Assembly (NCBI GenBank): GCA_041687475.1
Contig: JAWLBW010000002.1
Location: 1 to 51,077 of the forward strand
DNA from: a bacterium
Lineage (GTDB): Bacteria > J088 > JAWLBW01
Length of the DNA stretch: 51,077 nucleotides
Direction: 5' to 3'
In this document: positions 1-51,077 of the stretch, one piece after another
How the letters are laid out: the number at the start of each line of letters is the position of its first letter
Position numbering within the stretch: position 1 is the first letter of the stretch
Notes under the pieces: generated by a model
What the model was told of the DNA's origin: nothing
Databases searched by the model: none
What the model saw: the letters and a program-made list of their open reading frames with translations, nothing else
Position numbers and translations under genes: made by a program

Positions 1-1127
1 CCATGTTCAACGGACTTTCGAGCGCACAACTCGCCGCAAGCCATCCGGTGAGCGGGGGAACGTACGCCTACGGCTATCGGTATCTGAATCCGGCCTTCGG
101 GTTTACGGCGGGGTGGCTCTTTCTCCTGGCGAAGTCGGCGTCGGCGGCCACCGCGGCATTGGGGTTCGGCGGCTATGCGATGAGTATGCTCGGCGTGTCG
201 GCAGTCGAGGCGAGAGTGGCGCTGGGGGCAGCATTGGTCGTCTTGCTGACTCTACTCGTCGCCGGTGGAATTCAACGCTCCAGCCGAATCAACGGCGTTA
301 TCGTTTCGGCAACGCTGTTCGCGCTCACCCTCTTTATCCTGTGGAGCCTTCCCGCCGTCTTTGCGGAAGGCCGAGCGCCCTTCGTATCCTTGTTCACCGG
401 TCAAGTCATCGATGCCGACCTCCTGCACGCCACCGCCCTGATGTTCGTGGCTTATACCGGTTACGGACGTATTGCGACACTGGGCGAAGAGGTGGTGAAT
501 CCGGATCGCACGATTCCTCGCGCGGTCATCGTAACGCTGCTCATTACGATGGCGCTCTACGTGAGCGTAACCATCGCGGGAATTTCGGTACTCGGCGCCG
601 ACGGACTGGCGGCCGCAACCAACGAAGCCGCCGCCCCGCTCGAAGTCGCCGCCCGCACGCTCGGTGGTCCCCTCCTTGGTGGCGTCGTCGCAATCGGCGC
701 GCTCACGGCCATGGCAGGCGTGTTGCTCAACCTGATTCTCGGCTTGTCGCGCGTGCTGCTCGCCATGGCCCGCAACGGCGACATGCCTACCTGGTTTGCC
801 GTCGTCGACAAGAACGGCTCGCCGACCCGCGCCGTTTACGGTATTGGAGTGCTTGTGGCTGCGCTGGTGCTGTTGGGAAGCGTCAAGCTCACCTGGTCGT
901 TCAGCGCATTCACCGTGCTCGGCTACTACGCCATCACCAATCTCGCCGCCCTTCGCCTTTCCCCGAAAGCCAGGCACTATCCCCGCATCATCGCCATTCT
1001 CGGGTTTCTCAGCTGCCTTTCGCTGGCGTTCTGGATTGAACGCGAAATCTGGCTGCCGGCCCTCGGCGTAGTCGGCGGGGGTTTGGCCTGGCACCTTACG
1101 GCACGATTGCTACGGTCGAGAGGCTGA
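1..1127 (+). CDS. APC-superfamily amino-acid permease, 5' end outside window
   Basis: The ORF is open from the window edge to the stop at 1125-1127. The translation is almost entirely hydrophobic TM helices with an APC-like region (SGGTYAYGYRYL, GWLFLLAKSAS). 374 aa is shorter than typical APC permeases, so the N-terminus is probably missing. Confidence 0.8.
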   Translation, partial: MFNGLSSAQLAASHPVSGGTYAYGYRYLNPAFGFTAGWLFLLAKSASAATAALGFGGYAMSMLGVSAVEARVALGAALVVLLTLLVAGGIQRSSRINGVIVSATLFALTLFILWSLPAVFAEGRAPFVSLFTGQVIDADLLHATALMFVAYTGYGRIATLGEEVVNPDRTIPRAVIVTLLITMALYVSVTIAGISVLGADGLAAATNEAAAPLEVAARTLGGPLLGGVVAIGALTAMAGVLLNLILGLSRVLLAMARNGDMPTWFAVVDKNGSPTRAVYGIGVLVAALVLLGSVKLTWSFSAFTVLGYYAITNLAALRLSPKARHYPRIIAILGFLSCLSLAFWIEREIWLPALGVVGGGLAWHLTARLLRSRG

Positions 1128-1302
1128 CAACGGCGACATTGCCCGGCACAGGCAGACAGCACCTGTCTACCTCCCATGGCAGAATACCAATGGATTGCCC
1201 GTCTAAGGGTCCAAGGGCATTGACGGCTGGTTCCCCCCGCAGGACAATGCCCTCCGAATCTACGCCCCCCGGGGCCATCCCACTTGTCATCCGGAGGCCG
1301 AC

Positions 1303-1842
1303 ATGACAAAGCGCTCTCTGCAGGTACTTCTCGCCATACTTTTCCTCGCAGGAACCGCCCGTGCCGACGAACCCATACGTATCGGCGATTGGCTGGTCAA
1401 CGTCAACGATTCGAACACGGCCATCTTCGCCGCCACCGAAAACGGCGCCGGCAGCGTGTTCGGACAATACTGCTTTCCCGAGCGGCAAGGCTGCATGTAC
1501 CTGCTGGGGCTGCGCACATCCTGTGAGAACGGCTCGGAGTACCCGGTGCTCGCCAACTCCGACAGCGGCGCATACCCGCTGACGCTACGCTGCTTCGGAG
1601 CGAACGACACGGGTGTTTACGAATACGCCGTAACGAATTTCGACCTCATCGACGCAGCGGTACGGCAGAGTACCCGCATCGGCTTTGCCATCCCCATGCA
1701 ATCCGACGCGTTCCGCGTCGTGCGCTTCAGCCTCATCGGCGCAGTGAAGGCCATGGACGGCGTTCGCACCGCCGCCGAGGAAATTGCCGCCGAAAAAGGC
1801 GCGCCGCGTGGCGACTTCCGCCCGGCCGAGGAAACACTCTGA
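1303..1842 (+). CDS. secreted hypothetical protein
   Basis: N-terminus MTKRSLQVLLAILFLAGTARA-DEP is a classic Sec signal peptide. The 179-aa protein has four Cys. No recognisable family. Confidence 0.6.
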   Translation: MTKRSLQVLLAILFLAGTARADEPIRIGDWLVNVNDSNTAIFAATENGAGSVFGQYCFPERQGCMYLLGLRTSCENGSEYPVLANSDSGAYPLTLRCFGANDTGVYEYAVTNFDLIDAAVRQSTRIGFAIPMQSDAFRVVRFSLIGAVKAMDGVRTAAEEIAAEKGAPRGDFRPAEETL

Positions 1843-1944
1843 CGGGAAGGGGCAACGAGGTTTCAACCAGAGCTTGAAGCGAGGGCGAGGTTGCTTCGGC
1901 TTCTTTGATGTTATATTGATATCGAAGCATGAGGTAGGAACATC

Positions 1945-2262
1945 ATGTATTTCCCGCACATGGTTCATTTTGTGGAACGAAAACGCGCCCTTGAAATACT
2001 CGCTCGTGCCAAACCCGAGCTTGAAGCCCGCTTCGGGGTAACCCGTCTGGCGCTGTTCGGTTCGACCGCGCGAAATACGGCAACCGACGACAGTGATATT
2101 GACGTCCTGGTTGCCTTTGAAGAACCGGCAACCTCGGCTCGTTTTTTTGGGATGCAGTTTTTCCTGGAAGACCTATTGGGCCGGCCAATTGACCTGGTCA
2201 CCGAGAAGGCACTTCGACCAGAGCTTCGGCCATACATTGAGCAAGAGAGAGTCAATGTATGA
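1945..2262 (+). CDS. MntA-type nucleotidyltransferase (antitoxin-like minimal NTase)
   Basis: Motif LFGSTARNTATDDSDIDVLV is the G-S-x(n)-D-x-D minimal nucleotidyltransferase signature of MntA/HepT antitoxins. It is about 105 aa and sits in a visibly lower-GC stretch (about 1860-2350). The exact start is uncertain (a later ATG at MVHFVERK is possible). Confidence 0.75.
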   Translation: MYFPHMVHFVERKRALEILARAKPELEARFGVTRLALFGSTARNTATDDSDIDVLVAFEEPATSARFFGMQFFLEDLLGRPIDLVTEKALRPELRPYIEQERVNV

Positions 2263-2312
2263 AGCTCGGAATCAGGGGAACCATCAATACTCCGGTAAAC
2301 CGCTCGTGCTGA
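2259..2312 (+). pseudogene. possible remnant of the HepT (DUF86) toxin partner
   Basis: An ATG overlaps the MntA stop in the ATGA arrangement typical of TA pairs, but the frame closes after 17 codons (MKLGIRGTINTPVNRSC*). No DUF86-length ORF follows. Confidence 0.2.
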
Positions 2313-2346
2313 AAGCTCGTAAGGTCCATTTTTCATCAGGGAAATG

Positions 2347-2364
2347 AGGCCGCGCATGCGGCCT
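2347..2364 (+). terminator. hairpin after the MntA locus (no T-run)
   Basis: aggccgc-gcat-gcggcct is a perfect 7-bp stem with a 4-nt loop. There is no U-tract, so terminator function is uncertain. Confidence 0.3.
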
Positions 2365-2492
2365 TCCGCTAATCCGCCTGCCTGGCGGGCGGTTTGGAGG
2401 GTGAGTGGTCAGATGACGCCGCGACAGCGGCTTTCCTTTCCCCCCGGCCCTTCCATCTGTGGTAGGCTACTCCTTTTGAGAGGAGACTCCGC

Positions 2493-3338
2493 ATGACCTC
2501 CGACCGCAAAGTCGCCCTTGTGACGGGCGCCAACTCCGGCATCGGCCGGGTAACCGCCATCGAATTGGCCAAGCAGGGCTATCACGTCTTTCTTGCGTGC
2601 CGCTCCGAAGAAAAGACGCGCCCCGTGGTCGATGAGATTCACAAATCAGGGGGAATGGCCGAGTTTCTTCCCCTCGATCTGGGCTCGCTGGATTCCGTGC
2701 GCGCCTGCGCCGACACGTTCCTGCAACGCAACCTGCCGCTGCATCTACTCGTCGCCAATGCCGGCATGGCGGGTACGAAGGGAATGACGGAATCCGGTTT
2801 CGAGCTGTCGTTCGGCACCTGCCACGTCGGCCACTTCCTGCTTACGAACCTACTGGTCGAGCGCCTGCAGCAATCGGCCCCCGCGCGGGTGGTCGTCGTC
2901 GCCAGCAAGGCCCACCGGCATGTCGGGGGCATCGACTTCGACGCCGTTCGGCAACGCACCCGGGGCGTCGGCGGCCTGAAGGCCTACAGCGTGGCTAAAC
3001 TGGCCAATGTTCTCTTCGCCAAAGAGCTTGCCCACCGGCTGAAGGGGACAGGCGTGACGACGTATGCTCTGCATCCGGGCGTCGTCGCCACGAACGTCTG
3101 GCGTTCCGTTCCCTGGCCTTTCGACCGCATCGCCAAGGCTTTCATGGTCTCGGAGGAAGATGGGGCAGCCACCACTTTGTACTGCGCCACCGATCCGGCG
3201 GTTGCCGCTCAATCGGGCCTCTACTACAACGACTGCAAGGTCGAGGAACCGTCTGCCGCGGCGAAGAACGAGGCGCTCGCGCGCGAGCTCTGGGAGAAGA
3301 GCGAGCAGTGGACGGGGGTTGGCGCGATTGCACGGTAG
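2493..3338 (+). CDS. SDR-family oxidoreductase (retinol-dehydrogenase-like classical SDR)
   Basis: VALVTGANSGIGRVTA is the TGxxxGxG cofactor motif. NAG is present (LLVANAGM), as is the catalytic YxxxK (YSVAKLANV). An RBS-like gagaggag lies upstream of the ATG. Confidence 0.85.
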   Translation: MTSDRKVALVTGANSGIGRVTAIELAKQGYHVFLACRSEEKTRPVVDEIHKSGGMAEFLPLDLGSLDSVRACADTFLQRNLPLHLLVANAGMAGTKGMTESGFELSFGTCHVGHFLLTNLLVERLQQSAPARVVVVASKAHRHVGGIDFDAVRQRTRGVGGLKAYSVAKLANVLFAKELAHRLKGTGVTTYALHPGVVATNVWRSVPWPFDRIAKAFMVSEEDGAATTLYCATDPAVAAQSGLYYNDCKVEEPSAAAKNEALARELWEKSEQWTGVGAIAR

Positions 3339-3646
3339 TCCCGTCGAGGCGGAGGTGGGGCGATGGGGAGAAGGGGAGACCTGAGGGCGAAGCGACCGCA
3401 TCAACTCGGGCGGCCTTTCGGAAGGCTCCCCGCACAGCGTCGACGCCGTGAGAAGAGGCAGGCTTCGCCTTCTGTGCCACCTGAGCCTGCATTCCGGTTC
3501 CCCTATTCCGAAATCGAAAGTACAATGGCCGGATAGCCGATGCAGCGTCTGCAACCCGCATTGCCGTCGGGGCCATTGCCGCAAGAGAAGCGTGCGTGCG
3601 CCGGCGGTCGGTTTTCATCGTTTTCCACCGTAAGAGCGTCTCTTTC

Positions 3647-4612
3647 ATGCTGATACCGTTTGTTGCCGTCGTTATCGGTCTCGCTTTGCTCGTATGGAGC
3701 GCAGACCGCTTCGTCGAAGGTTCTGCCGCAACCGCCCGCCACTTCGGCATGCCGCCCCTGCTCATCGGCATGGTTGTCGTGGGCTTCGGTACGTCGGCGC
3801 CGGAAATGGTAGTTTCGGCACTGGCATCGGCACAAGGTAACGCGGGCATCGCCCTCGGCAATGCCTATGGTTCGAATATCACCAACATCGCACTCATTCT
3901 CGGAGTCACCGCCCTTATCAGCCCCATCGCTGTTCATTCTCAGGTGCTGCGCAAGGAACTTCCCATTCTGACGGTGGTGACCGCGCTTGCGGCCTGGCAA
4001 TTGTGGAACGGCGAATTGACACGTATGGACGCAACCGTGCTGCTGGCGGTCTTCGCCGGCCTCATGGCGTGGACGGTCTGGGAAGGACTCCAGAAAACAT
4101 CGGACTCGCTCGCAAGCGAGATGGAAGAAGAGCTCGCCGCACGTCCCATGCCACTGGGCAGGGCGGTTTTCTGGCTCGTTCTCGGCCTTGTCCTGCTCAT
4201 CGTAAGCTCGCGCATTCTCGTCTGGGGTGCCGTAGCCATCGCCCGGGAATTCGGGGTAGGCGATCTATTGATCGGTCTCACCATCGTAGCCGTCGGCACC
4301 TCGTTGCCTGAATTCGCGTCATCGGTCATTGCTGCCAGGAAAGGCGAACACGACATCGCGCTCGGCAACATCCTGGGGTCGAACCTCTTCAACACACTGG
4401 CCGTTGTCGGAATCGCCGGATTGATCAGCCCGATGGAGGTCGGGCTTGAAATTCTCAGCCGCGACATACTGGTGATGGCCCTGCTCACGATTTCTCTGTT
4501 TCTGTTCGGATTCGGATTTCGCGGACCCGGGCGCATCAACCGGGCCGAGGGTTCCCTGCTGCTGGTCGTCTACGTCGGCTACACCGCCTACCTGGTGGCA
4601 ACGGCTTTCTGA
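3647..4612 (+). CDS. CaCA-family calcium/sodium antiporter (YrbG-like), paralog 1
   Basis: Both alpha-repeat signatures are present: GFGTSAPEMVVS and GTSLPEFASSVIAARKGEHDIALGNILGSNLFN. About 10 TM segments. The start was chosen at MLIPFVAVV (internal ATG of the track ORF 3596..4612) by alignment with paralog 2. Confidence 0.85.
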   Translation: MLIPFVAVVIGLALLVWSADRFVEGSAATARHFGMPPLLIGMVVVGFGTSAPEMVVSALASAQGNAGIALGNAYGSNITNIALILGVTALISPIAVHSQVLRKELPILTVVTALAAWQLWNGELTRMDATVLLAVFAGLMAWTVWEGLQKTSDSLASEMEEELAARPMPLGRAVFWLVLGLVLLIVSSRILVWGAVAIAREFGVGDLLIGLTIVAVGTSLPEFASSVIAARKGEHDIALGNILGSNLFNTLAVVGIAGLISPMEVGLEILSRDILVMALLTISLFLFGFGFRGPGRINRAEGSLLLVVYVGYTAYLVATAF

Positions 4613-4744
4613 CCTCGGCAGACATCACCGAAGCAGGCGGCACAGCGATGCCTTCAGGCCTGGGGGCAGTCCTTGTTCCTCAAAAGTGATTGACGACATC
4701 CCGTGCGTCAGACGCTGTCTCGCCCCTACCCTACCGTGGGAAGG

Positions 4745-5122
4745 ATGGACGGAAGCGAGAAGCAGAAAACGGGGCGCACGGGCGAAGCCTTCGCCGCCTG
4801 GCTGCTCGAGGGTATGGGTTACCGCCTGGTGGCACGCAACGTGCGCACCCGGTACGGCGAAATCGACCTTATCGCACTGGCGCCCGACGGTACCCTCTGC
4901 ATTGTTGAGGTACGCACGACAACGACCGGCGAGGGAACGGCCTTCTCGAGTCTGTCACCCCGCAAACGCTCACGGCTGGCCCGGCAGGCCCTCGTTTACC
5001 TTGCCGAGCAAGACTGGCGTGGCCCCGTGCGCATTGACTTCATGGCCCATGAGATTCACGGCGAAAGCTGGGTCACCCTGCACTGCGTGAACGCTTTCGG
5101 CCAGGGTGGGCGGGTATGTTGA
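4745..5122 (+). CDS. yraN: YraN-family (UPF0102) predicted endonuclease
   Basis: GRTGEAFAAWLLEGMGYRLVARNVRTRYGEIDLIA...CIVEVRT matches the YraN/UPF0102 PD-(D/E)xK-like core. The start was chosen at MDGSEK; the track ORF begins at 4703 with an alternative codon. Confidence 0.75.
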   Translation: MDGSEKQKTGRTGEAFAAWLLEGMGYRLVARNVRTRYGEIDLIALAPDGTLCIVEVRTTTTGEGTAFSSLSPRKRSRLARQALVYLAEQDWRGPVRIDFMAHEIHGESWVTLHCVNAFGQGGRVC

Positions 5123-5409
5123 AGGCGGCTGAATACTAATGCGACAGCCCGACACCTCAAGTGCCGATCGGCGGGCGAGAGGTACACGGCACCCGGCTCT
5201 TCAATCGCTCACCATCGTCGGGCACGAGCACTGTGATCTCCGTTTCCGAGCCTACACTGCGCTCTTCGATTCCATTCCCTCGAAGAGCCAAGGCCGGGTA
5301 CAATGGCTGGGTAGAATGAGCCCCAAGGTTTTTCGTTCCTTCTCGCTCAGGTCAACCATTTTCCCAGGGCGGGCGCCGTCGATTTTTCTTCCATGTCGGA
5401 TGTGTCTCT

Positions 5410-6375
5410 ATGTTGATGCCCCTTCTTGCCCTCGTTCTCGGGCTGGCCCTGCTGGTCTGGAGCGCCGATCGCTTCGTCGAAGGCGCGGCCGCCACCGCAC
5501 GCCATTTCGGCATGCCGCCCCTGCTCATCGGCATGGTCATCGTGGGGTTCGGAACCTCGGCCCCGGAAATGGTCGTCTCGGCCCTGGCCGCCACGCAGGG
5601 CAATCCGGGCATAGCCCTGGGAAACGCCTACGGCTCGAACATTACCAACATCGCCCTCATTCTCGGCGTAACAGCGCTCATCAGCCCTATCGCCGTGCAC
5701 TCGCAGGTACTGCGTAAGGAACTCCCCATTCTCACCCTGCTCACGGCACTCGCCGCCTGGCAGATTTACGACGGCAATGTCACCCGGATCGATGCCCTGG
5801 TGCTTCTCGTGGTGTTTGCCGCGCTCATGGGGTGGACCATCTGGCAGGGCATGAAAAAGAAGGCCGACGCCCTCGGCGCCGAGATGGAAGAAGAGCTCGC
5901 AGTACATGCGATGCCCCTTCCCCGCGCAATTTTCTGGCTTGCCGTGGGGCTTGTGCTTCTCATCGCAAGCTCACGCCTTCTTGTCTGGGGCGCCGTCGAA
6001 ATCGCCCACGCCTTCGGCGTCAGCGACCTGCTCATCGGCTTGACGATTGTGGCCATCGGTACGTCGCTGCCGGAGCTGGCGTCGTCGGTCATTGCCGCCC
6101 GCAAGGGCGAACATGATATCGCGTTGGGCAACATTCTCGGCTCGAATCTTTTCAACACCCTGGCCGTCGTCGGCATCGCGGGCTCGATTCACCCGATGAG
6201 CGTCGGACCCGAGGTCTTCTCTCGCGACGTTCTGGTCATGGCCGGGTTGACGTTGTCGCTCTTCATATTCGGTTACGGCTTCCGGGGACCCGGGCGCATC
6301 AACCGGATCGAAGGCACCCTGCTGCTTACAGCCTACGTCGGCTACACGGTCTTCCTGGTGGTGACGGCATTCTGA
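5410..6375 (+). CDS. CaCA-family calcium/sodium antiporter (YrbG-like), paralog 2
   Basis: 321 aa, by-eye about 80% identical to the 3647..4612 product over the full length, with the same alpha-repeat motifs. Confidence 0.85.
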   Translation: MLMPLLALVLGLALLVWSADRFVEGAAATARHFGMPPLLIGMVIVGFGTSAPEMVVSALAATQGNPGIALGNAYGSNITNIALILGVTALISPIAVHSQVLRKELPILTLLTALAAWQIYDGNVTRIDALVLLVVFAALMGWTIWQGMKKKADALGAEMEEELAVHAMPLPRAIFWLAVGLVLLIASSRLLVWGAVEIAHAFGVSDLLIGLTIVAIGTSLPELASSVIAARKGEHDIALGNILGSNLFNTLAVVGIAGSIHPMSVGPEVFSRDVLVMAGLTLSLFIFGYGFRGPGRINRIEGTLLLTAYVGYTVFLVVTAF

Positions 6376-6481
6376 GGCTTGTCGACATCACCGCACTTCT
6401 TTGCGAGCCCTCGCCCCCCATGCTCCGTTTCCGGCGCGGCTCTGTTATCATGGATGTTCAGACAGGGAGGAACCGTACGGC

Positions 6482-7315
6482 ATGAACTGGTGGCAGGCTT
6501 TTATTCTCGGCATCGTCGAAGGCATCACCGAATATCTTCCGGTAAGCTCGACCGGACATCTTCTGCTTACGCAACGCATGCTCGGCATTACCGCCGATGA
6601 AGCCGCCAACGCCTTCGCCATCTGCATTCAGGCGGGCGCCATCGTTGCCGTACTGGGGCTGTACGCGCCGCGGGTCAAACAGATGCTGGCCGGTGTCGCC
6701 GGAAAGGACGTCACGGGGCGCAGGCTCGCCCTGAACCTGATCATCGCTTTTCTTCCGGCAGCCGTACTGGGGTTGGCCTTCGACGACCTCATCGAATCCT
6801 ACCTGTTCGGGCTCTGGCCCATCGTGACGGCCTGGTTCATCGGTGGCCTGCTCATCTTTCTGGTCGAGCGCATGCGCCGCAGCTCGACGGCTCTGCGCGC
6901 CCAGAGCTTCACGCTCGAGCTGTTGACCTGGCGCGGCGCCCTCGCCATCGGCTTCGCCCAGTGCATTGCCATGTGGCCGGGCACAAGCCGCAGCCTCATG
7001 ACCATTCTTGCCGGCCTGCTCTGGGGTCTGTCGATGCCTGCCGCCGTCGAATTCTCGTTCCTGTTGGGCGTCATTACCCTCGGCGCCGCAACCGCCTACA
7101 AGGCCCTTTCTTCGGGCGCGGTCATGCTCGAAGCCTTCGGCATCGTACCCATTGCCGTAGGCTTTCTGGCCGCGTGGGTCTCGGCCGTCGTCGCCGTACG
7201 GTGGATGGTGAATTACCTCAATCGTCGCGGCATGGCGATTTTCGCCTACTGGCGCATCGGGCTGGCCATCTCGGTGGGGCTGACGTTGCTCTTCGCACCG
7301 GGCTTCTTCCTGTAA
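6482..7315 (+). CDS. uppP: undecaprenyl-diphosphate phosphatase
   Basis: MNWWQAFILGIVEGITEYLPVSSTGHLLL is the canonical UppP/BacA N-terminal motif. PGTSRS is also present. RBS gggagg lies 10 nt upstream of ATG 6482. The longer track ORF (6401) adds non-homologous residues. Confidence 0.9.
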   Translation: MNWWQAFILGIVEGITEYLPVSSTGHLLLTQRMLGITADEAANAFAICIQAGAIVAVLGLYAPRVKQMLAGVAGKDVTGRRLALNLIIAFLPAAVLGLAFDDLIESYLFGLWPIVTAWFIGGLLIFLVERMRRSSTALRAQSFTLELLTWRGALAIGFAQCIAMWPGTSRSLMTILAGLLWGLSMPAAVEFSFLLGVITLGAATAYKALSSGAVMLEAFGIVPIAVGFLAAWVSAVVAVRWMVNYLNRRGMAIFAYWRIGLAISVGLTLLFAPGFFL

Positions 7316-7440
7316 ACGAAACGCGCCCCGTTCCGCTTCGGCGATTGCCGATACGTTATATCCAGGCGCCGCGCGACACGACTTCCAGGTATTATCGTCG
7401 ATGTCCGTTAAAGTCGACGACCACTGCCCTATGGGGAAGC

Positions 7441-7653
7441 TCAGTCTCGCTCCCGCACCCGAAGAACATGCCCGCCGAAAATGACCCTGCGTCCCGCGCC
7501 CGTATCCGAAAGTCCATGCGGCTCGGCAAGGGGAAGCCGGCGCACCCAGGCACGAATGCGTCTCAAGGTAGCCGTCAGTCGTCCTTCGGATTGTGGCACC
7601 TTGCCCTCTTCAATCCTCTCTACCGCTGCAGCGGAACTTCCTCCGATACTCAT
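7441..7653 (-). CDS. small hypothetical protein (70 aa), divergent from the MocR regulator
   Basis: GGAGG lies 5 nt upstream of ATG (MSIGGSS...). Third-position GC is lower than in neighbouring genes and no family is recognised. It could be non-coding. Confidence 0.2.
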   Translation of the reverse strand: MSIGGSSAAAVERIEEGKVPQSEGRLTATLRRIRAWVRRLPLAEPHGLSDTGAGRRVIFGGHVLRVRERD

Positions 7654-7791
7654 CTGCGCCTCCATTTTTCCGGCTTCATCGTCTTTGATTTCAGCGTAAG
7701 AGAATTCCTACAAACATAACAGATGCACGGCTTTCGATAATGAACCAGCACAGATTCAGTTACAATGAAGCTGTACCGCACAAGGAGACGC

Positions 7792-9285
7792 ATGATGGTT
7801 CGTCTGGAAGCAGAGACGGCTCGAGCGACAAACCTCTACGAGCATGTCGCCGATCGTCTGCAGCGCCTCATCGAAGGGGGCACGCTGCGGCCGGGCCAGC
7901 GGCTGCCCTCGGTGCGCGAAACCAGTCGGCGCGAGCGGGTCAGTATGGCGACGGCGGTACAGGCCTACCGGGTTCTTGAAACACGTCAGCTGGTCGAGGC
8001 CCGCCCGCGTTCGGGCTACTACGTTCGCCAGAATGCCTGGAAGCCCCCCGAAGAGCCGGAAGTCACGCGTCCGCTGCCCCAGCCCACCGAGGTTTCCCTT
8101 GGAGATCTCTCGCTGCGACTCGTGCAGGCGGCTAACGAGCCAGGCGTCATCAGGTTGGGCGCTGCCGTACCCGACCCAGAATTCCTACCCGTAAACGCGG
8201 TCATGCGCGCGGTTAACGCGGCCACGCGCAAGCACGGCGCGAAAACGCTGACCTATCGCTTCCCGCCCGGAGATGCGAGCCTGCGCCGCCATCTCGCTCG
8301 CCGGCTGGTGAATACCGGGTGTACGGTAGCTCCCGAAGAGCTCATCGTCACGCACGGTTGTCAGGAAGCCCTTCATCTGGCCTTGCGGGCCGTGGCAGCT
8401 TTCGGCGACACCATCGCCATCGAATCGCCTGCATACTACGGCGTGCTGCAACTCATTGAATCGCTGGGCATGAAGGCGCTGGAAATTCCGACGCACCCCC
8501 GCGACGGTATCAGCGTCGAAGCCCTTTCCTTCGCCATGGAGCACCATGCCGTCGCCGCCGTGCTGGTCGTGCCGAGCTTCAGCAACCCGCTGGGTTCGTG
8601 CATGCCCGACGAGCGGCGGCGCGAACTGGTCGAACTTTGCGAAACACGAGGCGTTCCCCTCATCGAAGACGACATTTACGGCGAACTCCACCACGGCGAA
8701 GCCCGCCCCCGCGCGGCCAAGGCCTTCGACACCACGGGCAACGTCATCTACTGCTCGTCCTTCTCGAAAACCCTGGCCCCGGGTTTGCGCCTCGGCTACA
8801 TGGCCCCGGGTCGCTTCCGTGAAAAGGTGCAGCACCTTCAGTTCGTGACCACCATGTCTCTGGCGCCGCTGGCACAGATCGCAGTGGCCGGATTTCTCGC
8901 CGACGGTGGCTATGACCGTCATCTGCGCCGGACGAGAAAGGCGTATGCCGACCAGCTCTTTCGCCTGAACCAGGCCGTGGCCCGCTGGTTTCCCGACGAA
9001 ACCCGGGTTACCCGACCACAGGGCGGCTTTCTCCTCTGGGTCGAGTTGCCCGACAGTGTCGACAGCATGCACCTGCACCGCCTTGCCCTGGCGGAAAGAA
9101 TCAGCATCGCGCCCGGCCCCCTGTTCTCGGCCACCGGTAAGTACCGCAACTTCATTCGCCTGAACGGGGGGTGCCGGTGGGGTTCCGAAGTCGAAACAGC
9201 CATGGTGCGGCTGGGTCAACTTACCGGGCAACTGGTCGAAAATGCCTCCAGAGAAGCAACCAGGCGCTTACAAACGGATTTCTGA
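7792..9285 (+). CDS. MocR/PdxR-type regulator (GntR wHTH fused to class-I aminotransferase-like PLP domain)
   Basis: The N-terminal GntR HTH is LYEHVADRLQRLIEGGTLRPGQRLPSVRETSRRERVSMATAVQAYRVLE. The C-terminal fold-type-I aminotransferase region includes SFSKTLAPGLRLGY (PLP lysine motif). RBS aaggag lies before ATGATG at 7792. Confidence 0.85.
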   Translation: MMVRLEAETARATNLYEHVADRLQRLIEGGTLRPGQRLPSVRETSRRERVSMATAVQAYRVLETRQLVEARPRSGYYVRQNAWKPPEEPEVTRPLPQPTEVSLGDLSLRLVQAANEPGVIRLGAAVPDPEFLPVNAVMRAVNAATRKHGAKTLTYRFPPGDASLRRHLARRLVNTGCTVAPEELIVTHGCQEALHLALRAVAAFGDTIAIESPAYYGVLQLIESLGMKALEIPTHPRDGISVEALSFAMEHHAVAAVLVVPSFSNPLGSCMPDERRRELVELCETRGVPLIEDDIYGELHHGEARPRAAKAFDTTGNVIYCSSFSKTLAPGLRLGYMAPGRFREKVQHLQFVTTMSLAPLAQIAVAGFLADGGYDRHLRRTRKAYADQLFRLNQAVARWFPDETRVTRPQGGFLLWVELPDSVDSMHLHRLALAERISIAPGPLFSATGKYRNFIRLNGGCRWGSEVETAMVRLGQLTGQLVENASREATRRLQTDF

Positions 9286-9310
9286 CTCCGATTCCAGGAA
9301 ATGCCAAAAA

Positions 9311-9389
9311 TGAATGGGGCATTCACTATTCACGGCGAAATTTGAAGCCCGGCACCGTACTCGCGCTACAAAAGTGAATGGGGTATTCA
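9311..9389. promoter_or_regulatory. two copies of a 15-bp palindrome, 64 bp apart, in a convergent intergenic region
   Basis: TGAATGgggCATTCA at 9311-9325 and TGAATGgggTATTCA at 9375-9389. Each sits in a longer, roughly 22-nt similar direct repeat. The local GC is visibly lower. Confidence 0.35.
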
Positions 9390-9537
9390 TTATTGCCGTT
9401 TTCCCCACCCCCCTCCGTAATGGCCGATATTCGGGCCGCAAGGGGCTCAGGTTCCTTTCCAAGGAGTTAATGCCGGCTCCGGACATTTCACGAAACACGG
9501 CCTATAAGTTGAAAACGAACCGACCTGCGTCCATCCG

Positions 9538-9951
9538 TCAATAGCTGCAGTCGAGTTCTTCGTACACGTTCCGTATCGATGCCTCGACTTCTTCATATTG
9601 GTCGCTGAGTCCTTCGGACGCCTCGCCGAGAGACAGCTCGCCCGACAGCTCTTCAATGTCGGCCTCGAGCGCTCGTACCTCGTCGGCGAGTTCGCTGCCT
9701 GCCGCGCCCTGGTCGTCCAACGTTTCGACGAACGCCCGGCGGTCTGTTTCGAGCCGCTCACTCATCCGTACCAGGTTGCTTGCCGAACGTTCGTCGGGTC
9801 CGAGAAGCTGCATGTTGTGCACCGTCATGGCCAGGGCTTCGAGTCTGTTGCACGCTTCGGATGAGCGCTCGACCGGGCCATACTGTGCGGGCGCGGTCGA
9901 AGCAACAAACAGCCCGAGCACGCCCGCAATGGCGACAGAAGATCTTCGCAT
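9538..9951 (-). CDS. small secreted acidic coiled-coil protein
   Basis: An internal ATG at 9951 is preceded by a strong RBS (ggaaggagg). MRRSSVAIAGVLGLFVASTAPAQ is a signal peptide. The upstream 228 codons of the track ORF (to 10638) overlap the alkaline phosphatase gene antisense and were rejected. Confidence 0.6.
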   Translation of the reverse strand: MRRSSVAIAGVLGLFVASTAPAQYGPVERSSEACNRLEALAMTVHNMQLLGPDERSASNLVRMSERLETDRRAFVETLDDQGAAGSELADEVRALEADIEELSGELSLGEASEGLSDQYEEVEASIRNVYEELDCSY

Positions 9952-10105
9952 GAGTTCCTCCTTCCGTTTCTTCATACAGATCCGAGTCCAAGGATGAATC
10001 CGGGTCGATAATCCCGCCAGAGCGCGGGGTGCCGCGGCAGCAGGACTCTCACCGCATTCCATTTCCGTCACGAGTCGGTAACAGGGCTGTGGTAATATCG
10101 ACGGC

Positions 10106-11386
10106 ATGAAGCACATATCGTCGTATCTTTCACGCTCCTGTCCCCTGGCGCGCTCCTGTTCCCTGGCAGGCTCCGTTCCCCTGGCGAGTCCCATTACCCT
10201 GGCGATTCTCATCAGCCTGGTCGTTTCTGCCTGTGCGCACAGGCCCGACACCGCCGAGTCGAGCGAACCCCGGTTTCCCAATGCCTCGGTAATCCTCATT
10301 GTGGGCGATGGTCTCGGGTATTCACTGCAGGAAGCCGTACGAATTCTCGACGGCGGCCTGGCGGTCGACGACATGCCACACACCGCGCAGGTTCGCACCG
10401 TGGCCGAAGGAGCCGTCGTTACCGATTCGGCGGCCGCCGCCACCGCGATGGCCACCGGTCGGAAGACCGCCAACAGCCGGGTCGGCACCGACGCCGACGG
10501 CAAGCGGCTGCGAACCGTTGCCGAAGACGCCAAAGCTGCCGGAAAAGCGGTCGGTTTCGTTACCTCTGCTTTTCTCTGGGATGCTACACCCGCGGCCTTC
10601 TTCAGCCACGTCAAGGACCGCGACGATACCGATGCCATTACCTGGCAGGCCCTTGCCTTCGGCCCCGATCTGCTCTATGGAGGGGGCGAATCCTACCTGC
10701 TCAGCCCCGGCGAAAAAGGCCGCTTCGGCCCCGGCCGGCGCCGCGACGGCGAAAACCTGCTCGATAATTTCAAATCGGCGGGCTACCGTCTGGTCACCGG
10801 GCCCGATGGCGGCGAGCTGCCACAGCTTGGCCTGTTTGCCGGCGCAGACCTGTTTACGCAGAAACCGGCCCGCTACCGACCCGCGTTAACCCTCGAAGAC
10901 ATGACCACGAGCGCGCTTGAGGCCCTGGCTGAAGATCCCGAGGGTTTCTTCCTGCTGGTCGAAGAAGAAGCAACCGATGAAATGCTGCACGGCGCCGGGG
11001 TATCGGCCGCCGTCGAGGCCGTTCGAAGCTGGAATCGGGTGGTGGCTACGGCGCTCTCCTTTGCCGAACGGAATCCTCAGGTCACGGTGATCGTCACATC
11101 CGATCATGAGACGGGGGCCTTCTCGCTCGCACCGGAAAAGGCATGCCGGGCCCCGCTCGGCGCACTCGACGAAACCGCCTTCACGCAGAAATACGTAACC
11201 GACCTCGAGCCCTCGCGCGCCGTCATGCAGGACCGGAACGGAAACCCTGTGTGCCTGCGCGCGTGGACCAACGGACACACCGCCGAGCCCGTGCCGCTGT
11301 TCACCCGTGGCGTGAAGCCTTCGGCCGCCGTCATCGAGAATACCGACATTCACGGTCTTCTACGCAGCGGGTTGGGGTTGGACTGA
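10106..11386 (+). CDS. alkaline phosphatase family lipoprotein
   Basis: PhoA-family motifs are present: VGDGLGYS (metal/Ser region), TDSAAAATAMATGRKT (active-site Ser context) and VTSDHETG. Lipobox V-S-A-C follows a long n-region. Confidence 0.85.
   Translation: MKHISSYLSRSCPLARSCSLAGSVPLASPITLAILISLVVSACAHRPDTAESSEPRFPNASVILIVGDGLGYSLQEAVRILDGGLAVDDMPHTAQVRTVAEGAVVTDSAAAATAMATGRKTANSRVGTDADGKRLRTVAEDAKAAGKAVGFVTSAFLWDATPAAFFSHVKDRDDTDAITWQALAFGPDLLYGGGESYLLSPGEKGRFGPGRRRDGENLLDNFKSAGYRLVTGPDGGELPQLGLFAGADLFTQKPARYRPALTLEDMTTSALEALAEDPEGFFLLVEEEATDEMLHGAGVSAAVEAVRSWNRVVATALSFAERNPQVTVIVTSDHETGAFSLAPEKACRAPLGALDETAFTQKYVTDLEPSRAVMQDRNGNPVCLRAWTNGHTAEPVPLFTRGVKPSAAVIENTDIHGLLRSGLGLD
10136..10207 (+). 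repeat. 4 imperfect tandem copies of an 18-nt unit inside the signal-peptide n-region
   Basis: The units are tcctgtcccctggcgcgc / tcctgttccctggcaggc / tccgttcccctggcgagt / cccattaccctggcgatt. They encode SCPLAR-SCSLAG-SVPLAS-PITLAI. Confidence 0.7.
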
Positions 11387-11409
11387 GCGACCATCGCCCC
11401 ACCTCGTGC

Positions 11410-12336
11410 TTACTCGATTCGTCGCTCGGCGTACTCACCCGATACGTAGCGGGGTTCGACCGGCTGTTCTGCCGGAGGCGGAGTCGTGCTTTCAAAGGCG
11501 GCGCGATAGTCGGCCGCGAAGTCGGCAAATGAGTTCGGACGGCGGCCGAGAACTTGCCGGATCCGGTCGTTCACCCGAGCCGCCTCTTCGTCGAGCATGA
11601 AGGGGTGCAGTTGCACAAGAACCTCGATGTCTCTTTCGCGCAACCCTTCTTCCTTCATGAAGGCTCTGGCCTGCGACTCGGTCACCACTTCGCAGGCAAT
11701 GTCGTGGCCGGCCACCCGGCCGATGATTTCACCGGCTTCTTCTCCGGTCAATGCCGCGGGGCCCGTCAAGGTCAACGTTTCGCCGTTCCACTGCCCGTCG
11801 ACCAGCGCGGCCGCCGCTACCCCGGCAACATCGCGCGCGTCGACCCAGCTTACCGGTCCCTCGGCGGCCTGACGCAGAAAACGATGCTCGCGTCTGATGA
11901 GCGCCCCATGATGGTAAGCAAAGTCCTGCATGAACGGTTGGGGCCGCAGTATCACATCGGTAAGGCCCAGGTACCGCAGGTGTTCTTCAATCTCGTTATG
12001 CCGCTCGGCCAGTGGGTACTCGACCCGCCCCACCCCCGGCACCGACTGCTTGACTACTTTCTCGACCCCCACATCGAGGGCGATGTCGAGAACGCGCTTT
12101 TCGACGGTGACCTGGTCGACGTGAAAGGGGGTACACAGAAACAGGGCCGTGCACCCGGTCAACGCGCCTGCAATCGAGGCCTCACTGGCGTAGTCGACCT
12201 CGTGCACTTCGAACTCGCCCTCGACAAGGGTATGGCGGTGACCACGTCCGCCGACGCGCACCGGTGCGCCGCGCGCCTGAAGAAGGGGTACGAGATCGCT
12301 GCCGACCAGCCCCGGTGCTCCCATCACGAAAATCAT
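11410..12336 (-). CDS. NmrA-family NAD(P)-binding protein (atypical SDR)
   Basis: MIFVMGAPGLVGSDLVPLL is a Rossmann GxxGxxG-type N-terminus, and length and composition are NmrA-like. The ATG at 12336 was preferred over the TTG at 12357. Confidence 0.75.
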   Translation of the reverse strand: MIFVMGAPGLVGSDLVPLLQARGAPVRVGGRGHRHTLVEGEFEVHEVDYASEASIAGALTGCTALFLCTPFHVDQVTVEKRVLDIALDVGVEKVVKQSVPGVGRVEYPLAERHNEIEEHLRYLGLTDVILRPQPFMQDFAYHHGALIRREHRFLRQAAEGPVSWVDARDVAGVAAAALVDGQWNGETLTLTGPAALTGEEAGEIIGRVAGHDIACEVVTESQARAFMKEEGLRERDIEVLVQLHPFMLDEEAARVNDRIRQVLGRRPNSFADFAADYRAAFESTTPPPAEQPVEPRYVSGEYAERRIE

Positions 12337-12473
12337 TTGATACGCCCTCGCTGTCAACGATTTGCCTTATTCTCATCGCGGCACGACAACCTGTCGCCCA
12401 TCGGCCTTCCGTACGCGGGCGCCGACACGGGTCGGCGGCCTCTACCTCAACCATTTACGACAGCTGGTGGCAT

Positions 12474-12491
12474 GAATGCATGCGTGCATTC
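12474..12491. promoter_or_regulatory. inverted repeat GAATGCA-tgcg-TGCATTC between the FadR-type regulator and the NmrA gene
   Basis: A perfect 7+7 palindrome in an AT-richer patch (catgaatgcatgcgtgcattcgaattcatg), about 140 nt upstream of the NmrA start. It is a plausible operator. Confidence 0.35.
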
Positions 12492-12606
12492 GAATTCATG
12501 GTTGAAAACCGGATTCTCGAAGCCATGGAGCGGGGCAAGTTCTAGAATCTTAGTGGACGGGCCTTCCCATCGATCCGACCGCTTACTTTGCGCAGCCGGC
12601 CTCCTC

Positions 12607-13353
12607 TCAAGGCAGGGGCACGCCGGCCGCTTTCCAGTCAGGCACGACGGCCGTCGCCTCCGTGAAGAAGCGCATCACGCTCCGATCGTGGCGATGCAGA
12701 TAGCGTGAAATGACCGTGCCCGCGTCGACCGAGCGTCCCCGTTCAAGAAAGCCGAGATAACGATCGTACTCTTCGACAAAGTGGGTCGGCAGGTAAGGCA
12801 GAAACGAGAAGTCGGTCTGAAAATGAAGCGTGTCGGCCAGGCTGTTCAGCAGCCACAGCGGCGCGGCCAGGCCGGCGGCATCGAGCAAACGTCGATGCGC
12901 CTCGAGTTCGCGCTCGCTGAACAGCGCGTAGTACCCTCGGGCAGACCACGCCAACTCGACCGCCTGTCTTACCGGTTCGAGCACGCCGCGACGCATGCGG
13001 GGCGCGCAGGCGGGCACCATCTCGCAGAGAACCAATCGGCGCAGCTCGAGCACCTCGGCCAGAAGTTGCTGCCCGCGAAGCCCGGGCAGGGCAGGCCGCT
13101 GGGTCAGCACCGAGGCAATGGGTAAACGCCACTCGCCACGCTTGCAAACGACGGCACCCGATTGCCGGGTCTCGAGCACACCCCACAGCTCCAGCCGCTT
13201 CATGGCCTCTCGCACGCTTGCCCGCGACGCCTTATGCGCGGTACAAAGTTCCCGCTCGGCCGGTACCCGCGCCCCTGCGCCGAGCTCTCCGGCAAGGATT
13301 CGTTGTAGAATCTGTTCTGCAAGTGCGTCGGCGACACTACCGAAATCGGGCAT
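12607..13353 (-). CDS. GntR-family transcriptional regulator, FadR (FCD) subfamily
   Basis: The N-terminal wHTH is LAEQILQRILAGELGAGARVPAERELCTAHKASRASVREAMKRLELWGVLETRQ. It is followed by an all-helical C-terminal domain of FCD length. Confidence 0.8.
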   Translation of the reverse strand: MPDFGSVADALAEQILQRILAGELGAGARVPAERELCTAHKASRASVREAMKRLELWGVLETRQSGAVVCKRGEWRLPIASVLTQRPALPGLRGQQLLAEVLELRRLVLCEMVPACAPRMRRGVLEPVRQAVELAWSARGYYALFSERELEAHRRLLDAAGLAAPLWLLNSLADTLHFQTDFSFLPYLPTHFVEEYDRYLGFLERGRSVDAGTVISRYLHRHDRSVMRFFTEATAVVPDWKAAGVPLP

Positions 13354-13527
13354 ATTTCCCTCACTGGGCCTTACCTGTCGGGGGCGAATTGCCCGTTGGT
13401 CAGACCAGATGGTCCGACCACGGTATCAGTCACCACCCCAAGGCGCAAGCACCGCGGGGCTGGAATTTCAGGGGAAGGCTTGAGCCGTGACGCAGGCTGC
13501 GGTACCCTTCCACATGGAGAGTGTTTC

Positions 13528-13734
13528 ATGAAATCGGCCCCTACGTCGTGCGGCTTCGATCCCGCACAGTTCAGAGCCCTGCGCGAGCAGCTGCGTGAAG
13601 GAACCGTACGTGCCGTTCTGCACCGGAAAACCGCTCGCGTTCTCTACCTCACGCCCGAGGAGTTGGAACAATTCGATCCGTCGGAGTACACCGATATTCC
13701 CCTTCGGCCGACGCCTGAAGACAACGGCCCGTAA
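13528..13734 (+). CDS. small hypothetical protein (68 aa)
   Basis: ATG 13528 has ggaga upstream. It lies immediately upstream of, and is probably co-transcribed with, the TPR-like gene. No family recognised. Confidence 0.35.
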   Translation: MKSAPTSCGFDPAQFRALREQLREGTVRAVLHRKTARVLYLTPEELEQFDPSEYTDIPLRPTPEDNGP

Positions 13735-13738
13735 GGCA

Positions 13739-14530
13739 ATGCTCATGAAGAACGCACGAACCGCCGTCATTCTGCTCCTGCTCTCATCCCCGGCCGCTGC
13801 CGAGCATGCCCTGGCCGAGGAAGAGGGCACGCCGGGCGCTTCGGTCGTCGACCTCGACGCCGTCTCTGCCGACGCGCTTTCAGGCGACCCCGCGCGAATC
13901 GAGCGGGCCATCGAAATCTACAGCCGCCTTGACGTTACCGATACCGAGGTGGCATGGCGGCTGGCGCGCGCCTGGTTCAACCTGTACGACGAACTGGCCG
14001 AGCGCAACCGTCGCGACGACCAGCGACGGGCGGCGGAAACGGGGTATGCCCTGGCGTCGGAAGCGCTGAAGAAGGCTCCGCGGCATCCGGGGCTCGTTTA
14101 CTACCATGCCTTGCTGGGGCTTTGCTACCTTGACTTTCACCGCTTGAAGGCCCTGTTCATCGTGAGTGACATCATCGACGGCTTCAAGCTGGCCCGCGAA
14201 CTCGACCCACGCATGGACGACGCCGGGCCCGACCGGAATCTGGGCCTGCTCTACCATCAGTTGCCGGGCTGGCCCCTGAGCGTGGGCGACGACGAAAAAG
14301 CCTTGCTTCACCTGCGGGAAGCCGCGAGACTGGCGCCCCTCAGGGCCGCAAACCGTCTTCCCCTCGCGAAGGCGCTGGCCGACGAAGGCGAATACGATGA
14401 AGGGTGGAAGCATGTCGCATTCGTGCGCGCGGGCGAGTTTCTGGTAAGCTCGCCGCATTGGCGCGATATTTACCTGCGCCGCGCCGAAGAGGTGGCCCGC
14501 GAGTATCCGGAGCGATTTCACGAGAAGTGA
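13739..14530 (+). CDS. secreted TPR-like helical-repeat protein
   Basis: MLMKNARTAVILLLLSSPAAA-EHA is a signal peptide. The rest is helical repeat sequence (AWRLARAWFNLYD..., YYHALLGLCYLD..., EKALLHLREAARLAP). The internal ATG of track ORF 13595..14530 was chosen. Confidence 0.65.
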   Translation: MLMKNARTAVILLLLSSPAAAEHALAEEEGTPGASVVDLDAVSADALSGDPARIERAIEIYSRLDVTDTEVAWRLARAWFNLYDELAERNRRDDQRRAAETGYALASEALKKAPRHPGLVYYHALLGLCYLDFHRLKALFIVSDIIDGFKLARELDPRMDDAGPDRNLGLLYHQLPGWPLSVGDDEKALLHLREAARLAPLRAANRLPLAKALADEGEYDEGWKHVAFVRAGEFLVSSPHWRDIYLRRAEEVAREYPERFHEK

Positions 14531-14660
14531 AACCGTCCCTTCCGCTTCCTCTTTCCCGCGATGGCGACGGGTGTGTCTCGGCACCCAGGTGGAAGGAGCC
14601 ACCATTTTCCTGTTTTTTCTGCATTTCTCCATTCCACCCGCCGCCCATGGACGCTAAGAT

Positions 14661-15182
14661 ATGGTCATGTCAGCACGTACCATGGTCATAGGCATGCTGG
14701 CGGCCGGTCTTCTCGGCTGCACGGCGCAGGAAGCCAACCGCCGCGACACACCGTCGACCGAGAACGCCCCCGCACCGGCCGCCTGGAAGGCGTCGTTCGA
14801 TCTGCGGCAAGCCGGAAGCGACGAGAGCGGCGATGTCTTCGGCGCTCTCGACGACGTCATACTGGTTTACCGCGTCAACAACAGCACGAGTGCCCCCCTG
14901 AAATGCCGACAGATGGAAGGGGGCCCGCGTATTCACTTCAGCCTCAGTCGCGAGGGGGCGCCGTTCGCCGACAATCTTGAGGGGCTGATGTTTACGCAGG
15001 CCATTGTCGAGTTCGAGCTCTCGCCGGGCGTCACCACCTTCGAAGGCGAACCCGCCGCCTGGGAGGCTTTCGCCGAAACGGCGCCGTCGCCCGGGTCGTA
15101 CGTCGCCCATGCGGCGCCCCGTTTCCGCTGTAACGGGCTCGCGCTGCCGGAGCTCGACCTGCCCTTCCGGCTCGAACCCTGA
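14661..15182 (+). CDS. hypothetical lipoprotein
   Basis: MVMSARTMVIGMLAAGLLGC has a canonical lipobox L-L-G-C. No family recognised. Confidence 0.6.
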   Translation: MVMSARTMVIGMLAAGLLGCTAQEANRRDTPSTENAPAPAAWKASFDLRQAGSDESGDVFGALDDVILVYRVNNSTSAPLKCRQMEGGPRIHFSLSREGAPFADNLEGLMFTQAIVEFELSPGVTTFEGEPAAWEAFAETAPSPGSYVAHAAPRFRCNGLALPELDLPFRLEP

Positions 15183-15293
15183 GACGGATGCCCCCGACGC
15201 ACCTGCTATGTACATTTCCCCCATGACGGCGGCCGGCGACAACGGCGCGTCACGCCGACCATGGCCTATGATGGTCGTAAAGGGGGTACTTCG

Positions 15294-16325
15294 ATGCAGA
15301 CACCGGTTGCGCTCGAGGCCTGGAAAATCGACAGTGAGGCGTTTCCCGATACTGGCTCGGATTACGAGAAACTACGGTTTGCCGTAGGCTATGCACTGCT
15401 CGCCCCCTCGAGCCACAACAGCCAGCCGTGGCGCTTTGAGATCGAGCAGGATACCTTGCGGCTCTATGCCGACCGCAGCCGGACATTGGCGGTGGCCGAT
15501 CCCACCCATCGTGAGCTGATCATCAGCTGCGGCGCCGCTCTCGGGCACCTGCTCGCCGCGCTGCGGGGGCTGGGCGAAACCCCCGAGCCGAGCATCTTGC
15601 CCGACGCCGGCCATCCCGATCTGCTGGCCATCGTGCGCCTGGGCAAGCGGCGCCCCCCGACCGACGCCGAGGTACGCCTGCTCGAAGCCATGCCGCGCCG
15701 ACGCACCTTCCGGGGTCACTTTTCAGCCGAGCCGATCGGCGAGCAGGTCTACGACCGGCTGAGCGCATGCGCACGCAACGAAAACGCGCTGCTCGTTCCG
15801 GTGCGGGAAGAGCAGCGCCCGCGCATTGCCGACCTGGTGGCAGATGCCGAGCGCCGACAGATGGGCGACCCGGCCTACCGCAGTGAACTTTCACGCTGGA
15901 TGCGCCCGAACCAGAGCCCCGCCTTCGATGGAATACCCGGCTATGCCTTCGGCTTCGGGAATCTCGCGAGCATGCTCGCCCCCCGCTTCCTGCGCCGGGT
16001 GAACGCCGGCAACCAGGCAGCGCGACGCGATCGGGCCCTGCTTCAGGAAGCACCGGTCGTGACATGTCTCCTGACCCCGCACGATGATGTAGCCGCATGG
16101 CTCGATTGCGGCCGGGCCCTGAGCGCGGTGCTTCTTTCGGCTGCCGTGCAGGGTATCGCCGCAGGCTATCTGAATCAACCCATCGAGGTCACGGCACTGC
16201 GGGGTGAGCTACGCCGGCTGTTGGAAACCGACGCCTGGCCCCAGCTGCTGCTCCGAATGGGGCATGCCCCCCTCTCACGGCCCACACCGCGTCGGCCCCA
16301 GGCCGAGGTCGTGCACGAAAAGTGA
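15294..16325 (+). CDS. Acg-family nitroreductase-fold protein
   Basis: LLAPSSHNSQPWRF is the hallmark of the Acg / tandem-nitroreductase family, and the length of about 340 aa fits. RBS aaggggg lies 7 nt before ATG 15294. Confidence 0.75.
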   Translation: MQTPVALEAWKIDSEAFPDTGSDYEKLRFAVGYALLAPSSHNSQPWRFEIEQDTLRLYADRSRTLAVADPTHRELIISCGAALGHLLAALRGLGETPEPSILPDAGHPDLLAIVRLGKRRPPTDAEVRLLEAMPRRRTFRGHFSAEPIGEQVYDRLSACARNENALLVPVREEQRPRIADLVADAERRQMGDPAYRSELSRWMRPNQSPAFDGIPGYAFGFGNLASMLAPRFLRRVNAGNQAARRDRALLQEAPVVTCLLTPHDDVAAWLDCGRALSAVLLSAAVQGIAAGYLNQPIEVTALRGELRRLLETDAWPQLLLRMGHAPLSRPTPRRPQAEVVHEK

Positions 16326-16373
16326 CCGGTCGCCAACCTGATTCCCGATGTGAAAAATAACATATTCCGGGTA

Positions 16374-16403
16374 TTTCAGTCTCTTCTGAAACTCTGGTAA
16401 GAT
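16374..16403 (+). promoter_or_regulatory. palindrome TTTCAG-n6-CTGAAA followed by TAAGAT (-10-like), upstream of the first MerR gene
   Basis: The palindrome is at 16374-16391 and TAAGAT at 16398-16403, 33 nt before ATG 16436. MerR regulators typically bind dyads inside their own or divergent promoters. Confidence 0.3.
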
Positions 16404-16435
16404 ACCTCATCTTTTTTCGGACTTCTGGAGAGACC

Positions 16436-16987
16436 ATGACTCCTTCCTATTTCGACAACACACCGAGCATGCGTATCGGCGACGCGGCCGAGGCAACGGG
16501 GTTGTCGGCATCGAGCCTGCGGCAGTACGAGCAGCTCGGCCTGTTGTTGCCCGATCGCGACTCACGCGGCAACAGGCTGTACTCGAAAAACGAGGTAGAG
16601 TGGGTTAAGATGCTGCAGCAGTTCTTTCGAGACACGCACACCGGCCCCCATGCCGCCGTGCAGCTGCTTGCACTGCTTCCCTCGCAGAAACTGCGCCAGC
16701 GTATTCTGGGCGTACCCTGCCGTCGCGCCAAGGACAATACCATCTGTTGGCTGAGCTGCGGCGATGACGCAGGTTACCGGGCCGAGTGCCGCTCATGCCC
16801 CGCCTACCTCGGCAAGGAAATGGCACTGCGTTTCGGCGATTACTTCGACGTGGTTCTCCGGGGCGCCGACAAGCGCGCCGTAGCCGTCTCGGCCGAGGCG
16901 CGGCATGAGTCTCGTGCGTCGGTGCAGCCTCACCCGCAACCTGCCGATCGCTTTTTTGCCGGCCAGCTCAAGAAGTCGGGCGTCTGA
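16436..16987 (+). CDS. MerR-family regulator with Cys-rich C-terminal domain (paralog 1)
   Basis: The HTH is MRIGDAAEATGLSASSLRQYEQLGLLLPDRDSRGNRLYSKNEVEWV. The C-terminal part carries C-x10-CW-x(n)-C-x2-C-PAY. Confidence 0.8.
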   Translation: MTPSYFDNTPSMRIGDAAEATGLSASSLRQYEQLGLLLPDRDSRGNRLYSKNEVEWVKMLQQFFRDTHTGPHAAVQLLALLPSQKLRQRILGVPCRRAKDNTICWLSCGDDAGYRAECRSCPAYLGKEMALRFGDYFDVVLRGADKRAVAVSAEARHESRASVQPHPQPADRFFAGQLKKSGV

Positions 16988-17222
16988 GCCCGACTTGCCG
17001 GGGCTTCCCCTTGCTTGCCGCAGGAAGCGCCGCCGCCTTTCCCGCCCGGAACACCCAGTCGCGCAGCACCGGCTTTACCCCATAGCGATGAATTCCCGAC
17101 TGATGCGGTGGCGAATGCCTTTGGTTTAAGCTATAAGGTATCTTTCATGGGCGCGTTCGGCTGCCTCTGACGGCAGTCGGTGGTCGTCACAGCGTTACCG
17201 ATACGGATTCTGGGGGAGTTAC

Positions 17223-17681
17223 ATGGCGACGGCAAACATAGAAGACAGACACCTGCCGATCATCCGGATTCGCGAAGCCGCCCAGGCGGCCGGCCTTTCA
17301 CCGTCGACCCTGAGGCAATACGAAGAACTGGGACTGATTCTTCCATACCGCGAAGAATCGGGGCAACGTCTTTACTCTCTCGACGACGTCGAATGGCTGC
17401 AGCAGCTGCAGGCCTATTTCCGCAGAACCCACAGCGGGCCCAATTGCCTGGCCCAACTTCTCGGCCTTATTCCCTTTGAAGAAATCTGCCGCACCACCGG
17501 CACAACCTGTACCTGCCGCCCGGCCAAGAAGGCCGGAGAAGCCACATGCTGGCAGGGCTGGGGAACGACGGGCGAACGCCGCAGGGTCTGTCGTGACTGT
17601 CCTGCCTATCGCCGCAAGCACTATGCGCTGGCGTTCGACGACCACTTTCGCATCAGCCTGAAATCGCCCGCGGGGGCCTGA
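17223..17681 (+). CDS. MerR-family regulator with Cys-rich C-terminal domain (paralog 2)
   Basis: The HTH is IRIREAAQAAGLSPSTLRQYEELGLILPYREESGQRLYSLDDVEWL. The same C...CW...CRxCPAY...ALxFxDxF pattern occurs as in paralog 1. RBS gggggag. Confidence 0.8.
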   Translation: MATANIEDRHLPIIRIREAAQAAGLSPSTLRQYEELGLILPYREESGQRLYSLDDVEWLQQLQAYFRRTHSGPNCLAQLLGLIPFEEICRTTGTTCTCRPAKKAGEATCWQGWGTTGERRRVCRDCPAYRRKHYALAFDDHFRISLKSPAGA

Positions 17682-17815
17682 CCCGAGAAGCTCCGGCTCG
17701 CCGCCTCCGGCCTTTCCGTGGAAAGCGGGCGATAACGGTGTTTTTTTTTCGCGTGCGGGGGTGCAAACCGGCCCGGTCTGGCATTAGACTGGAACGAGAT
17801 CAGCCGGAGTCCCAC

Positions 17816-19372
17816 ATGGCAGCCCCGAAGCCTACCCTCAAGGCAGCGGTATTCGACCTCGACGGCGTCATAACCCGCACGGCGGCGGTACACGAACAGG
17901 CCTGGAAGGCATTGTTCGACGAGTACCTGCGAGCGCGCGCCACGCGTCTGGGCGAACCCTTCCGCCCGTTCGAACGTGAAGACTATCATCGCTATGTCGA
18001 CGGGCGGCCGCGGTATGCCGGCGTACGCACTTTTCTGGCCTCGCGGGGCATCATGCTGCCCGAGGGCGACCCCCTCGACGCCCCCGATGCCGACACCATC
18101 ACGGGCCTGGGCAACCGGAAGAACGACTTTTTCCGCAAGCTGCTCGAGGCAGGCGGCGTGCAGACCTATCCCGCCGCCGTACGACTGGTCGAGGCCCTGC
18201 GACGCGCCGGCCTGCGGGTAGCCATCGCCACCTCGAGTCGCAACGGACGAGAGGTTCTGCAGAGGTCGGGCACGGCCGATTTGTTCGAAGCCGTGGTCGA
18301 CGGCAACGTCTCGCTTGAGCTGGCGCTCAAGGGTAAGCCGGCGCCCGATATCTTCGTCGAAGCCGCCCGCCGCGTGGGCGCCACCCCGCGCGAGTCGCTG
18401 GTATTCGAAGACGCCGTATCGGGCGTGGCGGCCGGTCGCAACGGACAATTCGGCCTGGTGGTCGGCGTCGATCGGGCCGGTCAGCGCGACGCACTGCTCG
18501 AAGCCGGCGCCGACCTCGTCATCGAAGATTTCAACGAGCTCGATGTCGAAAAACTCAGCCTGTGGATGGAAGGTAAAGACAGCCTTCCCCCCCACGCCCT
18601 GGCCGAATGGGACGGACTGGAGGCCCGCATGCGCGGCCGACGACCCGCCGTTTTTCTCGATTACGACGGCACCCTTACCCCCATCGTATCGCGGCCCGAA
18701 CTGGCGGTCATCGACGACGACATGCGCGTCATGCTGCGCCGCCTTGCCGCCTTTACCCCCACGGTCATCGTGAGCGGCCGGGCCCGGGCCGACGTGGCCG
18801 CCCTCGTCGGCCTCGACGACCTCTACTACGCCGGAAGTCACGGCTTCGACATCTCGGGCCCCCGCGGTTCGAGCCTGCGCCACGCCGCCGGCGACGACTA
18901 CGTCGACGACATAGCCGAAGCTTACGCCGGGCTCGTCGACACCGTCAACGGTATCGAAGGCGCCCTCATCGAGAACAAAAGGTACGCGCTTGCCGTTCAC
19001 TTCCGCAACGTCGACGATGCTCGGGTGTCCGCGCTCGACGCGGCCATTGCCGAGGTGGTCGCAGCCAACCCGCGCCTTCGGCGAACGGGCGGCAAGAAAA
19101 TCTTCGAGATTCGACCGGCCATCGAGTGGCACAAGGGCAAGGCTTTGCTCTGGCTTCTCGATGCGCTTGAACTCGGGGCCGACCATGTGCCCGTTTACCT
19201 GGGCGACGACGAAACCGACGAAGACGCCTTTCGCGCCATCGCCGAAGACGGTCTGCCCATTGCCGTGATCGACACGCCGCGCGAGACCGATGCCTGCTGG
19301 TATGTGCGCGATGTGAACGAGGTAAGAATGGTGCTCGAGCGGCTTCTGGAAACCATCGAGCGCGCAGCATGA
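17816..19372 (+). CDS. bifunctional HAD protein: beta-phosphoglucomutase-like domain fused to trehalose-6-phosphate phosphatase (OtsB-like) domain
   Basis: The N-terminal domain has AAVFDLDGVITRT (DxDG), ...KGKPAPDIF..., FEDAVSGVAAG, which are HAD-IA/betaPGM motifs. The C-terminal domain has AVFLDYDGTLTPIV, ...GKKIFEIRP..., YLGDDETDEDAF, which are the OtsB motifs. RBS ggag lies 6 nt before ATG 17816. Confidence 0.8.
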   Translation: MAAPKPTLKAAVFDLDGVITRTAAVHEQAWKALFDEYLRARATRLGEPFRPFEREDYHRYVDGRPRYAGVRTFLASRGIMLPEGDPLDAPDADTITGLGNRKNDFFRKLLEAGGVQTYPAAVRLVEALRRAGLRVAIATSSRNGREVLQRSGTADLFEAVVDGNVSLELALKGKPAPDIFVEAARRVGATPRESLVFEDAVSGVAAGRNGQFGLVVGVDRAGQRDALLEAGADLVIEDFNELDVEKLSLWMEGKDSLPPHALAEWDGLEARMRGRRPAVFLDYDGTLTPIVSRPELAVIDDDMRVMLRRLAAFTPTVIVSGRARADVAALVGLDDLYYAGSHGFDISGPRGSSLRHAAGDDYVDDIAEAYAGLVDTVNGIEGALIENKRYALAVHFRNVDDARVSALDAAIAEVVAANPRLRRTGGKKIFEIRPAIEWHKGKALLWLLDALELGADHVPVYLGDDETDEDAFRAIAEDGLPIAVIDTPRETDACWYVRDVNEVRMVLERLLETIERAA

Positions 19373-19379
19373 GGAAACG

Positions 19380-21815
19380 ATGGCCGACCCTTGGATTCTG
19401 AGCTATGAAGGCTACGACCCGCAGGAAGAGTCCCTGCGCGAGGCCCTCTGCGCCCTGGGGAACGGGCGCTTTGCCACCCGGGGGGCAGCCGAGGAGTTTG
19501 CGGCCGACGGCGTACACTACCCCGGTACTTATATCGCAGGCGGTTACAACCGCGTCGAAAGTGAAGTGGCCGGCCACACGGTCAGTAACGAAGACCTGGT
19601 CAACTTTCCCAACTGGCTGCCGCTGACCTTCCGGCCCGAGGGCGGCGAGTGGGTCGATTTTTCCCGCGACCAGCTACTCTTCTACCGGCAGGATCTCAAC
19701 ATGCGCGACGGGGTGCTTCTCCGCCGTTATCGCATACACGATGGGGCGGGGCGCGAAACCTCGGTCAGCTCGCGTCGTATCGTGCACATGCACCAGCCGC
19801 AGTACGCCGCCGTCGAATACTGCATCACGCCCGAAAACTGGTCGGGCCGGGTATACGTGCGCAGCCTCATCGACGGAAGCGTGATGAACAGGGGGGTAGA
19901 GCGTTACCGGCAGCTCAACGGACAACACCTGACCATTCTTCGCAAAGGACCCGTGGCCCCTGAAGGCGTATACCTGGTGGCCCAGACCACCCAGTCACGC
20001 ATCGAGGTAGCCGTGGCCGCCCGCACCCGGGTATGGGTCGACACTCCCGCGCTGCATCGCCTCGATCTTCCCGCCAAATCCGTCGACGACGAGCATATCG
20101 TCGGCGAGGAATACAGCTTCCCGGTCGAGGAAGATCGAACCTACACCGTCGAAAAGGTGGTTGCCCTTCACACCTCGCGCGATCGCGGCATAACCGAGAG
20201 CGGACTCGACGCACGCCTTGCCATTACCCGCAGTCCGGGTTTCGAGGCCCTGTTTCGCACCCACAAGCTGGCCTGGCAGCAGCTCTGGTCGCGATGCGAC
20301 ATGTTTCTGTTTACGCCGGGCCAGCTGCAACCCGAATTCTCGCCCGAGCAGCTCATTCTGCGCCTGCACATCTTTCACCTGCTGCAGACGGTTTCGCCCA
20401 ACTCCATCGGCAGGGACGTCAGCGTTCCGGCCCGCGGGTTGCACGGCGAGGCCTACCGTGGCCATATATTCTGGGACGAACTCTTCATCTTTCCGTTCTT
20501 TACCCTGAGCCTGCCCGAAATCACACGCTCGCTGCTCTTTTACCGGTATCATCGCCTCGACATGGCTCGCAGGCTGGCCGCCGAAGCGGGTTACCGGGGC
20601 GCAATGTTTCCCTGGCAAAGCAGCTCCGACGGCCGCGAAGAGACACAACAGCTGCACCTCAACCCCCGCTCGGGCAATTGGGACCCCGATCACAGCCGCC
20701 TGCAGCGCCACATCAACGCGGCCATTGCCTACAACGTCTGGCAGTACTACAAGGCGACCGAAGACATGCAATTCATGGAAAGCCACGGCGCCGAAATGCT
20801 GCTCGAGATTGCGCGTTTCTGGTGCAGCGCGACGACCTTCAACGAAGAAACCGGCCGTTACGAAATCGTCGGCGTCATGGGCCCCGACGAGTATCACGAA
20901 AAGTATCCCGACCGTGAAGAAGGCGGGCTTCGCAACAACGCCTACACCAATGTCATGGCCGTGTGGTGCATCGATCGGGCCCGCGATGTTCTGATGCTTC
21001 TTCGCCCCGGAAGGCGAAACGAGCTCTGCGCCATGCTGGAGCTTACCGATGACGAACTCGAGCGCTGGAACCATATCGCCAACGGCATGACCGTCTGTTT
21101 TCACGACGGCGTGATCAGCCAGTTTCAGGGATACGAACAACTCGAAGAGTTCGATTGGGCCGGGTATGAGCGCAAATACGGCAACATCGAACGCCTCGAT
21201 CGCATTCTCAAGGCCGAAGGCGACACCCCCGATCGTTACCGCGTATCGAAGCAGGCCGACGTGGTCATGCTTTTCTATCTTCTCACGCCCAAGGAACTGC
21301 GGTTGATATTCGAGCGCCTGGGCTACCCCTTCGACGACGATACCATCGAACGGAACATGGCCTACTACATGGAACGCACGTCGCACGGCTCAACCCTCAG
21401 CAAGGTGGTCTTTTCCTCGGTGCTCGACCGAATCGATCGCACCACCGGGTTTCAGCTCTTTCGCGATGCGCTGCGAAGCGACATCGGCGACGTACAGGGG
21501 GGTACCACGCCCGAAGGCATTCACCTTGGCGCCATGGCCGGTACCGTCGACATCGTACTGCGGCACTACGCCGGTATCGACGTAACCGGCGACACCATCA
21601 ACTTCACCCCTCGCCTGCCCGAGCAACTCAAGGGGCTGCGACTGCCGATCAAATACCGGGGCAACTGGCTCCATCTGGAGATCACCCAGGAAAAGTTCCT
21701 GATAACCGTCGAAGAAAACGGCCCCCAACCGGCCCATATACTGGTCGGCGGGCAGCTCTGCGAAATCAACCCGGGTGAGTCGAGGGAATTCTTACTCGAC
21801 AAGGTCGAAAGCTGA
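19380..21815 (+). CDS. glycoside hydrolase family 65 disaccharide phosphorylase (trehalose/kojibiose/maltose or trehalose-6-P phosphorylase type)
   Basis: 811 aa with a GH65-type N-terminus (ESLFALGNG-like: EALCALGNGRFATRG), a central (alpha/alpha)6 region (GEAYRGHIFWDELFIFPF, MFPWQSSSDGREET) and TPEGIHLGAMAG. It starts 7 nt after the preceding stop, so the two genes are probably translationally coupled. Confidence 0.85.
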   Translation: MADPWILSYEGYDPQEESLREALCALGNGRFATRGAAEEFAADGVHYPGTYIAGGYNRVESEVAGHTVSNEDLVNFPNWLPLTFRPEGGEWVDFSRDQLLFYRQDLNMRDGVLLRRYRIHDGAGRETSVSSRRIVHMHQPQYAAVEYCITPENWSGRVYVRSLIDGSVMNRGVERYRQLNGQHLTILRKGPVAPEGVYLVAQTTQSRIEVAVAARTRVWVDTPALHRLDLPAKSVDDEHIVGEEYSFPVEEDRTYTVEKVVALHTSRDRGITESGLDARLAITRSPGFEALFRTHKLAWQQLWSRCDMFLFTPGQLQPEFSPEQLILRLHIFHLLQTVSPNSIGRDVSVPARGLHGEAYRGHIFWDELFIFPFFTLSLPEITRSLLFYRYHRLDMARRLAAEAGYRGAMFPWQSSSDGREETQQLHLNPRSGNWDPDHSRLQRHINAAIAYNVWQYYKATEDMQFMESHGAEMLLEIARFWCSATTFNEETGRYEIVGVMGPDEYHEKYPDREEGGLRNNAYTNVMAVWCIDRARDVLMLLRPGRRNELCAMLELTDDELERWNHIANGMTVCFHDGVISQFQGYEQLEEFDWAGYERKYGNIERLDRILKAEGDTPDRYRVSKQADVVMLFYLLTPKELRLIFERLGYPFDDDTIERNMAYYMERTSHGSTLSKVVFSSVLDRIDRTTGFQLFRDALRSDIGDVQGGTTPEGIHLGAMAGTVDIVLRHYAGIDVTGDTINFTPRLPEQLKGLRLPIKYRGNWLHLEITQEKFLITVEENGPQPAHILVGGQLCEINPGESREFLLDKVES

Positions 21816-21821
21816 TGAAAG

Positions 21822-21849
21822 ATCAACGGCGCCCGAAGGCGCCGTTGAT
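21822..21849. terminator. bidirectional hairpin between convergent genes
   Basis: atcaacggcgcc-cgaa-ggcgccgttgat is a perfect 12-bp stem with a 4-nt loop. It lies exactly between the GH65 stop (21815) and the stop of the minus-strand gene (21860). Confidence 0.6.
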
Positions 21850-21859
21850 AACCGGGGGA

Positions 21860-22267
21860 TCAATACTGGGTGGTTATCGGTCGCAGGCTCTGTCTCCTTC
21901 GCCTTTGTTCGATACCACGCGAAGCCAGAATCACACCGAGCAGTCCCACCCCCGCGGCAACCCCCACACCTACCGCGGGGTAACGGCTGACCACCTGGCG
22001 CGGGTCGGCATTTCTGGCCAGCGTTCGCGTCTGCTCGGACGCCACCGTGCGGGTGTCGCGCAGCGCACGGCGGGCCACCTCGCCGGCATCGGATGCGACA
22101 TCGGCGCCGGTCATTCTGACGTCATCGCGTGCCCGGGAGATCACGTCGCGGGTATCACGCATGATGCTGCTGCGAAAGGTCGTCGACAGAAACTGAAGCG
22201 TCAACACGTCATGGGCCAGGCGCCCGCGACGATCGTTCAGGTGGTCAATGCGCTCTTGCCTGCTCAT
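21860..22267 (-). CDS. C-tail-anchored membrane protein (third gene of the YqjD/YqjE-like operon)
   Basis: AGGAGG lies 6 nt before ATG 22267. The protein has an Arg/Asp-rich helical N-terminus and one C-terminal TM segment (YPAVGVGVAAGVGLLGVILA). It overlaps the upstream gene by 23 nt. Confidence 0.6.
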   Translation of the reverse strand: MSRQERIDHLNDRRGRLAHDVLTLQFLSTTFRSSIMRDTRDVISRARDDVRMTGADVASDAGEVARRALRDTRTVASEQTRTLARNADPRQVVSRYPAVGVGVAAGVGLLGVILASRGIEQRRRRQSLRPITTQY

Positions 22268-22778
22268 TCTGGGCCTCCTGGTACTCATTCATCAACGTTG
22301 CGGCATGTCGTCTCGGTAACTGCAGATCTTCGTTCAGTAAGTCGCCGGTCTCCTTTGTGACCTTACGCTGCCTGGCGAACGCAATGCCTCCGAGAATGGC
22401 GGCAAGGATGATCCAGCCGCCTCCGAAGATGAGGAACCAGGGTCCGACATCGGCTCCGGCATCGCTCAGCGACCAGATGGCGCCGAAATTCAGTAGCAGA
22501 AAGCCGATGGCGCCGACAAAGGCCGCCGACACGGCCAGCGCCGCGTTGATGATGGTCGATTTGAGTTCCTTCGTAATATCTTCGCGAACCAACTTCGACC
22601 ATTCCTGCAGGTATGCGGTCAGATCATTGGCCAACTGTTTCGCGTCGTCGCGCGCCACGCCCAAACGCTCGGCAAGCGTGCCGATGTAGCGTTGAAAGTC
22701 GCCACGCAGCTCGTCGACATGCTCGCGCACATCGTCACGCAGCTGCCCGGCGGCATTACGGGTTCCGTCATAGGCCAT
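22245..22778 (-). CDS. YqjE-like (DUF1469 / holin-X-like) two-TM membrane protein
   Basis: GGAGG lies 5 nt before ATG 22778. An N-terminal amphipathic region is followed by two TM helices (INAALAVSAAFVGAIGFLLL, WFLIFGGGWIILAAILGGIAF). Its position after a DUF883-like gene mirrors E. coli yqjD-yqjE. Confidence 0.6.
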   Translation of the reverse strand: MAYDGTRNAAGQLRDDVREHVDELRGDFQRYIGTLAERLGVARDDAKQLANDLTAYLQEWSKLVREDITKELKSTIINAALAVSAAFVGAIGFLLLNFGAIWSLSDAGADVGPWFLIFGGGWIILAAILGGIAFARQRKVTKETGDLLNEDLQLPRRHAATLMNEYQEAQNEQARAH

Positions 22779-22780
22779 GC

Positions 22781-23344
22781 TTACCTCCTCATCAGAGTGG
22801 CAATTGCCCCGATGAGCAGACCGGCCGCCGCCCCGGCGACAAGCGCCTGTCGGGGATGCGCCTTCACCGTGTCGACCATGCGGTCGACCGATTCACGAGC
22901 CTGCTCGCCCATTTCACCTCGGTCCTGGCCCCGCTGCCGCATCTGCATGAGCCGTTCGCGGTACTGCGGATGCTCGTCAAGCCAGTGCTGCACCGAAGTC
23001 ATGTACTCGGCAGCCCGGTCAAGCAGTCGCTCGGCCGTGTCTATATAGCGGTCGACCTGGCCTTCGGCCGTGCGGGCATAGCCTTCAATTTTCTCGGCAT
23101 ACGAGCCCGCCCTTCGTGCCTGCTCGCCGAGTCTGTGCGCATTGCTGCGCGCAGCTTCCGCGGCGCGATGTCCTTTTTCGCGGAATTCTTCAGGACCGCC
23201 GCCGCGCTCGCTGCCAAGGCGTTCGTTACGGTCTTCTTCGACCGGGTTCCGGTTTTCATTCGTCATATATGCTCCCTCGGCCATATCCTGCGAATAGTCG
23301 GAAAGTTCCGGGTGTTGCTGCTGCGGATACCTTGGCGTTTCCAT
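22781..23344 (-). CDS. YqjD/ElaB-like (DUF883) C-tail-anchored stress protein
   Basis: The C-terminus HPRQALVAGAAAGLLIGAIATLMRR matches the DUF883 tail-anchor pattern. The N-terminal part is long, charged and helical. The start is uncertain: GTG 23377, ATG 23344 or ATG 23266 (the last has the best RBS, gagggag). Confidence 0.6.
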   Translation of the reverse strand: METPRYPQQQHPELSDYSQDMAEGAYMTNENRNPVEEDRNERLGSERGGGPEEFREKGHRAAEAARSNAHRLGEQARRAGSYAEKIEGYARTAEGQVDRYIDTAERLLDRAAEYMTSVQHWLDEHPQYRERLMQMRQRGQDRGEMGEQARESVDRMVDTVKAHPRQALVAGAAAGLLIGAIATLMRR

Positions 23345-23610
23345 CGTCCTAATCCTTGTCTGGGCCTTTTCCGGCACGTGTTCTGGCTACGTGTTGCTTC
23401 GCTCAGCGGCGCACGCGCGCCCCGGTCACCAGCATGGGACAGCGAGACCCTGCAGACAACATCGAACGACTGAAAAGTAAACGCATTTCCGGCGAAGGCT
23501 CGCCGAAGGAGGCCGGAAGCCCCCAGCACGAATGATTCTTGAAAGCCGGTGCGCGGCTGAGACCCTGGGGCAAAACATACCCTGGCCCATGTCACCGATA
23601 AATGGAGTGA

Positions 23611-23661
23611 GGAAAAGAAGGGAAAAGACGCAGGGCGCAGCCGACACGGCTACGCCCTGCG
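23611..23661 (-). terminator. intrinsic terminator of the giant gene
   Basis: On the minus strand, right after stop TAA (23670-23672), a GC-rich stem gcgcagggcg...cgccctgcg (9-10 bp) is followed by tcttttcccttcttttcc. Confidence 0.6.
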
Positions 23662-23669
23662 CGAAAGAC

Positions 23670-26600
23670 TTACGGCAGGTAGCGGCCGCCGTCGTTCAAG
23701 ACGCCGGCGTTCTGCGCCTGGCCGGCCTCGCCGCCGAAGAGCAGCATGCCCTTGCCCGGCGCCCATACCGCGGTATGCCCGACTCTTGTCTGCGGCTCGT
23801 CTGCGCCGGAAACGCCGATCCAGGTGTTGGTGCCCGGCAGGTAACGTCCGCCGCCCGGAGCATAACCACCGGGGTCTACGCCGCCCCAGACGATCAACTC
23901 GTTACCGCTGAACACGGCTGTATGACGAGCCCGCCCAACCGGCGCGCCGGTCAGTCCGAGAAGCGTCCACCCTGTGCCGGGCATGTACCGTGCCCCGTCG
24001 TTGAAGTACGTTGTGGGGCCGCTGACACCGCCGAATACGATCATCTCGCTGCCCGACCACACAGCCGTGTGCCCGGTGCGTGGGGAAAGAGAGGTGCTGG
24101 GAATGGCCGTCCACTGGCCCAGCCCGGGATTGAACGAAGCCCCGTTGGAATAATGCGTGGTACCGTCGACACCACCCCATATGAGCATTTCCTGCCCGCT
24201 CCACACGGCCGTATGGCCTTCGCGAGGGGTAGGCCCGCCCGTCGCGACCTGCGTCCACGTGTCACCCGAGGCGTTGTAGCGACCACCGCTGCCCAACCGG
24301 TTGGTCATGTCCGTACCGCCCCAGACAATCATTTCCGCACCCGTCCAGACGGCGGTGTGATTGGTGCGCGCCGCGGGTACCCCGGTCAACGTGCTGGTCG
24401 GCGCCCACGAGTCGAGACTCGGGTCGTAGCGACCGCCCGAATTGAGCGCCCCGCCGACCGCGTCGACGCCGCCCCAGACAATCATGCGTCCGGCTTCCGG
24501 CGCCCAGACGGCGGTATGTCGGGCCCGGGCCGTGGGTGCGCCGGTAGTCTGCACCGGCGTCCACGACTCCGTCGCCGGGTTGTAGCGGGCGCCGGTATTG
24601 CGGTGCTGACCGGTTCTCACATTCTTGCCGCCCCAGACGATCATCTCGCTGCCGGTAAACACCGCCGTGTGTGCGGTACGTCCGACCGGCGTTCCGCCAT
24701 TGTCGATGGGCGTCCACGTGTCGGACTGCGGGTTGTAACGTCCGCCCGTGTTGAGCGCTTCGCCTTCGACTTCGGCGCCGCCGAAAACGAGCATATCGCC
24801 CCCGGTCCACACGGTTGTGTGGGCGTAACGGGGCCCCGGAGAGCCGACGTTGTTCATGTTAACCCAGCTTTCGACGGCCGGGTAATAAGCCGTTCCCGCA
24901 TCTATCGGGCTGCCCGATGAGCGGCCGCCGAAGACCAGCATCTGCTCGCCCGCCCAGACGGCCGTATGACCCGAACGCGCAGGCGAACCGGTGGGCATCG
25001 TTCCCCAGGTTCCCCCTTGCGGATAGAAAATTTCGCCGGTAGCCAGATCGGCTGCCCCCGACCGACCGCCGAAGACAATCATGCTCGATCCGGTCCACAC
25101 GGCGGTGTGCAATCGTCGCGTTTCGGTGGCGCCGCTGAAAGAGGTCCACGCGTTTCCGGCCGGATTGTATTGCTCGATGCTGTTGGTCTCTCCGGCGCCG
25201 TCGCGACCGCCGTGAACCAGCATGCCCTGGCCCGTCCACACGGCCGTGTGTTCGGCACGTGGCGATGCGGCAAGGGCCATCGGCCCCCACTGGTTGGTGC
25301 GCGGGTTGAAGCGGGCGCCGTCGTTACGGAAGCTCGTGCCGTCGTAGCCGCCGAATACGATCATCTCGCGACCGGTGTACAGCGCCGAGTGACCTACCCG
25401 GGCTACGGGCACTCCGGCCGGCTGAGTGGCTTGCCAGCTGTCGGAAATGGGGTCGTACATGCCGCCCGAATCAAGGTGCGCACCGAACCCATTCTTGCCG
25501 CCCCAGACCACCATGCGATCGCCCGCCCAGACGGCCGTATGCGCATAGCGCGCCTCCGGTGCGCCGGCACGCGCGACCGCCATCCAGCTGTCGGTCGCGG
25601 GGTTGTAGCGGGCGCCCGTGTCCCGGGGGCCGATGTGTCTTCCGCCCCAGACAATCATTTCCGTGCCCGTCCACACGGCCGTCTGCTCCGAGACCGCCAG
25701 GGGCGCATCGCCCAGGGGCACCCAGACATCGTTGCCCGTCTGCACCCAGGGTACGCGGTTTGAGCCGACCGACGAGGCGTCGAGTACGACCACCGACTGT
25801 CTGCCTGTCGTGCCCGCGGGTACGGTTACCTGCACGGTGTCGTCGGTCCACCCGTTAACGGTGGCCGGCATGCCGTCGAAGTGTACGGCCCCCGTGGTCG
25901 TGCCGAAATAACGGCCGCTGATCGTCATGGTCGTTCCCGGCGCGCCGTTCGCGGGGTAACGCATCTCAATCCACGGGCGCTCGTGCACAAAGGGTACGGC
26001 GTTGGAAACGTCGGGGCCCTTCGAAACGCGCAGCTTGAGGTTGCCCGCATTCGCGTTCACGGGAACCTCGGCAACAATCTGCGTGTCCGTCCACGTGTAC
26101 ACGTTGGCCGTGACGCCGCCGAAGTACACGTCGTTCTGCGGCGCCGGCGGGCCGAAGCCCGAGCCGTCGATGGTGACGGTGGCGTAGGAGCGCGCCGCCG
26201 CGGGCGTGATCGTCGTAATCTGCGGCATGGGCACGAAAACATCGAACGGCTCGCCGTTGCTGTAATTCGCGTCGATGCCGACCTGTACCGACCAGGTACC
26301 CGGTCCGAGTTCAGGCGGAACGCGAACCTGAATCAACGACGGCGCCCACGACACAGGTTCGGTCACGACACCACCGAACTCGATGGTGTTGCCGACCGCG
26401 AAATTGCCGAAGTTGTGGCCGATGATGTCGACGACTGCGCCCACCGGGCCGCTGACCGGATTAAGCGCCGTAATGGTGGGCGACACACTGATCCACTGGC
26501 CGGCACTCGTCTCACCGCCCGCAACCACGCGCATCTGACGTGAGCCGGCGGTTACCGCTTGGGGAATCTCTGCCTGAATTTCGTACGCATTCCAGCTGAG

Positions 26601-29600
26601 CACCGTAGCGGCGATGTCGTCGACGAGAACCTGTCCCTGGGTCGAGCCGAAGTTGGTGCCCGACAAGGTCATCGTGTCGCCGCCCGTGCCGTAGCCGGGC
26701 GAAATGGCGTTGAGATAAGGGATGACCGTGAAAGAAACCGGGGCCGATGGGAAGCCGTTAACGTTCACGCTCAATGGCTGAACGCCCGGCTCGGCATCGT
26801 TGGGCACCTGGAAATCGAACGTAACCTGGTCCCAGCCGCCCACGGTCGCACCGGCGCCCCCGACAAGCAAGGACGACGGCGTGGTTCCGAAGTTCGAACC
26901 GTAAGCCGTAACCGTGTTGCCGCCCGAGCCGCTGGTGAACGAGAGCGAATCGATGACCGGATATACGTCTACCCACTGCGCCTCGGAGTACATACTCGAA
27001 ACCATAACCTCGATCGCCTGCGGTCCGGCCCCGACATTGGCGGGTACCGAGATATCGATGGTGGTACCCGTCCACGAAAGAACCGTAGCGTTCACCCAGT
27101 TGATGAGCACCGAATTACCTACGCTCGTCTCACCAAAGCTCTCGCCCCAGAGCGTCAAGGTATCGCCGGCAACTACCGAAGAGCTCGAGATCGAGGTCAG
27201 GGTCGGTAGTATGTCGAACGACGTGGAATTGCTGTAAACCCCACCAGCAAAGACCTCGATCATCGTGTTTCCGGCTGCAACGCCAGCGGGTATCTCGAAA
27301 GTAATGTTTGTCGGACTCCACGAAACGATGTATGCAGGCAGCCCGCCGACATACACCTCATCGCCCGCGCTACCGCCCAGGTTCGCACCGTATATCTCGA
27401 CGGCATCGCCCGCGCGCGCGGCGATAGTGCCGATATAGTCGATACGGGGTGCGATGTCGATGGACAGCGTGTTCGTCGGATAACCGTACGCCCAGAGCTG
27501 TACCGGCTGCGTGCCGGGCGGCGTATGATCGGCCACGCGAATCTCGGCGGTCGTAGCCGACCACGTTTCGACCGGTTGGGTTACGCCGCCGATGCTTGCC
27601 TCAACGGGGAAGGCGAAGTTGCTGCCGCTCACAAAGAGCAGATCGCCGCCCGAGAGCGTACTCGCGCCAAGGCTGAGAAGCGAGGGCTGCACCGAAAGCG
27701 GAAGGCTGTTGCTGACGTCGCCCCCGGTCTCTACCCAGACCTGAACCTGACCGGCCGGCACCTCTTCGGGAACCGTCGCCGTAATCGCGGTTTCGTCCCA
27801 GAGAGAGATGTTTGCCATGAGCCCGTCGAAGAACACCGCGCTGTCGGATACGGGGAAGCCGAAATTGCTGCCGTACAACGTGATTTCCGTTCCGCCGGTG
27901 GCGCTCGAAGCACTCAGGGATGCAAGCGCGAAGGCGTCGACCAGAACCGACCAGGTGTACGCCGGGCTGGTGTTACCGGCCGGATCGCGGAACTGGACGG
28001 TTACCGCCTTGTTTCCGTTACCCGTCGTGAAGTTCACATACGTCGAGTCGGTAAAGGGTTGCCAGCTGCCGGCGTACCAGTCGGTAATGTCGCCGGTCAG
28101 CATCATCTCGAGCTGCCACCACTCGTGCCACCACTGGTCTTCCGCCTGCAGCGAAAGCATGGCCTGCGACACGCTCACCACGGTGGGGCCGGTAATGCCG
28201 CCCGTCGGCGCGGTGCGGTCGACGACGATTTCCGTGTGCACGCCGCCCGATGCATTGAACGCACCGTCGAGCGCGGCAATGTCGATCTGGTAAAGGCCCT
28301 CGCCCTCGTTGGGAATCGCCTGCGTGAAAGATGACTGTGAAGTCGCTACGAAATACTCGCGCGCGCCGTCGACGTGATTGTAGAACCCGTCGTCTTCGGC
28401 CCAGCCCCGTTGTTCCCCGCTGAGATCGGTATAAGTAGCCATCCAGTAATAGCCCCGGACGACACCACCCACACCCGAGGTAATCGGATCCTGCATCGAA
28501 CCCGAAATCAGAAGCTCGGTGGCCTGCGTCGTGGTGACGTTGGAAACCGGGTCGGTAATCATAAGCGTCGGCGGGGTGAGATCGACGCCCACGGTTTCCG
28601 TGTGCGCGGTTCCCGGATTTCCGAATCCGTCGACGCCGCGGAAGGAGACCGTATGCATGCCCTCGCCGCCCACATCGATTTCGACCACCGACCAGTCGCC
28701 GGTAAGCTCGTTCCAGGCGCCGCCGTTGACCGAGGCCTCGGCGCTCACCGCACCGGGCGCACCCGTGAGGTTGAAGCGAAGCAACGACGACCGCGCAAAA
28801 TCGCGTGTTTCGCCCGTCGAAGCAAGGGCGAGCACGCTTCCATTCACGCTGTACGCGCCCACGAGTAGATCGCCCACGCTATCGCCGTTCAGATCGCCGG
28901 GAACGGCCACGGTTCTTCCGAGGTAGTCGCCCGCGGCACCATCGAAGCGATAAAGATAGCGGCCTTCCTCGGTCGAGTACAGGTGTACCGACCCGGCGGC
29001 ACTTCCCCCATACCAAGTGGCCTCTTCGGTTACGACGAAAGCCTCGACACCGTCGCCCTCGAGATCGCCGGCCCATGCAACGGCAGCGCCGAAGCCACAG
29101 CCGGGGCCGCATTCGGAATACACCACGTGTTCAACGGCGCCGTCGAGCCCGTTGCTGATAAAGAGAGCACCCTTCTCGGTACCGGCCGGCGAGCCGACGA
29201 GAAGCATTTCCATGCCCGGTGTCAGCGACATGCCGTAGTAACCTGTTTCGACCTGTCCGTCGAGCCGGTACAGCAGCGAAGCATCGGTACCGCTGAAGGC
29301 GTACACGCTGCCGGCGTCGGTCACGCCGTAGTCGGCATAGGGCGCCCCCGCCACAAAGTCGGGCGTGCCGTCGCCGTTGAGGTCGGGCGTACCGGCCAAC
29401 GAACGTCCGAGTTCATCGGCCGTGTTGTCGCCCGAGACCTGGAACATCGTGCCGTAGTCGCTTCCGCGAACGACGAACACCCGGCCGCCGAAACTGCTTC
29501 CATTGGCGCCGACGAGAAACTCGTCTTTTCCGTCTTGATCAAGGTCTTCGGCTGCGGCGACCGTCTTACCGTAGTTCTCATTGGCCGCGGTACCGTCGAG

Positions 29601-32600
29601 CCTTGTCAGCTCGATTCGTGTGCCCCCGGAAATTACGTATACCGAGCCGGCGTTGGATGCGGCGAAGTCGGTATCGGGCGCGCCGATGAGCAGGTCGCGA
29701 TAGCCGTCGCTGTCGATATCTGCGACGGTTGCCAGGGAAGACCCGAACTTGTCGCCGGCGGTGGCCCCGGTAAGCGTATGAAGCACCGATCCGTCGGCGC
29801 CCGAGCGTATTTCGACCTTACCGGCATCGACTCCGGCTGCGTCATCGCCCGGAATGCCGACCGCAAAGTCGGCTATGCCGTCGTCATTGAGATCGTCGAG
29901 CGCCGCCAGGCCGCGTGCCATGTCGTCGCCGGTGTTTGCCCCGTCGACACGCCACGCCAGCGTCGCCCCGGTTACAAACGTGCGGAAGGGGGCCTTTACC
30001 GTCAATGCGGGCCCGCTCGTGCTGAGGTATACCGTGTCGCTGACCGGTGAGCTGGCATGGCCCACGGCGTCGTACACGGTAACCCAGACGGTTTTTTCGC
30101 CGTTGGCGGGGCTCAGGTTGATCGAGCTTGTGCCCTGGAAGGGAACGTCGAGCAGAGGGGTGGCAACATCGCCCGTCACATCCATGGTGGCCACGTCGCC
30201 GCTGACCGTCAGGTCGAGCGACACCAGCGACGAGTTGACCGTCGAAGCTCCGCCTGCCAACTCGACTGCGCCCAGCAGCGGCGCTGAAGTATCGAGGGTA
30301 ACCGTGTCACTCTGCAGAATCGTCGTGTTGCCCGCCGCATCGCGATACTGCACGCTTACGGTCTTGGTTCCGTCGCCCGCCGTCACCGTCGCACTGAGCA
30401 TCGACGCATACGGCATCCACGTACCGCGATAGGCGTCGACAATGTCGCCGTCGACCAACATTTCGACCGGCCCGGTTTCTCCGGACGCTTCGAACAACAG
30501 CGTGACGTCTTGCGATGCGGTATAGGGGTACTGCGGCACATCGATGGCGATACAGACTGCGCACTGTGGCGCGAGCGTGTCGATGGTGAATTGAACGGGG
30601 AAAGTCGACGCTCCGGTATTTCCCGCCTGGTCTACGGCCCGCGCCTCGACGAAGTATGCGCCGTCACTCAGTGCCGACAGGGCCCAGCTCCAGCTGGACG
30701 TTCCCGTGGCCGTGAACCAGATAGGCGCCGGCGAGGTGAAGGAGGCCCCGTCGAAGAAGTTAACGCCGTCGGAGAGATTCGACTCGACGAAAACAATTCC
30801 GGAACCGGCGCCGTCGTCTGCCATTCCGTCGACCGACATGACCGCCGTCTGTCGGCTTCCGTCGAGCGGTTGGGTGATTGTCGTCGACGGCGGGGTTACG
30901 TCGAGCGTAACCGAGGCCGCGTTCGCCGGAGAGATGAGCCCTACGACGTCGCGTACCCTCACGTACACGGTCTTCAGGCCGTCGCCGGCCGACAAGGTAA
31001 CTGCGGGCGATGCGGTATACGACTGCCACCCGGCGCCGCCGAAGTCGGCGCTTTCGGAAATCTGCATCTCGGTTGCGCCGATCGCGCTCACCGAAAGCGA
31101 GACGTTGGGCGTATTCACGTACGTCGGCTCACCTGCGATTGAAACAACCGGAGCTCCGGGCGCCACCGTGTCGACAAGCAACGCCCCGGTCGAAGGCGAC
31201 CAGCTACTGCGGTTGCCGGCGGCATCGACCGCAGCCAATCGATAGACATATGCACCGTCGCTCGGCAGGTAGGTATAATCGGGCTGCGTAACGACGGCAA
31301 TGGTCGCGAAGGTGGCGCCATCGTCGGAAGAAGCCTGCAGTACGTATTCTGCGACGCCGCTGCCGCTGTCAATTACACTGCTCCAGGAAATGGTAACCGC
31401 AGTAGAGACCGGATTCGCCGAGAATACCGGCATTTCAGGGGCCGGCGGCGCTGCCGTATCGATCGTGACCGGAAGCGAAATGCTCGAGAATGCCCCCGTG
31501 TTTCCTGCCCGGTCGATGGCGCTCACCACGAAAAGATACTCGCCGTCGGCGGGCAGGTAGCTGTAGACCGGCTCGGTCATGGAGTCGACGTGATACCACG
31601 TCGTACCACCGTCGTTCGAAGCGCCCAGGTTATAGTGGGCAATACCGGCAGCTGCGTCGGTAGCCGGGCTCCACGCGAGTTCGACCGCGGTAGATACCGC
31701 ATTGGCGGCGGCCAGAGGCGTACCCGGAGCCGAGGGCGGAGTCTGGTCGACCAATACGCCCTGGTACAGCTGGGCAGTATCACTCCGGTTACCGAGCAGG
31801 TCGCTCGCGCTGACGCGGAACAGGTATCCACCTTCGCCGAGCGAAGCCGTGTAAGAGGTAACCGCACTGGTTCCGATCACGAACCAGGTAGCGGCATCGA
31901 CCGAAGCTTCCACCCGATAAGTGGAAACGCCGACGCCGTCGTCGACCGAGGGTTCCCAGCTCAGCTGCACCGGACCCGATACCGGACTCTCGGCATAACG
32001 GATATCGTAAGGCCGTGAAGGCGGTGTCGTATCGAGGGTGACGGTTGTCGTCGCTGCCGCCGAAAGGTTTCCGGCCAGGTCGCGATAGCGTGCGTAAACG
32101 GTGCGAAGTCCGTCGCCGTCGACAAATGGAACGCCGTCGCCCGTATAGCCGGGCGTGCCGTTGCCGGCTACCGAGTCGATCTTGCCGCTCTTCACCCGTC
32201 GAATTGCATGATTGCCGGCGTCGGCCAGGAAACCACCCTCTTCGCCCAATGCAAGCCCGGCGAGGCTGTGTAGACGGGCGTTCTGTTCGGGCCCGCCGTC
32301 GCCGGCATAGCCGGGCGTGCCGTCGCCCAACAGGGTTTCCAGGTAACCGTCGGGCCGGATAACGCGCAGCACGTGATTACCGGTATCGGAAATAAGCACT
32401 TCGCCTTCGTTCCAGACCACGGAAGTGGGCGAGTCAAGGCTTGCCGAGGTCGGAATCGTTTCGGCAGCCGAGTACCCGACCGAGCCCGTTCCGGCCATGG
32501 TGCTGATATTGCCGGCCGATTCGACCTTGCGCACGCGATGGTTTCCGGTGTCGGCAATATAGAGGTTGTCGTCGGGGTCGACCCAGACACCCGAGGGAGA

Positions 32601-35600
32601 CGAAAGCTGTGCGTTACGGGGAACGTCGCCGTCGCCGGCGAACCCGGGCAGGCCCGTACCCACGGCAGTCGATATCTGACCGCTGCCGTCGACCTTGCGA
32701 ATGCGATGGTTGTCGCGGTCGGCAATGTAGAGTTCGCCCCCCGAGTCAACGGTAACCTGCGTGGGAAAGTTGAGCTGCGCGTCGACCGCCAGTCCGGCGT
32801 CGCCGTTCTCACCGGCGCCGTTACCGCCTGCAACGGTTGAAACATAGCCGCCTGCGTCGATGCGACGAATGGCGTGGTTACCCGAGTCGGCAATGTAGAG
32901 ATTGCCCTGCCCGTCGAGCATGAGACCATGCGGAGCGTTCAGGCGGGCGCCGGTCGCAAGGCCGCCGTCGCCGCTGTACCCGGGCGTTCCGTCGCCCGCG
33001 ATGGTTTCGATATTGGCAGCCGAGTCGATTCGGCGAATGACGTGATTGCCGGTGTCGGCGATATACAGGTAACCGGCCGGGTCGTAAGCCACCGATTGCG
33101 GGCTGCTTACCTGAGCCGCGAACGAGCCGCCCTTGTCGCCCGAAAGCGTGAACATGGCCGTCGACGAGAAGGTTTCCCAGCTGGTGGCAATCGAGAAGTC
33201 GGCCACGTCGGCGAACTGCATTTCCCAGGCATCGGAGGCGTAGGTATACAGCGGCAATGTCGGGTCGGAAACGGCCACGGGGTTGCCGGCGATTTCGACG
33301 CTTTCGTCAACGGGTGCTGCGGTGTCAAGCTCGACGTTATCGCTCAAGGTGCCGCTGCTGTTGCCCGCGTTGTCATGCAGCTCAACGCTCACCACCTTGG
33401 GTCCGTCGCCCGCGGTCAAGGTTACCGAGGTCGAAAGGGTAAAGGCGGTCGTGTACAAGCCGCCGTCGACGTCGCCGCCGATGACCATGGTGGTCGCATC
33501 GCCCGTAGCCGTGATGTCGAGGGTCACGACCTCGGTGTTGACGTAGGCATCGTTGTTCGCAAGAAAGACATTGCCAAGCACGGGAGAAGTGCGGTCGAGC
33601 GTAATGCTGTCGGCATGGCTCAGGCTGGTATTTCCGGCCGGATCGCGAAATTCGACACTGACCGTCTTCACGCCGTCGCTTCCGGTCAGGTTTACCTGCG
33701 GGGTCGCAGCAAAGGGAATCCATGTACCTTTGAAAGCGTCGACGATGTCGCCGTCGATACGCATTTCGATCTCGTGCTCATCGTTGGCGTCAAGAAGCAG
33801 CGTCACGGCCGTCGTCGCGGAATAGGGATATACCGGCGAGTCGATGACCAGACAAGTCGAACAGGCAGGCGCCAACGTATCGATGGTGAAAGCCGTCGGC
33901 GCTGCCGGTACTTCCCGATTGCCGGCGCTGTCGATGGCGCGGCTTTCGACCTGATAGGCCCCGTCGGTCAGCGCCGGAGGCGTCCAGCTGAAGTTTACCG
34001 AGGTGGCCGCCGGCAGCCATACGGGAGAAGGGCTCGTGAACCCGGCCCCGTCCCAATACAGCAGACCGTCGCTCAGGGCCACCTCGACGCTGTCGAGGCC
34101 GGCGGCTCCGGTTTCGGCCCAGGTACCTTCGACCAGGGGAAGGCCGGCGAGAATATCGTTCGGCATCGGCGTGGTCACTACGGACGAAGGCGCCGTGCGA
34201 TCGACCACCAACGTGGCATCGGGCGACGAAGGACCGGAAATTCCCGCACCGTCGACCGCATGCACGCGATACTGCAGGGTGCCCTCGACCGGTGCGTACT
34301 CGTAGGAGGTAGACGCCGTGGAAATGACCTGCGACCAGGTTGCCCCCATGTCGGTCGAGACGTCGAGCACGTAGTTCTGAATACCGCTGGTGTCGTCAGA
34401 CGCAGGCGCCCAGGAAATGGTAACGGTAGCCGACACCGGGTTGGCCGAAAACACCGGTATACCGGCCACTTCGGGCGGCGTGGTGTCGAACACCAATTCG
34501 TCGGAAAGCGTCGACCATGGCCCGTAGTTACCCGCCTCGTCCTTGGCGGCGACCCGCAGAACGTAGCGCCCATCGGTCTCGGGTGCGTAAACGAAGGAGG
34601 TAGCCGGCTGGAAGGCGATCATCGTAAACGTGCTTCCGCCGTCGGCCGAGTCTTCGAGTACGTAGGAAACGTTCGTGGCGTCGGTAACCGCCGACCACGT
34701 GACGGTAACGGCGGCGGTGGCCGGGTTGCCGCTGAATACGGGCGCCGAAGGCGTCGGCGGGGCCGTCGCATCGATGCGCACGGCCGAAGACCCGGCAGAC
34801 CAGTCGCTGACGTTCAGGGCGTTGTCGCGCGCGCGAATGCGATACACGTACTCGCCGTCTGCGCCGGGAATGTCGGTGAAGCCGAGGTCGGTCGTCGTGG
34901 CAAGAAGCGTCCAGTTCACCCAATCGGACGAGCGCTGCACCTGGTAGTCTTTCGTACCGGTCATGCCGTCGACCACCGCTGTCCACGCAAGGGTAACGCC
35001 GGTGGCCGAGACCGAGGCCGAGGGAACGGGGGCCGCGGGAATCGGCGGCAGGCCGGTATCGACCGTGACCTTTTCCGAATAGCCCGAAGCCGTGCTGTTT
35101 CCGGCGGCGTCAAGGGCGACGTAGCGATAGCGGAAATAGCCGCTGCCCGGCATGTCGACGACGGTTGTGGCCGTCGTAACGCCAAGCTGAGTCCACGTTA
35201 CCCCCTCGTTGACCGATCGTTCGAGGCGGTATGCGTCAATGCCGTTCTCGTCGGTCGCCGCCGGCCAGGAAAGTCCGACCGCAGACGAGACCGGATTGGC
35301 GGCAACGACCGGTGCTCCGTTGACCACGGGCGCCGTCTGGTCGACGACCAGCGCTTCGGAAACCATCCAGCCGCTGGCATTGCCGACCTTGTCCCTGGCC
35401 GCGACGCGTACCTGATACGTACCCTCGCCGGCCGACGTCCACGTATACGATTCACCGGCGACGTAGTTGATGAAGTACCAGTTGGCGCCGTCGGTCGTCC
35501 AGCGCAGTTCATAATTGTTCAGGCCCGAACCGCCGTCGGTGGCCGCGCCCCAGCTCACGTCTACCGACTCGGAAACCGGATTGGCCGAGAACACCGGCAC

Positions 35601-37664
35601 GCCGGGGTCGGAGGGCGACGTCAGGTCGAGATAGGTGCTCGCCGAGCCGAAGGTCGATGTGTTACCGGCCGTATCGCGCACGCGTACCCTGACGGTTTTC
35701 GTGCCGTCCGTCGGCGGAAGCGTCACTTCGGGCGTGCCGTCGAACGGCATCCACGCGCCGAGTATGCCTTCGACCTCAATCTGCATCTGCGCTTCGCCCG
35801 AGACGACTACCATTGTCTGCAGCGGCTCGGCGACCCATGCGGGGCTGCCGTTGAAGGCTACCACCGGCTGATTCGGCGCAACGGAGTCGTAAACGACCGA
35901 TGTCGATGCGCCGGCCGAGACGTTTCCGGCCTCGTCGCGCAGACGCAGATAGATGGTGTGCTCGCCCTGTTCGGTCGGCAACATGAACATGGGGGTTGCC
36001 CAGAACTGTTGCCACGGCTCGCCCTGGAAATCGGGGCTCGTCGACAGCTGCATCTGCACGGCGCCGCTGCTCTCGATAGCCAGCGTTACCGTTTGCGTCG
36101 ACACGGCCGCCGGAGCGCCGGAAACCACAAAGGTAAAGATGGCCGGCGGCGTCTGGTCGAACGTTACGTCGACCGAAGCAGTCGCCACATTGCCGGCCTG
36201 ATCGCGAAAGCGCCCGTGAATGGTCTTGAGCCCGTCGCCTCCCTGTAAGGTAAACGCAGGCGTCGCCGTGTACGGCTCCCACGCAACGCCGCCAAACAGG
36301 GCGTCGGCCGAAAGCTGCATTTCGGTTGCCCCGCCCACGTCAATCTGCAGGTTGACGGTCGGCGCCGAAACGGCTGCCGGAGCCCCCGCAACCGCAAAGC
36401 CGAAGACCTCGGGCGCCTGGCGGTCAAGCAATACGGTGGTCGAGGTCTCGGCAATATTGCCGGCGGCATCGCGAAAACGTGCGTAAATACCGTATTGACC
36501 GTCGGAACCCGGCAGTTCGAAGAGCGGGCCCGGCTCGTAAGCCTGCCATGCCGCCCCCTGGAAACCCGGGTCGCCGGCAAGCTGCATGTCGACGGCGCCG
36601 GATACTTCCAACGCGAGCTGCACGGTCGGGATCGAAACGGCAAACGGCGCTCCGGCAACCCCGAAGGAAACAATTTCGGGCACCACCCTGTCGAGCGTGA
36701 CCGAAATCGAGGCAGCAGCGACATTGCCTGCCGCGTCGCGGAACCGAGCGTAAATGGTTTTGACGCCGTCGCCGCCCGGAAGCGTTACTTCGGCGGTCGT
36801 TGCCACCGGCACCCACGTGGCCCCGGCGAAGTCGGGAGCCGCCGACAGCATCATTTCTCCGGCGCCAGTAACACCAATCTCAAGCGTGACCGTGGTCTGA
36901 CTGACCGCGCTCGGCGAGCCGGCCAACCCGAATGTCTGCACGACGGGGGCCACCGTATCGAGGGTAACCGCGAAGGCTACCGGCGCACCGTACGATTGGT
37001 CGTCGTTGAATGCGGCCAGGGAAAGGCTGTTCCCACCTTCCTTCAGGGTCGTACGGAAGGTGAAGGTCTTGTCGCCGTTACGCGACACCACCTGCTGCCC
37101 GTTCAGCGAGACACCGGTGTACATCTGCTTGCGCCCCGAAAGCGCAAGCTCGGCCCGGTTGGTGACAGCGGCGGGAAAGCGATCGACGACAAGCAGCTTC
37201 GGGTTAACGGGGCCGAGAAAGAATTCGCCGGCATCGGTAAGCTCGTCGGCCCGCACCACAACGCCCCGCTTGCGATCGCGCAGTACCAGCTCATTGCCCC
37301 GCAAGGCCTCGATGACCACCTCGTAGGTTCCCGCGGCCATACCCAGAAGCTCTGCCTGCCTGGCAGCCGCGTCGAACGACTCGGTAACCACCGTCTTGCC
37401 GTTCTGGAGCGCCGAGACACGAATCGTCGTCAGGGTCACCGCCGTATCATAGGCCGCCGCGCGCCAGCCATCGCCGCTCGCGGCACGAGAGATACCGTCG
37501 GCCAGCGCGTAATCGGCGGCCAGCGCGTAATCGGCGGCCAGCGCGTAATCGTCGGGAAGATGCGCCTCGAACACAACCGTACCCGGCCCTTCCGGCGTAC
37601 AGCCCCCAAGCGCGGCGGCAGTAACGAGGGCGTTAACGAAAAAACGAAGGCGTTTCGCAATCAT
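23670..37664 (-). CDS. giant (about 4,664 aa) multi-domain surface lipoprotein / adhesin-like protein
   Basis: A single uninterrupted 14-kb ORF (the track gives 4696 aa from 37760). ATG 37664 gives MIAKRLRFFVNALVTAAALGGC, a signal peptide plus lipobox L-G-G-C. The translation contains at least 13 Ig-like repeats (GDGxKTVYxRxRDxAGN), 8 FN3, 6 NHL, 7 FG-GAP, 9 IPT/TIG and 14 Kelch repeats. A terminator follows. Confidence 0.9.
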   Translation of the reverse strand: MIAKRLRFFVNALVTAAALGGCTPEGPGTVVFEAHLPDDYALAADYALAADYALADGISRAASGDGWRAAAYDTAVTLTTIRVSALQNGKTVVTESFDAAARQAELLGMAAGTYEVVIEALRGNELVLRDRKRGVVVRADELTDAGEFFLGPVNPKLLVVDRFPAAVTNRAELALSGRKQMYTGVSLNGQQVVSRNGDKTFTFRTTLKEGGNSLSLAAFNDDQSYGAPVAFAVTLDTVAPVVQTFGLAGSPSAVSQTTVTLEIGVTGAGEMMLSAAPDFAGATWVPVATTAEVTLPGGDGVKTIYARFRDAAGNVAAASISVTLDRVVPEIVSFGVAGAPFAVSIPTVQLALEVSGAVDMQLAGDPGFQGAAWQAYEPGPLFELPGSDGQYGIYARFRDAAGNIAETSTTVLLDRQAPEVFGFAVAGAPAAVSAPTVNLQIDVGGATEMQLSADALFGGVAWEPYTATPAFTLQGGDGLKTIHGRFRDQAGNVATASVDVTFDQTPPAIFTFVVSGAPAAVSTQTVTLAIESSGAVQMQLSTSPDFQGEPWQQFWATPMFMLPTEQGEHTIYLRLRDEAGNVSAGASTSVVYDSVAPNQPVVAFNGSPAWVAEPLQTMVVVSGEAQMQIEVEGILGAWMPFDGTPEVTLPPTDGTKTVRVRVRDTAGNTSTFGSASTYLDLTSPSDPGVPVFSANPVSESVDVSWGAATDGGSGLNNYELRWTTDGANWYFINYVAGESYTWTSAGEGTYQVRVAARDKVGNASGWMVSEALVVDQTAPVVNGAPVVAANPVSSAVGLSWPAATDENGIDAYRLERSVNEGVTWTQLGVTTATTVVDMPGSGYFRYRYVALDAAGNSTASGYSEKVTVDTGLPPIPAAPVPSASVSATGVTLAWTAVVDGMTGTKDYQVQRSSDWVNWTLLATTTDLGFTDIPGADGEYVYRIRARDNALNVSDWSAGSSAVRIDATAPPTPSAPVFSGNPATAAVTVTWSAVTDATNVSYVLEDSADGGSTFTMIAFQPATSFVYAPETDGRYVLRVAAKDEAGNYGPWSTLSDELVFDTTPPEVAGIPVFSANPVSATVTISWAPASDDTSGIQNYVLDVSTDMGATWSQVISTASTSYEYAPVEGTLQYRVHAVDGAGISGPSSPDATLVVDRTAPSSVVTTPMPNDILAGLPLVEGTWAETGAAGLDSVEVALSDGLLYWDGAGFTSPSPVWLPAATSVNFSWTPPALTDGAYQVESRAIDSAGNREVPAAPTAFTIDTLAPACSTCLVIDSPVYPYSATTAVTLLLDANDEHEIEMRIDGDIVDAFKGTWIPFAATPQVNLTGSDGVKTVSVEFRDPAGNTSLSHADSITLDRTSPVLGNVFLANNDAYVNTEVVTLDITATGDATTMVIGGDVDGGLYTTAFTLSTSVTLTAGDGPKVVSVELHDNAGNSSGTLSDNVELDTAAPVDESVEIAGNPVAVSDPTLPLYTYASDAWEMQFADVADFSIATSWETFSSTAMFTLSGDKGGSFAAQVSSPQSVAYDPAGYLYIADTGNHVIRRIDSAANIETIAGDGTPGYSGDGGLATGARLNAPHGLMLDGQGNLYIADSGNHAIRRIDAGGYVSTVAGGNGAGENGDAGLAVDAQLNFPTQVTVDSGGELYIADRDNHRIRKVDGSGQISTAVGTGLPGFAGDGDVPRNAQLSSPSGVWVDPDDNLYIADTGNHRVRKVESAGNISTMAGTGSVGYSAAETIPTSASLDSPTSVVWNEGEVLISDTGNHVLRVIRPDGYLETLLGDGTPGYAGDGGPEQNARLHSLAGLALGEEGGFLADAGNHAIRRVKSGKIDSVAGNGTPGYTGDGVPFVDGDGLRTVYARYRDLAGNLSAAATTTVTLDTTPPSRPYDIRYAESPVSGPVQLSWEPSVDDGVGVSTYRVEASVDAATWFVIGTSAVTSYTASLGEGGYLFRVSASDLLGNRSDTAQLYQGVLVDQTPPSAPGTPLAAANAVSTAVELAWSPATDAAAGIAHYNLGASNDGGTTWYHVDSMTEPVYSYLPADGEYLFVVSAIDRAGNTGAFSSISLPVTIDTAAPPAPEMPVFSANPVSTAVTISWSSVIDSGSGVAEYVLQASSDDGATFATIAVVTQPDYTYLPSDGAYVYRLAAVDAAGNRSSWSPSTGALLVDTVAPGAPVVSIAGEPTYVNTPNVSLSVSAIGATEMQISESADFGGAGWQSYTASPAVTLSAGDGLKTVYVRVRDVVGLISPANAASVTLDVTPPSTTITQPLDGSRQTAVMSVDGMADDGAGSGIVFVESNLSDGVNFFDGASFTSPAPIWFTATGTSSWSWALSALSDGAYFVEARAVDQAGNTGASTFPVQFTIDTLAPQCAVCIAIDVPQYPYTASQDVTLLFEASGETGPVEMLVDGDIVDAYRGTWMPYASMLSATVTAGDGTKTVSVQYRDAAGNTTILQSDTVTLDTSAPLLGAVELAGGASTVNSSLVSLDLTVSGDVATMDVTGDVATPLLDVPFQGTSSINLSPANGEKTVWVTVYDAVGHASSPVSDTVYLSTSGPALTVKAPFRTFVTGATLAWRVDGANTGDDMARGLAALDDLNDDGIADFAVGIPGDDAAGVDAGKVEIRSGADGSVLHTLTGATAGDKFGSSLATVADIDSDGYRDLLIGAPDTDFAASNAGSVYVISGGTRIELTRLDGTAANENYGKTVAAAEDLDQDGKDEFLVGANGSSFGGRVFVVRGSDYGTMFQVSGDNTADELGRSLAGTPDLNGDGTPDFVAGAPYADYGVTDAGSVYAFSGTDASLLYRLDGQVETGYYGMSLTPGMEMLLVGSPAGTEKGALFISNGLDGAVEHVVYSECGPGCGFGAAVAWAGDLEGDGVEAFVVTEEATWYGGSAAGSVHLYSTEEGRYLYRFDGAAGDYLGRTVAVPGDLNGDSVGDLLVGAYSVNGSVLALASTGETRDFARSSLLRFNLTGAPGAVSAEASVNGGAWNELTGDWSVVEIDVGGEGMHTVSFRGVDGFGNPGTAHTETVGVDLTPPTLMITDPVSNVTTTQATELLISGSMQDPITSGVGGVVRGYYWMATYTDLSGEQRGWAEDDGFYNHVDGAREYFVATSQSSFTQAIPNEGEGLYQIDIAALDGAFNASGGVHTEIVVDRTAPTGGITGPTVVSVSQAMLSLQAEDQWWHEWWQLEMMLTGDITDWYAGSWQPFTDSTYVNFTTGNGNKAVTVQFRDPAGNTSPAYTWSVLVDAFALASLSASSATGGTEITLYGSNFGFPVSDSAVFFDGLMANISLWDETAITATVPEEVPAGQVQVWVETGGDVSNSLPLSVQPSLLSLGASTLSGGDLLFVSGSNFAFPVEASIGGVTQPVETWSATTAEIRVADHTPPGTQPVQLWAYGYPTNTLSIDIAPRIDYIGTIAARAGDAVEIYGANLGGSAGDEVYVGGLPAYIVSWSPTNITFEIPAGVAAGNTMIEVFAGGVYSNSTSFDILPTLTSISSSSVVAGDTLTLWGESFGETSVGNSVLINWVNATVLSWTGTTIDISVPANVGAGPQAIEVMVSSMYSEAQWVDVYPVIDSLSFTSGSGGNTVTAYGSNFGTTPSSLLVGGAGATVGGWDQVTFDFQVPNDAEPGVQPLSVNVNGFPSAPVSFTVIPYLNAISPGYGTGGDTMTLSGTNFGSTQGQVLVDDIAATVLSWNAYEIQAEIPQAVTAGSRQMRVVAGGETSAGQWISVSPTITALNPVSGPVGAVVDIIGHNFGNFAVGNTIEFGGVVTEPVSWAPSLIQVRVPPELGPGTWSVQVGIDANYSNGEPFDVFVPMPQITTITPAAARSYATVTIDGSGFGPPAPQNDVYFGGVTANVYTWTDTQIVAEVPVNANAGNLKLRVSKGPDVSNAVPFVHERPWIEMRYPANGAPGTTMTISGRYFGTTTGAVHFDGMPATVNGWTDDTVQVTVPAGTTGRQSVVVLDASSVGSNRVPWVQTGNDVWVPLGDAPLAVSEQTAVWTGTEMIVWGGRHIGPRDTGARYNPATDSWMAVARAGAPEARYAHTAVWAGDRMVVWGGKNGFGAHLDSGGMYDPISDSWQATQPAGVPVARVGHSALYTGREMIVFGGYDGTSFRNDGARFNPRTNQWGPMALAASPRAEHTAVWTGQGMLVHGGRDGAGETNSIEQYNPAGNAWTSFSGATETRRLHTAVWTGSSMIVFGGRSGAADLATGEIFYPQGGTWGTMPTGSPARSGHTAVWAGEQMLVFGGRSSGSPIDAGTAYYPAVESWVNMNNVGSPGPRYAHTTVWTGGDMLVFGGAEVEGEALNTGGRYNPQSDTWTPIDNGGTPVGRTAHTAVFTGSEMIVWGGKNVRTGQHRNTGARYNPATESWTPVQTTGAPTARARHTAVWAPEAGRMIVWGGVDAVGGALNSGGRYDPSLDSWAPTSTLTGVPAARTNHTAVWTGAEMIVWGGTDMTNRLGSGGRYNASGDTWTQVATGGPTPREGHTAVWSGQEMLIWGGVDGTTHYSNGASFNPGLGQWTAIPSTSLSPRTGHTAVWSGSEMIVFGGVSGPTTYFNDGARYMPGTGWTLLGLTGAPVGRARHTAVFSGNELIVWGGVDPGGYAPGGGRYLPGTNTWIGVSGADEPQTRVGHTAVWAPGKGMLLFGGEAGQAQNAGVLNDGGRYLP
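23673..25740 (-). other. giant protein: 14 Kelch-type repeats (enough for two 7-bladed propellers), C-terminal
   Basis: 14 occurrences of the roughly 50-aa unit H-T-A-V-W-(T/S/A)-G-x-x-M-(I/L)-V-(W/F)-G-G ... R-Y-(N/D)-P-x-x-(D/N)-x-W. The protein ends ...NDGGRYLP with no recognisable sorting tag. Confidence 0.8.
25741..27929 (-). other. giant protein: 9 tandem IPT/TIG domains
   Basis: Nine roughly 80-aa units each contain GG(T/D)x(I/L)T(L/I)xG(S/T)NFG and ...V/I..W....I...VP......G...V.V. Boundaries are approximate. Confidence 0.7.
28815..29960 (-). other. giant protein: FG-GAP (integrin-alpha-like) 7-bladed propeller
   Basis: Six DxDxDG-type loops (DLNDDGIADFAVG, DIDSDGYRDLLIG, DLDQDGKDEFLVG, DLNGDGTPDFVAG, DLEGDGVEAFVV, DLNGDSVGDLLVG) plus one degenerate blade, with intervening (F/Y)G motifs. 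Boundaries are approximate. Confidence 0.75.
31165..32035 (-). other. giant protein: FN3 block 2 (3 domains)
   Basis: Units like PVFSANPVSTAVTISWSSVIDSGSGVAEYVLQASSDDGATFATIA...YVYRLAAVDAAGNRSSWS show the FN3-like W...Y...Y.V.A.D..GN pattern. Boundaries are approximate. Confidence 0.65.
32130..33125 (-). other. giant protein: 6 NHL repeats (6-bladed propeller) inserted in an Ig-like repeat
   Basis: Six units have (L/V)YIAD(T/S)GNH(x)(I/V)R(R/K)(I/V) cores: GNHVIRRID, GNHAIRRID, DNHRIRKVD, GNHRVRKVE, GNHVLRVIR, GNHAIRRVK. Each is followed by G(D/N)GTPGY(S/A/T)GDG. Confidence 0.8.
34185..35620 (-). other. giant protein: FN3 block 1 (5 domains)
   Basis: Five roughly 97-aa units, for example PVFSANPVSESVDVSWGAATDGGSGLNNYELRWTTDGANW...YQVRVAARDKVGNASGW. 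Boundaries are approximate. Confidence 0.65.
35625..36968 (-). other. giant protein: 5 tandem Ig-like roughly 90-aa repeats
   Basis: Five consecutive units follow the pattern (T/L)LD..(A/P)P......(A/S)G.P.AVS..TV.L.I...GA..MQLS....F.G..W.....T..F.L.GGDG.KTIY.RFRD.AGN. Confidence 0.75.
37501..37554 (-). repeat. 18-bp in-frame tandem repeat x3 (encodes DYALAA-DYALAA-DYALAD) near the 5' end of the giant gene
   Basis: The plus strand reads gccagcgcgtaatcggcg twice perfectly (37501-37536), then gccagcgcgtaatcgtcg with one mismatch (37537-37554). It lies about 17 codons after the lipobox Cys. Confidence 0.9.
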
Positions 37665-38011
37665 GGCTTCCCTGTAACGAGCGGTGACCGGCAGACCAGT
37701 CGCCGGGTGAACCTTTGGGTGGAACGTCCGAATATTAACACAGCGCGGCAACACCAACAAACGATCCAGATCACACTCCGGAAAATTCTTTCAGACGAAA
37801 TATGGACAAGGGAGCGGGAACAGGCTGAAACGCTTCCCGGCTTCCGGGTAAAAACCTTCGAATACCTCCGGAATCCCCCATGCGTGCGCGGGATCACAGC
37901 AGGCCCGGGCCAAACGGGTTACAACGTGAACAGCGGTCTGTCGGAGAAAGGCTGGCCGGTTAAGCGTCCTTCTGCTAGGCTGGGGCATTCATCTTCCGTC
38001 ACGACTTACCG

Positions 38012-39397
38012 ATGAATTCGCGTACAAGACACCTGACTTCGCTGTTGTTCGGCACCCTGCTTCTGCTTACGCCGCCGTCTGCCTCGGCGCAGGACGACTT
38101 TTCGGGAAACCTGGAAATCGGCACCACCCTTTTCCGCCTCGGCAAAGACGAAAAAGCCGTCATTTACCTAGAGCGAGCCGCCGAGGCGCGTCCCGATGAT
38201 TCTTCGGCGCTGATTCCGCTGGGTATCTCGCTGTCTCGACTCGGTCGCCATGAAGAGGCGGTAACGGTGCTCGAGCGCGCCGAGCTCAAAGGCACCCTCG
38301 GCGCCGATGGGGCCTGGTATCTGGGCGAGTCGTGGAAAGCGCTGGGGAATCGAGAAGCCGCCCGCCATGCCTACCAGCTGGCCGCCGAACTGGGGGGCCC
38401 ACTGAGCACGCGTGCCCTGCTTGAAAGCGGGCGCATGGCCCTGACGCTCGGCGACCTGCAGGGCGCCGAACGCGATTTCGAACGGGTGCTGCAACTGCAG
38501 GCAGCCGGCGATCTGGCCGCCGAAGCCCGCGCGGGGCTGTCCGAGGTGTCACGTCGACGGAGCACCCGCCTGGCCGTAAACGTCGATGCGGGCATTCGCT
38601 ACGACAGCAACGTACTTCTTTCGGGCGCCCCGACGAGCGACGACCGCGGCTTTCGCGCCGTCGTGAACGGTCAGGGACGATACCGCTTCATCGAAACACA
38701 ATCGCTGCGCTCGGAAGGGGCCGTGGTTGTAAATCAGGGCCGCTATTTCGACCCCGACCACCGGGCCCTCGATTTGGGCGTTCACCAAGCGCAGGCCGAT
38801 CTGACCTGGCGGCCGGGCAAGCTACCCCTTCGCCTCGGCGGCCTGGTGCGTGCCGAATACTGGACGCTCGACTTCCATTTCTACAAACGCGCCATCGGCG
38901 TGGGGCCGCGCCTGCTTGTCGCCATGGGCGAGAACTTCGCCACCGCGGCTTCGTGGGAATGGCGGCTCGACGATTTCCGCAGCGACGAGCGCGACGGTAT
39001 CAACCGGCGTGCCCAGCTCAACCAATTCGCCTTCTGGGGAAAAACCGGCTACGCCGGCATCGGGGCCAGTTACGAAACCAACCGTGCCGCCGACGACTTC
39101 TGGATTTACGATCTGCTGAGCGCCCGCATTTTCGGCGGCGGCGACGTGGGGGCGGGCATTCTCGTCGACGGCAGTTTCGAGTACCTGCTTACGCCCTATC
39201 TGGCCGAGTCGGTCGACCGCACCGACCGGGCCCTCAGCGCCGCGCTGGGCGTGAGTCGCTGGTGGGGCGACTGGGGTGTGCGCCTCTCGACCGCGTGGAT
39301 TCGGAACGAAAACGTGCGCGCCCCCGAAATCGGCGTTCTGGCCGGAAACTACACCAAGTGGCTGGGCGGTCTCGAAGCCCGTTGGCGCATGCCCTGA
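38012..39397 (+). CDS. outer-membrane protein: N-terminal TPR domain + C-terminal beta-barrel (Slam/DUF560-like architecture)
   Basis: The signal peptide is MNSRTRHLTSLLFGTLLLLTPPSASA-QDD. About 170 aa are TPR-like helices (GKDEKAVIYLERAAEARPDD, GRHEEAVTVLERA, GNREAARHAYQLAAELG, GDLQGAERDFERVLQLQ). About 290 aa then carry roughly 14 alternating-hydrophobic strand-like segments, starting RLAVNVDAGIRYDSNV and ending GGLEARWRMP. Confidence 0.7.
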   Translation: MNSRTRHLTSLLFGTLLLLTPPSASAQDDFSGNLEIGTTLFRLGKDEKAVIYLERAAEARPDDSSALIPLGISLSRLGRHEEAVTVLERAELKGTLGADGAWYLGESWKALGNREAARHAYQLAAELGGPLSTRALLESGRMALTLGDLQGAERDFERVLQLQAAGDLAAEARAGLSEVSRRRSTRLAVNVDAGIRYDSNVLLSGAPTSDDRGFRAVVNGQGRYRFIETQSLRSEGAVVVNQGRYFDPDHRALDLGVHQAQADLTWRPGKLPLRLGGLVRAEYWTLDFHFYKRAIGVGPRLLVAMGENFATAASWEWRLDDFRSDERDGINRRAQLNQFAFWGKTGYAGIGASYETNRAADDFWIYDLLSARIFGGGDVGAGILVDGSFEYLLTPYLAESVDRTDRALSAALGVSRWWGDWGVRLSTAWIRNENVRAPEIGVLAGNYTKWLGGLEARWRMP

Positions 39398-39473
39398 GTG
39401 CGTTCGGCGGGTCCATGCGGTATAACATGACAGGCGCTCGCGGCCGAAGCGAATCGACGAGGGAGAAAAGGAT

Positions 39474-40481
39474 ATGAAACGTTTGTTGGCGCTGGGCGCC
39501 CTGATGCTTTCCCTGGTATGCACCGAAGCCTGGGCGGCCACCGCTCACGTGGGAACGGTGGTTTCGTCGACCGGTACGGTCGTTCTGCAGCGTACCGGCA
39601 AGCGCTACAAGCTTCCCGAAGGCACCAAGGTCTACAACGGCGATTCGGTGGTAACCGGTAAGGGCGCCTTTGCCAAGATTCTGCTTGCCGACGACAGCCT
39701 GCTCACCATCAACGAGTCCAGCGCCTTTCGCCTGGAGGGGTTCGAGACCAGCGATCAGCAGCGCAGCGGACGTTTTCGCCTTTACTTCGGCAAGATGCGG
39801 GCGGTGGTTTCCAAGTTTCTCTCGGGCAACACCGATTACAAATTTCAGACCCCCACGGCCGTGGCCGGCGTGCGCGGCACCCATTTCGTGCTCGAGTTCG
39901 ACAAGAATGCGCAGCAAACGACCTTGTCGGTCGTCGAGGGACAGGTTGCGTTCAATGCCGTCGACGAGCGCATCGGCACCCCGGTTCTGGTCGGCGCGTC
40001 GCAGCGCTCGGAACAACGCAGTCGAAGCGCCCCCAGCGAAGCCCGTGAAATGACCGACCAGGAGCGTCAGTCGGTAAACGAAGAAATTGCTTCGACCCAG
40101 ACGCCGCCCGAAGGCACCGGCGAGTCGCAGGGCGAAGGCGGTGAACGTCAGGAAGAGTCGGCGTCTACCGGAAGTGACGGCGACGCAGGTGGTGGCGATG
40201 CAGGCGAGGGCGACAGCGAGAACGACGGCGAAGATACCGGCGACGAGGCATCGGGTGAAGGCGGCAATGATGAGGGCGCGAACGAAGACGGAGCCTCGCA
40301 TAACGATGCAGGAGATGAGTCTGCCCAGGAGACCCCCGAACAGCCGGCCGACGGCGGCGTCATCGAACGCACCGAAACCGTTCAACAGGAAGTGCCCCGC
40401 GAGGTCGAGCGCAACCTGCCCACCGACAGTCCGGTCGCAGACCCCAGCGTAAACCCCACAGGCATTCGCGTGCGCTGGTAA
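39474..40481 (+). CDS. FecR-domain periplasmic protein with long acidic low-complexity tail
   Basis: The signal peptide is MKRLLALGALMLSLVCTEAWA-A. The FecR-like beta-sandwich pattern is VVLQRTGKRYKLPEGTKVYNGDSVVTGKGAFAKILLADDSLLTINESSAFRLE...TPTAVAGVRGTHFVLE. An approximately 90-aa Gly/Asp/Glu-rich region follows. RBS gagggag. Confidence 0.75.
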   Translation: MKRLLALGALMLSLVCTEAWAATAHVGTVVSSTGTVVLQRTGKRYKLPEGTKVYNGDSVVTGKGAFAKILLADDSLLTINESSAFRLEGFETSDQQRSGRFRLYFGKMRAVVSKFLSGNTDYKFQTPTAVAGVRGTHFVLEFDKNAQQTTLSVVEGQVAFNAVDERIGTPVLVGASQRSEQRSRSAPSEAREMTDQERQSVNEEIASTQTPPEGTGESQGEGGERQEESASTGSDGDAGGGDAGEGDSENDGEDTGDEASGEGGNDEGANEDGASHNDAGDESAQETPEQPADGGVIERTETVQQEVPREVERNLPTDSPVADPSVNPTGIRVRW

Positions 40482-40509
40482 GCTGCGCAGCACAATCTTC
40501 CCTTGTCTC

Positions 40510-40541
40510 GGCCGGGAGGGCAATGCTCTCCCGGCCTTTTT
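40510..40541 (+). terminator. intrinsic terminator after the FecR-domain gene
   Basis: ggccgggag-(9 nt)-ctcccggcc is a perfect 9-bp GC-rich stem followed by ttttt, 29 nt after the stop. Confidence 0.75.
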
Positions 40542-40652
40542 CATGCCTTGCTTCCCGGATTCGGACTGCCTTCTGGCGACCGAGGGGTAGACAACTGTTG
40601 TGTGACATTGATAGACTACCGCAGCGCTCGCTGGAAACAAGGGGGAACAACC

Positions 40653-41888
40653 ATGCGCCAACTCACCGGCGGCCTCGCCGCTCTGCTCGTATTCGCCGCC
40701 GCCTGCAGCCCGGTCGAAGTCGAAAACACCGGGCCGCTCGACTATACCGTGCAGCTCGAGAAACCGGCCTTCGGCTACCAGATAGCGACGGCCCCGCACG
40801 TCGTGCATCCGGGCGAAGAGTACTATTCGTGCGACATCGTGCGCATCGATCCGCAGAACGGCGAGAACCTGGCGTGGATCGGCGGTCTCGAGAGTCGCAC
40901 TTCGGTCTCGAGCCATCACATGAACGTCAACCTGGGCATCTTCTCCGTGGCCGACGCCCTGCTCGGCGAGGGTCAGGCCGAGCTCATGCTCGGCAAGGAA
41001 CTCGGGCAGTACGACTGTGCAGAGCTGGGCGACCTCATGGAGAAGCAACAGGCACAGACCCTGTACCCGAGCCAGCGCACCGAACAGGGCGGCACCCTGC
41101 CCGAAGGGGTCGGCCTGCCCCTGCCGCTGCCCCTCGTGCTGGTCATGGAGCACCACTACATCAACACCTTCGATGCGCCGGTCAACATCAACGCCGTGCT
41201 GAACCTGCATCGCATGCAGGACCACGAGGTCAAGCACGTGGTCACCGGTTTCTCGGGCGGAATCAACGATGTGCTGCTTCCGCCCGAGTCACGTAAGATC
41301 GAGACGGGCACCTGCAAGCTGAAACAGGACATCAACGTTTTCGCGATTTCCAGCCACTCGCACGAACGCGGGGCCTGCTTCACGATGAATCTATATGACG
41401 AACTCAGCCGTGAAGTCGATCCCACGCCCTTCTTCGTAAACAAAGACTGGGAGTCGCCCCCCATTCTCTTTTTCGAGCAGAGCGAGTACTTCGCGAACCA
41501 GCCTCTGGCCATGAAGGCGGGCGAAGGCATACACTGGGCCTGCCATTACTACAACGACGAAAATCGCGAAGTAACCACCGGCGCATCGTCCGATGACGAA
41601 ATGTGCATCTTCGTCGCCCTCGGCTACCCGTCGAAGTATACGCCCGATGACGTGCGCGATCTCATGCAGAATCCGAACCTCGAGGCGGCACAGGCGCTGA
41701 TGAACCAGATTCCCTGTGAAAGCGTCGCCGACGCCGAAAGCCCGTGGGAAGAAGCCGATATCGCCTACGCCATAGACGACGACGCCCCGCTGCTTGACGA
41801 CACCGCCCCGGAAGCCGCGCCGTCATTCCGTTCCCTGCATGCGAGTCTCGAGCACGACATGTGCCGGGAGTACGACCAGACCGAGTAG
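40653..41888 (+). CDS. PHM/DBH-like copper type II monooxygenase-fold protein, secreted/lipoprotein (paralog 1)
   Basis: The signal peptide is MRQLTGGLAALLVFAAAC. Ordered motifs are SSHHMNV (HHM), MEHHYIN (HY), SSHSHERG (HxH) and SSDDEMCIF (EMC). These match the order of CuH (H,H...H) and CuM (HxH...M) ligands of peptidylglycine alpha-hydroxylating monooxygenase and dopamine beta-monooxygenase. The internal ATG of track ORF 40503..41888 was chosen. Confidence 0.7.
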   Translation: MRQLTGGLAALLVFAAACSPVEVENTGPLDYTVQLEKPAFGYQIATAPHVVHPGEEYYSCDIVRIDPQNGENLAWIGGLESRTSVSSHHMNVNLGIFSVADALLGEGQAELMLGKELGQYDCAELGDLMEKQQAQTLYPSQRTEQGGTLPEGVGLPLPLPLVLVMEHHYINTFDAPVNINAVLNLHRMQDHEVKHVVTGFSGGINDVLLPPESRKIETGTCKLKQDINVFAISSHSHERGACFTMNLYDELSREVDPTPFFVNKDWESPPILFFEQSEYFANQPLAMKAGEGIHWACHYYNDENREVTTGASSDDEMCIFVALGYPSKYTPDDVRDLMQNPNLEAAQALMNQIPCESVADAESPWEEADIAYAIDDDAPLLDDTAPEAAPSFRSLHASLEHDMCREYDQTE

Positions 41889-42024
41889 GGGGAATCTCAA
41901 GCCGTGCCAGCGCGCAGGGCACGAGAATATTGTCGCTTCCACGTATTTCTGCGTGGAAGCCCCCTTGACATCCGTCCCTTGAAATTCGCCGGTCGGGTCG
42001 GCCAAAAATACCCCGTTTCAGGTA

Positions 42025-42053
42025 TTGCCCCGTCCCACCCCCCGGGGTAGGAT
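42025..42053 (+). promoter_or_regulatory. sigma70-like promoter candidate TTGCCC-17 nt-TAGGAT
   Basis: The hexamers are at 42025-42030 and 42048-42053 with a 17-nt spacer. The element lies about 30 nt upstream of the terminator hairpin, so it would make a short (roughly 65-nt) transcript. Confidence 0.25.
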
Positions 42054-42080
42054 GCCACTCACAAAGGGTTGGGCTGGGCT

Positions 42081-42125
42081 GGTGCCGGACGTGGCTCACG
42101 GGGTTGAGTCCGGCACCGCTTTTTT
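42081..42125 (+). terminator. strong intrinsic terminator in the 540-bp intergenic gap
   Basis: ggtgccggac (42081-42090) pairs perfectly with gtccggcacc (42108-42117), giving a 10-bp stem, followed by gc+tttttt (42120-42125). Confidence 0.7.
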
Positions 42126-42431
42126 CAAGTGAACCTGCCGCCCCCGCCTTCTGCACCTGGCCTGCACGTCTACGAGGGCGAGCCGTTCCGCGCGCGCGTC
42201 ACCCTCCCCCAAGCAGGGTCAATGGCTCTCGGTCCTGTACGGGTATTCGTCAGGGGCGCCCCTTCCCCCAGTCAGGAGCTTTCCGGACGCTGAAAGTGCA
42301 GAGCGCCGGCGCTGTCACTGTCGCCTGAAAGCCGAGTATGCTTCCCCCAGCCAAGTCACGCCCATTCGGAGGCAGGCGATTACGCAGTGGTTTGCCGCAG
42401 TCGCCGCGAGGTCGCTTCCCGCGGCTTCCCC

Positions 42432-43697
42432 CTAAAGAGATACGAGAAAGTATACGAGGCACATTTCATCGGCAGTGCCTTCGCCCCAGGTCGTCGCCCG
42501 GGTCCGGTCCGAGGTGTCGAAGCCGCAGGTCAGCCGAATACTCGACGACGGGCTGACACGCAAGGGTTCCTCGTAGAAGTAGAACTGCTGCCAGTTGAAG
42601 TCCCAGCGGGGAACGTTGACCAGGCAGGTTTCGTCGCCGAATTCGAGATTGTCGACGCGCAATGTCTTGCCCAGCGTGTGCATGTGGGGAAAAGCGGCCC
42701 AGACCCGCAGGGGAAACGGCAGCCCCAGGGTCGATAGGTCGTAGGTATAGCTCTGTTCGACATACGACTCGCCGGGGGGCAGGTAAATGCCGAGGTGAGC
42801 CACCGGGGCCAGCACCGACTGGTATCGCACCGACGCGTCGACCTGCAGTTCGAGCCGGGAACGATCGGGGGTCACGCCGCTCAAGGTGTTGTAGTGCATC
42901 TGCATGACCAGCTTGCGGCCGGCTTTCAGGGCAATGCCCACGCCCTCGGGAAATCGGGTTACCGGCGTTCCGGGGGCCCAGCCGGCCAGGGTTTGCGAGC
43001 CGTCGACGCCCGCGCCCCCGAAGCAGGTGTAACCGGGGCCGGGTTCTGCCTCGTCAAACGCCAGCGCCTGGGCTTCGGCCTCGTCGGTGTCGAGGGAGTA
43101 GAGAATCATGTGATGGGCCATGGCCGCATTGTCGGGAATCATGCGAAAACCGGTCAGGAACCCGTCGGAGTCGAGTCGGGGGTCGACGATGAAACAGCGG
43201 TAATCGTCGGCCCGGCTGTCATCGGGGGTATAGGCCTCGGCCGGGGCGACGGTCGCGTCGACCCTGTCGAGCGTGGGCGGTTCATCGCTGTCGGCGGGCG
43301 CCGGTGCGTCGGCCGGATTACCCCTGGGCGCCCCGGCATCGGCCCATGCGCCGATGAGCGCGATGTCGTCGTCGCTGAGCCAGCGGGCGTGTTGCCAGGT
43401 GTTGCAGGCACCCGAGTTGTCGACGCCCCATGGGGGCATGCTGCGATCGGCGGTGCGGGCCTTGATGGCGCCGGCGTAGGCCTTTGCCTCGTCATAACCG
43501 GTCAACGTAAAGGGGGCAATGCCGCCTTCGGTGTGACAACCGCTGCACTGTGCGCTGATGATGGGGCCGACGTCGCGGTGCCAGGTCGGCGAAGCCGCGT
43601 TCTTCTTCTTGTCGTCGCCGCACCCCGCCGCCGTCAGCAAGACAGCTAACAGCAGGGGAACGAACACAGGCGCTCCGTCATTCAGCTCACGTAACAT
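42432..43697 (-). CDS. heme-c (CxxCH) domain fused to PHM/DBH-like copper monooxygenase fold, lipoprotein (paralog 2)
   Basis: Signal and lipobox: LLLAVLLTAAGC-GDDKKK. Heme c site: CSGCH with downstream ...DRSMPPW. Then AHHMILY (HHM), MQMHYN (HY), FPHMHTLGK (HxH) and TADEMCLVYF (EMC). RBS aggaggg. Confidence 0.7.
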   Translation of the reverse strand: MLRELNDGAPVFVPLLLAVLLTAAGCGDDKKKNAASPTWHRDVGPIISAQCSGCHTEGGIAPFTLTGYDEAKAYAGAIKARTADRSMPPWGVDNSGACNTWQHARWLSDDDIALIGAWADAGAPRGNPADAPAPADSDEPPTLDRVDATVAPAEAYTPDDSRADDYRCFIVDPRLDSDGFLTGFRMIPDNAAMAHHMILYSLDTDEAEAQALAFDEAEPGPGYTCFGGAGVDGSQTLAGWAPGTPVTRFPEGVGIALKAGRKLVMQMHYNTLSGVTPDRSRLELQVDASVRYQSVLAPVAHLGIYLPPGESYVEQSYTYDLSTLGLPFPLRVWAAFPHMHTLGKTLRVDNLEFGDETCLVNVPRWDFNWQQFYFYEEPLRVSPSSSIRLTCGFDTSDRTRATTWGEGTADEMCLVYFLVSL

Positions 43698-43770
43698 GGC
43701 ACCCTCCTGCCCCGGCCAACGGCTTCAGTATAGCACCCGACAGGTCTGCGGTAAGGGGGCTGTCGACGGC

Positions 43771-44208
43771 TCAGGACAAACCGGCCTGCAATCCGGCAGG
43801 CAAGGCAATACCCGCCACTTTGAGCAAGTCTGCGGCGACGTCAAGCCCCTCCGTCAGCGTCGGCACGATGCGATATTCGTTGGGTAGCGGCTGAATCCAG
43901 AGAATGCCGGTCAGAATCGCACGCACGACCGCCGAGTTGATGATGAAGATCGAGGCCACGTTCAGTCGGCGCAGGTCGTCGGCATTGGTCTTGAGCCATT
44001 CGCCCATGCGCTTGCGGTGGGGGGCCGGTAAACTGCCCGCATGGGTGGCGTCGAACACCATCAGAAACCGCCGCCCCGTCGAGCGACTTGCGGTAAGTAC
44101 CCGGTCGAGGCTGGCGATATAGGCGTCGAATTCCTCGGCCGAGGCTTCGCCTTGAAAGGAAAAGAGGTAGACTGGGGCGAAATCTTCCTTGAACACGATG
44201 GCAGACAC
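43771..44208 (-). CDS. hypothetical cytoplasmic protein, co-directional with and upstream of the heme-PHM-like gene
   Basis: 145-aa ORF with coding-like composition. No motif recognised with confidence. Confidence 0.5.
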   Translation of the reverse strand: MSAIVFKEDFAPVYLFSFQGEASAEEFDAYIASLDRVLTASRSTGRRFLMVFDATHAGSLPAPHRKRMGEWLKTNADDLRRLNVASIFIINSAVVRAILTGILWIQPLPNEYRIVPTLTEGLDVAADLLKVAGIALPAGLQAGLS

Positions 44209-44339
44209 GGGTACACTCCTGACCGGTAAGACACCCGACCATTTCGGGCCGGGCCTTTGATTCTAACCGCCGATGACGGCCGGGGGCAACCGGGCCGCCC
44301 CGGCGTGCGCGTGATATGCTGTTGCCAGAGGAGTTCTCC

Positions 44340-45026
44340 ATGCCCGACAAGCCCTACACCTTCGACGATCTCACCGCCCTCGCCGCCTTCGAAGACGAAC
44401 TGGAAAACGTTCACGCAGCGGTGGCCGAATCACTCACCCGTGAACAGATATGGGAGGCCGGACGTAACCTCGGCTTGCTGAGCTCGGAGTCCGACGAAGT
44501 TACCGAGGAGCAGCTCGACATCCTTCTTTCCTTCACCATGTACGGGCAGCGTTTCGACGGCGTAACCCCGCTCGCCCGATGGCTCGAAGCGCCCTCCATT
44601 CCCCTTGGCGAAGAACTGCAGGCAGCCTTGCGTCAGGCTCGGTTCACCCTGCTCGTACCCGTCGGCTTTGAAGAACCCTACGGCATCGAAGCCCGCGATC
44701 TCATTACCGACGAGCGTGTGTTCGTCTTCGAACCTTTTCTGGGCGAACTGGAAGAGGAAGCCCGCGACTTCGTGCTCGCCACCTGGCTGCTGCCGCACCC
44801 TCGCTTCCTGACGACGAATACGTCGCTGATGCTGATACCCGGCGATCTCGTCGACGAGGTGGTCGAACCCCTGCAGGAAAAGATGCCTGCCGTGCGTCGG
44901 GGGGGGCTGGGGGCCCTTGCCAAGGCCGATGCAGCCGCGCTGGTCGAGGCCGAGGCCGCCGTCATAGGCGCCATTCTACGGAAAGACCTGCTGCTCGGTT
45001 TCGAGTACGAAGAAGAAGAAGACTGA
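44340..45026 (+). CDS. hypothetical acidic protein
   Basis: RBS gaggag lies 6 nt before ATG 44340 (MPDKPYTFDDL...). The C-terminus ends EYEEEED. No family recognised. Confidence 0.5.
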   Translation: MPDKPYTFDDLTALAAFEDELENVHAAVAESLTREQIWEAGRNLGLLSSESDEVTEEQLDILLSFTMYGQRFDGVTPLARWLEAPSIPLGEELQAALRQARFTLLVPVGFEEPYGIEARDLITDERVFVFEPFLGELEEEARDFVLATWLLPHPRFLTTNTSLMLIPGDLVDEVVEPLQEKMPAVRRGGLGALAKADAAALVEAEAAVIGAILRKDLLLGFEYEEEED

Positions 45027-45056
45027 ACCCGAGCCGGCCACACGCCGCCGGACGAT

Positions 45057-45884
45057 TCAGGACTGGCTTCTGATCGTCGGACCGTACTTCGACCAGAACT
45101 CGCTCACGACCACGCCCAGCGAGCCCAGCACCACGCCCATCAGAAGGGCGAGCGCCGCGACCAGTGTCAAAAGCGGACGAACTGGGCCCGGCGAGCTCAC
45201 GGCCGCCGTTTCGACGTGGGTCGGGTTCGCTTGCATACGGGCAAGGTACAAGCGGTTCTCGAAAAGCTGCTCAAGCGCCAACTGGCGGGTCTGCTGTTCG
45301 GTCGAACGTTCGATGCCCCGGGCCGCCGAAACCACCGGATCGCGGTTGGTCGAAGCCCCCGGCGACGAGTTGCGCAGGGCGTCGGCCAGAACTTCAAGTT
45401 CGGCAAGATAAGTCGCGGTTGCTTCCTGCACGACGGAGGCTTCGGCCTGATGCTGCGCGACCAATTCGTCGGCAACCTGTTGGGCAAGCGCAACGGCGTC
45501 GGCTTTGTTGTACGCCTCGGCTTCGATGCGAATGAAGCGGTCGGTTCCGCCTTCGGAAATATCGGCTACCCAGGCAACCTCGCGGCGCTGCAGATTCGGC
45601 TCGTCGACGCGATAATTGATACGCAGGCGGGCAACCACGTCCTTGGGCGGTTCGACGTGCTCGAGTCGGCCGTTTCCGATCACGTACCCCACCTTCACGA
45701 CCGCAAAGCTGCGATAAATTCGCTCGGCCAGGAAAAAGTAAGCCCCGGCAGCCAGCAATACGATGACGAAAAGCACGGAAAAAACGAACCGGCGACGCCA
45801 GAAAATGGCGACCAGCTCGGCCATGTCCATGCCTCTGGATGCGTCGACCACTGCGGTTGTTGGTTGCTGTGCTGTGAGAGGCAT
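45057..45884 (-). CDS. Wzz-type polysaccharide co-polymerase (chain-length determinant)
   Basis: The topology is PCP-1: N-terminal TM (FVFSVLFVIVLLAAGAYFFL) just after AELVAIFWRRR, a long helical periplasmic region, and a C-terminal Pro/Gly-containing TM (PGPVRPLLTLVAALALLMGVVLGSLGVVV). The start is uncertain (45956, 45884 or 45830). Confidence 0.65.
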   Translation of the reverse strand: MPLTAQQPTTAVVDASRGMDMAELVAIFWRRRFVFSVLFVIVLLAAGAYFFLAERIYRSFAVVKVGYVIGNGRLEHVEPPKDVVARLRINYRVDEPNLQRREVAWVADISEGGTDRFIRIEAEAYNKADAVALAQQVADELVAQHQAEASVVQEATATYLAELEVLADALRNSSPGASTNRDPVVSAARGIERSTEQQTRQLALEQLFENRLYLARMQANPTHVETAAVSSPGPVRPLLTLVAALALLMGVVLGSLGVVVSEFWSKYGPTIRSQS

Positions 45885-45997
45885 GCCCTGTTCCCGTTCC
45901 CCGGCCTGTGAAGTGTTACCGATAAATGACCCAACGTTTCTTGGGCAATCAAGCATTATAGCACGGACCGCCGAACACCCAAACTGCCGATACTCGC

Positions 45998-47071
45998 CTA
46001 CGTAGGAGCCCCTGACTCGACCGGTGCGACGGGCACGACCGGCACTCCGTTCTCTTCGAGATACCGGTAAGCCAGTGTAATACGCTCCCGGTCGATGTCA
46101 GACAACAGACCGGGGGGTATTTCAAAGGCCGTAACCCCGATGCCGGGAAAAATGCGGGGAAGCGTTACGAGCGCGGTTGAACAGAAACCCGCGATGGCGG
46201 CGGGCGTCTCGCGTCGCAGTAGAAATTCGATTTCGATGGCGTTTTCGAGAACGAGTGTCTCCATTCCGGTTGCGTAAGAAAGCCGGTCGAGCGCTTCAGG
46301 CGTTTCGGCTCGATGCGCCAGGTAAATGAAGCGCTTTCCCTGATAATACGCCTGCGCGAAGCGAAGCGCATCGAACAGAGCCTGCGGCGTGGTGAAGCCG
46401 CGATCGAGATAGGGTTGGCCCACGAAGTAGACACTCTCGTCGGCACGGCGACCGCTCTCGCGCAAAAGCGCGCGCGTAAAGGTAAAATCGTTCGGCACCA
46501 CGCGCTGCCCGGGGTGCGGCGTCAGCGAGAAGCAGGTAAACAAGGTCGGCACCGGGTCGGCGAAGAAACCTAGCCTGCGCGCGAGGCTGGTACGAAGGTA
46601 TGCCGCCATTACGGCCGGATTGGCGCCCACCGGAGGCTCGGGCCGAAGAAAAAGCGGGTGCCGATGAATGTTTACCGACGCCATGCCGTCGTCAAGCAGG
46701 ATCAGCTCGTCGTACGACATGCCGGCGGCAAGGAAACGCCGGGTAATGCTGTTGTAGTCCGAGAGAAAGACCCGCGCGTACCGTCGCGCGCCCATTTTCC
46801 GGCGGAAAGCGGCCAGGCGCAGGGCCTGCAGCGGCAGACTCGCATTTCGATGAAGGAAGGGAACGGTAACGATCTCGTCCCACGGAGCGGCGAGGGCGAG
46901 CACGCGCTCGATCTGCTCGTAGTTGCGTGTACCCGTCGGCGCGTGCAGCGCGAGCACATGCCGTTCGGCCGGAAACCGCTCGCGTGCTTCAAGAGCGCTG
47001 AGCAACTGCAGGGGCGATCCGGCAAGATAGAGGTTGGTTGTGAAGGCGTCTTCTACGCCGGTTGCGGCCAT
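45998..47071 (-). CDS. hypothetical glycosyltransferase-like protein; candidate nonulosonic-acid (pseudaminic acid) transferase
   Basis: About 357-380 aa. It contains LILLDDGMAS (D-D-G) and LTPHPG (H-P), reminiscent of the two short motifs shared by bacterial sialyltransferase families. It is divergent from the pse operon and adjacent to wzz. The start is uncertain (TTG 47140 or ATG 47071). Confidence 0.4.
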   Translation of the reverse strand: MAATGVEDAFTTNLYLAGSPLQLLSALEARERFPAERHVLALHAPTGTRNYEQIERVLALAAPWDEIVTVPFLHRNASLPLQALRLAAFRRKMGARRYARVFLSDYNSITRRFLAAGMSYDELILLDDGMASVNIHRHPLFLRPEPPVGANPAVMAAYLRTSLARRLGFFADPVPTLFTCFSLTPHPGQRVVPNDFTFTRALLRESGRRADESVYFVGQPYLDRGFTTPQALFDALRFAQAYYQGKRFIYLAHRAETPEALDRLSYATGMETLVLENAIEIEFLLRRETPAAIAGFCSTALVTLPRIFPGIGVTAFEIPPGLLSDIDRERITLAYRYLEENGVPVVPVAPVESGAPT

Positions 47072-47197
47072 ACTCCATCTTACCGGCTTCGCTGTTCTCG
47101 CCTCAAGCACGCCCTCGTAATCTCTCCTTTGTACACGCAAGCGCCGAGGTGCTAAACTGTTGGCTTAACATTTCCGGAGCTCCCTGCGCCGGCGTGA

Positions 47198-49406
<2,209 letters not shown>

Positions 49407-49410
<4 letters not shown>

Positions 49411-50147
49411 AGGTCGTCGCCGTCATTCAGGCACGCATGGGGTCGACCCGGTTGCCCGGCAAGGTGCTGCTGCCGCTTGGCGGAAGCACCGTGCTCTCGC
49501 AGGTCATTCGCCGCGTGGCCGGCTGCGACCGTATCGACCGGGTCGTGGTCGCCACCACCGATTCGCCCACGGACGATCCGGTTGCCGAAGAGGCGTCGCG
49601 CCACGGGGCCGGTGTTTTCCGCGGCAGCGAACAGGACGTGCTCTCTCGATACTACGGCGCCGCTTTGCAGGAAGGGGCCGATGTCGTGATTCGGGTAACC
49701 TCCGATTGTCCCCTTCTCGATACGCGGTTGCTCTGCGACGTGGTCGCCGATTTTCTTCGTCGTCATGCTGCGGAAAAATGCGACTACCTGAGCAACACGC
49801 AGACCCGAACCTATCCGCGCGGACTCGATATCGAAGTTTTCACCTTCGAAGCACTCAGGCAGGCACACGAGCAGGCGCGCCACGCGCACGAACGCGAACA
49901 CGTCACGCCGTATATCTACAATCCGGACAACCGGTTTTCGCTGGCCTCGTACGAGGGCGAAACCGACCTGTCGGCCCATCGGTGGACCCTGGATACGCCC
50001 GAGGATCTGGCCCTTCTCACAGCGGTGGTCGAACAATTCGCACCCCGCGACCCCACGACCGACGAAGTGGTCGCGTTTCTCGCACAGCACCCGGAAATTC
50101 GGGACCTGAATGCGCATGTCGAGCAGAAAAAGCTGACTGAAAAGTAG
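49407..50147 (+). CDS. pseF: cytidylyltransferase of the SpsF/COG1861 type, probable CMP-pseudaminic acid synthetase role
   Basis: GTG 49407 overlaps the pseC stop (GTGA). VAVIQARMGSTRLPGKVLLPLGG is the SpsF-type nucleotidyltransferase P-loop-like motif. It sits between pseC and pseG. It is not the NeuA-like PseF type, so the functional assignment is by context. Confidence 0.6.
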
Positions 50148-50150
50148 GAG

Positions 50151-51077
50151 ATGAAGGTACTCGTTCGCACAGACGCCTCGGTCAGAATCGGAACCGGTCA
50201 TGCCATGCGCTGCCTCACGCTGGCGCGAGAACTGCGCGCCGCGGGCGCCGAAGTAACCTTTGCCTCCCGTACCTTTCCCGGAAATCTACACGCCGCCATC
50301 GAAGCCGAAGGGTTCGCCCTGCTCGCGCTTTCTGCCCACACCTCTCCCATTGCCGAAGCCGAAGCGGCTTTCAACAGCGCGCCATGGTCGAACGAGGCCA
50401 ATGCCGCCGAGGCTGACGAACTGCTTGCCCTCGCAGGCGACGAAAGGTGGAACTGGCTCGTCGTCGATCACTACGGTCTCGACCGCCGCTGGGAGAACAG
50501 GGCCGGACGGCTGGCGACGCACATCTTCGTCATCGACGATCTGGCCAACCGCCCGCACGATTGCCAAGCCCTGCTCGACCAGAACTTCTACCCCGACGCC
50601 GACCTGCGATACCGCGCTCTCGTTCCCGCCGACATCCGACTTTTTCTCGGCCCGGCCCATGCGCTGCTGCGCGCCGACTTCCGCGAACTGGCGGCCGTGA
50701 CCCCCGCACGCACGGCAGGACTACGGCGGCTTCTGGTATTCTTTGGAGGAAGCGATCCCACGAACGAAACCGGCAAGGCGCTCGATGCGCTGGACATGCG
50801 TCGCGAGCCTGCCATGCAGGTCGACGTCGTGGTGGGCGGGTCGAATCCACACCGAAACGATATCGAACAGCGTTGCAGTCACATGGCCGGGGTACACTAT
50901 CATTGCCAGATTTCGAACATGGCCGAGCTCATGGCCCGGGCCGATCTCTGCCTCGGCGCCGCGGGCACGGCGAGTTGGGAACGTTGCGCCGTCGGTCTTC
51001 CGACGCTGCTGCTGACCCTCGCCCCCAATCAGGAAGAGCCGGCGCGGGCGTTGGAAGGCGCGGGCGCAGCCGTCAAT
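50151..51077 (+). CDS. pseG: UDP-2,4-diacetamido-2,4,6-trideoxy-beta-L-altropyranose hydrolase, 3' end outside window
   Basis: My own translation of frame 3 from ATG 50151 gives MKVLVRTDASVRIGTGHAMRCLTLARELRAAGAEVTF...VVDHYGLD...FVIDDLANRPHDC..LLDQN...LLVFFGGSDPTN. This is the PseG signature (RxDAS..IGxGHxMR). It is open to the window end, which is why it is absent from the ORF track. RBS aggag. Confidence 0.85.
   Translation, partial: MKVLVRTDASVRIGTGHAMRCLTLARELRAAGAEVTFASRTFPGNLHAAIEAEGFALLALSAHTSPIAEAEAAFNSAPWSNEANAAEADELLALAGDERWNWLVVDHYGLDRRWENRAGRLATHIFVIDDLANRPHDCQALLDQNFYPDADLRYRALVPADIRLFLGPAHALLRADFRELAAVTPARTAGLRRLLVFFGGSDPTNETGKALDALDMRREPAMQVDVVVGGSNPHRNDIEQRCSHMAGVHYHCQISNMAELMARADLCLGAAGTASWERCAVGLPTLLLTLAPNQEEPARALEGAGAAVN

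Follow-up and report, generated by a model that had tools for sequence, protein, structure and literature searches.

The surface delivery of Gram-negative lipoproteins is only partly understood, and the dedicated routes that are known (Slam/T11SS, the Bacteroidota export signal and spirochaetal systems) carry cargo about ten times smaller than the protein described here, typical T11SS lipoproteins included. In the Lig proteins, an N-terminal lipid anchor is followed by tandem β-sandwich domains. Genes for Slam translocons tend to have lipoprotein neighbors, with about 52% of them adjoining a lipobox gene (PMC5449769). Giant genes of uncultured bacteria have been described as rare overall and as recurring in certain lineages (West-Roberts et al., bioRxiv 10.1101/2023.11.21.568195), in a study that makes no mention of lipoproteins.

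Here, we describe a giant gene in the window, i.e., the whole stretch of 51,077 nucleotides that was analyzed. With moderate confidence, its product (the giant) is regarded as a lipoprotein of 480 kDa whose most likely role is multivalent adhesion or binding at the cell surface, and the neighboring FecR-domain and TPR-barrel proteins as the best candidates for its export or anchoring. The conserved trio of giant lipoprotein, FecR protein and TPR-barrel protein is a tractable candidate for an export or anchoring route of a new kind, and the giant leads into a large unnamed class of giant proteins, which are annotated just as hypothetical and of which many have a lipobox.

The giant gene

The gene, its terminator and the N-terminal part of its product are laid out as follows:

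23670..37664, minus strand: giant lipoprotein gene, 4,664 codons plus stop (Pfam/NCBIfam matches along its entire length)
23628..23662, minus strand: intrinsic-terminator-like hairpin directly past the stop, 16-bp stem with 12 GC pairs (hairpin search)
37599..37664, minus strand: signal peptide and lipobox, aa 1-22, with Cys22 the predicted lipidated residue (PS51257-type pattern)
36945..37598, minus strand: tether (DYALAA x3) and N-terminal region, aa 23-240, without known family

In the ORF listing of the window, the minus-strand frame spans 23670..37760 when counted from the first TTG. From the ATG at 37664, the gene encodes 4,664 aa without interruption, and the product begins MIAKRLRFFVNALVTAAALGGC followed directly by TPEG. 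A Shine-Dalgarno-like AGGGAAG lies immediately 5' of this ATG, and the start is further supported because the orthologue P0022, with the N-terminus MAPAKATARLLTGALLFFLSAAC, begins at the equivalent position. The mature protein is computed at 4,643 aa, 480 kDa and pI 4.2, and Pfam matches to the protein reach E-values of about 1e-93. GC3 is 0.76 ± 0.03 across the gene and equal in its neighbors; the best non-self DNA matches inside the gene are 65-71% identical, no exact repeat exceeds 23 nt, tandem DNA repetition is limited to an 18-nt unit x3.2 at 37499-37555, and the stop codon is followed by the strong terminator-like hairpin. Rfam returned no RNA family across the window, and the 347-nt region between the divergent genes yielded no sigma-70-like promoter. 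As far as can be judged from the sequence, the 14-kb gene is real and intact rather than an assembly artefact.

The n-region of the signal peptide carries K4, R5 and R7, and ALVTAAALGGC at residues 12-22 fits the PROSITE PS51257-type rule; P0022 carries FFLSAAC where the giant has its lipobox. From this Sec/lipoprotein signal peptide, the giant is predicted to be a lipid-anchored protein. The region at aa 23-240 had no Pfam match at E<=0.01 and no PDB match by sequence search. Since the N-terminal region shares 45% identity with that of P0022, the empty result of a word-indexed homologue search with aa 1-300 is a false negative. At the other end the chain reads ...NDGGRYLP, and no C-terminal family of the T9SS CTD, PEP-CTERM, MYXO-CTERM, LPXTG, autotransporter or RTX kind was matched there in Pfam/NCBIfam at E<=0.01; the lone MYXO-CTERM-family match (E 0.007) lies at aa 956-1052, away from the C-terminus. 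With regard to type I secretion, there was no RTX/HemolysinCabind match, and no ABC, MFP or outer-membrane T1SS gene among the neighboring ORFs scanned. Three claims of an initial annotation of this DNA thus hold: a single minus-strand frame of 4,664 aa, open throughout 23670-37664; a lipobox with Thr at +2, its PS51257-type pattern satisfied at Cys22; and a chain that ends in Kelch repeats, with neither a C-terminal sorting tag nor RTX.

Domain architecture

From the N-terminus to the C-terminus, the remaining features of the giant are:

35616..36944, minus strand: five Ig-like repeats of the Big_13/OmpL47 type, aa ~241-683 (own HMM 116-142 bits per copy; Big_13 2e-19)
34200..35615, minus strand: five FN3 domains, aa ~684-1155 (repeat map; Pfam fn3 6.9e-9)
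33315..34199, minus strand: module 1, aa ~1156-1450, made up of a Big_13-like domain, a CxxC motif at C1268/C1271 and a pair of Ig-like domains (Big_13 1.7e-12)
33129..33314, minus strand: split Ig-like repeat, N-terminal two thirds, aa 1451-1512 (Ig HMM positions 4-60 of 89, 44 bits)
32121..33128, minus strand: six-blade NHL propeller inside the Ig-like repeat, aa 1513-1848 (NHL 1.8e-34; TEN_NHL 1.1e-30)
32010..32120, minus strand: split Ig-like repeat, C-terminal third, aa 1849-1885 (Ig HMM positions 58-89, 37.6 bits)
30900..32009, minus strand: three FN3 domains and one Ig-like repeat, aa ~1886-2255 (repeat map, Pfam)
30006..30899, minus strand: module 2, CxxC at C2368/C2371, aa ~2256-2553 (39-55% identical to module 1)
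28815..30005, minus strand: seven-blade FG-GAP propeller of the integrin-alpha type, aa ~2554-2950 (Pfam FG-GAP 6.2e-32)
27900..28814, minus strand: degenerate module 3 with an OmpL47-type beta-barrel domain, aa ~2951-3255 (NF047446; weak Big_13)
25731..27899, minus strand: nine IPT/TIG domains, aa 3256-3978 (own HMM, nine copies at 70-98 bits; Pfam TIG 1.4e-70)
23673..25730, minus strand: fourteen Kelch blades, aa 3979-4664 (PF24681 6e-99, PF24981 1e-74, Kelch_1 2e-45)

After about 220 aa without a Pfam match, the chain runs through five Ig-like repeats, five FN3 and a three-domain module of about 290 aa; then through the six-blade NHL propeller, three FN3 with one Ig-like repeat, the second module and the seven-blade FG-GAP propeller; and lastly through the degenerate third module, nine TIG and fourteen Kelch blades. 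About 33 β-sandwich domains (Ig-like of the Big_13/OmpL47 type, FN3 and TIG) are present in all. The Ig-like and FN3 counts were taken from the uniterated HMM together with Pfam, because iterated repeat HMMs, tried as separators of the two types, merged them. Searches around module 1 gave little: it had no match in a PDB sequence search, and a homologue search with aa 1131-1520 returned only small proteins at 28-36% identity. The NCBIfam model NF047446 for the OmpL47-type domain matched the whole protein at 3.1e-36 (123.6 bits against a cutoff of 40), with its best stretch at aa 2975-3026. At the domain level, the OmpL47-type domain is a precedent from surface adhesins.

The six NHL blades are 56 aa each and match a teneurin-like protein in the PDB at 6e-68. 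When the Ig-like halves on either side (aa 1451-1512 and 1849-1885) were spliced, they matched the full length of the repeat HMM with 81 bits, and in P0022 an Ig-like repeat is similarly split, around a DUF5122 propeller instead of NHL. On these sequence matches, the NHL propeller is placed within a hairpin of the Ig-like repeat; single-sequence AF2 of aa 1427-1890 gave the NHL blades at pLDDT 60-79 and did not model the Ig halves, so that the nesting is read from the alignments and not from the model. The nesting of one propeller family in an Ig-domain hairpin, with another family in the orthologue, bears on how modular adhesins gain specificities. The FG-GAP propeller was considered for the same arrangement and ruled out, its flanking domains being complete. 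FG-GAP repeats can carry a DxDxDG-like Ca-binding loop motif (PMC3192720), and Ca-loop-like motifs read Dx[DN]xDG in five of the blades and DLNGDS in one, the other being degenerate; the closest PDB matches of this propeller are integrin alpha5/alphaV at 1e-14. The Kelch blades are of the HTAVW type, with PDB matches to KLHL20/Keap1. With six to seven blades to a Kelch propeller, fourteen exceed one propeller and probably form two; as 13-14 blades also recur in the relatives P0022, P0060 and P0090, the chain probably holds four propellers.

The domain families and order proposed initially were recovered with Pfam and NCBIfam, every named propeller and stalk family falling in its stated place, and so were the three copies of the tri-domain module, the third of them degenerate. 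Two points need amendment. The count of fourteen Kelch repeats stands, but they probably form two propellers; and the division into "stalk + propeller" super-modules is right as to its three propeller families, but not as to an NHL propeller that ends a stalk, since it sits inside an Ig-like repeat.

Relatives of the giant

A comparative search recovered a collinear orthologue with a similar gene neighborhood: P0022, an uncharacterized 3,752-aa protein (assembly GCA_041690355.1, contig JAWLHK010000006.1) that is collinear with the giant, with 34% identity over aa 1-1495 and 37% over aa 3122-4664. The two proteins are alike in their lipobox, Ig-like and FN3 stalk, CxxC module, propeller-split Ig-like repeat, 9-TIG array, 13-14 Kelch blades, ...YLP end and divergent TPR-barrel and FecR neighbors; however, P0022 is 900 aa shorter, has DUF5122 as its nested propeller, lacks FG-GAP and is only 34-37% identical. 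For the more distant relative P0020, a shared N-terminal domain was considered and rejected by both BLAST and phmmer.

The Ig-like repeat type is common to dozens of proteins of 3-7 kaa, and of 33 that were examined, at least 10 have a lipobox. The combination of NHL, FG-GAP and Kelch, unusual as first supposed, occurred in none of the best 150 relatives drawn from 1.84 billion representatives. Pattern scans with the giant found no match in genome-contig or metagenome-contig collections. The GH65 neighbor had no exact-sequence match, probably because a different start codon had been called, and it had matches of 49-60% identity across many phyla (best 60%, in Gemmatimonadota MAGs), and none of the 80 loci matched by it contained a giant-like sequence. 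Altogether, the sequence comparisons indicate that the giant is not unique, having a collinear orthologue and a large class of giant proteins around it, many with a lipobox. This class of giant lipoproteins is widespread and unstudied, and the giant itself is akin to the giant Ig-stalk surface adhesins.

Neighboring genes

Two genes lie divergently upstream of the giant:

38012..39397, plus strand: P0017, signal peptide, TPR (aa 30-184) and C-terminal predicted 14-strand barrel (Pfam TPR, AF2), divergent from the giant
39474..40481, plus strand: FecR-domain secreted protein, Lsa33/LipL45-like (Pfam FecR 4.7e-16; NCBIfam Lsa33 1.5e-15)

TPR families matched P0017 down to 2e-13, and its AF2 model has pLDDT >90 for aa 30-180. 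The barrel part of about 270 aa shows 14 strands by DSSP on an AF2 model built with three sequences, at a pLDDT of only 30-60. Foldseek of this model against the PDB returned BcsC (TM 0.26, rmsd 25), the only whole-length match, and TPR proteins. The FecR-domain protein has an acidic linker and ends in a ...GIRVRW strand. A predicted β-barrel outer-membrane protein, Wzz and a BstC-like outer-membrane protein in the window give a diderm context. Polysaccharide genes (Wzz, polysialyltransferase-like, DegT) are located 6-10 kb away.

In each of the five loci, the TPR-barrel gene has the FecR gene as its partner. The giant, P0022 and the more distant P0020 all adjoin FecR and TPR-barrel genes, and the gene order differs: in the window, as in locus L084, the pair is divergent from the giant gene; in L085 the giant, FecR and TPR genes are co-directional with gaps of 22 and 16 nt, and lspA and lgt follow about 4 kb downstream. 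The TPR-barrel and FecR proteins of the window, L084 and L085 are homologous, the distant relative being 25-33% identical. A pattern scan of metagenome contigs with the TPR-barrel alignment found nothing. The pair may be, on this genomic evidence, candidate export machinery for the giant.

Function and route to the surface

In the favored reading, the precursor would be exported by Sec and then lipidated at Cys22 by Lgt, LspA and Lnt; Lol would sort the lipoprotein, which has Thr and no Asp at +2, to the outer membrane. The polypeptide would be displayed outside the cell with the N-terminal lipid as its tether, because the extended chain, roughly 120-140 nm, is far too long for the periplasm. 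The β-sandwich chain would serve as a stalk and the propellers as ligand-binding heads, exchangeable as cassettes, as suggested by P0022, which nests DUF5122 and is without the FG-GAP unit. Judged from domain types only, an adhesin role is the most likely; an enzymatic or purely structural role is possible for NHL, FG-GAP and Kelch propellers as well. The FecR-domain protein and the TPR-barrel outer-membrane protein would move or hold the lipoprotein across the outer membrane, and this role is supported by the presence of the pair, in two arrangements, beside each of the three closest giants.

The foremost alternative, which we nevertheless consider rather unlikely, is that the pair is unrelated to the giant, for example a small exopolysaccharide porin of the BcsC/PgaA type or some different envelope module, and that the giant is brought to the surface by a general route, be it BAM/Lol-dependent or of unknown type, or else kept periplasmic or anchored in the inner membrane. 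In L081 and L082, the pair is found next to NadA and rpmB with no giant gene nearby, L081 having flanking genes in common with L084 but no giant gene; furthermore, the pair is absent beside four more distant giants. The link could therefore be one of local synteny and not of function. The polysaccharide genes near the pair and the whole-length structural match to BcsC point the same way; however, that match is architecture-level only, and BcsC, PgaA and PelB are all far larger than the outer-membrane protein. Moreover, the tight giant-FecR-TPR cluster of a distant relative, at 25-33% identity, has its own arrangement and is therefore hard to explain by inherited synteny alone. If the neighbors are indeed unrelated, the giant is still a well-documented, fairly ordinary adhesin-like protein.

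Less probable again is a Slam/type XI-like translocon, in which the TPR and 14-strand barrel protein would flip the giant to the surface with the FecR protein as a periplasmic accessory. The neighbor has the size and architecture of a Slam (signal peptide, about 150 aa of TPR, about 270 aa with 14 predicted β-strands), and its adjacency to a lipobox gene, in three loci and two orders, recalls that of the Slam genes. SlipAM (PF04575) is the only Pfam family to match the barrel part at E<10, but not significantly: it does so at E 0.09-0.28, with 11-13 bits against a cutoff of 22 and in 1 of 4 homologues, the barrel of the L085 homologue giving no match. TPR_Slam does match that homologue, weakly, at 18 bits against a cutoff of 35. 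Against this reading, known T11SS cargo has an 8-stranded β-barrel domain, usually C-terminal, whereas the giant ends in Kelch and contains no TbpB-like (TbpBBD) or lipoprotein-C domain in Pfam/NCBIfam at E<=0.01; FecR is no known T11SS partner and has zero mentions in the T11SS cargo preprint; BcsC alone is the whole-length Foldseek match; and the pair also occurs without an adjacent giant gene. On the model, the TPR-barrel protein is Slam/T11SS-like in architecture only and not significantly in sequence.

More speculatively, and we think improbably, the giant, FecR and TPR/~14-strand barrel proteins could form a previously undescribed three-part system for surface-lipoprotein export or anchoring, Slam/T11SS-like in architecture and not detectably in sequence, with a cargo of about 0.5 MDa that lacks the canonical 8-strand barrel and whose propeller heads are swapped as cassettes in Ig-domain hairpins.

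Finally, it is very improbable that the gene is an assembly artefact, whether by fusion of several repeat-rich genes into a chimera or by collapse of a repeat array: the window is one entire contig, genome-collection matches to the GH65 neighbor are mostly MAG records, the central third (aa ~1496-3121) is without a collinear counterpart in P0022, and an exact-sequence search with the 4,664-aa product returned no record; however, the frame is open over 14 kb, DNA identity of at most 71% and exact repeats of at most 23 nt leave no near-identical repeats to collapse, GC3 is uniform and the same as in the neighbors, both ends are collinear with P0022 from an independent assembly, the non-collinear middle starts and stops at domain boundaries, its FG-GAP-plus-module unit is found again in P0020, and the missing exact match is explained if the gene caller picked a different start codon, the neighbor P0017 being on record from this very contig.

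Comparison with known systems

The giant shares with Leptospira OmpL47 an OmpL47-type domain above the NCBIfam cutoff; however, at 72.9 bits against a cutoff of 250 for the equivalog NF047441, it shares the domain and is no orthologue. It also matches the Leptospira LIC10067 lipoprotein family partially, below the equivalog cutoff, and the neighboring FecR protein is similar to Leptospira Lsa33/LipL45, again below the equivalog cutoffs. The overall design, a lipid anchor and then a β-sandwich array, is that of the Lig-type adhesins, to which the giant is likened by design and not by sequence. Unlike the Leptospira surface proteins, the giant is about ten times larger, has β-propellers and stands in a non-spirochaete context.

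The T1SS giant adhesins LapA, SiiE and MpIBP are similar in size, in their Ig-like stalk, in distal ligand-binding domains and in Ca-binding motifs; however, the giant is without RTX, a C-terminal T1SS signal or adjacent ABC/MFP/TolC genes, and it is predicted to be anchored by an N-terminal lipid and not by a retention module in an outer-membrane pore. As in Slam/T11SS (TbpB, fHbp, NilC), the lipoprotein gene adjoins a gene for a periplasmic TPR and a barrel, here predicted at roughly 14 strands; unlike in Slam/T11SS, the DUF560 barrel match is not significant, the giant has no 8-stranded barrel, and there is an extra conserved FecR partner. Lastly, although the giants of West-Roberts et al. 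reach tens of thousands of residues and are tied to type II secretion and pilus-like loci, the protein described here resembles them as a very large, probably extracellular multi-repeat protein of an uncultured bacterium.

Integrity of the giant gene

The initial annotation had proposed one uninterrupted ORF whose product starts with a signal peptide and a lipobox with Thr at +2, and both proposals were borne out. On the minus strand of the window, a single ORF is open from 23670 to 37760, and translation from the ATG at 37664 gives the 4,664-aa product (the giant), which begins MIAKRLRFFVNALVTAAALGGC, followed by TPEG. The lipoprotein signal rule is satisfied at its N-terminus (K/R/R n-region, hydrophobic core, lipobox ALGGC, Cys22), and the mature protein has 4,643 aa, a mass of 480 kDa and a pI of 4.2. 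This start is supported by P0022, a 3,752-aa relative, because P0022 starts at the equivalent position and has its own lipobox. A terminator hairpin with a 16-bp stem (23662-23628) lies past the stop codon; therefore, the giant gene ends its own transcription unit.

An assembly artefact is an unlikely source of the giant ORF: GC3 is 0.76 ± 0.03 in each 300-codon block across the gene and equal in its neighbours, non-self stretches of its DNA share at best 65-71% identity, with exact repeats no longer than 23 nt, so that the gene has neither a collapsible repeat nor a compositional seam. Its sole DNA-level tandem repeat, 18 nt x 3.2 with 97% matches (37499-37555), encodes DYALAA x3 in the tether after the lipidated Cys, and the length of this tether could vary by in-frame slippage. 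A 1,124-aa ORF on the plus strand (32874-36248), antisense within the giant gene, was read as a putative shadow ORF of the kind commonly yielded by high-GC coding DNA.

Domain organization of the giant

The giant was scanned against Pfam and NCBIfam as a whole protein and as ten segments, and further detail came from self-comparison and from HMMs made from its own repeats. These scans agreed with the domain families and order listed in the initial annotation, and with its statement that a known C-terminal sorting domain and RTX repeats are lacking.

Domain layout of the giant (aa; boundaries approximate)
1-22: signal peptide and lipobox
23-60: tether with DYALAA x3
61-240: N-terminal region, no Pfam or PDB match
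241-683: five Ig-like repeats, Big_13/OmpL47 type
684-1155: five FN3
1156-1450: module 1 (Big_13-like domain, CxxC, two Ig-like domains)
1451-1885: Ig-like repeat interrupted at 1513-1848 by an NHL propeller of six blades
1886-2255: three FN3 and one Ig-like repeat
2256-2553: module 2, with its own CxxC, 39-55% identity to module 1
2554-2950: seven-blade FG-GAP propeller, Dx[DN]xDG-type loops in five blades, DLNGDS in a sixth
2951-3255: third module, degenerate, OmpL47-type domain within it
3256-3978: nine TIG domains
3979-4664: fourteen Kelch blades

Only seven cysteines are present, namely Cys22, two CxxC pairs and the CGPGC within the FG-GAP propeller. Among solved structures, the NHL propeller is nearest to a teneurin-like protein (6e-68), the FG-GAP propeller to integrin α5/αV (1e-14) and the Kelch blades to KLHL20/Keap1.

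The protein had been described as three super-modules of stalk plus propeller; the three propeller families stand, but the NHL propeller does not end a stalk. With an HMM of the intact Ig-like repeats, aa 1451-1512 align to positions 4-60 (44 bits) and aa 1849-1885 to positions 58-89 (37.6 bits), and the two halves, when spliced, match positions 4-89 with 81 bits, more than three intact control repeats (26-55 bits). Because the flanking halves splice into one HMM match, the 336-aa NHL propeller is placed in the ...TLSGD/GDGLRTVY... hairpin, and it is thus shown, at the level of sequence and not of structure, to be nested inside an Ig-like repeat. Single-sequence AlphaFold gave the NHL blades a pLDDT of 60-79 and did not model the Ig halves around them. 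The count of 14 Kelch repeats also stands, and relatives have 13-14 blades; however, 14 blades exceed one propeller, and two Kelch propellers, while unproven, are likely.

Relatives of the giant

Word-indexed searches with parts of the giant pointed to an orphan, and scanning genomes and metagenomes by pattern gave no match. An exhaustive HMMER search with aa 2250-3449 returned 41,684 matches, most of them accounted for by FG-GAP, and its top ranks held many proteins of 3,000-7,400 aa with 31-38% identity to the giant. Homologues are already in the databases, unannotated.

By sequence, P0022 (NCBI GCA_041690355.1) is a divergent orthologue. Two stretches of the giant are collinear with it, aa 1-1495 at 34% identity and aa 3122-4664 at 37%. 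The N-terminal region of about 230 aa that had been called unique is indeed matchless in Pfam and PDB, but P0022 is 45% identical to it. As in the giant, P0022 has a lipobox, a CxxC module, 9 TIG domains, 13-14 Kelch blades and a ...YLP end. Its Ig-like repeat is split as well (1769-1820 and 2215-2248), around a DUF5122 propeller and not an NHL propeller; thus, the heads differ between the orthologues while the frame is kept. The genome of P0022 holds a second lipobox giant, P0021 (L086 8001-22520; 4,839 aa; 43 TIG domains by an HMM built for this analysis), without FecR/TPR neighbours.

A lipobox is visible by eye in P0020, P0021, P0025, P0026, P0030, P0044 and P0054, and of the 33 relatives with at least 3,000 aa, 10 carry the strict pattern. 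Consistent with the initial view that NHL, FG-GAP and Kelch in one chain are unusual, none of the best 150 relatives combines all three; NHL with FG-GAP was found in one of these 150, and Kelch with FG-GAP in none. The giant (window 23673-23690) and nine of the 150 (P0020, P0022, P0030, P0033, P0051, P0060, P0066, P0090 and P0104) end exactly in [YF]-[LMIV]-P, with P0030 ending ...YMPPP, against a chance expectation of ~0.1, roughly estimated from typical residue frequencies. P0020 has this end though its C-terminus is without Kelch blades, and the ends of P0033, P0051 and P0104 do not resemble the Kelch RYxP motif. This terminus might simply mark the end of a domain, or it might be a motif for recognition.

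Two further loci were recorded. At L083 (5212-11890), there is a 29-nt overlap between a 1,605-aa NHL/SBBP/LVIVD protein and P0001, a 629-aa Big_13 protein and the best match to module 1; a frameshift may have divided a single larger gene into the two. The divergent neighbour of the distant giant P0026 is a CsgG/FlgO-family gene (L089 6345-7634), a candidate for a different outer-membrane partner in that lineage.

Genes neighbouring the giant

Upstream of the giant, across 347 nt, lie two genes divergent from it:
38012-39397 (+): TPR-barrel gene; signal peptide, TPR repeats at aa 30-184, C-terminal part of ~270 aa
39474-40481 (+): FecR-domain gene; secreted, Lsa33/LipL45-like, acidic linker, ends ...GIRVRW

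AlphaFold with a 3-sequence alignment modelled the TPR part of the first product at pLDDT >90 and the remainder as 14 β-strands at low confidence. The pair is kept in all five loci found. Beside P0022 the layout is divergent as in the window; beside P0020, a more distant giant (L085), the three genes run in one direction as giant, FecR and TPR gene, separated by 22 and 16 nt, and the pair proteins are homologous to those of the window (25-33% identity, with the barrel-start motif AGI(R/E)YDSNVLL in common). On two other contigs the pair adjoins NadA without a giant gene, and it is absent beside four more distant giants examined, as might be the case if the two genes were neighbours unrelated to the giant. 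Functional coupling of the three genes is nevertheless favoured because two gene orders occur in lineages this far apart; three positive loci make up the whole case, which is suggestive and not proof.

The FecR proteins of the window (39474-40481), L084 (7422-8300), L081 (6277-7125) and L085 (22947-23810) have a signal peptide only. A β-signal-like end strand with a terminal aromatic was seen in three of them (...GIRVRW in the window and L084, ...KVKVDF in L085), and this strand may dock into the partner barrel. At L085, the cluster is followed after ~4 kb by lspA (Peptidase_A8) and lgt (29348-30748).

Downstream of the giant come small membrane-anchored ORFs, and beyond them GH65 and a trehalose-phosphatase fusion. 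These and other genes of the window are:
13595-14530 (+): secreted protein, NCBIfam BstC (sterol transporter outer-membrane protein), E 1.4e-18, but only 67 bits (cutoff 350)
17738-21815 (+): HAD and trehalose-phosphatase fusion, GH65 phosphorylase directly after
21860-23377 (-): three small ORFs, charged in the N-terminal region and hydrophobic close to or at the C-terminus, ElaB/YqjD-like in appearance, with only a weak PRK10132 match (E 0.07)
40503-41888 (+) and 42432-43697 (-): copper type II monooxygenase-like (PHM/DBH-like) proteins with lipobox-like N-termini (...FAAAC and ...LTAAGC, respectively), the second also with a CSGCH haem-c motif
45057-49410: polysaccharide cluster (Wzz-like, polysialyltransferase-like [PF07388, 3e-8], DegT aminotransferase)
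The best matches of the GH65 protein, in Gemmatimonadota and Acidobacteriota MAGs, are only 60% identical, indicating a poorly sampled host lineage.

Proposed mechanism

The giant combines a lipoprotein signal with ~33 β-sandwich domains and with propellers of three families. From established lipoprotein biology, it would be exported by Sec, lipidated at Cys22 and, with Thr at +2, sorted by Lol to the outer membrane. It should be extracellular, tethered by its N-terminus, because ~33 domains of ~3.5-4 nm each, together with the propellers, would extend to well over 100 nm. The NHL, FG-GAP and Kelch heads would be carried outward on the stalk and may bind surfaces, polymers or other cells in a multivalent and probably Ca-dependent manner. 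Passage through, or retention at, the outer membrane might hypothetically involve the FecR-domain and TPR-barrel proteins; it is doubtful that the trio is a novel system for exporting giant lipoproteins.

Comparison with known systems

Slam/T11SS is defined by a periplasmic TPR domain and a 14-stranded DUF560 barrel; about half of its genes adjoin a lipobox gene, and the cargo has an 8-stranded β-barrel domain (PMC5449769; bioRxiv 10.1101/2024.09.26.615229). The TPR-barrel protein resembles this layout in its TPR domain and in the adjacent lipobox gene (the giant); its model shows 14 strands at low confidence, and a true Slam/T11SS relationship is a rival reading. However, the DUF560 model stayed below its cutoff of 22 bits (E 0.09-0.28, 11-13 bits; one of four homologues), the Pfam and NCBIfam scans gave no 8-stranded cargo barrel in the giant, and the protein, though laid out like a Slam, was not classed as one. 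Foldseek with its model returned BcsC only (TM 0.26).

Giant adhesins with Ig stalks are well known, as are lipoprotein adhesins with Ig arrays. New here are the presence of three propeller families in one lipid-anchored giant, the nesting of a propeller within an Ig hairpin, with a propeller of another family in the orthologue P0022, and the conserved FecR and TPR-barrel neighbourhood.

Follow-up and report, generated by a model that had tools for sequence, protein, structure and literature searches.

We analysed a window of 51,077 nucleotides, i.e., the whole stretch of bacterial DNA under study, which contains a gene for a secreted outer-membrane protein (OMP), a gene for a secreted stand-alone FecR-domain protein immediately downstream on the same strand, and a gene for a giant lipoprotein that diverges from the OMP gene (Table 1). 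The OMP reading frame starts with ATG and its product is 461 amino acids long. The N-terminus, MNSRTRHLTSLLFGTLLLLTPPSASA followed by QDD, looks like a Sec signal peptide, and residues 35–175 match the Pfam families TPR_2, TPR_8 and TPR_16 (E-values 2e-13 to 9e-11). The AF2 model has nine helices across the TPR domain, comprising four TPR pairs and a linker helix (pLDDT >90), followed by a barrel of exactly 14 strands (mean pLDDT 92.5, pTM 0.74); it rests on an alignment of 25 sequences, and a three-sequence alignment gave a barrel pLDDT of 30–60 only. The original prediction for this locus was of a 461-aa secreted protein with about four TPR pairs followed by roughly 14 strands, and it is borne out: the signal peptide, the Pfam TPR matches and AF2 agree, the strand count that it proposed to check with AlphaFold is 14 and not 16–18, and both ends of the barrel lie where they had been placed. 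The first strand RLAVNVDAGIRYDSNV (aa 186–201) corresponds approximately to AF2 strand 187–198 and the last strand WLGGLEARWRMP (aa 450–461) to AF2 strand 447–460. Because six further metagenome-derived proteins resemble the OMP over its full length (41–53% identity) with conserved synteny, we consider the gene to be real and not a chance reading frame; the core clade comprises seven known sequences, all of them metagenomic.

Table 1. Features of the OMP locus (positions are those of the window).
Feature	Position	Strand	Evidence
Giant lipoprotein gene, 4664 aa	23670..37664	-	ORF, Pfam domains
Divergent intergenic region between giant lipoprotein gene and OMP gene, 347 bp	37665..38011	.	sequence
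TPR + 14-stranded beta-barrel OMP gene	38012..39397	+	ORF list, Pfam, AF2, homologues P0002-P0007
OMP signal peptide	aa 1-26 (38012-38089)	+	N-terminal sequence
OMP TPR domain	aa 25-184 (38084-38563)	+	Pfam, AF2
OMP barrel	aa 187-460 (38570-39391)	+	AF2
Secreted stand-alone FecR-domain protein gene, 335 aa	39474..40481	+	Pfam FecR, E 4.7e-16
Terminator-like hairpin, 12-bp stem with 10 G:C pairs, T-rich tail	40510..40545	+	pattern scan

The OMP had further been likened to the Slam or type XI secretion system (T11SS) proteins of the SlipAM family (PF04575, formerly DUF560), for which the Pfam gathering score is 22 bits. The likeness in architecture stands, in that a signal peptide, a TPR domain and a 14-strand barrel of ~280 aa were all found. 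Membership in the SlipAM family does not stand when it is judged directly (11–16 bits against 22), while remote homology was recovered through intermediates. The OMP scores 11.1 bits over its full length and 12.6 bits with the barrel alone; among the core relatives P0004 scores 13.3 bits and P0002, P0003 and P0006 give no score, and the core-family consensus reaches 16.2 bits (E 0.008) in a colinear match to SlipAM and matches no other barrel family in Pfam. A barrel-only profile searched against 1.84 billion representative proteins retrieves just 23 proteins at E≤1e-3. Three of these (P0019, P0020 and P0022, retrieved by the core profile at E 1e-4 to 7e-4 from that library) exceed the SlipAM gathering score with 28.9–32.9 bits, and P0022 spans positions 4–284 of the 288 in the SlipAM profile. 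When the core barrel was aligned with the SlipAM-passing relatives by HHalign, the probability was 99.1% (E 1e-18) over 265 columns, i.e., over the whole barrel; the control, a true BBP2_2 porin (L013) compared with the core profile, gave 0.2%. The only SlipAM-positive protein retrieved independently, by way of a FecR search, is the OMP of locus L011 (23.0 bits, positions 1–276 of 288), and HHalign of the core profile with this protein alone gave 29.6% (E 6e-4). The TPR_Slam family (PF24575) is matched weakly and in distant relatives only. Placement within the clan of outer-membrane barrels is soft, since the distant relatives, taken as a consensus, match DUF2860 with a higher score than SlipAM.

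Taken together, the sub-threshold SlipAM scores, the retrieval of only 23 proteins and the 99.1% HHalign probability indicate, at the level of sequence, that the OMP belongs to a very rare and divergent clade of the DUF560/SlipAM-like superfamily. Scans with OMP alignments found no relative among 185,579 species-representative genomes or in JGI metagenome contigs. Sequence searches of the PDB with the full protein, the barrel profile and P0022 returned TPR proteins or noise and no Slam, and the best Foldseek matches of the barrel in the PDB, OmpG and CymA, are both 14-stranded (TMt 0.53–0.61) and generic.

The FecR-domain gene downstream had been overlooked in the earlier reading of this DNA. 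The FecR domain of its product occupies aa 57–158 and a linker rich in D, E and G extends over approximately aa 195–300. The signal peptide at the N-terminus is the sole hydrophobic segment and there is no transmembrane helix. Alignments show the C-terminus, LPT[DE]..P..GIRVRW, to be invariant in the core family, and the FecR partners of the distant relatives lack the GIRVRW tail. The best NCBIfam matches are Leptospira Lsa33 (E 1.5e-15) and LipL45 (E 1.5e-13), far below the cut-offs (57 bits against a family cut-off of 420 bits). The domain scan detected no C-terminal 8-stranded barrel in the FecR partner, and none of the kind found in secreted cargo in the other window neighbours scanned, namely two Cu-monooxygenase-like proteins, a 236-aa ORF, and the products of Wzz-like and polysialyltransferase-like genes.

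Downstream sequence could be read in 11 loci, and in every one of them the gene that comes next after the OMP gene, in the same orientation, encodes a secreted stand-alone FecR-domain protein. These loci are the window, L001, L002, L003, L004, L007, L008/L009, L010 and the P0020 contig, where the gap between the two genes ranges from -4 to 227 bp, and two loci from metagenome-assembled genomes (MAGs). The MAG loci, labelled Thermodesulfobacteriota and Pseudomonadota, were found by a search that started from the FecR protein alone, and each has a TPR-barrel gene directly upstream. The pairing is obligate in this set, and the constant genomic partner of the OMP is the FecR-domain protein and not the giant lipoprotein. 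In the pattern scan, the stretch that separates the stop of the OMP gene (39397) from the start of the FecR gene (39474) contained no terminator-like site. The layout is operon-like, and the two genes are predicted to form a conserved, co-transcribed module that is closed by the hairpin. At P0020, the CHASE2 cyclase gene that follows the FecR gene suits a signalling role better than translocation.

On the other side of the OMP gene, the giant lipoprotein contains Big/fn3, NHL, FG-GAP and IPT/TIG domains and Kelch propellers according to Pfam. Translation of the giant probably begins with the ATG at 37664 (minus strand; MIAKRLRFF...LGGC lipobox), so the divergent spacer has the same length as had been reported originally. 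In L003, a lipoprotein orthologous to the N-terminus of the giant (38% identity over 249 aa, E 4e-46) lies divergently upstream of the OMP gene, and the two share the same GC[ST]PExPG lipobox context. The intergenic alignment with L003 also reveals a conserved block at 37730–37779 that includes the near-palindrome GATCCAGATC. Neither scanning metagenomes nor searching proteins with the N-terminal module of the giant turned up anything elsewhere. A large truncated ORF in L001 was considered as a relative and rejected, as it encodes an unrelated OmpA-domain protein.

The explanation that we prefer, and to which we give about an even chance, is that the OMP is a Slam-like translocon or anchor and that the FecR-domain protein is its client or partner. 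Both proteins would be exported by Sec, and the TPR domain of the OMP would capture the FecR-domain protein in the periplasm, whereupon the barrel would translocate it to the cell surface or anchor it there. Recognition could take place through the conserved C-terminal tail of the FecR partner (G[IV]RVRW-COOH) in place of the 8-stranded cargo barrel of T11SS; this tail resembles the terminal strand of the OMP barrel itself. We infer the direction and nature of the OMP–FecR interaction, and likewise any exposure at the surface. A more far-reaching version, which we consider improbable, is that the pair represents an unrecognised T11SS-like branch with a FecR client that is recognised by its short, beta-signal-like tail and is displayed on the cell surface or tethered there, the FecR protein possibly serving also, in the lineage of the window, as an adaptor for the giant lipoprotein. 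If this version were true, Slam-type translocons would reach non-proteobacterial phyla, and a giant lipoprotein delivered to the surface via the FecR adaptor would exceed any known cargo about tenfold in size.

Several other explanations have to be weighed against a Slam-like translocon or anchor with a FecR partner. One that we regard as possible but rather unlikely is sensing across the envelope, where the OMP would act as a receptor or channel and the periplasmic FecR protein would relay its state to sensors in the inner membrane, with no protein being secreted. Such a system would be loosely analogous to FecA–FecR, or to Sinorhizobium NsrA, which acts upstream of CHASE2 adenylate cyclases. 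In FecR proper, the FecR domain is an interaction domain that lies in the periplasm and touches a protein of the outer membrane (summarised in PMC5498481), and the FecR partner described here has no T11SS-type cargo domain. The SlipAM-positive relative P0020 has the gene order OMP, FecR, CHASE2-guanylate/adenylate cyclase. By analogy, the outer-membrane protein NsrA of S. meliloti is required upstream of CHASE2 cyclases (PMC7529298), and the FecR-domain gene smc02177 of that species is a target of the cAMP-dependent regulator Clr. However, neither the window nor any of L001, L002, L004, L008, L010, L011 and L012 has a CHASE2, ECF sigma, anti-sigma or other sensor gene next to the pair, the FecR partner has no transmembrane segment for signalling inward, and the OMP has none of the features of a TonB-dependent transducer. 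SlipAM, the sole family of barrels in Pfam to which the OMP could be linked, is one of translocons, and the likeness to NsrA is one of analogy only. The original prediction took the OMP instead for a dedicated Slam-like translocon that flips the giant lipoprotein to the surface, and the FecR protein would then perhaps be an accessory. We find this doubtful, of low probability. It draws on the divergent arrangement of the two genes about a common spacer and on its recurrence in L003, where adjacency evidently persisted, since the L003 OMP is just 48% identical and the arrangement was nevertheless kept; a lipoprotein gene adjoins about half of the Slam genes (PMC5449769), and several clients per Slam are possible. 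Yet the OMPs of L001 and L002, which are the closest to that of the window (52–53% identical), have NadA upstream, and a NUDIX gene takes this place in L004 and in the P0006 contig. An orthologue of the giant is upstream in two of the six core-family loci, L003 being the one lineage besides that of the window that retains it, and is replaced by NadA or NUDIX in the other four. As far as the local neighbourhood shows, L001, L002 and L004 would carry the OMP without the giant, which speaks against the co-localisation that dedicated cargo had been expected to show. The giant also ends in Kelch propellers, and Pfam detected at its C-terminus neither a TbpBBD-like barrel nor any other of 8 strands, as had been anticipated, and the intergenic block conserved with L003 is confined to the giant-gene side. 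The giant lipoprotein thus appears from these comparisons to be a lineage-specific neighbour and not part of the conserved module, and it is at most a possible additional client of the OMP.

The remaining alternative, raised in part by the original prediction as a porin of the PgaA/BcsC/AlgK-E type, is that the OMP is a small TPR-porin for exopolysaccharide export (PgaA/BcsC/PelB/AlgK-AlgE), or a porin of the BBP2_2/EpsL type. The OMP does combine a periplasmic TPR domain with an outer-membrane barrel as these proteins do, and BcsC is the top Foldseek match (E 3e-12), with PelBC and AlgE also listed. Wzz-like and polysialyltransferase-like genes lie 5.6–7.7 kb downstream in the window, a PTPS_related/TPR membrane protein follows the FecR gene in L011 and L012, and distant relatives match the last strands of BBP2_2. 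The barrels of BcsC, PgaA and PelB have 16 strands and that of AlgE has 18. In contrast, the OMP model has 14, and it shares neither their much longer TPR arrays nor their polysaccharide synthase operons. The BcsC match has an RMSD of 16 A and a TM-score of 0.40, and is explained by the TPR-plus-barrel layout common to both proteins. No core member matches the BcsC, PgaA, PelB or alginate-export barrels in Pfam. BBP2_2 (PF10082, 378 positions) is likewise not matched by any core member, and the distant relatives match only positions ~291–378, i.e., the last 60–90. The loci compared share no polysaccharide synthase or Wza gene beside the OMP–FecR module. The strand number, the absence of these family matches and the gene context lead us to reject the porin of the original prediction, and we regard the whole class as very improbable. 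Locus L013, which was found via FecR similarity, carries a different module with a BBP2_2 porin (111 bits) and a Wza-like exporter.

Under the preferred explanation, the OMP and the FecR-domain protein would constitute a concrete and testable pair of an outer-membrane protein and a client that lacks the canonical cargo barrel, and a possible function would be provided for many orphan secreted FecR-domain proteins, for example the LipL45-like ones. The analysis further sets right the attractive but poorly supported view that the giant adhesin-like lipoprotein is the cargo.

The pair can be compared with several known systems. Like the Slam/T11SS proteins, examples of which are Neisseria Slam1/2 and Xenorhabdus NilB/HrpB, the OMP combines a signal peptide with a TPR domain of ~140–160 aa in the periplasm and a barrel of 14 strands and ~280 aa (PMC5449769, PMC8406197), and its gene adjoins that of a Sec-exported protein. 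Unlike them, the OMP itself stays below the SlipAM gathering threshold, has no TonB or TonB-dependent receptor nearby, and neighbours a stand-alone FecR-domain protein without the C-terminal 8-stranded barrel (TbpBBD or lipoprotein C) that unifies the known T11SS cargo (PMC12282271). T11SS has been described as proteobacterial, whereas modules related to the OMP are found also in a MAG labelled Thermodesulfobacteriota, which is evidence that a Slam-like architecture exists outside the Proteobacteria. In FecA–FecR-FecI signalling, a FecR domain (PF04773) is likewise found together with a barrel protein of the outer membrane. FecR in that system is an anti-sigma factor of the inner membrane, with a cytoplasmic anti-sigma domain and a transmembrane helix, and its gene is accompanied by those for an ECF sigma factor and a TonB-dependent transducer, whereas here the FecR partner has no transmembrane helix, no sigma factor gene is present and the OMP is not TonB-dependent; no sigma-70 r2/r4 or TonB-dependent receptor domains were found in the neighbouring ORFs of the window. 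The Leptospira proteins LipL45, Lsa33 and Lsa19 are FecR-domain proteins as well, and two of them, Lsa33 and LipL45, give the best NCBIfam similarity to the FecR partner. They differ from it in being lipoproteins, and its scores are far below their cut-offs. We know of no Slam-like partner for them. The NCBI names call Lsa33 and Lsa19 adhesins, and Lsa33 a surface adhesin; FecR-domain proteins are therefore annotated as envelope or surface components. For most members of the T11SS/DUF560 family a client is neither known nor predicted (PMC12282271, PMC8406197), and FecR is listed 201 times among the neighbours of cluster-1 T11SS genes. A precedent for the OMP–FecR pair is provided by T11SS cluster 3 of marine Rhodobacteraceae, where the conserved neighbour of the OMP is a DUF1194 protein, which has no 8-strand barrel but another kind of globular, secreted domain (PMC12282271); the OMPs of that cluster are bona fide DUF560 proteins and their neighbour is DUF1194/vWA-like, whereas the corresponding position here is held by the FecR-domain protein.

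The ORF assigned to the OMP in the original prediction is present, and its N-terminus (…LLLLTPPSASA/QDD) looks like a Sec signal peptide. Residues 35-175 match Pfam TPR models (TPR_2, E 2.3e-13; TPR_8, 1.1e-11; TPR_16, 8.9e-11). A first AlphaFold2 model, built from 3 sequences, resolved the TPR part alone; a second, built from a 25-sequence alignment (mean pLDDT 92.5, pTM 0.74), has nine helices at residues 25-184 and exactly 14 beta-strands at residues 187-460, the first and last of which are those that had been named. The spacer separating the OMP gene from the divergent gene of the giant lipoprotein is 347 bp (37665-38011), given the most plausible start of the latter on the minus strand, an ATG at 37664 yielding MIAKRLRFF…AALGGC with a lipobox. 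In every detail, what had been observed about the OMP is confirmed. Among PDB chains no sequence similarity was found beyond the TPR region. Foldseek against the PDB ranked BcsC first (RMSD 16 A, TM-score 0.40) because the TPR-plus-barrel layout is common to both proteins; the 14-stranded CymA and OmpG followed (TMt 0.53-0.61), and no Slam structure was among the matches listed.

The TPR N-terminal domain and 14-stranded DUF560 barrel that make up the Slam/T11SS architecture (PMC5449769, PMC8406197) are a plan that the OMP shares. Direct membership in DUF560 is not upheld: the Pfam model SlipAM, whose gathering score is 22 bits, gives 11.1 bits (E 0.28) against the full-length OMP and 12.6 bits against the barrel alone, and it does not match the two nearest homologues at all. 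The relationship emerges through intermediates. A barrel-only profile run with exhaustive HMMER over 1.84 billion representatives retrieved 23 proteins (E<=1e-3), of which five are strong matches, one of them the window's own OMP. The 18 distant matches are 390-530 aa long and almost all TPR-plus-barrel; three exceed the gathering score (P0019, 28.9; P0020, 31.9; P0022, 32.9 bits), with P0022 spanning positions 4-284 of the 288 in the profile, and several others have sub-threshold SlipAM or TPR_Slam matches. Matches of distant relatives to BBP2_2 are restricted to the final 60-90 profile positions and amount to a generic similarity of C-terminal strands. For the HMM consensus of the seven core sequences, SlipAM is the sole meaningful Pfam family (16.2 bits, E 0.008), aligning colinearly (residues 85-228 on profile positions 84-226); the extended-family consensus scores 39.7 bits, and the consensus of distant members scores higher with DUF2860 (55 bits) than with SlipAM (39.8 bits). 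HHalign matches the core barrel profile to the relatives that exceed the SlipAM threshold at 99.1% probability (E 1e-18, 265 of 287 columns), three of the four template sequences having originally been retrieved by the core profile itself; the L011 protein, the sole SlipAM-positive one retrieved independently, gives when taken alone a weak match (29.6%, E 6e-4, 148 columns in colinear order), and the control, a genuine BBP2_2 porin, gives 0.2%. At the level of sequence, these intermediates identify the OMP as a remote Slam-like homologue, so that the Slam/T11SS assignment stands as to architecture and remote homology and fails at the curated threshold. Members of the family are extremely scarce: two relatives came from a word-indexed search of 5.8 billion clusters, and none from a pattern scan of 185,579 species-representative genomes and JGI metagenome contigs.

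What defines the family in its genomic setting is the gene that follows. In the window the FecR partner gene begins 76 bp after the OMP gene, and this order is found in 11 distinct loci, the window among them, with gaps of -4 to 227 bp and no counter-examples, the contigs of the remaining loci ending too early to show the gene after the OMP.

Features of the OMP-FecR region in the window and of related loci (L, genomic locus; P, OMP relative)
Feature	Sequence	Position	Strand	Remarks
OMP gene	window	38012..39397	+	ORF, 461 aa
OMP C-terminus	window	39359-39394		
FecR partner gene	window	39474..40481	+	335 aa; signal peptide; FecR domain PF04773, E 4.7e-16
FecR partner C-terminus	window	40441-40478		
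Terminator-like hairpin, strong	window	40510-40545		downstream of FecR partner stop
PHM/DBH-like copper type II monooxygenase-domain gene	window	40503-41888	+	lipobox-like N-terminus (…VFAAAC)
PHM/DBH-like copper type II monooxygenase-domain gene	window	42432-43697	-	lipobox-like N-terminus (…LTAAGC)
Wzz-like chain-length determinant gene	window	45057-45956	-	
Polysialyltransferase-like gene	window	45998-47140	-	
FecR-domain gene	L001 (P0003), L002 (P0002)			after OMP gene
FecR-domain gene	L004 (P0007)			after OMP gene
FecR-domain gene	L003 (P0004)			after OMP gene, cut by contig end
FecR gene, then CHASE2-adenylate/guanylate cyclase	P0020 contig (ENA ERZ27297709)			after SlipAM-positive TPR-barrel gene
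FecR-domain gene	L008 / L009 (P0009)			after OMP gene
FecR-domain gene	L010 (P0013)			after OMP gene, 4-bp overlap
Truncated FecR-like ORF	L007 (P0022)			after OMP gene, E 8e-8

An independent test is provided by a genome search with the FecR partner as sole query, in which a TPR-barrel gene lies directly upstream of the FecR gene in two of three recovered loci. These two (L011 and L012, MAGs labelled Thermodesulfobacteriota and Pseudomonadota) carry barrel genes that match the extended-family HMM at E 1e-34 and 7e-30, and the L011 protein passes SlipAM with 23.0 bits over positions 1-276 of 288. The third locus, L013 (MAG labelled Rokuibacteriota), holds another kind of module, in which a BBP2_2 porin is accompanied by a Wza-like exporter, and was set aside. 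The pairing is obligate across phyla and its layout operon-like; a strong hairpin follows the partner gene and none lies between the two genes in the window, so they look like a bicistronic unit. In L011 (7127-9718) and L012 (7647-10331) a gene for a large PTPS_related membrane protein, with TPRs at its C-terminus, comes after the pair, which points to a module variant of three genes. Upstream of P0008, the nearest outgroup OMP, L006 carries a different envelope gene cluster (846-4351; small OMP beta-barrel, BON-domain, faintly CsgG-like and Flg_new_2 genes), and its contig ends ahead of any visible FecR gene.

The FecR partner is secreted, its N-terminal signal peptide being its only hydrophobic segment, and neighbouring window ORFs encode neither an ECF sigma factor nor a TonB-dependent receptor; on these grounds a role as anti-sigma factor was rejected. 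Its best NCBIfam similarities, far below cut-off, are to Leptospira models (surface adhesin Lsa33 and lipoprotein LipL45). The FecR domain is followed in the partners by a variable, acidic, low-complexity linker, which in the window (40059-40370, residues ~196-300) is ~70 aa longer than in orthologues, comprises 20 E, 12 D, 22 G and no K among 105 residues, and contains an imperfect 15-bp x 2.4 tandem repeat (40179-40214). The protein then ends in an invariant LPT[DE]…P…G[IV]RVRW-COOH, present in all four core-family partners whose C-terminus is available and absent from partners of distant relatives. This alternation of hydrophobic residue, Arg, hydrophobic residue, Arg and aromatic residue resembles the last strands of the OMPs (…LEARWRMP, …DVRYRL, …DLRYRF, …EARVRY), and the tail could dock by strand complementation or in the manner of a beta-signal.

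Several window genes lie outside this module. The two copper monooxygenase genes, convergent and directly downstream of the OMP-FecR unit, belong to a family unusual in bacteria; they are window-specific, not conserved in related loci, and their lipoproteins are not part of the module. The Wzz-like and polysialyltransferase-like genes indicate a capsule or polysaccharide locus ~6 kb downstream and are not conserved beside the OMP in other loci. Elsewhere, two closely similar, paralogous membrane proteins with long identical stretches (…LALLVWSADRFVEG.AATARHFGMPPLLIGM…), encoded at 3596-4612 and 5410-6375, look like sodium/calcium-exchanger-type transporters; given their similarity and their position on the same strand ~0.8 kb apart, they look like a recent local duplication.

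The original prediction suggested that the OMP may be the translocon of the giant lipoprotein, which we consider improbable. In its favor, L003, whose OMP is 48% identical to that of the window, carries upstream of the OMP gene, in divergent orientation, a lipoprotein gene truncated where the contig stops; over its 249 N-terminal aa this lipoprotein matches the giant N-terminus at 38% identity (E 4e-46), and the two share a GC[ST]PExPG context. Upstream of the OMP gene we find NadA in L001 and L002, whose OMPs are the closest (52-53% identity), and a NUDIX gene in L004 and on the P0006 contig, so that the adjacency is seen in two of six core loci; the N-terminal module of the giant protein was sought elsewhere and not found. 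The adjacency seems to be old and later lost in some lineages, the OMP-FecR pair having stayed whole. The giant protein contains Big/fn3, NHL, FG-GAP, IPT/TIG and Kelch domains, and a Pfam domain scan finds no TbpBBD-like C-terminal barrel. The divergent intergenic region of the window shares with that of L003 (1480-1788) a block (window 37730-37779; GAATAtTAaCACAGC ... AAyGATCCnGATCACA) holding a GATCCnGATC near-palindrome, GATCCAGATC in the window and the perfect palindrome GATCCGGATC in L003; it adjoins the giant gene, whose start lies ~70-115 nt further downstream, rather than the OMP gene, and may serve the giant gene as promoter or operator. The cargo hypothesis is weakened by the limited adjacency, the missing barrel and the position of this block. 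Just past the giant lipobox, an 18-bp tandem repeat (37499-37555; 3.2 copies, 97% matches) encodes DYALAA x3, is missing in the L003 orthologue and may form a slippage-prone linker.

As to the function of the OMP-FecR module, which we infer throughout, we see about an even chance that the OMP is a Slam-like translocon or anchor for the FecR partner, recognised by its tail. In T11SS, the OMP translocates proteins exported by Sec, either soluble ones or lipoproteins, whose genes lie nearby (PMC12282271). By analogy, the TPR domain would take up the FecR partner on the periplasmic side, after which it would be exposed or tethered at the cell surface by the barrel, the conserved C-terminal tail serving as the recognition element. 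The main rival, possible though doubtful, is a non-secretory sensing complex with the OMP as receptor and the FecR domain as periplasmic relay; it draws on the S. meliloti NsrA/CHASE2 precedent and on the P0020 contig, where the FecR gene precedes that of a CHASE2 cyclase, a hint that in some of its versions the module feeds cyclic-nucleotide signalling, but no sensor gene is conserved beside the module in other loci. The polysaccharide-export porin originally offered as the alternative shares the TPR-plus-barrel layout; since the barrel has 14 strands, no family matches were obtained and no synthase is conserved nearby, we regard it as highly improbable.

The OMP thus belongs to a Slam-like clade that is divergent and very rare and whose defining trait is the invariant presence of a stand-alone FecR-domain protein as partner, a pairing of which we found no description in the searchable literature. 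The translocon reading would provide T11SS research with a new class of candidate clients and with a pair open to testing, and the module takes Slam-like architecture beyond Proteobacteria. Relative to known systems, the OMP lies outside the boundary of the curated SlipAM/DUF560 family. FecR genes have been recorded 201 times near T11SS cluster-1 loci, with matching sigma-70 r2/r4 domain counts, whereas the partner described here has no such sigma factor nearby and no membrane-spanning candidate beyond its signal peptide. The marine cluster 3 DUF560 OMPs with DUF1194 provide a precedent for a conserved neighbour without an 8-strand cargo barrel.

Follow-up and report, generated by a model that had tools for sequence, protein, structure and literature searches.

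Peptidylglycine α-hydroxylating monooxygenase (PHM), dopamine β-hydroxylase (DBH), and tyramine β-monooxygenase (TBM) are textbook enzymes whose mechanism is still debated, with open versus closed conformers and the role of ascorbate among the points at issue. These two-copper enzymes of animals include those for the amidation of peptide hormones and the synthesis of noradrenaline. Almost all work on them has been done with animal proteins, which are hard to produce. A metalloproteome review from 2020 listed all three as eukaryote-only cuproenzymes. The ligands of PHM have been confirmed as H107, H108, and H172 for one copper (CuH) and H242, H244, and M314 for the other (CuM), and R240 binds the substrate carboxylate (PMC12164859). 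Here we analyzed a stretch of 51,077 nucleotides from a bacterial contig (JAWLBW010000002.1; referred to as the window), in which an original prediction had proposed two convergent genes for lipoproteins of this type, one of them fused to a c-type haem motif. The same prediction held bacterial members of the fold to be essentially uncharacterised, which fits our searches: no relevant paper on bacterial PHM/DBH-like enzymes or their cytochrome c fusions was found, and there was no bacterial structure among the PDB matches of the two proteins. The domain architecture is already visible in public annotation, under names such as "monooxygenase" and "cytochrome c domain-containing protein."

Both genes were confirmed as open reading frames, and every ligand motif that had been quoted for them was located in the translations (Table 1). 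The genes, here called A and B, converge on an intergenic region of 543 bp that contains no evident coding ORF. Codon-position GC was of the coding type in both (GC3 of 0.78 for A and 0.80 for B). In A, the motifs SSHHMNV, HHYIN, SHSHERG, and DDEMCIF start at residues 86, 167, 234, and 314; in B, CSGCH, AHHMILY, MHYN, PHMHTLGK, and ADEMCLVYF start at residues 51, 194, 267, 337, and 409. As predicted from their N termini, A and B are lipoproteins with a lipobox signal. The signal peptide with a cysteine that had been claimed for each protein was borne out by reading the sequence and by conservation, the lipobox cysteine of A being invariant in the 22-member A family and kept in 109 of 111 superfamily representatives, each of which stands for one cluster at 50% identity. 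Scans with Rfam and for tRNA genes, run over the entire window, returned no match.

Table 1. Genes, protein features, and candidate expression signals of the A/B locus (window coordinates)
Feature	Position	Strand	Description or basis
Terminator-like hairpin	40510-40541	+	12-bp stem, 10 G-C pairs, then TTTTT; after the stop of the FecR-domain gene, upstream of A
Sigma-70-like promoter match	40588-40617	+	TAGACA-18-TAGACT with TG; upstream of A; consensus match only
Shine-Dalgarno-like AAGGGGGA	40639-40646	+	Upstream of A; consensus match only
Gene A	40653-41888	+	411-aa lipoprotein, PHM/DBH-type two-copper core
A signal peptide	40653-40706	+	Lipobox Cys18 (LVFAAAC) at its end; read from sequence
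A H88-H89	40914-40919	+	Predicted CuH ligands 1 and 2; alignment to B family, conservation
A H168	41154-41156	+	Predicted third CuH ligand; alignment, conservation
A H235-x-H237	41355-41363	+	Predicted CuM ligands; alignment, conservation
A Met317	41601-41603	+	Predicted CuM Met, within DDEMC; alignment, conservation
Hairpin	42081-42125	+	10-bp perfect stem, 17-nt loop, then TTTTTT; A/B intergenic; possible terminator of the A transcript
Gene B	42432-43697	-	421-aa lipoprotein, N-terminal monohaem cytochrome c domain and PHM-type two-copper core
B PHM-type catalytic core	42435-43250	-	Residues ~150-421; PHM alignment, fold match
B cytochrome c domain	43323-43592	-	Residues ~36-125; Pfam, family conservation
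B R85-S-M87-P-P	43431-43445	-	Candidate distal Met; invariant, ligand role inferred
B C51-S-G-C54-H55	43533-43547	-	Haem-attachment motif; CxxCH match
B signal peptide	43620-43697	-	Lipobox Cys26 (LLTAAGC) at its end; read from sequence
B ribosome-binding site GGAGGG	5 nt upstream of ATG	-	Read from sequence

A and B are PHM/DBH-type proteins with a full set of predicted copper ligands, His-His-His at CuH and His-His-Met at CuM. Alignment of B to PHM assigned H195, H196, and H268 to CuH and H338, H340, and M412 to CuM. A consists of a two-copper core (residues ~30 to 326) followed by a family-specific C-terminal extension (~327 to 411) with conserved C355 and C404, and it contains no haem motif. 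When both proteins were searched with the Pfam Cu2_monooxygenase models, the C-terminal domain (Cu2_monoox_C, PF03712; cut-off, 23) was matched by A (3.6e-9, 36.7 bits) and by B (4.6e-13, 49.4 bits). The N-terminal domain (Cu2_monooxygen, PF01082) was matched by B alone, barely above its cut-off of 30 (3.7e-7, 30.8 bits), with no match of A at an E value of ≤1. NCBIfam offered no informative family for either protein. B aligned to the rat PHM sequences in the PDB over residues 157 to 418 (E = 4e-16, ~23% identity) with all six ligands aligned, and A gave no PDB sequence match, either as a single sequence or as a family profile. Since A has no significant sequence match to this domain in Pfam or the PDB, the assignment of its N-terminal domain draws on profile alignment and on the fold. 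In hhalign, the profiles of the two families aligned with a probability of 97% (E = 5.9e-11), with the motifs in register. AlphaFold models of the two proteins were confident (pLDDT of 87.4 and 89.9), and their only strong fold matches in the PDB were PHM and DBH (1e-11 to 1e-18). The B model matched PHM at 9.5e-19 (TM score normalized to the target, 0.63 to 0.72) and DBH at 1.6e-16 in Foldseek; for the A model, DBH was the top match (1.7e-12), followed by PHM (1.6e-11), with a TM score of ~0.67. The next unrelated matches of either model lay at ≥3e-6. Thus, the predicted structures match the PHM/DBH fold, as had been proposed, and residue-level alignment places the six ligands in register. 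Taken with the ligand conservation described below, these matches far exceed chance.

The N-terminal haem c site that had been suggested for B was supported by its family. A CxxCH motif followed by MPP was present in all 120 B-family proteins inspected, and both CxxCH and M87 (within R-x-M-P-P) were invariant in the B-family alignments A2 and A3. The check with cytochrome c models had a divided outcome: all 22 excised B-family domains matched Cytochrome_CBB3 (best E value, 1e-7), but B itself scored 17.8 bits as a whole protein and 21.8 bits as an excised domain, below the curated cut-off of 27. Because its own Pfam match stays under this cut-off, the support for the haem domain of B comes from the family-wide conservation. 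The excised domains also matched PccH (17/22) and Cytochrom_C (15/22), and the best PDB match of the haem domain was the monohaem cytochrome PccH (4rlr; E = 0.005, covering the haem-motif region only). A second, independent fusion to a cytochrome-like domain was found in another subfamily (P0174), where the domain is PSCyt1-like with CX4CH and MPP.

The copper ligands were conserved far beyond the window. Among the 111 superfamily representatives (A numbering), H88, H235, and H237 were kept in 111, H89 and H168 in 110, and M317 in 108. In one member of the A family (P0123), QQ replaces HH at the third CuH ligand. An alignment of 46 B-family sequences showed H195, H196, H268, H338, H340, and M412 to be invariant, along with Q266. 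The B family is large, with more than 1,000 proteins, mainly from Myxococcota, and occurs much more widely than the A family. A falls into a rare subfamily within a big superfamily of haem-less lipoproteins. The description of A and B as paralogues stands in the superfamily sense, but they fall into different families of very different size, and with an identity of 27% over 182 residues (C-terminal half) they were rejected as recent paralogues.

We consider it probable that A and B are lipoprotein monooxygenases of the PHM class, that B, unlike A, is fed by haem, and that their substrate lies outside the adjoining cluster of giant-protein, TPR, and FecR genes. The two genes would be transcribed independently, and each product would be Sec exported and lipid anchored. 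Both proteins would belong to the non-coupled binuclear copper monooxygenases (the PHM/DBH/TBM fold) and would be loaded with one copper at the His3 site, CuH, which would store and transfer electrons, and a second at the His2Met site, CuM, where O2 would be activated and a C-H bond of the bound substrate hydroxylated, with two electrons consumed per turnover. In B, the most likely point of electron entry is the fused monohaem cytochrome c, whose haem would be held by the CxxCH motif and the methionine of the invariant MPP. Periplasmic carriers of the respiratory chain would reduce this domain, which would then pass single electrons to CuH; as had been suggested, the c-type haem domain could in this way serve as a built-in electron donor replacing ascorbate. 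Having no haem domain, A must obtain its electrons from a separate donor. The substrate would be a small molecule or an envelope component. In 16 loci, the A-type gene has a TetR regulator gene as its immediate neighbour, with two arrangements among them, which is a hint of a small-molecule substrate. No substrate-related neighbour gene was present in the A- and B-family loci examined, and the four B-family loci (L007 to L010, two of which represent the same gene) had no shared neighbours of the B-type gene.

The speculative proposal that A and B act as hydroxylases on a surface or periplasmic protein from the giant-protein cluster proved unsupported and appears hardly credible to us. It draws on proximity in the window and on giant repeat-protein or FecR-domain genes that lie a few kilobases from homologues in three other loci (L001, L002, and L009). 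A is insulated from the FecR gene by the hairpin and the promoter-like site, and the giant gene is encoded on the minus strand and diverges from the TPR and FecR genes. The synteny around A was compared with the loci L029 and L001. In related contigs, A comes right after the same GH65 gene, with no giant/TPR/FecR cluster; in L029, an orthologous GH65 gene (65% identity) immediately precedes the A homologue, which makes the 18.8-kb block with the giant gene lineage specific. Co-occurrence also spoke against the proposal: a tblastn search of 61 loci with the TPR and FecR proteins of the window gave a single match, to FecR, 7 kb away, and neighbours shared with the giant cluster were absent from the four B-family loci and six distinct A-family loci. 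We therefore rejected a link to this cluster on the grounds of separate transcription signals, strand, lineage-specific synteny, and lack of recurrence. A and B might also act in one pathway, with the haem of B feeding A or with one protein acting after the other on a common substrate. A-type and B-type genes lie 0.5 to 2.4 kb apart three times, in the window, L028, and L043; the two outside cases, among 44 independent loci with 268 kb of flank, would seem to exceed chance if each genome carries a few B-type genes (an assumed density). However, a B-type gene within 5 kb is lacking in 42 of these 44 A-type loci, and in 28 of those 30 whose flank measures 4 kb or more, and an A-type gene was found in none of the loci L007 to L010. 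Moreover, the three cases differ from one another in orientation and spacing, unrelated genes intervene in L028 and L043, and the distribution of the B family is far wider than that of the A family. A and B were thus rejected as a conserved gene pair, and a common pathway seems quite improbable.

Of the readings that give the metal centres another task, the one we take most seriously, though we judge it unlikely, is that the haem and copper centres pass electrons from cytochrome c to O2, H2O2, superoxide, or a nitrogen oxide in the periplasm, which would make the proteins oxidases, peroxidases, or reductases. The wiring from cytochrome c to copper in B would be just as suitable for a terminal reductase, crystal structures show nitrite, azide, CO, and peroxide bound at CuM of PHM (3mib, 3mll, 3mlj; 4e4z), and both the substrate-related neighbours and the equivalents of PHM R240 and N316 are missing. 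On the other hand, the characterised members of the PHM/DBH fold are all C-H hydroxylases in which O2 reduction is tightly coupled to the substrate (PMC12164859), the His2Met site at CuM shows exactly the conservation seen in the hydroxylases, as does the Q170 equivalent of the B family, and a haem-less A-type superfamily with no built-in electron entry would be odd for a respiratory-type reductase. A non-catalytic role of A and B as copper-binding lipoproteins for buffering, delivery, or sensing on a PHM scaffold is very unlikely. Their periplasmic lipoprotein nature, the two conserved copper sites, and MerR-type regulators near A in the sub-clade of the window would agree with such a role, but the MerR genes do not adjoin A in the window, and their place is taken by TetR in the marine clade. 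Copper chaperones and buffers are small Met/His/Cys-rich folds, for which a 300-residue two-domain catalytic scaffold is atypical, and the strict conservation of the asymmetric His3/His2Met sites together with the fusion to a redox-active haem domain in the B family points to catalysis.

A wider reading, to which we give slightly less than an even chance, is that the B-type proteins are self-sufficient haem-copper monooxygenases, that with the A superfamily they constitute the first functional bacterial class of non-coupled binuclear enzymes, and that they possibly represent the stock of the eukaryotic hormone and neurotransmitter enzymes. The B-type proteins would then form a prokaryotic PHM/DBH branch that hydroxylates a periplasmic small molecule or envelope component with respiratory electrons delivered through the fused cytochrome c. 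If true, a bacterial haem-fed enzyme of the PHM type would be independent of ascorbate, and its electron delivery to CuH could be triggered and tracked spectroscopically. It would also add a new oxygenase chemistry to the periplasm of Myxococcota, a group rich in natural products, and help to trace how peptide amidation and catecholamine synthesis originated in evolution. The window itself adds no functional clues beyond what the family already offers.

A and B are a real variant of a known enzyme class, and their parts can be compared with described systems one by one. The haem domain of B shares with monohaem cytochromes c such as PccH (4rlr) an N-terminal helix that leads into CxxCH, a downstream Met-Pro-Pro, and an amphipathic helix at the C terminus; they match only weakly in sequence, and those cytochromes are free-standing, whereas the domain of B forms the front part of a covalent fusion with a copper enzyme. 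In cytochrome c-fused copper nitrite reductases, and where the cytochrome of cellobiose dehydrogenase serves an LPMO, haem likewise passes single electrons to an extracytoplasmic copper. The logic is alike, but the folds and copper sites are unrelated, and no homology is claimed. With PHM, the catalytic core of PAM (PDB 1phm, 1opm, 3mll, and 6ala), A and B have in common the fold of two β-sandwiches, the six ligands, and a secreted or extracytoplasmic location. B also keeps PHM Q170 as Q266, and its C168-C225 and C391-C413 align with the PHM disulfides C81-C126 and C293-C315. Unlike B, PHM is eukaryotic, uses ascorbate, has no haem domain and no lipid anchor, and is fused to PAL; from A it has diverged too far for any sequence-level PDB match. 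In place of the carboxylate binder R240, B has F336 and A has S233. N316 and Y318, which we take from the PHM-substrate structure to bind the substrate carboxylate or backbone, correspond to L414 and Y416 in B (the family consensus at the latter position is F, so that the tyrosine is not conserved) and to I319 and V321 in A. A true PHM function on peptidyl-glycine was rejected because R240 and N316 are absent from both proteins, and the loss of these carboxylate-binding residues argues that the substrate is not a peptide with a C-terminal glycine. DBH, TBM, and MOXD1 (PDB 4zel) likewise share the catalytic core and the ligand set with A and B. These enzymes use ascorbate and carry an N-terminal DOMON and a dimerisation domain where B has its cytochrome c domain; a DOMON domain was not matched by Pfam in A or B at an E value of ≤1, and a DBH-type architecture was rejected for that reason. 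DBH, TBM, and MOXD1 act on small molecules rather than peptides, and they may be the better functional analogy for A and B.

In Pfam, both A, the haem-less lipoprotein (3.6e-9), and B, its cytochrome c-fused counterpart (4.6e-13), matched the C-terminal model of the copper type II ascorbate-dependent monooxygenases, whereas the N-terminal model was matched by B only (3.7e-7; 30.8 bits, just over the cut-off of 30). When B was compared with PDB sequences, it matched human dopamine beta-hydroxylase (DBH; 5.7e-9) and aligned over residues 157-418 with the catalytic core of rat peptidylglycine alpha-hydroxylating monooxygenase (PHM; E = 4e-16). In the PHM alignment, its AHHM, QMHY, PHMH and DEMC motifs fell on HHM, QVHY, HTH and DEMC of PHM, respectively, in which H107, H108 and H172 form the CuH site and H242, H244 and M314 the CuM site (PMC12164859). 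A is much more diverged and found no match among PDB sequences, either as a single sequence or as a 22-sequence profile. The two proteins share 27% identity over 182 residues (E 2e-9), and alignment of the A-family and B-family profiles (97% probability; E 5.9e-11; 253 columns) placed all four motifs in register.

AlphaFold2 models built on the family alignments were of good confidence for B (pLDDT 89.9, pTM 0.84) and A (pLDDT 87.4, pTM 0.80). Foldseek searches of the PDB returned PHM and DBH as the only strong matches, at 9.5e-19 to 1e-13 for B (TM of the target, 0.63-0.72) and 1.7e-12 to 5e-8 for A (TM about 0.65); unrelated jelly-roll proteins came next, at 3e-6 or weaker, and no bacterial member was found among the solved structures with either model. 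The copper-site geometry of the models is read from residue-level alignment rather than from measured distances. The B model fitted the "closed" H108A-citrate PHM conformer 6ala best (TM 0.71-0.72; rmsd, 3.6-4.1 A) and the open PHM forms more poorly (TM about 0.63), which hints at a more closed predicted interdomain angle.

The ligands are strongly conserved in both families. In an alignment of 46 B-family sequences, which are 42-54% identical to the window protein, the ligands H195, H196, H268, H338, H340 and M412 were invariant, as were Q266 (aligned with Q170 of PHM) and six nonhaem cysteines. Four of these cysteines correspond by alignment to PHM disulfides (C168-C225 to C81-C126 and C391-C413 to C293-C315). 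The sole cysteines left over are C98, where the cytochrome domain ends, and C358 of the CuM domain, from which we infer that these two may form an interdomain disulfide. Within the 22-member A family, H88, H89, H235, H237, E316, M317 and C318 were invariant and H168 was nearly so. When 1.84 billion cluster representatives were searched with the A-family profile, the matches numbered 2,332 at E <= 1e-3 and 1,080 at E <= 1e-10. Scores over 500 bits were reached by just four full-length clusters, so the subfamily of A itself is rare. Below these comes a large group of proteins of 300-450 residues, almost all with an N-terminal signal peptide ending in Cys. HH, HxH and [ED]M[CS] occurred at matching spacing in 119 of 122 such proteins, none of which contained CxxCH. 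When 111 of these proteins were aligned with MAFFT, each of the six ligand columns was retained in 108-111 of them, and 109 kept the lipobox Cys. Such retention between clusters that share under 50% identity is an argument that the copper sites are functional. Some haem-less PHM-like lipoproteins carry additional regions, namely, an N-terminal collagen triple-helix repeat region (P0216 and P0282) or long Pro/Thr/Asp-rich linkers (P0231, P0250 and P0253). The ligand and haem motifs named in the original prediction were all recovered at the expected positions in A and B and, with Pfam, profile-profile comparison, Foldseek and ligand conservation in agreement, A and B almost certainly have the predicted PHM/DBH-type two-copper fold and its ligands.

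The proposed haem c site of B is supported by conservation across its family. The CSGCH motif is present, and all 120 listed B-family members have CxxCH with an MPP no more than 60 residues downstream, both motifs being invariant in the B-family alignments; however, the window protein itself scored below the Cytochrome_CBB3 cut-off of 27 bits (17.8 bits whole, 21.8 excised). Excised B-family domains matched Cytochrome_CBB3 in 22 of 22 cases (best, 1e-7), PccH in 17 of 22 and Cytochrom_C in 15 of 22, and among PDB entries the domain profile matched the monohaem cytochrome PccH best (4rlr; E 0.005). We read the N-terminal domain of B, from these motifs and matches, as a monohaem, His/Met-ligated c-type cytochrome and the putative site of electron entry to CuH. 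In P0174, a protein of a different subfamily, CX4CH and RQMPP occur in an N-terminal domain that resembles PSCyt1; cytochrome-like modules have thus been joined to the copper core at least twice.

The window (G+C, ~62%) is chromosomal DNA, and both convergent genes show coding-type codon-position G+C (GC3 of 0.78 for A and 0.80 for B). The mechanical ORF of A opens at TTG 40503. The real start is the ATG at 40653, because it is preceded by AAGGGGGA, places the signal peptide at the N terminus and matches the N termini of all homologues. The region between A and B yielded neither an Rfam match nor a convincing ORF.

Coordinates of features in the window, in protein B and in outside loci fetched for comparison
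Feature	Position	Strand	Details
Two nearby Na+/Ca2+ exchanger-family genes	3596-4612 and 5410-6375	+	Followed by BacA/UppP
BacA/UppP	6401-7315
Two adjacent MerR-type ORFs	16436-16987 and 17223-17681	+	First has MerR Pfam matches; second matches the same MerR gene of L001
Fused HAD-hydrolase/trehalose-phosphatase	17738-19372	+
GH65 phosphorylase	19380-21815	+
Giant gene	23670-37760	-	Single ORF, 4,696 aa; Kelch/beta-propeller, IPT/TIG, Big_13, NHL, FG-GAP, Ig-like, fn3
TPR protein	38012-39397	+	Divergent from giant gene
FecR-domain protein	39474-40481	+	Divergent from giant gene
Hairpin	40510-40541		12-bp stem, then T5; directly past FecR stop codon
Sigma-70-like promoter match	40588-40617		After hairpin, upstream of A
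Gene A	40653-41888	+	411 aa
A/B intergenic region	41889-42431		Convergent; 543 bp, unusually long
Two perfect hairpins	41935-41960 and 42081-42117		In A/B intergenic region; second followed by T6
Gene B	43697 to 42432	-	421 aa; GGAGGG 5 nt upstream of ATG
Haem domain of B	Residues ~36-125		C51-S-G-C-H55 and R85-S-M87-P-P
ORF with coding-type composition	43771-44208	-	145 aa; no Pfam match
ORF with coding-type composition	44316-45026	+	No Pfam match
Capsule or nonulosonic-acid-type cluster	45057-50147		Wzz/GNVR chain-length protein, polysialyltransferase-like protein, PseB-like dehydratase (Polysacc_synt_2), DegT-family aminotransferase, CMP-sugar cytidylyltransferase
A-type/B-type pair, L028	2091-8535		Within about 2.4 kb
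A-type/B-type pair, L043	30-4298		Within about 2.4 kb
A-type loci adjoined by a TetR gene	L014-L017, L021, L022, L031-L034, L036, L037, L043, L049, L051, L061

A functional link of A and B to the neighbouring giant gene, which encodes a surface or adhesin-type protein, and its TPR and FecR companions had been suggested from their position. This link found no support. The hairpin and promoter match that separate A from the FecR-domain gene suggest that A is probably a transcription unit of its own. The gene order from the MerR-type ORFs to GH65 is syntenic with L029, where an A homologue (51% identity) directly follows orthologues of the trehalose-phosphatase (58%) and GH65 (65% identity) genes. 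Part of this order is shared with L001, in which MerR and HAD hydrolase genes precede an A homologue of 59% identity. The 18.8 kb that separate GH65 from A in the window hold the giant, TPR and FecR genes. Since this gap is not present in L029, the block looks like a lineage-specific insertion. Genome and metagenome scans supplied 44 independent A-type loci, among which no TPR, FecR or giant neighbour recurred. The product of the FecR-domain gene bears a signal peptide, and its long C-terminal half is acidic and of low complexity, with many Glu, Asp and Gly residues.

The sole recurrent neighbour found for A-type genes was a TetR-family regulator, which directly adjoined the gene in 16 loci; it lay downstream in the same orientation in some and upstream, transcribed divergently, in others. 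These regulators share 28-95% identity among themselves. A further TetR gene lies 240 bp away in L002, and none of the window's genes is a TetR homologue. Among the four B-family loci that were looked up, no neighbour was common to the set. The 145-aa ORF ending 73 bp upstream of B on the same strand could, judged by its placement, be cotranscribed with B; no homologue was seen beside B-type genes elsewhere. Apart from the window, an A-type gene had a B-type gene close by at just two loci (L028 and L043), in differing orientations and with intervening genes, so that their proximity is probably more than chance yet far from a conserved module. In L028, the A-type start and the stop of a gene for a 509-aa FGE-sulfatase-domain protein overlap; enzymes of the FGE type are oxidases that depend on copper.

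With PHM as the model for O2 binding at CuM and electron supply from CuH (PMC12164859), A and B would leave the cytoplasm through Sec, carry a lipid on the lipobox Cys and face the periplasm, each binding CuH (His3) and CuM (His2Met). Reduced CuM would bind O2 and a substrate C-H bond would be hydroxylated, with CuH supplying the second electron. In B, the fused cytochrome c, itself reduced by periplasmic respiratory carriers, would deliver two electrons per turnover, singly; A would need a separate donor. We regard this full scheme as reasonably probable for both proteins. A small molecule or an envelope lipid is the favoured substrate, because the enzymes are organised as single genes, TetR genes adjoin A-type genes and the residues that bind peptide in PHM are missing.

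The B family runs to more than 1,000 proteins. Its named members belong to Myxococcota (Polyangiaceae, Kofleriaceae, Nannocystis, Chondromyces crocatus and Byssovorax), with public labels including "monooxygenase" and "cytochrome c domain-containing protein"; A-type genes came exclusively from marine metagenome contigs and from metagenome-assembled genomes, the latter under the labels Myxococcota, Deltaproteobacteria, Dadabacteria or Proteobacteria. Full-text literature searching found no study of bacterial members, and a 2020 review classed PHM and DBM as eukaryote-only cuproproteins. As had been proposed, A and B are a bacterial variant, so far uncharacterised, of a well-known enzyme class, with an architecture already visible in automated annotation yet never studied. 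Two PHM residues that bind substrate in the PHM-substrate structure are N316 and Y318. In place of N316, B has L414 and A has I319; Y318 is retained in the B protein of the window (F in the B-family consensus) and is V321 in A. Neither protein has a DOMON domain in Pfam. R240, which binds the substrate carboxylate in PHM (PMC12164859), is replaced by F336 in B and S233 in A. A peptide with a C-terminal glycine is, on these replacements, an unlikely substrate. As judged from sequence, A and B belong to the same structural and mechanistic class as PHM and DBH yet are orthologues of neither.
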